Assembly: GCA_900088475.1 (NCBI GenBank)
Contig: FLMG01002041.1
Span: 1 to 34,113, forward strand
Direction of reading: 5' to 3'
Source: Hyphochytrium catenoides
Lineage: Eukaryota; Protista; Hyphochytriomycota
DNA: 34,113 bases
Part shown: positions 1 through 34,113 of the stretch, piece after piece
Numbering within the stretch: position 1 is the first letter of the stretch
How the letters are laid out: each line of letters begins with the position of its first letter
Notes under the pieces: model-generated
Database searches by the model: none
What the model was told of the DNA's origin: nothing
Seen by the model: the letters and a program-made list of their open reading frames with translations, nothing else
Translations under genes and position numbers: made by a program

Positions 1-66
1 GAGAGAGAGAGAGAGAGAGAGAGAAAGATGAAAGATGAAAGATGAGAGGAAGAAACAAGAAAGAAA
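1..66. repeat. (GA)n microsatellite followed by GAAAGAT repeats
   Basis: gagagaga... from position 1, then gaaagat x3 and a purine-rich tail. Confidence 0.9.
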
Positions 67-789
67 GTGAAAGGATCTGATGCCTCGGATTCTGAAGAGC
101 GTGGCTGTCAGATCTGCCTTCAATATCCCAAGGATACGCCGCTAAGGGCTGTCAGAAGCAATCTTAGTTCTCTTAGGCCCTCTCCATACCTAATCCTTCA
201 CCGCCCCCATTGGTCATCAGACCCGCCCACGTCCACCATGAAACTTACTGACCAATATAATACGCCCAGAAAGTTGCAGCAACCAATACGATCGAGCTGG
301 AGTAGCCATGTAGTAATATATTCACGGATATCGGAGTATGTTGTCAAATATTAGGCTTAAAGACAAAACAAGGCCCGGTTTTTACTGCCTTAGCCTCGCG
401 GTCCAATTGTGGGCGGGTTGCTTTCGGTGCTTCTGTCTTTCCTTCCCTCTGCTATGAATGTGAGGAAAGAGGTAAGAGGGACGAGACAGAGTGACGAAGA
501 AAGGTTCTCCACATAAGGCATCTGCCAACATTTTGTCAAGACAGAGCGACAATGAGGGAAGAGTTCGAAGGGGGGTGGACAGCCTTGGCTAAATTGATGG
601 ATGACAAGACCATCAAGCCAGAACTCTCTTCTGTGGCTACCTTTCCTGTTCACAAACAAGAGGAAGAATTGAGTAGTGAGGGAGGGACGACAGGAGAGTC
701 TACTGGGTCGTTGTGTCGTTGTAAAAACGAAGGCGTGGACTCTTATTCGAAAAATAAAGGGCGACGAAGACCCACACTGGCGGAACGAG

Positions 790-794
790 AAAAA
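790..794 (-). terminator. Pol III terminator (T5) of tRNA-Gly copy 1
   Basis: AAAAA on + is TTTTT on -, about 10 nt downstream of the tRNA 3' end. Confidence 0.7.
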
Positions 795-803
795 GAATAC
801 TCT

Positions 804-874
804 TGCATCTGCCGGGAATCGAACCCGGGACACCTCGATGGCAACGAGGTATTTTACCACTAAACTACAGATGC
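804..874 (-). tRNA. tRNA-Gly (anticodon GCC), copy 1
   Basis: Minus strand reads GCATCTG TA GTTT AGTGGTA AAAT A CCTCG TTGCCAT CGAGG TGTC CCGGG TTCGATT CCCGG CAGATGC A. This gives a full cloverleaf with 7-bp acceptor stem, GCC anticodon and TTCGA T-loop, no intron and no encoded CCA. Confidence 0.97.
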
Positions 875-1650
875 GCCATCTGTGCCAGTAAGTGACAACA
901 ACTTATCTACAACCCTGCGTGTGGTGTTAAATAGCTTCCTTATGCTCGCCCTTATGACTTCTTTATCTTTATGTACCTGTAGAAGGAAGAAAGAAGACAG
1001 AGGCCAGTTGCCTTTCTAAAACAACGGAGAATAGAATATTCTACATGCTGTTGCTCTGCACCAACAGAAGACAACATTAGTAATGTTTTGATCATCAATA
1101 ACCAACAACTAACCAGCAACAACCATACCTTCCTTCGTAGTACTGAGAAGCACCTTTCTTCTCCCATTTGGCATAGAACCTATCGATCAGTTCATTTATC
1201 AGTTTTTCTTATTATGTTTATCAGTTTTTCAACAGCACTAGTAATAAAGTACTTATGCAGCTTCCTTTTATTTCTATATCTCCTCAAGACCTATGTTAAC
1301 TGACAGTACGCTGGAGAGAGAGTAATCGAACTATAGCCGTGGGACTCTAAAGGAGAAAGTATGCGAGGAAGAAAGAAGGAGGAGGACAAACTAGAGAAGA
1401 GGCTAATTACCGCCATAATAGTCGGATGGGACCGAAGAAACAACATACATTACCGTACAGAAAGGCAGCACATCATCATAATGGGCCGTAGGCAGCCGCA
1501 GTCCTACAAGTTGCCGGGCACCGCCCTGCTGCTTGTTGTGGGCGGCATGCACTAAGTAAGTGTAGGTAGTAATTCCAGTTCGTTAAGCGTTTTTAGTACC
1601 TGCAAACGGGATGATGATGAGGGTCTTGATTATTAACCCCAGTTCACGCA

Positions 1651-2225
1651 GGAAGAAGAAGTACTTGCGCACCGGATTGCGGGTTAGGAGGCCCTTGACA
1701 TTAAATAATATAGCATAGCCAGGAGGGCCACCGCTGAGAATAATCATGCTTCTGTGGATGATGAAGAAGACCAAGACCTGTCAACCAGAAAGACAAACAA
1801 TTTGCACTCCTCGACTGACAAAAGTAATAATCAGTGACGAATTTGCCTCTCGGATTGAAGAAAGAGTGTCTTGTCATCATCCGACTCTACATAGCGTCCC
1901 ATATATTGCATTCGGAGAGTGCTCCTCAGTCGTAGGCCCACAACAGGGACCGGTGGTGGACCTTGCCAGCAACAATCTCTGTTCTTGAGAAAGAGATGTC
2001 GATGTTTTCATTCCGAAGGGCAATCTCGTCACTGGATAACACGTTTATCAGCAGGAGCGAGTGCAATTCTTCGTCTTTCTTCTGGTTGAGAGGTCTTCAG
2101 CCACAGAAGCATGGCTGTTCTCAGCCTCAGCGGTGGAGCTTCTGGCGATGCTATCCTCCGTAATGTCCGACAAGGGCCTTCTATTCTACGCATCCGGTGC
2201 GCCAAGAAGAAGTACTTCTTCTTCC
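1651..2225. repeat. Degenerate long inverted repeat (arms ~1651-1859 and ~2007-2225, spacer ~150 nt)
   Basis: The reverse complement of 1651-1757 (ccacagaagcatgattattctcagcggtggccctcctggctatgctat...atccggtgcgcaagtacttcttcttcc) aligns to 2101-2225 (ccacagaagcatggctgttctcagcctcagcggtggagcttctggcgatgctat...atccggtgcgccaagaagaagtacttcttcttcc). The alignment continues inward through tctggttgac/gaggtctt, gagtgcaa and tcgtcactg. Confidence 0.85.
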
Positions 2226-2960
2226 TCCTCACTTCTTCTTCAGTATCCACAGTTTGTAGTAGTACGTCATTCAGGCCTCCCGTCCGTCTTCGTCGTTGAT
2301 CACCTTCCTGCTGAGGTCATGCACCTTAACGCTGTTGTTGAACATCTATTATCAAACTCCGTCCTCTTTATTATTCTCCTGGACCCTGAACACCACCAGA
2401 GCCCTCTGGCTGGACTCGAGGAGGAGCTTGGGAGGCTGCTGCAACAGAAGACTTGTTGTTGTCATCCACTGTAAATCGGGGCGAACTATCGAAGAGAGCG
2501 CCGGCTGCTAGTGCCGTCGGACTTGTCAACATCATATGAACACTGTCAAAAGGGAGAAGGATATATAGTAGTAGTGTCGGTACGTTTCCTTCTTCCTTTT
2601 GATGATGTCCTTGTTATTTTCACGACGAGCTCTTGGTAATCTGGAAAAAGATAAACAACAACGGAGGATCGATTTACATACAAAGAATCTTGCAAAAAAC
2701 AGTATGGGGAGATATTGTCTAGCACTCATCTTCGTCAATACTAACATAGACGCAGGTATTAACACAACGGTTACAGCGGGAAACGTGGTACCGTCTTCTT
2801 GGTGAGTACGAGTACCTACTAGAAGAAGATGATTTGAGATATGGATGCCGCTAACGTTCAATATTGTTTACCCTGGACTGCAGTTTCAGATTTTAGACTT
2901 CCTACAGGTAAAAGGCTCGGAACTGAGGATGAGTTTTTGACTACTTGCGAAAAAGGTTTT

Positions 2961-3031
2961 TGCATCTGCCGGGAATCGAACCCGGGACACCTCGATGGCA
3001 ACGAGGTATTTTACCACTAAACTACAGATGC
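2961..3031 (-). tRNA. tRNA-Gly (anticodon GCC), copy 2
   Basis: Identical 71-nt sequence to 804-874, with its own T5 run (AAAAA on + at 2950-2954). Confidence 0.97.
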
Positions 3032-3958
3032 GCCACGTTTTTCTCATTGAGAGCAACAAGTTATCATATTCATTGAGTCTAACTACCCTAATGGTATGTG
3101 GCTAATGATGGTGCAAAACAGTTGTGGAGCGAAGCAGTAACGACTCCTCGTTATCGCTGCTGCTCCTGCTGCTGGTGCACTACTGTTTCGTCCTCTGATT
3201 GGCCCTCCACCTCCCTTCTCTCTTCGCTCTTCTCCTAGCAAACTGGTTCTCTTTACAAGCTAAAAGTTAGAGACTTCTGAGCGAGTTGCGCTGTAGTAGT
3301 AGATGTTATGTTAGGGTTTATGCTAGTAAGAGGGAGAAGAAATGCAGCATTGCCCGATGGGAAGGAGGACTAAAAGAACAAAAGATAGAGATGTAGCCTT
3401 TTGATGAATAAGCCGTCATCACTACCTCTCTTACGACTGCAGTTGATTATTACCTTTTGTCAGGTGATGGGGGAGGAAGAAGACGTGCAGAGGATGGTTA
3501 TTATCATCATAGGCACCACAACAACGAAGAAGTGGTGGATGATCAGTGGTCGGTTGGGGTCGCCGGAGAGAGGACAACGTATGGGTCTCTCAATGAAGTG
3601 TGAGGATAAACCAGTAAGTAGTTAATTTGGAAAGCAGACAAAGTGCAAAAAAAAAGTTGTTAAGGGGTCAAAGACAGAAGCTCAACCTCTTCACAGCCTA
3701 GAGCCACACTTCTATTAAAGCAGAAGAAAGCACAAACTGCAACTTGCACGCCGACAGTAGAGGAAGGCGCAAATAAGACTACCACGCTAAAGATCGTGTT
3801 GAGAACACACGCGCTGGCCGTGGATTGTTCCCATATAGTAAATCCCTACCTCTGCCTGTCTAATCCTTTCGACTGCTCTACCTATCAGTGGCTAAGGAAG
3901 GTCCTTGCTTCCTGAGAGGAAGACAGTGTATATCAGTATAAGCAGTACGAGTAGAACA

Positions 3959-4758
3959 ATGTCAGGCTATCCGATTGTCATCCATGCCAAAAAGAGAGAT
4001 GAGTACAATAGACTCATCGACCAGGTTTTCTACATCTTTGACAGGGACAAGCGGAAAGCGGTTCCTGTCGAGTAAGTGGACAAAATGTGTTCTTCTTCTC
4101 TTGTCCTTCTTTGATAGAGAGCTAACGAAGTCATCTTCTCTATTACCAACATAACATAGAGAGATTGGCCCGATGCTTAGAGCTCTGGGACAATATCCAA
4201 CCGAGTCAGCTCTCAACAGTGAGATCATACCAAAGGTAATTACGTACGCAAGACATCATCTCAACTTGCGATCAGCTGAATGTTGTTCTCTTCTGACGTG
4301 TAGATGAGAGACGACAAGCTGCCAACAACGGTAAAGCTGCCTAAGTTCAAAAGTATAGCATTGGACATCATGATGTCGAGACACTACGAGCCAGATCCCA
4401 CCGACGTTCTCCTCGAGGCATTCAAGGTAGGCTCATATTCTCTCTCTTCCCCTTCTTCTTGCATCACTGTTGAGTTACAATGGCCGCTGCAAAGAAACCT
4501 TATCACCGTGGGCTAACCGCGCTGACGTACTAGAAACTGGATGAGTCCAAAGAAGGTCACTTGGATATAAACTACCTCAGAGAAGTGCTGACCACTAGGG
4601 GCGACGAGCCTTTAACGTATGCAGAGGTTGAGCAATTCCTTAATGCGGCGAGAGACGGCCCCTATTCCAGTCGGGTCTACTATCAGGATTATCTACTCAC
4701 AACTATGGAAGATAGACAGGCCGACATACGACTGCGCACTGAAGAGTATTCTAGTTGA
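3959..4758 (+). CDS. DRC8: Dynein regulatory complex subunit 8 / EF-hand protein EFCAB2 (4 exons: 3959-4071, 4160-4235, 4304-4426, 4534-4758)
   Basis: Spliced product MSGYPIVIHAKKRDEYNRLIDQVFYIFDRDKRKAVPVEEIGPMLRALGQYPTESALNSEIIPKMRDDKLPTTVKLPKFKSIALDIMMSRHYEPDPTDVLLEAFKKLDESKEGHLDINYLREVLTTRGDEPLTYAEVEQFLNAARDG...YYQDY. It is calmodulin-like with EFCAB2 hallmarks (EIGxxxRxLGxxPTE; RxYxPxPxDVLLxAF), and all three GT-AG introns keep frame. Confidence 0.85.
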
Positions 4759-5066
4759 GAGAAGATGCCGTAAGGTTCATTTATGAGTCTCAATGGGTTG
4801 GTAAACGGGTAATGTATCCAGCGTTAAGAGGAAGGGCTTTATCTTTTTAGATAGAAAGATGTGTCTTGCTAGACTGTAGGAGTAAGTGAAGGCCGACGGT
4901 TCTTTCCAAATCTCTCTTAAGTCTACGTTTGCCTCGGTAGATATAGCCGCTGCGTGAAGAAGTGCTCTAAAAAGGTAGGGGATGAATAGAGTGGTCCTTC
5001 TATCAGCTGACATAGTCGGATTAGGCGACTGGATATTGAGGTCAAAGAGCTTAGTCCTGGGATTGC

Positions 5067-5796
5067 CTACGTCTTCCTTGTATGTTTCTTCTTGGCGTTG
5101 ATATAGTGCTGGTCGGTAGAAAGCGCATTGTCAATGAACCTGTTGGCAGCGCCCTTGTCGAGCTTCATGCCTGGACCTTGAACTTCGTTTAGACGGATGA
5201 GAGTAAGAAATTAGCCCAACCAAGTGGGAAGTAGACGAGCATGACAGAGGTTCTTACTCTTGGCCTCTGCATCCTTCAGCTTGCCCATGTATTGCTTCAC
5301 TCTCTCCTACAATAACAACGAGGGTCATAGACAGATTGTCTCAGGTCGACCTTTGCATATGTGCATGGACTAGATAGTAAGATCAGAGGAAGAGGGCAGA
5401 AGAGAGTAGCCAAGTACAACTTACCAGCTCTTGCATGACAGGGTGTTCCTGAGGAGAGGCGCCCTTAGACTTCAGGTACACTTCGAAGAGAGTTCGATAG
5501 TTAGTGCAGTGGCATTGTAGAGGGAGCCCTACGGGCGAACTTACCATAGAACAGAGAGCTGATGGCATAGGCTGTCATGATGAAGAAGGCGTTAGCCATG
5601 TTCTTCTGACGTTGGTAGCAGTGAATCACCTACCCAAGCTAACATTCAATCTTGCGCTTTCAAGCGACATCAGGTCGTTGTAGATCTCCTCCATCGAGCC
5701 TGCTTCTAGTAGCGGCCCCAGTCTATCCTCTACATCGTCCAGACAGACGCCGAGGGGATCAAAAAGCTCCTTCACGTCCTCCCTACTCAGGGCCAT
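5067..5796 (-). CDS. C1D: C1D / Rrp47 nuclear exosome cofactor (Sas10/C1D domain), 5 exons
   Basis: Spliced product MALSREDVKELFDPLGVCLDDVEDRLGPLLEAGSMEEIYNDLMSLESARLNVSLAYAISSLFYVYLKSKGASPQEHPVMQELERVKQYMGKLKDAEAK..PGMKLDKGAANRFIDNAL. The motifs AYxxxSLFxxYL..G..P.EHPVxQELERV and LDKxAAxRFI are diagnostic. The exact 3' end is less certain. Confidence 0.92.
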
Positions 5797-8284
5797 GCTT
5801 ATAACCTGACAACCCTGCTGTCTTTCGTAGCTATTATGGCAAGCACTGAGCTGTAGCGTGGAGGAAGATGATGATGCAACTGTCGCGTGCTCCGCCTTGG
5901 GAGTAGTAGTTTGATCCCAGGAAACCGTGTAGAAGATGAGCTTCTTGGAGCCGAGAAGCAGGGCAGCCTCGCGAGGAAGCTCTTCTGGTGACTCTTTACC
6001 TACTATATCGCCCTCCTATACACCTCTAAGAAGAAGGACGTCGTATGGAGCGCCTTTCGTCTCGCCCCTCGTAGGAGGAGGAAGGAGGAGGAAGCGGGTA
6101 AGCTTTCCCAATGTAGCTAATTGCTGGGCCCTTCAGGAAGCTGGAGAAGAACTACTACCCGGTCAGCCTGTTCCTCTCAGGTGCACGGAACTAAAGGGAC
6201 TGACTGTCTCCTGTCGGTATCACCATCATCAAAGGTCATCCTCATCCCCGATGATCAGCCACTAACAAAGTCCAAGAAGAAGAGCAGCAACCAACAGCCA
6301 GACATCAGAAGCTTGATCAGCAGAGTTTGTTGGTCAGAGAGCTGGAGGAGGTCCTTCCTGAAGGAAAAAATGAATGGTTCCAAAACCTTCTTTTCTTTCA
6401 CGTTCCTGTAACTGTCATTACACCTTGACAAATGTTACCGTGGCCGGAAATCTTCGTGCAGTAAACTTTGAAAGCTTCCATTTGTGTGAAGTGAGGTGAT
6501 TGATGATTGTTATAAACAAATAATGATGCACAACGAAGAAAGGAAATACAAACTAAAGAAAGAGCTCTCGTTATAGAGACTGAAGATTAGTGCAGGATCT
6601 CTGACCATTGGTGACGGGCTACCGCTAGCTATGAGAGGTTCGCACACCCTGATACAGAAGAGGAAGGGACTCAGCAGGAGTGCTCCCCGGGTCTGCTGTT
6701 CATTTGTCTATTATCTGAATGCCAAAAGTCGAGAAGAGGATCGAAGAAGAAGGAGGAGGCTAGAAGGTAGCAGCAGTAGGGTAACCTTTCAAGTTATGGT
6801 CATCGAGAAGGAGCCGAGCTAGCTATATTGGCTCAACACAAACGACATCTCTCCCACTAATAATGACTGTTAGATACTGTCTTCTTCCTTTTCGGTGATG
6901 ATGTAAGGAGACAGTTCTCCATCTCTCACTCTCACCTGGATTAATTCTATTGTTGGCGAAAGAGAAGACAAGACGTGAAGCGCGATTGACGACTATTATC
7001 AAAATGGTGAGCAATAGCCTCCTCCTCCGATCCTCTCCCTCTCGCCTGCATTAACCAGACAGTACATGCATAGTAAAGGAACACCTCAAGAAGAAAGAAG
7101 AAGTTCAACCCGTCAACTACTACTAAGAAAGCTCCGCAGGGGGAGAATATCAAGGACGATAATATCAATGATGCTAGTACACCCGTGCCGCCGTTCTTCC
7201 AACAGAGACTGCAACCGTTGTTAAGTCCAAAGAACAATAACTCCTTGCCCAAACGAAGAATTAAGGGGGGTTATTATTATCCCGTCAAAACATGCTCAAT
7301 GCAATGAACCATTTTGGAGAGAATCTCTGGAGGAGCACGTTGTTTTTGCCATAGTGCATCTCCTCCTAGTCATCGCTGCTGGATAAGAAGGAGAAGAGCG
7401 GGTGCACAGGAGAAGCAGTTAAACGAACTTCAACAAGACTATGACAGCCTTATACCTCTTGAGAACCACACTATCATCATCTATAACACTACCCGTCCTT
7501 TTATTACCGCCGGCAGGTTTAGGGCCACAAACAAGCTCTCCCTGTGCCCCTTCTCAAGTCAAAATCAGCAGCTGCCTCCTCCGCTTCTTTTTCGTCCAGA
7601 TAGAGAAGAAGAAGAATATCTCAGATCACCGCACGGATGAAGAATGTCTTCTTGTTGTCCAGAATTCTTCAATAATTGTGGGTTGATTATGATTGATTGA
7701 TGATACTGATGAATGTTAGGGAAACACCACCGACAGAAGGGGGCCAAATGCTAGGATAACAAACTCTGCCTTTCTGTCGGCCATCCCCAGATAACTCTCC
7801 CTTTCTATGCCTTTCTTCCTTGTTCCTCCCTCGCCCTTTCATCTACGAGTCTTTCCCCGTCCTTGATCTTCGAAGAAGAGAGGAGAGGTGTGCTGCATGA
7901 TGAAGAAATGGATTGATGATGATGTGGTGGGCAGAACAGCAGAACATGACGAGCTTCTATCAATCTCTTCTCCCTCTGTTGCCGATTTTCTCTTGTCACG
8001 TCGCTGAACATAGTTATTAGAGGCATCAATCTGATCATGAGCTTAACAATGCCCGACGAGGGAACATACGTTCTTATGAAGAAAGGCTTTTGATGAAGAT
8101 TTCTTCAGCAGAGAAGCATCAAAGAAGTGCGCTGGTGGCGAGTAAGAAAAGAGAACACCATAATAATAAATACTCATTCAGGATCTTGGAATGATGATTA
8201 AGGCTTACAGATGGAGTAGTAATAAACGATAGGAGGGGGAAGAGGATGGTAGTAGTGCGGGGACGTTGTCAGGAAGACAGCTGC

Positions 8285-8405
8285 CAGCAGAGAGAGACAG
8301 AGAGGCAGTGAGACGAAGAAAGAGTAAGGCGATTGGGGAAGAGAGAGAGAGATGGCAAGCACGAAGAGTTTAGACAGAGAGAGAACGAGAGAGGGAGGAA
8401 GTGAA

Positions 8406-8437
<32 letters not shown>

Positions 8438-8575
8438 AGTGAAAGAGAGAGAGAGAGAGAGAGACAGAGAGACAGAGAAAGACAGAGGGAGAGAGGGAGA
8501 GAGAGAAAGAGACAGAGAGAGAGAGGGGGGGAGGTGAGTTAGAGGAGAGAGACAGAGAGCGAGAACAACAGAGGA
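8285..8575. repeat. GA-rich compound microsatellite (GA/GACA/GGGA)
   Basis: Long run of gagagaga, gacagaga and gggaga units. Confidence 0.9.
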
Positions 8576-8604
8576 GGAGCATAAGCAGAGGAAGGTGAGA
8601 TTGC

Positions 8605-8913
8605 ATGGTAGAGTGGGGTTTTAGTTGGAGGTACTTGTACAAGTACAAGGAACAAGATCTCATCGTCAGCGAAAGAGGAACGAAGTAACGCTTGCACAAG
8701 AGCCACACCGTGTTCGCCAGTCCATCTTACTTTTACAAGCACATCATCCCCGTGCTGAAAGATCTAGGAAAGAAAGTGACAGTCGGATTGTAGAGGGATA
8801 TCTTGTCCATCGTAGCTGCCACCAGAAGCCTATAACTAGTCACAAAGGCTACACGAACAGAATGCGGAGAAAAGAACAACACGAGGCAAAGAAGCCACAG
8901 AAAAGAAGCTTGA
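8605..8913 (+). pseudogene. Probable decayed coding fragment, product unknown
   Basis: One frame reads MVEWGFSWRYLYKYKEQDLIVSERGTK*RLHKSHTVFASPSYFYKHIIPVLKDLGKKVTVGL*RDILSIVAATRSL*LVTKAT. Codons often end in C/G, but there are three in-frame stops (8686, 8791, 8833). Confidence 0.35.
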
Positions 8914-9170
8914 GGAGGAAGGAAAGAACAAAGTGACGCAGAGGGCACATAGGGAAGAAGGGAAGAAGAGATGAGGAGAGAGGATATTCACAGTTGCAGA
9001 CTGCAAGGGCGACACTGATCCTGTTGACTCTTGCATCTGATGCTCTTCATTATCAAAGATTCAATCTCTCAACAACATCGACAAATAACTAGTTGGATCA
9101 ACGTGAACAAACTCTACTTATCATCAAACACGAAGACAGAAGAACAAGGGCTCAAGCACCATTCGCAAGC

Positions 9171-9464
9171 ATGTCGGACAGTGTAGATCAAGGTTCAACG
9201 GCAAACTCTGCCAAGCACGCAGCTCAGGCTTTCCAGGAGGATGGATCTATTGGTCAGAAGTTCACACCTGAAGGTTCAATTGGCGGCACTGCTCGCAATT
9301 TGGGCGGACCTTTTAGGGAAGATGGTGCCATCGGAAAGCAATTCACTACTGAGGGAGCAATTGGCGGAAAGGTTCAAGAGAAAGCGGAGAGAGCCGAAGT
9401 TAGAGCTGCAGTTGCTGAAGACGTGGGAACCAAGCGCTCTGTATGGGACTACGGGCCTGCATAA
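9171..9464 (+). CDS. Small (97 aa) hydrophilic Gly-rich protein with two DG(S/A)IGxxFTxEG(S/A)IGG repeats
   Basis: Intronless ORF MSDSVDQGSTANSAKHAAQAFQEDGSIGQKFTPEGSIGGTARNLGGPFREDGAIGKQFTTEGAIGGKVQEKAE...; the internal repeat is conserved at protein level with synonymous divergence. Confidence 0.85.
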   Translation: MSDSVDQGSTANSAKHAAQAFQEDGSIGQKFTPEGSIGGTARNLGGPFREDGAIGKQFTTEGAIGGKVQEKAERAEVRAAVAEDVGTKRSVWDYGPA

Positions 9465-11743
9465 GACCTCGGAAGCTTATTATTTCTAGAAAAAGTGAGG
9501 GAGTCAGCTGTACAATAACCTTCTTTCACACAGCACAATAAAGTATAGGATTTGCTAGTGAACTCGGAGAACCTCAATGGTGCTCTGGTAGTTGTCCCTT
9601 TGTCATGGAGCTCTTCTAAACTGTTATGCGGCCCCCGCTCTCCTCTCTCTATGCCTATGCGCCGGAGAAGAGCGCCAGTATTGATTCTCCTTAGTCCCAA
9701 GAAGTTGCCTCTGCTTCCATAGGCTGACTGACACCTTGGACTTGATTTACCATGAATAAAGAATGACGATCGCATTGATACACCGCTTCCTAGATGATAC
9801 CTTCAAACAATAATGTCCAGCCTTCCTCAGCACTTCTACCTAGGTACGGATAGAAGGTTCCTAGTAGCCTCCAACAATGCCTTTCCCTCCCCACAATGTA
9901 AGCGAGAGACCGCTTGAGTAGAAGAGGCCGGCGAACATAGCGATCAGCGACATCGTTGCACCCTATTACGCATGATAAGGAAGCTATGGGCCGTTAACGC
10001 TATGCCAATACCATCGTTTACTTGCTTGCAACTCAAAAAAAAGAGGTGGTGGCGGTTAGTCGTGCCTGTAGGTTTGAAGAAAGGCCGCCAACCTAGTCGG
10101 ATGTAGACCTGCTACTAGACTGTGAAGCTAAGACAGCACTCCAGCTGGACCCACTTCCAACAGGCAGCCCGTGTCATCTACTGTTATGGCTGTTGGTTCT
10201 ATATGCAGGCATGATCCTAAGCAAGAACTCTCATGTTATTCTGAGCCGGAAACACCTGGATCCTCTACTTCTCAGTAGGTCCCATCCTTCAGCGTCACCA
10301 AACACAGCGTTACCTCGCGCAGCCGGACTTGCCAGAACTTGATGACCTGCTGTGTGACTCACAATGTGATACCGGGCAAAACTTCTCTTTCAAGCGCAGT
10401 GCTATAAAGCGCTGTGTAGATTACCCATATAGGAACCAAAGCACCATCAAGCAGTGCTTGGTACTTTCCAGCTGGGATCGAACGGTAGAGCTCCCGATAA
10501 GTTTATGAGGAAGCTGTAGCTGTTCCATCCAGCTCCAGTACGACGAGAGCGAGAGGTTTGGTGTTTGGCCGACCAAGGAGAGGGGAGAACTAACTGAGAG
10601 ACAGGAAGGGCTGATGAACAAACATATCAAAGAAAGCGTGAGTTTACAGATAACAGGAATAGATTCTTCCCCTGCCCACAGCTCCAGGGATAGCTTCTGC
10701 CTCGGCCTGCTGGCCCAAAGCTTTGCTTTTAAAAGCCTACAAGCTGCAGCACGTTACGGTGGTGACAATAGGAGCATCCATTTCTATCATTGGACGCTAT
10801 CACCATGTCTCAAGGCTTCTTATTATAATGGTCTCAACTGAATATTCAAATCATGCTGCCCTGTTGAGTGCTTGCTGCTGCGTGTCCATCTTCCTTCTTC
10901 GCATCTTCGGCCACCTGCTGCTGCTGCATCTTCATCAACTGCGCTCATCAATCATCACATCAAGCCTCTTCACTGTGTCATCGATCTCCAAAATTCCCTC
11001 TATTAATTTAGCATAGAAGCCCTTTTGGCTATGTGCGGTTTGTCATCAGCCTTTAAACTCTTTCATAGGGTCGAATCTTCGGAATTTTATACGGAGTAGA
11101 TGGGAAATACTTTTGGCGGTGCCCCCTAGATGGCCTAGGGCTCGTCAACTCCCCCCCTACCACCACTCAGAGTCAGCTTGTCCCAGAAGTGAGTGAGTAA
11201 CCCCGGCGCTACAGCCAGGGGTGCCTTCCCAGGCCCACCCCATGTCCCTGAGTTATTGTTATTGTGCAGAGGTCCAGTTTCGCTTCCTTTTTTGCCACAC
11301 TGCTATTTTAGAAAGGCTAAACAGCTCAAGTGCCTCTCATCAATGACATAGAAAGCTTCAGAATGCAATAACGCGAGGTCGCTTTTGGTTCCTCTGGGTG
11401 GCTTGTTCAGAGTATAGAAGCACTGAGCCTACAAGACTAGTCCGCATCGCTGACAAGCCAACCTGCGTTGACTTGAGTTAGTCCAGAATTGGTCTGCTAT
11501 AGGGTCCCAGGACATCGTAGCGGGCGGCTGTCCGAGTTGCCGTTTGTTCCAGGTGCTTGCCAAGACTTCCCGCCTGTGACGCTGGGCCTCTCTCATATCG
11601 CCTCCCAGGTTGTATGCCATATTGGAGATTATGTCGAGCAAGAAATATCAAGGTACGACTGAAAAGCCTGTAGGCATAACGCTTGCGCACGATTCCTTCG
11701 GCAGCCTATCATTTACATTCGTGCCTCCACCACTTTTCGATAG

Positions 11744-12174
11744 ACTCAGATGACCGAAAATGTGCGGGCGACGTTGATCAAGTGAAACTGGGCCTGGGCA
11801 TTTCGGCATACTTTGACCCAGACTGCCCATCAGTTAAAGATTGCAGAAATGGATCACCTGGAGTTGGAGGATGCAGATGGTGTAAGACACCAAATAACAC
11901 GAACTCTGCCAGCTATCCTGATTGCCCGCTGGAGCCGGTCGTAGACGAGCTCTTGGGCCAGCTTGTAGCGACAGGCTTCTTCTTGGTTCTCTTCAGCTTC
12001 TTCAGCTTGCTCTGGGTGTGCCGGAAGAAGGAGAGCGCGAAACCTCTCAAGAAGGCCACCCGAATGCTCAACCGGAGAATCCCCAACCCTATAGACGCTG
12101 GACACGAAATCAAGCTACCGCCTGGGCCGATATATCCCGAGCTTGCTCAGATTGTTGACGACAAGGATGAATAG
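11744..12174 (+). CDS. Cys-rich single-pass membrane protein, paralog A (last exon; 5' exons unresolved, probably ~11490-11652)
   Basis: AG acceptor at 11743; 6-Cys ectodomain (CAGDV..GLGISAYFDPDC..C..GGCRWCK..YPDCP), hydrophobic helix (LVATGFFLVLFSFFSLLWVC), basic stop-transfer segment and tail DAGHEIKLPPGPIYPELA. Aligns end-to-end with paralog B. Confidence 0.85.
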
Positions 12175-14637
12175 ACACGCTGGATGGCTTTTCGCTTCCC
12201 AATGTATTTTTAGACCGAATTCTGAGGCTTTTTGCGCTAAGGGCAACTGTCCTGAGGTCAGTGAAGCTTGATGGTGGTCGTGACCTAAGGAGAACCAGCA
12301 ATGCCGACCTGGCAAGGGGCAGGTGACAGTTATGATATAAAGGAGTCTGGCTCCTGTTTGATACGACACTTGGTTACTGGCTATTCCCCAGCCATCTAGG
12401 GCCCTTAATTAGTGAGACTCTGCTTTGCTCAAACCTGAATATATTATAGTTAGGCAATGTAGAAACCGCCTAGCATACTAACTTTAAAGCAAACTCTATC
12501 ACGCCTATGTGTGACTCACCTACTGTCCGTAAGGCCTCTGAGATGTGACCGGCTACAGCAAGTCTAATACGGTTATTGCACTTCAGTACATTGTGCTCAG
12601 GGACAATCGCCAGGACACCGCAAAGATGTCCCTATTCAGCAGCAAGACCGCCTGAGATGAAGAGTACTCTAACTCCCCTCAGCCTTGCGCAGACCCGCAC
12701 TCCGCTTATGCGATGCTCGTTCCTGTCTTTCAGTGTGCTGAGGAACGCAGGCAATGCGAACGACCGTAACGGCTTTCCTGGTATGGCCACCAGAGTGACC
12801 TCAGAGAGCGCCAAGATTGTATGCAGCCTCTTACTCTCAAATTCCAACAAAGTGCGCTCGAGGGGGACCAGCGAGCAATAGCAAGTGGCAAGCACTCGGC
12901 CCCAGCACAAAGCTATGCTTGGGTGCGTCCCGGTACGGCACATCTGCTTGAGCGAGGGGTTCACCAATCTATCATTCATCCTCTTTTATCGGTCTCATCA
13001 TAGTCATCATCACGGATGGTAGGTGACGCCACATCATTCACAAAGTTTGACATTTCGCCTAAGGTAACGACCCACACCGCTGAGCACTGATCAGACGCAA
13101 TTCGATACAGCTGTTCGTACACAATAGGGCCGCGATGGATACGTACGTCTGTAGTCACTACTTTTTACCGCCAACAGTCTGTATGATGCAGAAGCTTAGT
13201 GGAGCACAAGAGGTACGTGGAAGGGCAATAGGCTTGGGAGCCCATCCATCCAAATCTTACCTTTGAAGAGCTGCATCTATCGTCCTACCCCCTGATGGCT
13301 TTTATGACAAAGGCTCTCAATGAGGGTTCTTTGCCCCCTCCTTAACACTCTTCCATTTTCATGCCTTCCTGCCATTCAAGCTCGGGAGACGGCTTCCCTA
13401 CGCCGAAATGTGGCTGCCTCCATTAATTTCGCACTATCTAACCTTTTCCTAACCGACAGAAAGCATCTCACATGGCTCTGTGCTCTTTGTCGCCAATGGT
13501 GAGCTGACTATGGACTGCGCTAGTGTGCTTGTGGTCTGTAAATGGACACTGGCAAGCCATGTCTTTTGTGGGCACAGTAGCTCTTCTGCTCTCTAAACTG
13601 TTGTCAGTTTCCATCAGCCTCGTAGACATCTTCTCGCCCTTCCAGAGACCTCTGTCTCTGATACCCCAGCAATCGAGCTATAGACACGATGGTTCTTCTA
13701 GAGCCTTTCCCGATAGCGCTTCATCACGCTTTGGCACTCATCCTATAAGAACTGATTTTTGGGGCAAGCTCTACTGCTTGTCAGCAGAGCCAAGTTCCAA
13801 GTATCCCATTTATGACGCCTTTCCAAGCAGACCCAGCCAGAGCTAAAGTATCGGAAGGCGATAGAGCTTTCAGTGTTCCTATCCCAGTACACCTTCCTTA
13901 CTGACAACCGAAATATATAACAGAGCCTTCTCTTGAGATTGTCGCTTTTCATAGGCCTTATATGGTATCTGTAGCCGGTTTCCCTCTTTATTACAGTTAC
14001 GCTACGTACCCTAGTACTTTACAATAAATACAGACCCGTACCCAATCTCTTAGACACTCTGTCTAGCATGGAATGATCCTGAAAAGGGCCCATATGAGTT
14101 AGATTATTAGAGCTTTCACAAGGGCAAGCGGTACCTCTTGCTCACTCTGTCTCTTGTGGGAAACTTCTCCATTATGTACAATTGTACCCAGTGATGGGTG
14201 GGCCACTTGCTGTATAATTGGTGCTTGTACTCTCTGTCCTACCCGCCGCCCCGCCTCTTTGGCCGCTTGCCGCTGCGGCAGCCTTGGAACGCACAGCGCT
14301 GCAGACAGTCAATTCTGAAGCTTATTGGCTTTTGTGGATTGCCTGTGGTCCAAGATCCTGGCGAAGCGGATGGCGCTGTCCAAGTAGAGGATAATGTATG
14401 GTTGCTCAAGGTTACCACTAAGGAATTGAAGTATTCTGAAGCAATTCGAGGACATTTGAAAGTACCTGCTGGAGCGAGGAGCCAACTTCTCTTCCTTTAT
14501 TCTAAGAAAAGAAGAGATAGCTGCGGCTAATACCGTCGTCAGTAACCAAAATGAGGGACTTTGCGAGTAAGTGCTGCTATCAGGCTCTGGATTCTTTTCT
14601 GAGAACTCAAGCTCTTCTACATCTTATCTCCTGGCAG

Positions 14638-15092
14638 TTCCTAAGGATGGACTCTGTGCTGGTATGGTCAGCGCGGCTGATATTGCCCTAGGACCTGGGG
14701 TCTCGGGCTTTTTTGAAGAACGATGTGATGTCGAGGAGTGCTTCGACACGTTTTCAGAGGGAAACACTGGATGCAGATACTGCAAGACAGGAGATGCTCC
14801 TTCTTCTGTCAAATACGTTCCTTGCCCCACCGGCAGACCCAGTGAGCTGATTGCCCAACTGGCAACTACCATGCTTATTCTTGGGGCCATCATCGTTGTC
14901 GCTGCAAGCTGGTTTATGCAGAAAGGGAAGACTGGACGGATGAAGAAAGCGAGTCATTATCTTCGTAGAAGCTTGGAACCGAACCGCATGGATGGCGGAC
15001 ATGAAATCAGACTGCCGCCTGGCCCGATTTATCCCGCATTGGCCGCGTATACACAGCCAAGAGTTGAAGATGAGAGCCGAAAGTCAAAGTAG
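14638..15092 (+). CDS. Cys-rich single-pass membrane protein, paralog B (last exon; probable mini-exon 14543-14566; other 5' exons unresolved)
   Basis: Phase-1 AG acceptor at 14637, equivalent to paralog A. Contains CAGMVS..GVSGFFEERC..C..TGCRYCK..YVPCP, TM helix LATTMLILGAIIVVAASWFM and tail DGGHEIRLPPGPIYPALA. Confidence 0.85.
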
Positions 15093-15400
15093 CGCACCTC
15101 GGGGTGTGTCACTGTATTTATGCTCTGACTGGATGCAGTCCTCATGTTATTTATAAGGTACAGATACCCTAAGGAAATAGGGTCAGATGTCCGCCATCGC
15201 GGTATCTGTGAAAATATAGCTACAACTATAACGCGACGGAGACATTTAGAGGCCAGACTAAGACGATGAAAGCTTAGCGGGCAAGGGAAGTCATCTGAAC
15301 CTTCTTGTTCAGTAAGTCCAGCTTGTCTTCTGATAGAGTGTAGGCCCATCCACGACCTCAGTGTACGGTCCCTATGGAAAGCGATGTGAAAAAGCTATCC

Positions 15401-17476
15401 TTAGCCCATTGTCATCATTTCCAGCACCTCGATCTCCTCTGGATCCTTCCATGAGTGTCGATCGTCCTCCAGCTGCTCTGTCGGTTCGTCTTCCTCTTCC
15501 TCTACACTCGCGTGAGATTCATACCCCAAGTCCTGCGGTTGAACCTTAGTTTGAACAAAGGCGGCATTCTTAGTGAGCCACAGTGCGATCCCTGCTATTC
15601 ATCGAAACAAAGCTATAGGGAGGAACCATCTTTGACATAAGATATTGAGAAGAAGAAAAGTAAATGACTTGATATCCACCTCCTGAGCTTCCTCGGTCCC
15701 AGATTCCTCTGATGTCCTTCGGGTAGCTGCCACCTGAAGGAGCCGATGAACGTCCAACTGGAGGTTTTCCACCCCCCGCGAGAACTCTGTGCGGTGCGTT
15801 AGCGCAGTTCTTAGCCGTCACATCCTATCTGCGATACCTGCGAAGGAAATGTCGTCTGTAAATGTGTTTGACATGAGCTGTAGCAAACCAGTGGCGTCGT
15901 CTTCGTTCATCCCATCTCCTGCCTCTGATATCAAAGATAGGAATCGACCCTCATCTAGAATACCATCTCTTGAGACATAGTCGAACAGCTCTTTTAGCTC
16001 TAGCTCCTCATCATAATCTCCTGATGACTGCGAGGGAGCTCGTCGTTAGATAGTTGGACGAGACTAGTGCGTAGCAGGATTCTGATGGGGTACGAAGCTT
16101 GAGAGGGCAGCCAAAGGAATGAAAACAAAAGAGTAACGTGGCAAACAACACAGGGAACGGTGTCAGGAAGAGCCAAGTAACTGCAGGAGGGACGGACGCA
16201 GAGTTGTGGTCCAGTCGTACGCTGCGAGGTGTCTCGCTGGAGTACGACACGTAATCAAGGGCTTCTGAAGTCTGGCTTAAGCGGCGGCGGCGTTCCAGCT
16301 CCATAACAGCGTCAATGAAGTCATTTTCCGACACAAGCTCCGAGTCCTCATACACGATCGTCTGCCATTAAGGAGGCTGGTTACCATCCTTTCAACGTCG
16401 TCACTGTGAAGGCAAGTAGAGCACCTTTCTTAGCCGAACAAGATCTCTCTCCGACGCTGCAGGATTGTACTTGCAAAAGACATTTCCAACTTGGCTGTAC
16501 AGAGCGGGATGTCAGATACTGAATGAGAGAGCAACAGGAAAGGGGCATAAAAGGAATATCAACCTCCCCATTATTAAACCAGTGCCAAAGTTGTCTGCGT
16601 CTGAGAAGCAGCTCTTTAACCTCTGGATAGCGTCCTGAAAAGCGGTCCTGCTCTATTAGTCAGAGCATTTTATCTGTTCACGTCAAAGTATTCTTACCGA
16701 CTCGTCGCTGGTGTCCTCCTTAGCCGACGGGCAGCCAGCGGTGAAGAGCGAGATGTCTAAATCTAGACTTCGCACTGCCTCAACAAACTCTGAGAAGTTG
16801 ACTTCTCCGTCCCCGTCATAATCCATCATCTGAAGGCATGAGATGGTTTACATTTTTCCATTATGAGAGACACAACGAAGGCGTCATCCTACTTCCAGTA
16901 TCCTTAGAGCTTCAACCTCGGTAGTGTTGGGATCCTTGGCCCTTAGCCCCATCAGGAATAGATCAGGATCAATCAGCCCGCCGCGCGACACAGCCTCAAA
17001 AGCTTGCTTGATGTTGTGGATGGGCTCCGTCGCAGAAGGCTCCGTCAACTGCCATATCTGGGCTTAAGGTCAACTACCTGCTAAAGGACCTGATGGAGTC
17101 GGAGGAGGCTCTCACCTTCTCAATCGAGATGTCAAGTTCTAAGTCTAAAGCCGCTCGCAGGAGGGTCTGCAGGATACGTAAGGGTTACTCCGACAACGGA
17201 AAGCTTTCAGACACCTTACCTCCATCGGGATAAACCCTGCGCTTTCGCTGTCCAAGAGCTGTGTCGAGAAAGTCAGAACAGACTGATCGAGAGCTAAACT
17301 TTACGGGTGGGGCCGCGTACCGCAATGAGATCGTTGATTGCTTCTTCGCTGGCGCGAGTGTTTGACTGCTTAATCACGTTTCGCACCTCATCATGGCTGA
17401 GGACGGACTTCAGTGAGGTAGATGCTGACGACCGCAGACTTTGAGCGTCCCGGCCGGTACTGATATCATCATACAT
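15401..17476 (-). CDS. Multi-exon EF-hand protein with four EF-hand-pair lobes and an acidic C-terminal tail
   Basis: Splicing about 10 GT-AG introns gives ...LSHDEVRNVIKQSNTRASEEAINDLIALLDSESAGFIPMETLLRAALDLELDISIEK...IKQAFEAVSRGGLIDPDLFLMGLRAKDPNTTEVEALRILEMMDYDGDGEVNFSEFVEAVRSLDLDIS...LKSCFSDADNFGTGLI...LKELFDYVSRDGILDEGRFL...DDISFAEFSRGVENLQLDV...VEEEEDEPTEQLEDD. One loop is canonical (DYDGDGEVNFSE). The start (ATG 17476) and the junction near 16050-16220 are uncertain. Confidence 0.8.
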
Positions 17477-20105
17477 TCTGCTGCGGTAGGCCTGCCAGCA
17501 CACGGTTCAGCAGCAGCCAATTCACACTTCTTCCGTTACTGGAGCCTACCACGGAAGGCTAGTAGGCTTTGACGGCCCCTGGCGTTGTCGCAATGGAGCT
17601 ATCCTGGGTCTCAAATCTTGTCTGAGTTAAGAGTGTATCATGGACTGAGTGTGCCGCTGCGTGGGCAAAGCTGCTCAAACAGCAGGAATTCCAATGTGCC
17701 TTGCCAGCAAGGAATAACAAGACTAACAGTTCCGCTGAAGCGGCCGTCTCCGACTGTGCTGATGGGTTGGGCCGGTGCAGCTCTAGCTTCCTGTCGCGAT
17801 CTCTCGCCCTGCAGAGACTCCGACTCGACCAGGCGCGGTTCTTTTGTTCTGACCTTTGGCGGAAGAGCTAAGAACACTCTTGCTTGGCACTTGGCATGAT
17901 TGCAGTTTCTCTATATTGGCCGTTACCGGCTCTAAGACAGAAAGGTGGTCTGTTGAAGTTTCCTTTCTCGGGGAGACATTGTTCCCAATCTGAGACAGAG
18001 CAGAGCTCGCTGCACGCGAGCCAGGTGCCGTGCATCTAAAGTGCTGTTACCCATCCTGGATAGATGCTTCGCACTGCTTCGTTGCCGATTAGAACTGTCG
18101 GGCTAGCTTTCAGGCTAGCACTACCGTCGGATCAGTTCTGCTTCCCAGACTACTATGACCAGGTAGCTTGCCCTAGATCAAATGCTTTCATTTGTCATGT
18201 CCATATGGCGAGTAGGGTTGAATGGAGGCATAAGGTGTCAGGGCAGAAGGTGTCGGTAAAGCAGCTTCTTGTCATCTTGTTTTGCCTCCAGGTACTTGGC
18301 ACTATAATAGATGATGACAGTCTCAAGCTGAAGCTATTTCTTGGTGAGCAGTTCATAGATCTGGTGCCCGAGATGGTCCGCCCCAGATAAATCTCTGTAG
18401 TAATAGCGCGTCAAGCTTTGATAGGTAAAGTCTACTCTCTGTTCGTGGCGACCTTCTTTGTGCAGTACTTCGCCATGACTCTGTCGCTTTAGCTCGCGCT
18501 GCTTCAGGAGAGCATGAAGTCTCGACTAATCTTGCAGAAGGCTCCTCAAATGAAGCTCTACCAAGGCTCCAGGACGCCCATAATCGTAGGGATTCAAGTT
18601 GAGCCATCCTGCAGTGGTCGTGTGTTGTACAAGCAACTAAAGAGGTCATGACCGATGAGTCGCTGAAGGCGGAGATTCGCCTTCTCCCTTCCTGATGCTC
18701 TGATGGTGCTTTCCATATTTCTCTATAACAAGGCATCTGAAAGTGCAGAGATCATCGCTGGTTTACGAAGGGATGACTCCCGAGACTTTTCCACAACAAT
18801 TTGTTGCCTTTACGTCCTGTCTTCAAGGCGCTCCCTACACATGTAAGACCTTGATGAGATCTTGGAGCGAGGTATCTAAACCAACTACTCAGCCCCTTCT
18901 CCAGTTCTCAGGACCTATCACAAAGGCCCTTTGTATTGTGAGTCAGATGGAAGTTTTTGCTGGAAAGTCAAAGGACATAACGCCGGTCGTTGCGGTGACC
19001 TGAGTAAGGTGATCCCATTGAGGATGACCTGGTATGGCAACCTGTGAAGCTTACTTTCAGCACGCTTTTCATGATGGCTTGATCATAGTCTTGCGCCCTT
19101 ATTCCTTGAGTGAGAAAGAAAGCTTCAGGCGCAAGAAGGTCAGCGTAGGCACCCCGCGCCGGTGTTTGTCAAATGACATTGAGAGCTCTCTAGCTCCAGG
19201 ATGACGTCGTGCTCCAAAAAAGTACAGGTCAACTTGATGTGAGTGGCCAGACGTGTGAGATTGCAATAGTGAAGTCTCCGTACTATTTGCGGTTGGTGTC
19301 ATCAGTCCCTTTCGTGTGCCTGCTTGAACGACCTCAGATTGTGTTGGGTTCTCCTTGGGCTTAGAAGTGCAGGGAGAGCTTTCTCTGGCTAAGAGCTGTT
19401 TCTGAACTTGTAAAGTGTCTTGTGGTCTCGACGTGATACTCTGAGGGCCGCATTGTCGTGGATTGCTTCATCAGCTCAATCAGGGCTTCTGGTGGCCGCT
19501 AACTTTTCCGCTGCGTCGTTGAGTTGTGGTTTTGGTTAATTGGCGGCCGACTTTCCTAGGGCAACTTTAGAACGCTTTCCTTTACGAGGGGTCGTTTCCC
19601 CAGAAGGACTCTTGAACCCAAGCATCCTACGTAAGATGAGCTAAGATGAGCTTTAAGCTCAGACGGGCCTTTGTACGGGTATCACGCTTAAGGTTAGAGA
19701 AAGGAGAGAAGCTTCGAAGCTCTGAGGAGGTTTGTCCAGGCGATCCTGGTATTGAAGCTCTTCTTCGAGTGAACAGAAGAGCGCATACTATAACCGCCTC
19801 ACCCCACTCCCGCCTAGCAGCACAGAACTCTTCCAGCATAAGGAGGCCCCTGACACGCATGTTGGCAGTAGGCTCGCCGGCAAGGCCCCTCTGCTACCTT
19901 TCATCCAGACAGAAAGGAGCCTATGAAGTATCATGACGTCGGGATGTGTAGCCTTCAGTAAATGTAATGGATAGCTCACTACTACCTAGATGTCCTTATA
20001 TATTAGGTAGTCAGCGCCATATTTTTACTTAGCATGGCCATCCACTCTGACTAAGGAACCGTAATCCCTCCGATGGAACAAGGTCTTCTACTACCAGCGG
20101 TCATG

Positions 20106-23100
20106 CTAGTAAACGCCCCAGAAGTCATTCGTCTCATGCGCGGGTGCATCCCAAACGAAGCTATTGCTGGCGTGCTTCACCTCGCCTACGCCAGGCGGAC
20201 ATCCTGTGTGCAAAGAAAGAGGATCTTCACTGCCATCTCCTAGCTTATTATAAAAAAGCGCAGCCGTCAGACGCCTGCTTGGAACGGCAGCGCCGTCTAG
20301 GCAGTAAGGCAAGGTGTTCTGTTATGGACAGCACGTTATTAACCTCGACTAAGCCCCATAAAGAGCACACAACAAGAGCCTTACCTCAAGCTCGGAGATG
20401 TTCGCAGAGTAAGGACGCGGAGTATTAATCTGCGCCTTCGGAAAGACCGTTTCTCCCCCGATGCGGACATCACTCAGATAGAGGAAGATAGTGGCAAACC
20501 GGTTGGGCAGAATTAGAGGCACATAGGCAGGGATGCTGCAAGGCAAGAAGGTTGTTAAGCAGGAGACCATTGGTCAAAGGCACCAAATAGCTTGTAGAGA
20601 GTCGAAACTTTCAAGAGTCACCGCTAAAGAAGTAAGACATGACTAAGGGCTAAGTGATACAATCAAAAGACGGAAGCATAGAGGATTGGAGCATTCCGGG
20701 GAAGTAGTGCCATAGTAGGAGGTGTTTAGGGGAGAGAAGAACCAGCTTTAGATCCACTAGACACAGAGGTGATTATCAGGGTCTTCACACCTATACTGAA
20801 AGGCAGGTCCGCCCTCTCTTGCCAGAGTTGTCGTTAAGATCTTGAAGATGCGGAAGTCTTTGATCAAAAGTTTGCTCAGGCCTTTGGGGCCCTCACCGAT
20901 GGCCACGGAGAAATTGGACCGAAGTTGCTCCGATATCCCTTCAGCTTCCCATAGATCAAGATAGAACATCATCCTCTCCCCTATGGCGGTCACGAAAACC
21001 CTATCGTATCGTGGATGCAAAGGGCCATCCGGCTGACAGAAGGGGATGCGAAGGACGAGCAGTAGTGAGTAAGAAGAGATGACCGAGGGAAGGGAAGAAG
21101 AAAGTGGAAGCGCATACGAGGAAGGGGTTAGCCACTTAGGTGGAAATGACCTTCAGTGTGGGGCGGCAGTCGTTGCCCAAGCTGGCCACCTGGTTTCGAG
21201 CCCAACGGATCCAGCGGGTCAACTGGGAGATGGGGTGGGCACGCTTCCCATCATAGGGTTTGGGGCTGGAAAGTATGCGTCAGCATTCGACAGATGGCTC
21301 TCCCCCTTACTCTACGAAGCAGCCTATGACTTCTGCTCTACCATCCTCCTGCTTATTGGATGCCCTCTGTACTCTATCTCTCTATGCTCTATATGCCGGC
21401 ACCTGTATGCAGGAACAAGTTGGCTGTCTGCGGAGACTCTCCATACTTCTTCCAGATATTCATTGACCCATGGAAAGGCTTCTACTAAGGTGCGTACAAT
21501 GTTCCTTTCTCTATTCTCAAGTTTCTCTTTAAGCTGCGAGATATCCCCGTTAGAGGTGACACTTAAAAGCTTCCTTGCTTTTGTGATTATGATGCCTCTT
21601 ACCCAGACCGCCCAGGTTTCTGGCAGTAATTTGGGATGGGCTGCGGTAAAGCGTGACAGGAGCGCCCATTGAAAGCCCTCGAGATCCAGAGGCTGGGGAT
21701 ATAGCTCCTCTCCTGCAGCCCAGCGAACGGGGTGAGCTGGTTGACTTGAAAGTGGCAGACAAGTGCTAGGGCGTCTGAGAGCTTAGAGAAGAATGACACA
21801 GCCTGATGAAGGCTTAGAACGATCGCAGGATGATGTAGCAAGACGAGTAACGAGGAATGCGTGGTCCTGGGTAAGTTATATATAGCAGCGGAGTTGATGT
21901 CCCAGGAGATGTTGCCCCTTCAAATGTGGTCATCCTTACCCTCTTGGACCACCTTGGCTAGGCGGCCTCGATAGGTCAGCACTAAACTTTGAGCCCACTG
22001 TGCCCAGTCAAGGTATCTTCTCCAGTCTGAGCTGAACGCTATCTGCCGGTCCGGGATGATGTCCGGCTTCTCAAAGTAGTCTGTATGCTTGGTATAGTAC
22101 TGACCAGACAAATAGCGGACGTACTGCAGCCGTTCAGCATAGCCTGTTTGCAACGAAGGCAAAGGAGCACTAACTCTTTAGGATCACGATAAGGAGCTGG
22201 GTAGAAGGACAACCTCTTTACCTGGGTTTGGCAGCCTTAACAGATGGGTGCTTCGGAACTGAAAGTCTCGCGTGAGGTTCGATGGCGGAAGGAAAGCCGT
22301 GTGACTGGTGCGATACTTTGCCACCTTCATTTTATTCTCTCCTGGCTCCACCACGACTGATTGCGCAAGGTGAGGGGCCCCTGACAAAGCAACAAACCTT
22401 AGCCTTCTTCCAGCTTTCTGCCTCCAGCAGCAGGAGCAGCGGGGTTGAACTTACCTTCCGCTATAATGGCTTCTGCCTCCCGGTCCGTAAAGAATCCATC
22501 AATTTGGAACACCTTTGGGGCCAGGGATACGGTCCGCATCACTACTCCGTCCACTTCTACGACATAACCAGGCCTTATACCCGGCCAAACCCAGTTCTGC
22601 CCGTCGAGAAGTAGGTAGATAATGTTCTTCGAAGCGGCGATGTCTTCAGCCGACTTGATGGGCTCACCGTACAGAGAGTAAAGCCGGAAGCCTAATGACA
22701 GGTATCTGCGGTCAATCAACGCGGTGGCTCCGAAGAGCTCTCCTAGTTCGTAGAGACAGTCTTTATGGAGGACAGGATCCCAGAAGATCAAAGCCCCGAT
22801 GTTTTCCCCGTTCTTCAAGACAAGAGCCCGATTCTTGGAGAGCAGTTCAGCGTACGGTCGGTCAATAACCTCGTTCACGTCCACTCCAGCTCCTGAGATG
22901 AGAGTCCCCAAAGACAGCAGAGCAAGTCAGTGATGGTTCGTGAAGCGATGCCTCTAAAATGAGTACTTACCTATGAGGACAGGGGCTGATGGACATCTCC
23001 TGCTGCGTGTAGTGAGCTGAGTAGAGGGACTGGCCGTCCAGTAGTGCTGGCCATGCTGATCCCAATGATTGCGAGCGTCCTGTGAATAGTGACCAACTTT

Positions 23101-23409
23101 GGAGGAGATTGGCGACTTCTCCCTTGGCTCCGTGATGGAGTCATCCGTAGGAGATTCAGAGGGAAGCAACTGATTCGTCTCATAAGCGTCTGCTCCATCG
23201 GATAGGAGCTCCAAGGTGCTGGAGGACGAGCTAAGCTGGTGGGCATCATGGTGCCCAGAGGGCCACACAAGGAGCGTTGTTGGCACCTTGCCCCAGGCGG
23301 ATAGGAGAGCAACGAAGGCTGGTAACGCAACCCCAAGCCATAGCTGGGCCCTCTGGCCACTCTTCTTGCCACTAGTCTTCTTTGGTGATGGAGCTTCTTT
23401 CCGCTTCAT
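20106..23409 (-). CDS. P4H: Prolyl 4-hydroxylase (2OG-Fe(II) dioxygenase), type II membrane-anchored, ~10 exons, with a large internal insertion
   Basis: N-terminal basic segment plus TM helix (LWLGVALPAFVALLSAW), then LLDGQNWVWPGIRPG, TVSLAPKVFQIDGFFTDREAEAII, YRTSHTAFL, ERLQYVRYLSGQYYTKHTDYF (HxD at 22079-22087), NRFATIFLYLSDVRIGGETVFP, AALFYN, SLHTGCP (distal His) and KHASNSFVW (2OG-binding Lys). All catalytic residues of plant/algal-type P4H are present. Confidence 0.93.
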
Positions 23410-23967
23410 GTTCCCCTTCGCCTTGTTGCCCGCCTTCTAATGCTTGCAACGCTGTGTCCTCTAAAGGTTTCTCCGTCACCAGCAAGGTCCTCCTTCGTGC
23501 CTACTGCCCTGTTCTGGTCCTGCGTCCTCTTTTGATGACTCAACGCCGCTCCTATGAAGACCTAGAGCGGAAGAATTGACCATGCGCGCTGCTGACAACG
23601 AGCCAAAGCCGTGGAAAGGAAGGAAGGTTTTCAGGATATATCACTTTCCCCTCTCTGGTTCAGGCATCAGCGGGGGAAGGAGCAGGAAGAGTGATGATGG
23701 ACTAGGAACAACAGGACGTGGAGGCGGAGGAAGTTAAGCCGTAGAGCCGAGGCAGCAGAATCTTTCCTCAGCGAGACAGTACAAGGGCTCCTAGCCTGAC
23801 GTTCGATAGGCCACTGGACCGAGGGAGAAGGAAGAGAAGAATTCACCTGTCAGCCGGGATGACGATCGAACGAGATAGTAGTTCCATGAGAGGAAGACCG
23901 AAGGATAAAGAATAAGAATGAGATAGAGGAGAATGAACCAAGGTAAGCTAGAACTACCTGTGTGATG

Positions 23968-24098
23968 ACGAAAGAGAAAGGTCAAGGAGAAAGAGAGAGA
24001 GAGAGAAAGAGAGGGAGAGAGAAAGAGAAAAAGAAAGAGAGAGAGAAACGAAGAGAGAGAAATAGAGAGAGAAGAGGTGGGAGAGAATTGGAGAGATG
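23968..24098. repeat. GA/GAAA purine-rich microsatellite
   Basis: gagagagagagaaagagagggagagagaaagagaaaaagaaagagagaga... Confidence 0.85.
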
Positions 24099-26009
24099 CT
24101 GGCTAGAGAGCTCGATCCATCAGTCAGGCGACCTTTCACACTCTCTTCAGAAACTATGTGCGCCATTTACTTCTAAACCTTAGCCGCTTCACCCAAACAG
24201 TAAGCATAATCTGCGCCGTCTGCCCCTGAGGATATTCCGTGAGACTCGGCTGATGATCTATCTTGGTGTTCAACTGCGTGATGATCGCCTGATCGCTGTC
24301 GCTGCCCATCATCTCCTCCTCATGTCTTCTCTCCGCTTCCCACTCTCTCTCCTGTTGGTTGCCTGACTGGTAGCTTGGCCCGGGCGCCTGTCCCTCAGCT
24401 TCTGCTGGCATGTGGCTGCATCATCCGCGCTTTCAACAGCAGGTTACGAAGCATAGCAAGCAACAGTGAAGGATGATCTCTGTTGATTGGACTGAGCTCT
24501 CGTGGTGTCGAGGAATGATCTTAGCTTGAATATTGAACGTTTCTATAGGGGCAACCACCTGCTTACTGGCTTAGAAAGGACTTCTCGGACGCTGTGGCTG
24601 CACTAGCGGTTTGTTGAGATAAGGCGATAGCCGGTATCTCCTCCTTCGACTTCATAAGACTGGAAGAAGAGCAACTTCCTCTCATGGAGCCCCAACAATA
24701 ACACAGCGCTACGCTGCACGAAGAGCGCTACTGCTGCTGCTGTTGGTGATGGGAGTTTGAGTGTTTGGCTTCTTCTTGGACAGCGTGCACACCGAAATCG
24801 AAGCTCTTCCATTCCCAGAAGGAAGAGTCGCTGGACCTAGCTCCTGAGCAAGGAAGACCTCAAAAGGACTGCGTAGGTTATCCTTTACGAACGAGTCTTC
24901 TTAGCCATGAGGATGATTTTAATAGCAAATCAAAGCCATTTGCTGTTCTTCGTCCTCCACGCTTATAGATCTTTCTTACTCCTTCGACGCTGGGTGAGTC
25001 AACATGCGCGTGAACCTTCCTGTCTTCTCTGCATGCTGCTGAAGACGTCTGCCACATGTGTCAGACGATGAGCCTTTATTGATCCGCTAGGGTCTCCTGT
25101 CGAAGGTGATACACTCTTACGATCCGTGTTAACATCGTCTTATCTGTCCAACGACACCTAAGGGTTGGTAGGGGAGCAAAGTGCTTGACTCATTGAGGTT
25201 GATGTCTGATAGAAGAGACAGGTAATCTTCTCTCCCCTGCTCTACTCTTCGCGACCCTCTATCAGAGCGAAAGCCACTTGCTCTACATATGAAGGGAGAA
25301 CCTAGCCCTGAGACCATCAGAACGAGACTGGCAAGTGGCTGCGAATGAGCAAAAGTGCATCTACGTTTTAAGAAGAGCCGAAGGCTTGATGATTGACGGT
25401 TGGCAAAACAATGGTATTAGCGAGTACAATGCTAAAGGAGGAGCCACCTCCTCCCTTCATCGTAGTCCGAACGCTTACACGGGAGTCTCCGGGCTCTCTA
25501 ACAGAGCCGCAGTCCACAAAGCGGTTGATAGCCGTGAAAGAGCTTCATGAGGAGAGATTCCTTAGCGATGCACCTGCATGGCCAGGTACTTTTCTCTGCC
25601 TGCCAAGCTGTCTCTGTCATACTAACGTATTAATGGCTCCGACAGAAACAGAGCTGGTAGCGTGTAAGGTGCATATCTTCATCCGTGTCGTCAACACGAT
25701 CGGTGAATCTGTAGACCCATAGCCCCTGAGGACAAAGTCTGCGGCGCACTCCTCCAGTCAATCATCCGAATTCTTATGGCCTCGGCCTACAGATCCGTTC
25801 CGAGGGCTATAATTGCACCCAAGGCTGGACACCTACCTTACGCACTTTGTGGACTCTCCTATCATTGATCTTGATGACTCTCATGCCACTGGAAGTCCCG
25901 CACTACTTACGAAAGCCGTTGGTTCAAAAGTCACTATAACAACTTTCCCAGGTTAAGATTGCCTGCCGAACTCTAGTCCAGCTCTAATGAATACTGCCCA
26001 CTCCTTTTA

Positions 26010-26165
26010 TAGACTTTCTCTCCGTCTCATGCTCTCAGCGTCTCGCTCCTTTTGTCTCTCTTGCTATATGTTTCTGTCTACCTGTCGCTAGCTTTCTCCC
26101 TGTCTTTTTCTGCGTCTTCCTCACCTTCGTTCTTTCTTTCTACTCTCAGTCTCCTTTCCTGCCAA
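26010..26165. repeat. CT-rich low-complexity tract
   Basis: Pyrimidine-rich degenerate (CT/CTT/CTGT)n on the + strand. Confidence 0.55.
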
Positions 26166-26712
26166 GCTCCACCTCATGGAGGTCCTGCTATTCCATGTCC
26201 TTTCTGGCGTAGACTCCTTCGTAGTTAGAGGTAGCACTGAAAGCTTCTTCTCCTTTATCTCTCCTTAGGCAAAAGTGCCATCAGGGGCCTTTCCTAGAAG
26301 TCGGCATCATGATGCTTCCATTGTTGCTTCTTCGACCCGGCTTTCCTAGGTCCAGGTCTGGGTAAAGTAGGCCACCCTCCTCTAACGAGAGGCTTCTTGC
26401 CCTATCGGCCACAAACCAGATATATGCTGCCGTACCTACACTTCCTCCTCAAAACGTGAATGCCGGATGGACCAAGTTGTTGTCTTTAGGAGGATACTCA
26501 AAGAGGATGGTTCCACGCAGTCAAGGTTATTCCAATCAAAGAATCCCTCATCCGAAGAAGCTCAAGTGCGGAGGAATGAGACTAGATTATAATGTGATGG
26601 GGATTAGTAGACCTATGATAATAGACATGAAGGACGACACGATATGCAGAAACTGAAGATTAATGCCTCGCTTCTAGCCCTCACTCCCTAGAACTTAGCC
26701 ATGCAGTTTGGC

Positions 26713-29700
26713 TCAGAGATCCTTCCAGACTAAGACGGCAGCGTAGACAAGCCGATAAGTCTCTCCAAAGAACAGGCAGGGCTGACCGTCCTTGCATTGC
26801 TTGACATTCACAGTCTTGTCAATCTTAAAATAGCTGTCTTTTGTCAGATCATTGTCGTTGGACATGACGATGTCCGCATCAGTGGTCTTAGAAGCACCAT
26901 GTAGGCAGATGTCCAACCTCGTGTCAGTGAAGGTGCCCTTAGCGGAGCCTTGGAAGTCCAGGGCTTTAGAAGTGAAGGAGGTCGTCAGATCGTACTTCAT
27001 TTCAGCCAGTAAGCCATTGAACTGAGCCGACATTGTCCCCTTGAACTGACACAGGTTCTCCACTGCGTCGAGTTTGACGAAGCCCGCCCCGGGCTTGAGG
27101 TCTGGAGATGTGTACTTGCTGCTACAGAGCTTCGCAAACTTACGGAGACTCTCAATCTGCTCTGGAGCTGCGTTGTAATAGTCCTTCTTGGCCACGTAGA
27201 CAGAGATCTCAACCAAGCGAGGGATGGCCTGATCCCCTGCAGGGCCTGGTGGACCTCGTGCACCAACGTCGCCCTTAGGACCAGCAGGTCCTGCTGGTCC
27301 GGTGTTACCAGTAGCTCCTTTAGGTCCTTCGGGGCCTGGAGCACCGTCCTTTCCAGGCGCGCCTGGAGCCCCTTTCTCTCCCTTCGGTCCGTCTGCACCA
27401 TCCTTACCAGGGGCGCCCGCCGGCCCAGGAGGACCGGTGGGTCCAGCGTATCCGCGTAATCCTGCAGGACCAGGGGGTCCAGCGGGCCCGGTGGCACCTG
27501 GTAAGCCAGTAGGTCCTGCGTATCCACGTTCACCTTGAGGTCCAGGGGCACCAGGGGCACCTGCAGGGCCAGTAGCACCTATAGGGCCGACGGGACCAGG
27601 CGGACCAGTTGGTCCAGCAGGTCCGGTAACTCCTTGGTAGCCTGGCGGCCCTGCAGGTCCTTTCTCTCCATCCTTCCCATCCCGACCATCTTTGCCGTCC
27701 TTGCCATTCTTACCCGCAGGACCAACCTCTCCCTTGGGCCCAGCAGGTCCTGGAGCTCCGTCCTTGCCATCCTTGCCAGGAGTTCCTACTGGACCTTGTG
27801 GTCCGGGAGCTCCCTTCTCTCCGTCCTTGCCATTGTAGCCGCGATCACCCTTCTCACCCTTTGCGCCTGGAGCTCCAACTGGTCCCGCAGGACCTGCCGG
27901 CCCTGTGGGTCCTTGATAGCCTCTGTCACCTTGTGGGCCCTTAGCTCCCACGGGTCCTGCCGCTCCTTGAGGTCCCTGAGGTCCAGGAGTTCCGTCTTTG
28001 CCTGGAGCACCAGCTGGGCCTGAAGTTCCAGTGGCACCTGTTGTGCCTGGCGCACCTGGAGAGCCAGCGTCACCTTTTGGCCCCTGTGGGCCAACAGGGC
28101 CGGGCAGTCCGACGTCTCCCTTAGGTCCTTGCGGTCCCGCCTCTCCTGTCGCTCCTGCGGCTCCTGGGTAACCTCTTTCTCCCTGAGGGCCCTGAGGCCC
28201 AGCCTCGCCTGTAGCACCAGATGGGCCTTGGTAGCCTCTCTCTCCCTGAGGACCTTGAGGCCCAGGAGCTCCTGTAATACCTGGTTCTCCCTGAGGTCCA
28301 GGAGACCCTTTCTCGCCCCGCGGCCCTTGAGCTCCTGGCGTGCCAGGAGCACCGTCCAAACCTGGGGTGCCATCGATACCCTTGGGACCTTCAGGACCCA
28401 TAGGGCCGGTGTATCCTCGCTCTCCCGGTGGCCCCTGAGGTCCTGGCTGGCCGTCAGCACCCGCTGGGCCCGTTGCCCCCACCGTACCAGGAGCGCCAGG
28501 GGATCCAGCATCGCCCTTCGGCCCTTGAGGTCCAGCTTCTCCTGTTGCGCCAGCTGGGCCTGGGTATCCCCTCTCTCCCTGAAGACCCTGAGGTCCAGTT
28601 GCCCCTGGGGTGCCATCCTCTCCCTTAGGACCAGGATATCCTCTCTCCCCTTGAGGACCTTGCGGCCCAGTCTCTCCAATGGCACCAGCGGCACCAGGAG
28701 CTCCAGGGATGCCAGCGTCGCCTTTCGGGCCTTGCGGTCCAGTCTCACCTGTAGCTCCATTAGTCCCTGGGAGGCCTGGGTATCCCCTCTCTCCTTGTAA
28801 GCCTTGAGGTCCAGCGGGTCCTGTGTCGCCCTTCTCGCCTTTTGGTCCCTGGGGCCCGGGAGCTCCTTCGTATCCTTTCTCTCCTTGAGGGCCCTGAGGT
28901 CCAGGAAGTCCGTCCTTCCCTGGAGCGCCGATCTGCCCGGGATATCCTCTTTCTCCCTGTGGTCCTTGAGGTCCGACATCGCCAGTAGCTCCAGCTGGGC
29001 CTGGGTTACCGGTATCACCCTTGGGGCCTTGAGCTCCAGTCTCTCCCGCTGGACCTTGTGGTCCAGGGTAACCCATCTCTCCTCTGCGGCCCTCTGGTCC
29101 GGGCTGACCGTCAAGACCTGCCGGCCCTGGTACGCCAGTGGCACCTGGTGCACCAGTGTATCCTTTCTCTCCCTGAGGACCTTGAGGTCCGGGAACGCCT
29201 GGTGTCCCATCGGCTCCCTTTTCGCCAGGATAACCTCTCTCACCCTGCGGTCCTTGTGGCCCAACTTCTCCAGTGGCTCCAGTAGCACCAGGCGCTCCTT
29301 GATATCCTCTCTCTCCCTGTGGCCCTTGGGGTCCGATTTCTCCAGTTGGACCTGGGGCACCGGGGTAGCCTCTCTCACCCTGTAAGCCCTGTGGCCCTGC
29401 GGCACCAGTGTCTCCCTTGTCTCCCTGAGGACCCTGTGCTCCTGGCAGCCCATCTTTTCCAGGCGCACCGTCCTGGCCTGGGTAGCCTCTGTCGCCATGT
29501 GGTCCTTGAGGGCCTTGCTCCCCAACAGGGCCTGCTGGTCCGGGGTTACCATTGTCTCCTTTGGGTCCTTGAGGTCCAGGTAAGCCTGGCTGTCCGATAT
29601 CTCCTTGGGCACCCTGTGGGCCTTGTGGGCCTGCCTGACCTGTCTCTCCTTTCGGCCCTTCAGGTCCTACTGGGCCTGGCGAACCATTCTCTCCATGGTA

Positions 29701-32700
29701 GCCTCTCTCACCCTTGGGCCCTTGTGGACCAGGCTGTCCGTCTTTTCCTGGAGTGCCATCCTGACCAGGATATCCTCTCTCTCCTTGTGGGCCTTGAGGC
29801 CCTGCCTCGCCAGTAGCACCCACAGCACCAGGATAGCCAGTCTCGCCCTTTGGTCCCTCTGGTCCGGGCACGCCAGGATATCCTCTTTCTCCTTGAGAGC
29901 CTGGAGACCCAGTCTCTCCTGCAGGTCCCGCGACTCCAGGTGATCCGGTATCGCCCTTAGGACCTTGAGGGCCTTCTGGACCACTATCTCCTTTCTCGCC
30001 CTGAGGACCTTGAAGTCCAGGTTGACCATTTGTGCCCGGTGCCCCGTCCTGGCCGCGATAGCCTCTTTCTCCTTGTGGGCCCTGATGTCCAATGTCACCC
30101 TTAGCTCCAGCTGATCCTGGATAGCCAGCTTCTCCCTGAGGACCTTGAGGTCCTGGAGCGCCAGGAGCACCAGTCTCCCCCTTGGGACCCTGCGCACCGT
30201 CCTGTCCGCTCGGCCCAGGTAAACCTTGGTATCCTCTCTCTCCCTGTGGCCCTTGGGGTCCTGCAGATCCACTGTCTCCCTTCTCACCCTTTGGGCCTTG
30301 AGCCCCAGGCTGCCCATCCTTGCCATTGTATCCGTCCTTCCCTGGAACTCCAGCCTCACCCTGAGGTCCTGGATAACCTCTGTCTCCCTGTGGACCCTGG
30401 GCTCCTGGCTGACCATCAACTCCCGCGGGACCTGGAGCTCCAGTTGCGCCGGTTGCCCCTGGATAGCCTTGTTCTCCCTTGGGGCCTTGAAGCCCCGGGG
30501 TGCCTGGGTATCCCGTCTCTCCTTGAGGTCCTTGAGGTCCAGCGGGACCCACAGCACCAGTGTCTCCCTTTGGTCCTTCAGGTCCGATGGCACCAGGATA
30601 ACCCCTGTCTCCCGGAGGGCCTTGCGGCCCAGGATGACCATCCTGGCCTGAGACGCCTTGAGGACCTACTGCTCCGTCTTGTCCAGGTGCGCCTGGGTAG
30701 CCTCTTTCTCCCTGTGGACCCTGTGGACCGATCTCTCCCGTAGCTCCAGTGGCACCTGGAGCTCCAGGACTTCCTGTGTCACCTTTAGGGCCCTGAGGTC
30801 CAGTCTCGCCCGTGGCACCGATACCTCCATCAGCTCCAGGATATCCTTTCTCTCCCTGTGGTCCTTGGGGTCCTACGGGTCCCTGAGGTCCAACCTTCCC
30901 TTCCGGACCTTCTGGACCTAATGCCCCTGGATAGCCTCTTTCTCCCTGCGGGCCTTGAGGGCCAGGATGGCCGTCGACACCAGCAGGACCGGGATCTCCT
31001 CTCTCTCCGTGTGGCCCTTGAGGTCCTGGTTTGCCGGCAGCACCATCCTTTCCATCTTTGCCTGGACTTCCATCTCCTCCTTTCGGACCGGAAGAACCTC
31101 TCTCTCCTTGTGGCCCCTGAGGACCAGTCTCGCCCTTAGCTCCAGTTGGACCAGGGGCGCCAGGGTATCCGTTTTCTCCCTTAGGTCCTTCTGGTCCTGG
31201 AACACCTGGATATCCCTTCTCCCCCTGAGGGCCCTGAGGACCTGGGTGACCATCAACTCCAGCAGGGCCTTGCGGTCCAGGTTCTCCTGGTGCTCCATTG
31301 TATCCTCTCTCGCCTTGAGGACCTTGAGGTCCAACTTCTCCGGGTGCTCCAACTGCACCGGTGGCACCGGGAGTTCCTGTCTCGCCTTTCGGTCCTTCAG
31401 GTCCTGCTGGGCCAGGATAGCCCCTCTCTCCCTGAGGGCCCTGCGCTCCTTGCTGGCCATCATTCCCATCGAGACCATCCTTGCCGGGGGAACCTTGTGA
31501 TCCTTGTGGTCCTTCAGGACCGGGGGCACCAGTGTATCCTTTTTCACCTTGCGGACCTTGGGAACCAGGTTGACCATCGGCACCAGCAGGGCCAGGATAT
31601 CCTCTTTCTCCTTGAGGGCCCTGAGGACCAACAGCACCAACCTCACCAGTATCTCCCTTGGAACCTTGAGGTCCTGCCTCTCCATTCGTGCCAGCTGGAC
31701 CTGGGTAGCCTCTCTCTCCCTGCAGGCCTTGAGGCCCAGCTGGGCCGATGTCTCCCTTATCTCCCTGAGACCCTGGAGCGCCGGGAAGCCCATCCTTCCC
31801 AGGAGTACCATCTTGGCCGGGGTAGCCTCTCTCTCCCTGTCGTCCTTGAGGTCCCACGGGCCCAGGCGGACCCGTTGCTCCTTCAGGTCCTTGAGGACCT
31901 GCTTGCCCTGGGTAGCCTCTTTCTCCTTGCTCTCCTTTGGCGCCATCCTTCCCGTCATGACCATCTTTCCCATCCTTTCCGTCTTTGCCTTTATCTCCCT
32001 TCGGACCCTGAGGACCTGTCTCACCCCTAGCTCCAGGACCGCCGGGAGTACCGGGGGCGCCCTTCTCACCCTGTGGTCCTTGAGGTCCAGGCTGTCCGTC
32101 TTTACCAGAAGTTCCATCCTGTCCGGGATAGCCCCTCTCTCCCTGAGGGCCTTGAGGTCCAGCTAGACCAGGCAGTCCTTGATCTCCTTGCGGTCCTTGA
32201 GCTCCAGGGAGGCCAGGGCTTCCAGTGTCTCCCTTTGGCCCCTGAAGGCCTTGCTCACCATTGACTCCGGGTGCTCCAGGTGCTCCGGTGTCTCCTTTAG
32301 GGCCAGGATAGCCTTGCTCGCCCTGAGGGCCTTGAGGCCCGACAGCTCCAGTCGCTCCAGGAGTACCAATAGCGCCAGCTGGGCCAATCTCTCCCTTCGG
32401 CCCCTCTGGGCCTGGTAATCCAGGGTATCCTTTCTCTCCCTGAGGGCCCTGAGGTCCTTCTCGACCTTCCTTCCCATCAGCCCCAGCAGGCCCTGGAGGA
32501 CCTTCAGGTCCGGGGGCGCCTGGGTACCCAGTTTCGCCCTTGGGTCCATCTGATCCAGGAGCTCCTGGGTACCCTCGCTCACCGTGAGGCCCTTGAGGGC
32601 CAGGTTGTCCATTAACTCCCTGAATGCCTTGGTCACCTTTCTCACCCTGAGGCCCTGGTGGCCCCGGCTGTCCAATAGCACCTGGCTGTCCATCGGCACC

Positions 32701-34113
32701 TGGAGCGCCAGCATCTCCCTTTTCGCCGTGGTAACCTCTCTCTCCTTGTGGCCCTTGAGGACCAGTCTCACCAGTAGCTCCAGGGGCGCCGGGAGCACCA
32801 GGATATCCAGTTTCTCCCTTTGGCCCTTGGGGACCTACAGCGCCCGGAGACCCAGGCTCCCCTTGAGGTCCTTGGGGTCCAGCGGTGCCAGGATATCCTC
32901 TCTCCCCGTGNNNNNNNNNNNNNNNNNNNNNNNNNNNNNNNNNNNNNNNNNNNNNNNNNNNNNGGCTGGCCATCCTTACCAGGTGTCCCGTCTTGACCGG
33001 GGTAGCCTCTCTCGCCCTGGACCCCCTGTTGCCCTTGGGGCCCGACAGGACCCATCTCTCCCTGAGGTCCCTGAGATCCTGCAAGACCAGGATATCCTCT
33101 CTCACCATCCTTGCCTGCTGGGCCTTGTTCGCCTTGTGGTCCTTGAGGCCCAGGAACGCCAGGGTAACCAGTATCTCCCTTGGCTCCCTGAAGCCCCGGG
33201 TGGCCATCAGCCCCAGGAGCCCCCGGCGCTCCAGTGTCTCCTTTGGGTCCAATGTCGCCTTTATCGCCCTGAGGTCCTTGGGGCCCTATTTCACCAGTAG
33301 CTCCAGCAGCTCCAGGGGCGCCTGGGTATCCTCTCTCACCTTGAGGGCCAGGAGGTCCTGACTGTCCATCCTTCCCAGGAGCACCGTCCTGACCAGGGTA
33401 GCCCTTCTCTCCTTGTGGGCCTTGCTCACCTGCCTCACCCTTTGGTCCCGCTGAACCAGGGTAGCCTCTCTCGCCCTGAGAACCTTGGGGCCCTATTTCG
33501 CCGGCAGGACCAGGCTGACCTGTCTCTCCCTTTGGCCCTGGGTTACCCGGACTTCCGTTCTCGCCCTTGGGTCCTTCGGGTCCAGCTGGTCCTGGTTGTC
33601 CAACTGCACCGTCATGGCCGTTGGGTCCAGGTGGACCCTGCTCACCCTTATCACCTTTGTATCCCTTCGGTCCTTGAAGTCCAGTGGAACCTGGAGGGCC
33701 TTGCAACCCTGGGACTCCTGGAACTCCGTCTAGTCCTGCCGGACCCTGAGGACCTTGAGGACCGGACGGTCCCTGCTCTCCAGGGGATCCCGGATAGCCG
33801 TGCGGCCCTGCAGGTCCCTCAGGCCCCGGCAGACCAGGGCTCCCATCTTGTCCCTTAGGACCCTGAGGGCCCATCTCGCCCGTTGGTCCAGTGGGACCAG
33901 GGTAACCCGTATCGCCCTTTGGACCTTGAGGTCCTGGTTGTCCGTCCTTTCCGGCGGCTCCTTCTTGTCCTGGAGTTCCTGGGGCACCAGGATATCCCGT
34001 CTCTCCCTTAGGACCTTGAGGTCCGATACCTCCGGGTGCGCCGGCTGGCCCTGGATATCCTGCCTCTCCTTTAGGCCCTGAAGGGCCGGTCTCCCCTGCA
34101 GGTCCTTGTGGCC
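26713..34113 (-). CDS. Giant collagen-like protein (5'-truncated by the window end): >=~760 Gly-X-Y triplets plus ~172-aa C-terminal globular domain
   Basis: Continuous Gly-X-Y reading from the window end (..[20 protein letters not shown]..) to GPPGPAGDQ at ~27229, then a non-collagenous domain ending [14 protein letters not shown] at 26713. The two listed ORFs (32768..33874 and 26713..33252) are one gene whose frame changes only inside the N gap. Confidence 0.95.
32911..32963. other. Assembly gap (53 N) inside the collagen gene
   Basis: Run of n characters, with collagen triplets in register on both sides. Confidence 1.

What the first reader, a model, noticed from the sequence alone, without database searches (positions are those of the whole stretch)
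20106..34113. Candidate protist collagen system: prolyl 4-hydroxylase beside a giant Y-position-Pro collagen
Seen: a secretory-pathway P4H with intact HxD...H...K residues lies 3.3 kb downstream of, and co-oriented with, a huge Gly-X-Y gene, with no recognisable intact gene between them. The collagen carries abundant Y-position Pro ([24 protein letters not shown]). Established: Y-position Pro in X-Pro-Gly is the P4H substrate that stabilises animal triple helices, whereas bacterial and phage collagen-like proteins lack Hyp and favour X-position Pro. Inference: this may be a linked enzyme-substrate pair building a hydroxyproline collagen (stalk, lorica, adhesive thread, extrusome or cyst coat) in a flagellated non-animal eukaryote, independently of the metazoan system. 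Adjacency alone could be chance.
Basis: partly seen in the sequence, partly recalled or inferred. Interest (0 to 1): 0.85.

Follow-up and report, generated by a model that had tools for sequence, protein, structure and literature searches.

The report
Giant protist collagen beside a prolyl hydroxylase
An oomycete-like protist has a very long, proline-rich collagen gene lying 3.3 kb from a gene for the enzyme type that hardens animal collagen, but nothing here shows that the enzyme acts on this collagen.

Summary
On the minus strand, 26713-34113 encodes an intron-free collagen with 756 perfect Gly-X-Y triplets, split by the N gap and running off the window. It ends in a 173-aa, 5-Cys domain with no detectable relative. 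X-Pro is 33% and Y-Pro 24%, which is the animal range and not the bacterial one. However, Gly-Pro-Pro is about 4.5-fold depleted and Gly-Tyr-Pro about 3-fold enriched.

After 3,303 bp with no recognisable gene lies an 8-exon, 651-aa P4H-family gene on the same strand (23409-20106, GT-AG introns). It has an N-terminal membrane anchor, HxD and the distal His. Its Lys sits at +11 rather than +10, and about 175 aa are inserted in the loop that covers the peptide in solved P4Hs.

As written, the gap breaks the frame, but its length is only estimated. Both sides are collagen on the same strand.

The enzyme-substrate link could not be tested. Neither protein had findable close relatives, so synteny could not be checked. 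Non-metazoan collagens that co-occur with P4H are already published (Linden & King 2021).

Other notes from this scan (unchecked) report another collagen and several other P4H-like genes elsewhere in this genome. The same collagen stretch was also noted from another window.

Verdict: real genes and a plausible pair. Function and the meaning of the linkage are unproven.

The parts
32964..34113 (-). Collagen gene, 5' visible part: 126 perfect Gly-X-Y triplets. It runs off the window end, so the N-terminus and any signal peptide are unseen.
   Evidence: Translation; triplet statistics.
32911..32963 (.). Assembly gap (53 N) inside the collagen helix. As written it shifts the frame by 1. Its true length is unknown.
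27235..32910 (-). Collagen triple-helix region: 630 perfect Gly-X-Y triplets with no stop and no intron. The GERGYPG motif recurs 23 times in total. There is a faint 288-nt (96-aa) periodicity at about 28808-30443.
   Evidence: No recent tandem repeats.
26716..27234 (-). C-terminal non-collagenous domain, 173 aa with 5 Cys, probably beta-rich. It is an orphan and a candidate trimerisation/nucleation domain (inference).
   Evidence: No hit in Pfam. None in the length-limited protein search. None among 1.84 billion representatives. AF2 pLDDT 38, unusable.
26713..26715 (-). Collagen stop codon.
23410..26712 (.). 3,303-bp intergenic region with no recognisable gene. It holds a CT/GA-type low-complexity tract at about 23950-24170.
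   Evidence: ORF list; Pfam blanks.
22971..23409 (-). P4H exon 1: start codon, basic tail, membrane anchor (aa 21-39), Ser/Pro-rich stalk.
22455..22892 (-). P4H exon 2: unknown domain of about 110 aa plus the start of the catalytic domain.
   Evidence: No Pfam or homologue hits. An Atlas lead points to oomycete P4H clusters.
22222..22380 (-). P4H exon 3.
21940..22143 (-). P4H exon 4: carries the HTD iron ligands (aa 365-367) and the start of the long insertion.
   Evidence: PF13640 positions 1-32, E=0.012.
21603..21712 (-). P4H exon 5 (provisional), part of the insertion.
   Evidence: In-frame GT-AG model; exon-like codon-position GC. No RNA or homologue support.
20791..21032 (-). P4H exon 6 (provisional), part of the insertion.
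   Evidence: Atlas search uninformative.
20385..20535 (-). P4H exon 7: the NRFATIFLYL...GGETVFP strands.
   Evidence: Matches B. anthracis P4H 3ITQ/5HV0 at E=5e-4, P4H-TM 6TP5 at 0.025, and human C-P4H alpha-2 7ZSC at 0.029.
20106..20318 (-). P4H exon 8: distal His (aa 618), Lys (aa 629, +11), stop codon.
   Evidence: Matches Chlamydomonas P4H 2JIG at E=0.0024.

Best explanation
This is a native gene pair in an oomycete-related, intron-rich stramenopile.

Shown:
- A giant intron-free collagen with at least 756 Gly-X-Y triplets. At the standard 0.286 nm rise per residue that would be a rod of about 650 nm.
- The collagen ends in an orphan, Cys-containing domain.
- 3.3 kb downstream on the same strand lies an 8-exon, type-II membrane-anchored member of the prolyl 4-hydroxylase family.

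Inferred mechanism:
- The collagen enters the secretory pathway.
- The anchored P4H hydroxylates its Y-position prolines, mainly in Ala-Pro-Gly and Tyr-Pro-Gly.
- Three chains are registered by the C-terminal domain and zip into a triple helix.
- The helix is stabilised jointly by Hyp, 33% X-Pro and Lys-Gly-Glu/Asp salt bridges.
- The 62 X-position tyrosines may serve for oxidative cross-linking of an extracellular fibre.
For: The collagen is real and very long (PF01391). Y-Pro is 24%, within the range of the animal collagens measured here (14-36%) and far from a bacterial giant collagen (4%).

The P4H family assignment rests on three colinear exons and on an in-frame, all-GT-AG model of 651 aa with an N-terminal anchor.

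Both genes lie on the same strand, with no gap and no recognisable gene between them. GC3 of the collagen tail is 0.66 and of the P4H exons 0.60, which points to the same genomic background.

The 175-aa insertion sits between HxD and the next conserved strand, where B. anthracis P4H has 11 residues. From my own knowledge of the Chlamydomonas P4H structure, that loop closes over the peptide substrate, so the insertion would fit a specialised substrate. This is inference.

If P4H genes are few among many thousands of genes, a chance immediate neighbour is a priori rare, roughly 1% or less per genome. The gene counts behind that estimate are assumed, not measured.
Against: There is no functional, expression or synteny evidence. 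No relatives of the collagen tail or of P4H exons were found.

Gly-Pro-Pro occurs 13 times against 59 expected; no shuffle out of 20,000 reached so low a value. It is the preferred substrate and main stabilising triplet in animals.

Hyp-independent stabilisers are abundant.

The Lys is at +11, and the Trp that follows it in Chlamydomonas P4H is His here, so activity is unproven.

Other notes from this scan report several other P4H-like genes in this genome (unchecked). Eukaryotic enzyme-substrate pairs are rarely clustered. The collagen N-terminus is off the window, so secretion is itself inferred.
Confidence: 0.42

Rival explanations
1. Both genes are real, but the adjacency is coincidental. 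The P4H serves other proline-rich secretory proteins, as plant and algal P4Hs do for hydroxyproline-rich glycoproteins. The collagen folds without Hyp, stabilised by X-Pro, Gln and Lys-Gly-Glu/Asp ion pairs as bacterial collagens are.
For: GPP is depleted 4.5-fold. There are 52 KGE/KGD motifs, X-Pro is 33% and Y-Gln about 20%. Several other P4H-like loci are noted in the genome (unchecked). An Atlas lead suggests that a P4H of similar length (680 aa) is conserved in oomycetes (lead only), while the collagen tail has no relative anywhere. Co-occurrence of P4H and collagen is common across eukaryotes without known linkage (bioRxiv 10.1101/2021.10.08.463732).
Against: The Y-Pro level (24%) is much higher than in the bacterial comparator (4%). 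The chance of an immediate P4H neighbour is low a priori. The two genes share a strand with nothing recognisable between them.
Confidence: 0.4
2. The P4H-like gene encodes an enzyme with a different specificity, or a catalytically impaired protein, so no Hyp-collagen link exists through it.
For: Lys is at +11 instead of +10 and the last strand is divergent. About 175 aa are inserted in the substrate-lid loop. Exons 5 and 6 are modelled without RNA or homologue support. Single exons do not reach Pfam's gathering score.
Against: HxD and the distal His are intact. The reading frame is open through 8 exons with canonical splice sites. Codon-position GC is exon-like, which argues against a pseudogene.
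Confidence: 0.12
3. The collagen is foreign or artefactual: animal contamination, a chimeric scaffold, or a recent insertion from a bacterium or giant virus.
For: It is intron-free in an intron-rich genome. The helix region has different composition (GC 0.60-0.65, GC3 0.37) from its surroundings. Its best database hits are animal collagens. An assembly gap lies inside it.
Against: The animal hits are compositional (35-46% identity, mostly type VII collagens with other domains). There is no COLF1, NC1 or any other known domain. GC3 of the tail matches the P4H exons. There is no gap between the collagen and the intron-bearing P4H. No viral or bacterial relative of the tail was found among 1.84 billion proteins. 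The bacterial collagen pattern differs. Repeat copies are only 60-72% identical, so the gene is old.
Confidence: 0.04

Closest known systems
Non-metazoan eukaryotic collagens surveyed by Linden & King 2021 (bioRxiv 10.1101/2021.10.08.463732), including stramenopile ones
   Same: A collagen-domain protein in a SAR-clade protist whose genome also encodes P4H-domain proteins. That paper already argues such collagens may be Hyp-stabilised.
   Different: SAR collagens there have a median repeat length of 85.5 aa and a median of 0% Pro. This one has more than 2,268 aa of helix and about 28% Pro at X/Y, near the metazoan median of 29.9%. Gene-level linkage to a P4H is not among the analyses in the sections I read.
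Metazoan fibrillar collagens with the C-P4H alpha2beta2 enzyme
   Same: A long uninterrupted triple helix, Y-Pro in the animal range, a C-terminal non-helical domain with cysteines, and an ER-type P4H-family enzyme with HxD...H.
   Different: No COLF1 propeptide. The helix is more than twice the roughly 338 triplets of fibrillar collagens. GPP is depleted and GYP enriched. The gene is intron-free. The P4H lacks the P4Ha_N/peptide-substrate-binding domain, is membrane-anchored, and carries a 175-aa insertion.
Plant and algal type-II membrane P4Hs (Chlamydomonas Cr-P4H-1, PDB 2JIG; Arabidopsis At-P4H-1)
   Same: An N-terminal signal anchor plus a P4H catalytic domain. The last exon's best solved match is Cr-P4H-1. 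At-P4H-1 is reported to hydroxylate collagen-like peptides, as cited in the Linden & King preprint.
   Different: Those enzymes are about 250-320 aa (my knowledge) and their known substrates are hydroxyproline-rich glycoproteins. This protein is 651 aa with an extra N-terminal domain, a lid insertion and Lys at +11.
Mimivirus collagen-like proteins with the L593 prolyl hydroxylase and L230 lysyl hydroxylase (PMC9546862)
   Same: A non-animal genome encoding both collagens and a P4H shown to hydroxylate collagen.
   Different: That system is viral, and judging by gene numbering the viral genes are not adjacent. Here a cellular, intron-bearing P4H lies next to the collagen, and no viral hallmark genes were seen.
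Bacterial collagen-like proteins (e.g. the 2,753-aa metagenomic protein P0097 on L001; Blastocystis 'bacterial-type' collagens, PMC5608401)
   Same: Intron-free, can be giant, GPQ-rich, GPP-poor, with many charged pairs.
   Different: The bacterial comparator has X-Pro 55% and Y-Pro 4%, against 33% and 24% here. The Blastocystis proteins have only 63 triplets.

Membership tests
Collagen triple-helix repeat proteins (Pfam PF01391) | Gly at every third residue over long uninterrupted runs | tested here: met
   630 + 126 triplets, none lacking Gly.
Collagen triple-helix repeat proteins (Pfam PF01391) | Profile match above the curated cut-off | tested here: met
   39.3 bits against 27.2 on the last 60 helix residues.
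Collagen triple-helix repeat proteins (Pfam PF01391) | Actual trimeric triple-helix formation and 4-hydroxyproline content | not testable with these tools
   Needs protein chemistry.
Metazoan fibrillar collagen | C-terminal COLF1 propeptide (PF01410) | tested here: not met
   Pfam finds only Collagen in the last 235 aa. The tail has no relatives.
Metazoan collagen IV | C-terminal NC1 domain (PF01413) | tested here: not met
Bacterial-type collagen-like proteins | Pro concentrated at X with little Y-Pro; stabilisation without Hyp | tested here: not met
   Y-Pro is 24% against 4% in the bacterial comparator P0097. The protein does share GPP scarcity and KGE/KGD abundance with them.
Prolyl 4-hydroxylase family (P4Hc; 2OG-Fe(II) oxygenase PF13640) | HxD...H iron-binding triad in the double-stranded beta-helix | tested here: met
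   HTD at aa 365-367 aligned to the start of PF13640. His618 aligned to the distal His region of Cr-P4H.
Prolyl 4-hydroxylase family (P4Hc; 2OG-Fe(II) oxygenase PF13640) | 2-oxoglutarate-binding Lys 10 residues after the distal His | tested here: inconclusive
   Lys is at +11. HMMER aligns the Cr-P4H Lys to Val and places the query Lys opposite a gap.
Prolyl 4-hydroxylase family (P4Hc; 2OG-Fe(II) oxygenase PF13640) | Significant sequence similarity to characterised P4Hs | tested here: met
   Exon 7 matches B. anthracis P4H at E=5e-4, and also P4H-TM and human alpha-2. Exon 8 matches Cr-P4H at E=2.4e-3. The matches are colinear and only P4Hs are hit. The whole spliced protein could not be submitted to any tool.
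Animal collagen P4H alpha subunit | N-terminal dimerisation and peptide-substrate-binding domain (PF08336 P4Ha_N) | tested here: not met
   No Pfam hit in exons 1-2.
Plant/algal membrane-anchored P4H | Type-II signal anchor followed directly by a compact catalytic domain | tested here: inconclusive
   The anchor is present (aa 21-39, mean Kyte-Doolittle 1.64). However, a stalk, an unknown 110-aa domain and a 175-aa insertion make the architecture different.

The most novel reading that the evidence does not exclude
An oomycete-related stramenopile has independently assembled a dedicated, physically linked collagen module. A specialised membrane P4H with an enlarged substrate lid would hydroxylate Y-prolines of a roughly 650-nm, tyrosine-studded triple helix. 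An orphan C-terminal domain would trimerise the chains. Together they would give a hydroxyproline collagen fibre (cyst coat, adhesive or stalk material) evolved outside animals and their relatives.
Probability: 0.3. Interest if true: 0.8.

Novelty: new variant of a known kind. Interest (0 to 1): 0.5.

Why it matters
Collagen with hydroxyproline was long treated as an animal hallmark. A 2021 survey showed collagen domains and P4H domains scattered across eukaryotes, but it could not say whether any non-animal P4H works on any non-animal collagen.

A locus where the two genes are neighbours gives one concrete enzyme and one concrete substrate to test. The collagen is animal-like in length and Y-proline content, yet it has its own end domain and its own triplet usage: Tyr-Pro rich and Pro-Pro poor. 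If the link holds, Hyp-stabilised collagen would have arisen or been retained far from animals, and the unusual P4H lid insertion would become a lead on substrate selection. If it fails, the locus is simply one more long protist collagen.

Tried and rejected
1. Homologues of the collagen C-terminal domain. The length-limited search gave 0 hits. Exhaustive phmmer over 1.84 billion representatives gave 0. Pfam found nothing. The Atlas gave nothing credible. The AF2 single-sequence model had pLDDT 38 and was not used for fold search.

2. Relatives of the helix. There were 3,712 hits, all compositional. The best were vertebrate collagen VII at 35-46% identity. The one collagen-only JGI hit (P0097) proved bacterial from its neighbours.

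3. P4H relatives for a synteny test. Exon 2 in the protein database gave 0 hits. Two metagenome scans, with exons 2 and 8, gave 0 confirmed loci. Full-length homologues (about 650 aa) were out of reach. The spliced protein has no reference, the length filter excludes them for single exons, and I did not type the sequence.

4. AF2 of P4H exon 2 gave pLDDT 45, unusable. The Atlas search on exon 6 was uninformative.

5. A strict-consensus splice search for the middle of the P4H found no chain. A model using one weaker donor (GTGTGA) and introns of 227, 570 and 255 nt closes the frame. An extension of exon 5 to 21447 was rejected because its GC3 is intron-like.

6. Recent repeat expansion is rejected. 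TRF finds no array and repeat copies are 60-72% identical.

7. Giant-virus or bacterial origin, and animal contamination, were considered and judged unlikely (see the rival explanations).
Full report
**What is in the sequence: the collagen**

The window is eukaryote-like. It has GC 44-54% up to 26.7 kb, few long ORFs, and then a GC 60-65% block with strong strand skew from 27 kb to the end.

That block is one minus-strand reading frame. Positions 26716-32910 translate without a stop into 2,065 aa, made of 630 consecutive Gly-X-Y triplets and a 173-aa non-collagen tail. The stop is at 26713-26715. Pfam's Collagen model passes its cut-off, 39.3 bits against 27.2.

**The assembly gap**

The 53 N lie at 32911-32963, inside the helix. 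Upstream of them, 32964-34111 translates in a different frame into 126 more perfect triplets and runs off the window. Two nucleotides are left over before the gap, and 2 + 53 is not a multiple of three, so the frame is broken as written.

The gap length is only an estimate. Both edges are the same strand with the same composition, and both carry the recurring GERGYPG motif within a few codons of the gap. One gene is the simplest reading. Continuity is not proven, and a larger hidden gap could in principle separate two tandem genes. The N-terminus is off the window, so a signal peptide cannot be checked.

**Composition of the helix**

- X-position Pro is 33% and Y-position Pro is 24% (180 triplets). 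Y-Gln is about 20% and Y-Lys 9-11%.
- Gly-Pro-Pro occurs only 13 times against 59 expected from the column frequencies. None of 20,000 shuffles reached so low a value.
- Gly-Tyr-Pro occurs 44 times against 15 expected, and 23 of those are preceded by Gly-Glu-Arg.
- The helix has no Cys, Phe or Trp.
- There are 52 Lys-Gly-Glu/Asp motifs. From general knowledge of collagen peptide studies, these stabilise triple helices without hydroxyproline.

Comparators measured the same way:
- A 2,753-aa collagen-like protein, shown to be bacterial by its suf-operon and ribosomal-protein neighbours, has X-Pro 55%, Y-Pro 4% and Y-Gln 42%.
- The animal collagens among the hits have Y-Pro 14-36%.

This helix is therefore animal-like in Y-Pro and in length. 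It resembles bacterial collagens in its GPQ richness and GPP scarcity.

**Age and origin of the collagen**

Tandem Repeats Finder sees no array in the gene. The repeat families are only 60-72% identical, with a faint 288-nt period around 28.8-30.4 kb. This is an old, diversified gene and not a recent expansion.

The helix uses A/T-ending Gly, Pro and Ala codons (GC3 0.37). The tail has GC3 0.66, close to the 0.60 of the neighbouring P4H exons. That argues the gene is at home in this genome.

**The C-terminal domain**

The 173-aa tail has 5 Cys. It has no Pfam match, no hit in the length-limited search, and no hit among 1.84 billion representatives. Its single-sequence AlphaFold model is unusable at pLDDT 38. 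A role in trimerisation is inference by analogy with other collagens.

**The P4H gene**

On the same strand, I built an 8-exon model from ATG 23409 to the stop at 20106-20108. All introns are GT-AG, with lengths 78, 74, 78, 227, 570, 255 and 66 nt. The frame closes at 651 aa.

Three exons independently match P4H family members, in the right order:
- Exon 4, carrying HTD, matches the start of PF13640 (E=0.012).
- Exon 7 matches *Bacillus anthracis* P4H (E=5e-4), human P4H-TM and human C-P4H alpha-2.
- Exon 8 matches *Chlamydomonas* P4H (E=2.4e-3).

The protein begins with a basic tail and a hydrophobic anchor at aa 21-39. That topology is type II, as in plant P4Hs and P4H-TM (my knowledge).

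Caveats:
- The Lys assumed to bind 2-oxoglutarate is 11, not 10, residues after the distal His, and the strand after it is divergent.
- About 175 residues lie between HxD and the next conserved strand, where *B. anthracis* P4H has 11.
- Exons 5 and 6, which supply much of that insertion, rest only on splice logic and exon-like codon-position GC.
- There is no P4Ha_N/substrate-binding domain of the animal alpha subunit.

**Between and around the genes**

The 3,303 bp between the genes hold only short ORFs without credible Pfam matches. The only assembly gap is inside the collagen. The intron-bearing P4H and the collagen tail are therefore physically joined in read sequence.

**What organism**

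This window alone says little. An Atlas feature search with P4H exon 2 pointed to oomycete clusters, including a 680-aa PF13640 family (a lead only). Several follow-up notes from other windows of the same genome describe an intron-rich stramenopile related to oomycetes (not checked by me). An animal origin is unlikely.

**Is it an enzyme-substrate pair?**

This could not be tested. No relative of the collagen tail or of P4H exons was retrievable, so synteny is unknown.

In favour:
- The two genes are immediate neighbours on one strand.
- There are many Y-prolines.
- The enzyme is secretory.
- The enlarged lid suggests a specialised substrate.

Against:
- GPP is depleted.
- Hyp-independent stabilisers are plentiful.
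- The Lys spacing is atypical.
- Other notes from this scan report several other P4H-like genes and at least one more collagen elsewhere in the genome (unchecked).

I put the functional link at roughly 40-45% and coincidence at about 40%.

**What is known**

Linden & King (bioRxiv 10.1101/2021.10.08.463732) already showed collagen domains in 19 of 31 SAR families. They found that 84% of collagen-encoding proteomes also encode P4H domains, and proposed Hyp stabilisation. SAR collagens there were short (median 85.5 aa) and proline-poor (median 0%), so this one is an outlier.

*Blastocystis* has short, bacterial-type collagens (PMC5608401). Brown algae are said to lack collagen (PMC8307928). Mimivirus has collagens and a P4H that hydroxylates collagen (PMC9546862).

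What is new here is the physical linkage, the orphan end domain, the Tyr-Pro-rich and Pro-Pro-poor triplet usage, and the odd P4H architecture. It is a new variant of a known kind, of moderate interest until function or conserved linkage is shown.

Noticed in passing
window 20791-22100 (-): The P4H model carries about 175 aa between the HxD motif and the next conserved strand, where B. anthracis P4H has 11. Two of the exons supplying it (21712-21603 and 21032-20791) are provisional.
   Followed up: partly
window 27235-34111 (-): Gly-Pro-Pro is depleted 4.5-fold (13 against 59 expected). Gly-Tyr-Pro is enriched 3-fold, mostly as GER-GYP. All 62 Tyr sit at X positions, and there is no Cys, Phe or Trp in the helix. 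This suggests a role for Tyr, such as cross-linking, but that is untested.
   Followed up: partly
window 28808-30443 (-): Faint 288-nt (96-aa, 32-triplet) periodicity among diverged repeat copies (60-70% identity), hinting at an ancient repeat unit.
   Followed up: no
window 11680-12171 (+) and 14571-15089 (+): Two paralogous ORFs (39% identity, E=2e-27). Each has a Cys-rich ectodomain motif (CRxCKT), one hydrophobic helix and a conserved tail (GHEI[KR]LPPGPIYP). Neither has a Pfam match.
   Followed up: partly
window 8201-8726 and 23950-24170: Long CT/GA-type low-complexity tracts that give Ser/Leu-rich pseudo-ORFs. The first produces the strong purine skew at 8-9 kb.
   Followed up: no
window 21079-21672 (+): A 197-aa ATG ORF on the opposite strand, inside the proposed 570-nt intron 5 of the P4H. 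It was not tested and may be chance.
   Followed up: no
L001 10001-24807: On a JGI metagenome contig (bacterial, next to a suf operon), a 2,753-aa collagen-like gene is followed by a 2,099-aa gene with no Pfam domain. This looks like a giant bacterial collagen locus.
   Followed up: no

What the first reader, a model, noticed from the sequence alone, without database searches (positions are those of the whole stretch)
27229..34113. Exceptionally long, apparently uninterrupted triple-helical domain
About 6.9 kb encodes roughly 760 triplets (~2,290 residues) with Gly at every third position. I saw no interruption apart from the N gap, and the gene continues past the window. Fibrillar animal collagens have ~338 triplets (~300 nm); at ~0.29 nm per residue this rod would be at least ~650 nm. 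Repeated peptide units use varied synonymous codons, so it is not a recent DNA tandem array and looks maintained by protein-level selection. Frequent KGE/KGD sequences are known helix-stabilising charge pairs.
Basis: partly seen in the sequence, partly recalled or inferred. Interest (0 to 1): 0.8.

Follow-up and report, generated by a model that had tools for sequence, protein, structure and literature searches.

The report
Giant unbroken collagen in a protist
A probable water-mould relative carries one intron-free gene for a collagen-like rod of at least 770 Gly-X-Y triplets (about 0.66 micrometre) without a single break, ending in a domain with no detectable relatives; long protist collagens were already catalogued, so this is an extreme example, not a new kind.

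Summary
The gene lies on the minus strand. Gly sits at every third residue for 631 triplets (27229-32907) and 126 triplets (32966-34111). The frame shift at the N gap is an artefact of the estimated gap length. Public short-read contigs of the same organism bridge the gap with about 106 letters. These restore the frame and the Gly phase, giving 770 unbroken triplets in the window, and the helix continues beyond it.

The helix is followed by a 171-residue C-terminal domain with five Cys and a stop at 26713-26715. This domain has host-like codon usage and no detectable relative. Mis-assembly is unlikely. Only one exact repeat of 31 nt or more exists, and DNA repeats are 60-73% alike.

Several features fit a real, selected triple helix:
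- Pro makes up 28% of X and Y positions.
- KG[E/D] is 3.6-fold enriched.
- None of 40 contig-versus-window differences touches a Gly.
- GPP triplets cluster at the C-terminal end.

A P4H-like gene lies 3.3 kb downstream. Expression, the N-terminus, hydroxylation and trimerisation are untested.

Longer collagens are known (annelid, Coccomyxa, bacterial), and a 2021 survey catalogued protist collagens. The scan already found another collagen gene elsewhere in this genome (s1-367370) and read this same stretch once more (s1-371084).

The parts
32964..34113 (-). Upstream part of the collagen exon: 126 perfect Gly-X-Y triplets (32966-34111) plus partial triplets at both ends. The gene start lies beyond the window.
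   Evidence: Gly in 100% of one phase and no stop. X1 contig record 8 covers it and runs 1274 nt further.
32911..32963 (-). Assembly gap of 53 N. Its true content is about 106 nt of collagen coding sequence (12 triplets plus the completing codons).
   Evidence: X1 and X2 contigs bridge it with 53+15+35+5 = 108 letters between 32908 and 32964; frame and Gly phase are kept.
27229..32910 (-). Main part of the collagen exon: 631 perfect Gly-X-Y triplets (27229-32907).
   Evidence: Pfam Collagen PF01391 scores 178.9 bits against a cut-off of 27.2 on the last 495 residues.
29150..30750 (-). Zone with a decayed 288-nt (32-triplet, 96-residue) period, a trace of old tandem duplication.
   Evidence: families D9 and D10 with spacing 288 and 60-70% nt identity; non-Gly identity 0.34-0.44 at lag 96 against about 0.13 at neighbouring lags.
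27229..27375 (-). C-terminal end of the helix, enriched in GPP triplets. It is a candidate nucleation clamp.
   Evidence: 5 of the 10 GPP triplets lie in the last 48 of 631 triplets, where 0.76 would be expected.
26716..27228 (-). Non-collagenous C-terminal domain of 171 residues with 5 Cys, mostly beta by prediction. It is a candidate trimerisation and nucleation domain, and an orphan by sequence.
   Evidence: It is in frame with the helix, with 0 stops against 5 and 13 in the other frames. GC3 is 0.67, like the neighbouring gene's exons. No Pfam match, no hit in 1.84 billion representatives, none by word search, none in PDB and none in the Atlas. AF2 pLDDT was 33-35.
26713..26715 (-). Stop codon (TGA) of the collagen gene.
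20106..23409 (-). Neighbouring multi-exon prolyl 4-hydroxylase-like gene on the same strand, 3.3 kb downstream. This is context: the candidate modifying enzyme.
   Evidence: Exon ORFs carry P4H-type motifs and an N-terminal hydrophobic anchor. Pfam 2OG-FeII_Oxy_3 is weak (E 0.016). Exon 20349-20570 hits P4H chains 3itq, 5hv0, 6tp5, 7zsc and 2jig (best E 0.0014).

Best explanation
This is one real, intact, intron-free nuclear gene on the minus strand of a diploid protist. The organism is probably the hyphochytrid Hyphochytrium catenoides. The gene encodes a very long collagen-like chain: an unbroken Gly-X-Y domain of at least 770 triplets (at least 2310 residues, about 0.66 micrometre as a triple helix). 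The start of the domain lies beyond the window. It is followed by a lineage-specific 171-residue C-terminal domain containing Cys.

The proposed mechanism is inferred. Three chains are brought into register by the C-terminal domain. The helix nucleates at the adjoining GPP-rich end and zips towards the N-terminus. It is held by Y-position (hydroxy)proline and by many interchain Lys-Glu/Asp pairs. Proline hydroxylation would be done in the secretory pathway by a membrane-anchored P4H such as the one encoded 3.3 kb downstream.

The product would be a long extracellular rod with one globular end, serving as a fibrous wall, coat or adhesive matrix component. The 62 Tyr, mostly in G-[E/D]-[R/K]-G-Y motifs, are candidate sites for oxidative cross-linking.
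For: Shown:
- The Gly phase is perfect over 757 read triplets and is kept across the bridged gap.
- The ORF stays open over 7.4 kb while the other frames carry 13 and 74 stops.
- Pfam Collagen scores 178.9 bits.
- Pro makes up 28% of X and Y positions, close to the metazoan median of 29.9% and far above the SAR median of 0% (bioRxiv 10.1101/2021.10.08.463732).
- KG[E/D] is 41 observed against 11.4 expected, z = 10. Such pairs are the folding and stabilising code described in PMC11923368.
- Of 40 differences between public contigs and the window, none alters a Gly codon at positions 1-2, where about 9 would be expected if neutral. All 6 changes in Gly codons are synonymous.
- GPP clusters next to the C-terminal domain.
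- The tail is coding: GC3 is 0.67, GC2 is 0.37 and it has no stop.
- The assembly is sound. Contigs from two runs tile 28385-34113 colinearly. The only exact repeat of 31 nt or more (29303-29334 = 30230-30261) coincides with the contig breaks and leaves a single possible order. A 139-nt contig at half depth marks a heterozygous bubble.
- A P4H-like neighbour is present.

Organism: the run years, the study structure and the contig totals of 84-102 Mb fit the H. catenoides project, which had GAIIx and HiSeq data, a 65.7 Mb assembly and a diploid genome (PMC5795050).
Against: - No RNA run holding the stretch was found, so expression is untested.
- The N-terminus and any signal peptide lie outside the window.
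- The C-terminal domain gave no confident model (pLDDT 33-35) and a low language-model recognition score. Its role in trimerisation is therefore pure inference.
- Third-position composition in the collagen part (GC3 0.37) differs from the tail and the neighbouring gene (0.6-0.67).
- The bridging contigs come from the same study as the assembly, so they are not independent samples.
- The first joint in the gap is 'between: not known'.
- The organism name rests on circumstantial fit and on earlier scan notes.
Confidence: 0.68

Rival explanations
1. Assembly artefact: several shorter collagen genes, or collapsed or expanded repeats, were joined into one long reading frame by a short-read assembler.
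For: The assembly is from short reads and has an N gap inside the gene (finding; PMC5795050). Contigs of paralogous collagen genes match short stretches at 90% or more and then diverge (loose ends at 28449, 29974 and 32164). Logan contigs break at several places.
Against: DNA-level repeats are only 60-73% alike, and only one exact repeat of 31 nt or more exists. A single two-copy repeat in a linear path allows only one order. X1 and X2 contigs overlap by hundreds of bases across each other's breaks, for example 30232-31984 with 31217-32733. Both bridge the gap in frame. Depth is even at about 20-26 in X1. The excess depth at 28398-28595 fits a paralogue match of only about 40 nt. The Gly phase is unbroken across every contig junction.
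Confidence: 0.06
2. The gene is of viral or bacterial origin, by giant-virus integration or horizontal transfer, rather than an old host gene. It could be a relic rather than a working matrix protein.
For: It is intron-free in a genome that averages 3.64 introns per gene with 228-bp exons, and that carries NCLDV insertions (PMC5795050). Giant viruses and bacteria encode long collagen-like proteins (PMC11923368; general knowledge). The collagen part has unusual third-position usage. The intron-free Trichodesmium collagen was proposed to be a transfer (PMC2443231).
Against: The tail in the same ORF has host-like codon usage. The flanks are ORF-poor with an intron-containing P4H gene and are not virus-like. 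The stretch shows about 0.8% differences and a half-depth bubble, like the heterozygous diploid genome, whereas the viral scaffolds of H. catenoides have very low SNP frequency (PMC5795050). The tail has no viral or bacterial relative. Origin and present function are separate questions, since a transferred gene can still be functional.
Confidence: 0.08
3. The protein is real, but it does not form one continuous triple helix. It would be a flexible Gly/Pro-rich extracellular polymer, or it would form only local helices.
For: No experiment exists. Hydroxylation is unproven. GPP is rare (10 of 631 triplets) and Gln is the commonest Y residue after Pro, so thermal stability is uncertain.
Against: A disordered polymer has no need of Gly at exactly every third residue for 770 triplets, nor of avoiding Gly replacements between alleles or copies. 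The 3.6-fold KG[E/D] excess is specific to interchain pairs of the triple helix (PMC11923368). There is no Cys, Trp or Phe in the helix.
Confidence: 0.08
4. The gene is silent or decaying: an intact-looking ORF that is not expressed.
For: No RNA holder was listed. The protein was not found among predicted proteins by exact look-up or by search.
Against: An ORF 7.4 kb long, with strict Gly conservation among 40 variant sites, speaks for ongoing purifying selection. The absence from protein sets is explained by the gap, the length limits of the searches and 50% clustering with other collagens.
Confidence: 0.08

Closest known systems
Non-metazoan eukaryotic collagens catalogued by Linden and King 2021 (bioRxiv 10.1101/2021.10.08.463732), including stramenopile/SAR collagens and the Coccomyxa subellipsoidea protein with over 4000 aa of Gly-X-Y repeats
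   Same: A Gly-X-Y domain recognised by the collagen profile in a protist that also encodes P4H. Some of these proteins reach metazoan length and proline content.
   Different: SAR collagens in that survey have a median of 85.5 aa and 0% Pro, whereas this one has at least 2310 aa and 28% Pro. The survey counts summed repeats (n of 2 or more), not one unbroken run. No shared non-collagen domain was found.
Metazoan fibrillar collagens (types I-III, V, XI)
   Same: A long uninterrupted helix, about 28-30% Pro in X and Y, G-E-R-G-[aromatic]-P-G-like motifs, KGE/KGD pairs, a Pro-rich C-terminal end next to a globular C-terminal domain, and the C-to-N zipper model. The best database scores are to animal collagens at 38-45% identity, which is compositional similarity.
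   Different: There are 770 or more triplets rather than about 338-344. There is no COLF1 C-propeptide. The gene has one exon rather than many 54-bp-type exons. Tyr replaces Phe. It is not a member.
Annelid cuticle collagens (Riftia, Alvinella, Nereis)
   Same: A very long triple helix with a globular domain (PMC11766948). Gene models reach up to 8859 aa (PMC12403961). Thr is frequent in Y (9.7% here).
   Different: These are animal proteins, and no homology is shown. This genome's flanks and neighbouring P4H gene are protist-like. Their interruption pattern could not be compared here.
Trichodesmium erythraeum intron-free collagen-like gene
   Same: Intron-free, with an uninterrupted run longer than the fibrillar 'shelf' (383 against 344 triplets; PMC2443231).
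   Different: It is bacterial and half as long, and the terminal domains differ.
Bacterial collagen-like surface proteins with a terminal trimerisation domain (BclA, Scl1/2)
   Same: The architecture of a collagen stalk plus a globular trimerising domain forming surface filaments, and charge-rich runs such as G-K-D-G-K-D (general knowledge; PMC11923368).
   Different: Those stalks are tens to a few hundred triplets long and unhydroxylated. No sequence similarity of the tail to any solved structure was found.

Membership tests
Collagen triple-helix repeat proteins (Pfam PF01391 / IPR008160) | Gly at every third residue over a long run | tested here: met
   631 + 126 perfect triplets, and 770 with the bridged gap.
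Collagen triple-helix repeat proteins (Pfam PF01391 / IPR008160) | Profile match above the curated cut-off | tested here: met
   178.9 bits against 27.2.
Collagen triple-helix repeat proteins (Pfam PF01391 / IPR008160) | Three chains fold into a triple helix (CD 225 nm, cooperative melting, protease resistance) | not testable with these tools
   There are only indirect sequence signs: KG[E/D] excess, Pro content and Gly conservation.
Collagen triple-helix repeat proteins (Pfam PF01391 / IPR008160) | 4-hydroxyproline in the Y position | not testable with these tools
   Y is Pro in 23% of triplets and a P4H-like gene lies 3.3 kb away. There is no chemistry.
Metazoan fibrillar collagen | C-terminal COLF1 (PF01410) propeptide | tested here: not met
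   No Pfam family on the tail at E up to 1.
Metazoan fibrillar collagen | Major helix of about 338-344 triplets encoded by many short exons | tested here: not met
   770 or more triplets in one uninterrupted ORF.
C1q/TNF-like collagens (gC1q C-terminal domain, including BclA-like) | C-terminal gC1q/TNF jelly-roll domain | tested here: inconclusive
   No sequence match in Pfam or PDB. The models are beta-rich but have pLDDT 33-35, so no fold search was justified.
Giant-virus collagen-like genes / integrated NCLDV DNA | Lies in ORF-dense, virus-like, low-SNP DNA beside viral hallmark genes | tested here: not met
   The flanks are ORF-poor with no Pfam hits on the 10 longest ORFs. The neighbouring gene contains introns. 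The stretch shows about 0.8% variant sites and a half-depth bubble.

The most novel reading that the evidence does not exclude
A stramenopile 'pseudofungus' independently evolved an animal-grade collagen that is proline-rich and presumably stabilised by hydroxyproline. Its single-exon helix of 770 or more triplets would be among the longest perfectly uninterrupted triple helices encoded anywhere. It would be folded from a new type of C-terminal trimerisation domain and serviced by a neighbouring P4H. That would be a self-contained collagen system outside animals, giving a tractable test of how very long helices fold without interruptions.
Probability: 0.3. Interest if true: 0.65.

Novelty: new member of a known kind. 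Interest (0 to 1): 0.45.

Why it matters
Collagen was long treated as an animal hallmark. The 2021 survey showed that collagen domains are scattered across eukaryotes, but it left their biology untouched.

This gene is an unusually clean case:
- It has animal-like proline content.
- Its unbroken run is more than twice the fibrillar 'shelf' of 344 triplets.
- It ends in an orphan C-terminal domain that may be a new trimerisation module.
- A candidate modifying enzyme lies next door.
- The organism is culturable and has a published genome.

The gene could serve to test how register and folding are kept over 0.66 micrometre or more. It could also test whether hydroxyproline-stabilised collagen arose more than once, and what a collagen rod does in a walled osmotroph. 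It might also be a source of long, interruption-free collagen for materials work.

Tried and rejected
- **Relatives of the C-terminal domain.** I searched Pfam, the word search in two length ranges (1135-3612 aa, 272-866 aa), phmmer against 1.84 billion representatives, PDB sequences and the ESM Atlas by features. All were blank. Full-length relatives longer than 3612 aa were outside the word search. In the 50% clustering a paralogue may be represented by another collagen that lacks the tail, so close paralogues are not excluded.
- **Fold of the tail.** Two single-sequence AF2 runs (172 aa and 135 aa) gave pLDDT 33 and 35. No fold search was run on such models.
- **Rest of the gene.** Three exact-product look-ups failed. 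The 1274 nt beyond the window exist in X1 contig record 8, but their letters could not be read here.
- **Whole-protein search.** It returns animal collagens (mostly type VII) at 38-45% identity. I treat this as compositional similarity, not homology. The human entries in that list were left out of the script comparison and were not pursued.
- **Antisense ORFs.** The plus-strand ORFs of 100-246 aa over 27.5-34.1 kb are antisense by-products of the G/C-rich periodic coding strand, not genes.
- **Bacterial signals.** A scan for bacterial promoters and terminators after the stop found nothing and is not applicable to this organism.
- **Gap model.** The model uses the window's own look-alike letters (90% or more alike) as stand-ins for the contig's letters, plus the 20 bridging letters printed. 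It tests length and phase only, not the residues.
Full report
**What is there.** The window is ORF-poor at 45-53% G+C, except for 27.0-34.1 kb, which rises to 60-65% G+C with strong negative GC and AT skew. The only long ORF lies there on the minus strand. Translating window:26713-34113:- shows Gly-X-Y from the N gap down to 27229, then a non-collagen tail and a stop at 26713-26715. A regex count gives 631 perfect triplets at 27229-32907. The other two frames of that strand carry 13 and 74 stops. Above the gap the collagen frame continues in another register of window coordinates, with 126 perfect triplets and Gly in 100% of one phase. The strand is minus, so the window holds the C-terminal part of the protein and the gene start lies beyond 34113.

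**The gap (tested first, as asked).**
- With 53 N the two sides are out of frame.
- One search found two DNA runs of one organism and one study that hold the stretch: X1 from 2011 and X2 from 2017.
- Their Logan contigs tile 28385-34113 colinearly, and two of them bridge the gap. X2 record 15 has 251 letters to the left of 32964 and X1 record 8 has 171.
- The joints listed for X2 read: ...32908, then 53 letters like 28652-28704, then 15 other letters, then 35 letters like 30502-30536, then CGCCA, then 32964...
- That is 108 letters between 32908 and 32964, so the gap is really about 106 nt. With the 2 leftover bases upstream and 1 downstream this gives 111 nt, or 37 codons.
- Each look-alike piece sits in the same codon and Gly phase as at its native place. 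A stand-in model translates as unbroken Gly-X-Y.
- The helix therefore runs through the gap, for 126 + 1 + 12 + 631 = 770 triplets, or about 2310 residues.
- Caveats: the first joint is marked 'between: not known', and the runs belong to the same project as the assembly.
- X1 record 8 continues 1274 nt past the window end. It has further short pieces that resemble collagen-coding parts of the gene on the same strand, so the helix is longer than 770 triplets.

**Is it an assembly artefact?**
- TRF finds no tandem array.
- Repeat families are only 60-73% alike at DNA level.
- The only exact repeat of 31 nt or more is 29303-29334 = 30230-30261. It lies exactly where the contigs break. A single two-copy repeat leaves only one linear order.
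- X1 and X2 contigs overlap broadly across each other's breaks, for example 30232-31984 with 31217-32733.
- A 139-nt contig at half depth (11.6 against about 24) with three variant sites is a heterozygous bubble.
- Loose ends at 28449, 29974 and 32164 belong to contigs of other collagen genes. These match only short stretches: the depth excess at 28398-28595 corresponds to roughly 40 nt.
- I rate mis-assembly as unlikely.

**Signs of a selected, helix-forming sequence.**
- Pro fills 28% of X and Y positions (33% of X, 23% of Y). Gln, Thr and Lys are also common in Y. There is no Cys, Trp or Phe in the helix, but there are 62 Tyr.
- K-G-[E/D] occurs 52 times. In the 631-triplet part it is 41 observed against 11.4 after shuffling X residues, z = 10. 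These are the interchain salt-bridge triplets shown to guide and stabilise folding (PMC11923368).
- Forty differences between the public contigs and the window split into 16 synonymous and 24 replacement changes. None hits positions 1-2 of a Gly codon, where about 9 would be expected if neutral, P about 5e-5. All six changes in Gly codons are synonymous.
- A decayed 96-residue (288-nt) period in the middle of the gene has non-Gly identity of 0.34-0.44 at lag 96 against about 0.13 nearby. Part of the gene therefore grew by old tandem duplication and has since diverged.
- Five of the ten GPP triplets lie in the last 48 triplets, next to the C-terminal domain. This recalls the Pro-rich C-terminal clamp of fibrillar collagens.

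**The C-terminal domain (26716-27228, 171 residues, 5 Cys).**
- It is coding. It is in frame with no stop, against 5 and 13 stops in the other frames. GC3 is 0.67 and GC2 is 0.37, like the exons of the neighbouring gene. The flank beyond the stop is flat.
- It has no detectable relative in Pfam, in the word search in two length ranges, in phmmer against 1.84 billion representatives, in PDB sequences or in Atlas features.
- Two single-sequence AF2 models are beta-rich but unreliable, with pLDDT 33 and 35.
- Its role as the trimerising and nucleating domain is an inference from position and from how other collagens fold (PMC11923368).

**Surroundings.**
- A multi-exon gene lies 3.3 kb downstream on the same strand (23409 to 20106). 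Its exon ORFs carry an N-terminal hydrophobic anchor and the P4H-type motifs, including H-x-D and the distal His and Lys region.
- By exon, Pfam gives a weak 2OG-FeII_Oxy_3 hit. Exon 20349-20570 matches solved prolyl 4-hydroxylases from Bacillus anthracis, human P4H-TM, C-P4H alpha-2 and Chlamydomonas, with best E 0.0014.
- The remainder of the window gave no Pfam hits on the ten longest ORFs. It holds two identical tRNA-Gly(GCC) genes.

**Organism.** Earlier scan notes name a hyphochytrid, probably Hyphochytrium catenoides. I did not verify this by phylogeny. It fits the runs, which comprise 2011 and 2017 data in one study with 84-102 Mb of contigs. It also fits the genome paper, which describes GAIIx plus HiSeq data, a 65.7 Mb diploid assembly with frequent SNPs, a mean exon of 228 bp and 3.64 introns per gene (PMC5795050). 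Against that background a single exon of over 7.4 kb is a marked outlier. The same paper reports NCLDV insertions on low-SNP scaffolds. This stretch has about 0.8% variant sites and a half-depth bubble, so it behaves like ordinary diploid DNA.

**Comparison with what is known.**
- The best database scores are to animal collagens at 38-45% identity, mostly type VII. I read this as compositional similarity.
- Among the 116 non-human proteins of that list, the longest perfect run is 342 triplets.
- A 2008 ranking of uninterrupted runs found a shelf at 344 and a maximum of 383, in Trichodesmium (PMC2443231).
- Longer collagen proteins do exist: Alvinella models up to 8859 aa (PMC12403961), Coccomyxa with over 4000 aa of summed repeats, and bacterial chains up to 2000 triplets with many interruptions (bioRxiv 10.1101/2021.10.08.463732; PMC11923368).
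- The 2021 survey already showed collagen domains in stramenopiles, with a SAR median of 85.5 aa and 0% Pro.
- This gene is not a fibrillar collagen, because it lacks COLF1, has a different length and has no exon mosaic. It is not shown to be C1q-like.
- It is a new and extreme member of the scattered non-metazoan collagens, with an orphan terminal domain.

**Verdict.** Expression, secretion, hydroxylation and trimerisation are still to be shown. I give interest 0.45 and classify it as a new member of a known kind.

Noticed in passing
window 804-874 and 2961-3031 (minus strand): Two identical tRNA-Gly(GCC) genes lie 2157 nt apart. Only the 76-nt tRNA unit is duplicated, not the flanks. They lie about 24-26 kb from a gene with over 770 Gly codons, of which 48% are GGY. 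This is probably coincidence.
   Followed up: partly
window 20106-23409 (minus strand): A multi-exon prolyl 4-hydroxylase-like gene with an N-terminal hydrophobic anchor lies in tandem 3.3 kb downstream of the collagen stop. The exon-wise matches are weak but consistent (2OG-FeII_Oxy_3; P4H chains in PDB). Large stretches between the catalytic motifs are unexplained.
   Followed up: partly
window 27229-34111 against 26716-27228: Within one ORF the collagen part prefers A/T at third positions (GC3 0.37; GGA, CCT and GCT favoured). The tail and the neighbouring gene prefer G/C (GC3 0.6-0.67). This may reflect selection against extreme G+C or against exact repeats in the Gly/Pro codon run.
   Followed up: partly
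window 28449, 29974 and 32164 (contig loose ends): Contigs of other collagen genes in the same organism match short stretches at 90% or more and then diverge. One reads ...PLALVQ directly before G-K-E-G, which is the N-terminal boundary of a paralogue's helix. Another changes into non-coding sequence after an AG, perhaps an intron end. The genome therefore holds a small collagen family.
   Followed up: no
window 29314-29452: A 139-nt contig at half depth carries three variant sites (29344, 29374, 29401) in both runs. This is a heterozygous bubble, consistent with a diploid genome.
   Followed up: no
window 8372-8564 and 23987-24096: There are (GA)n / (AGAG)n purine microsatellites. The first causes the strong GC and AT skew of the 8-9 kb bin. 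The second lies between the P4H-like gene and the collagen gene.
   Followed up: no
window 27535-34081 (plus strand): Many plus-strand ORFs of 100-246 aa overlap the collagen gene. They are antisense by-products of the periodic G/C-rich coding strand, not genes.
   Followed up: partly
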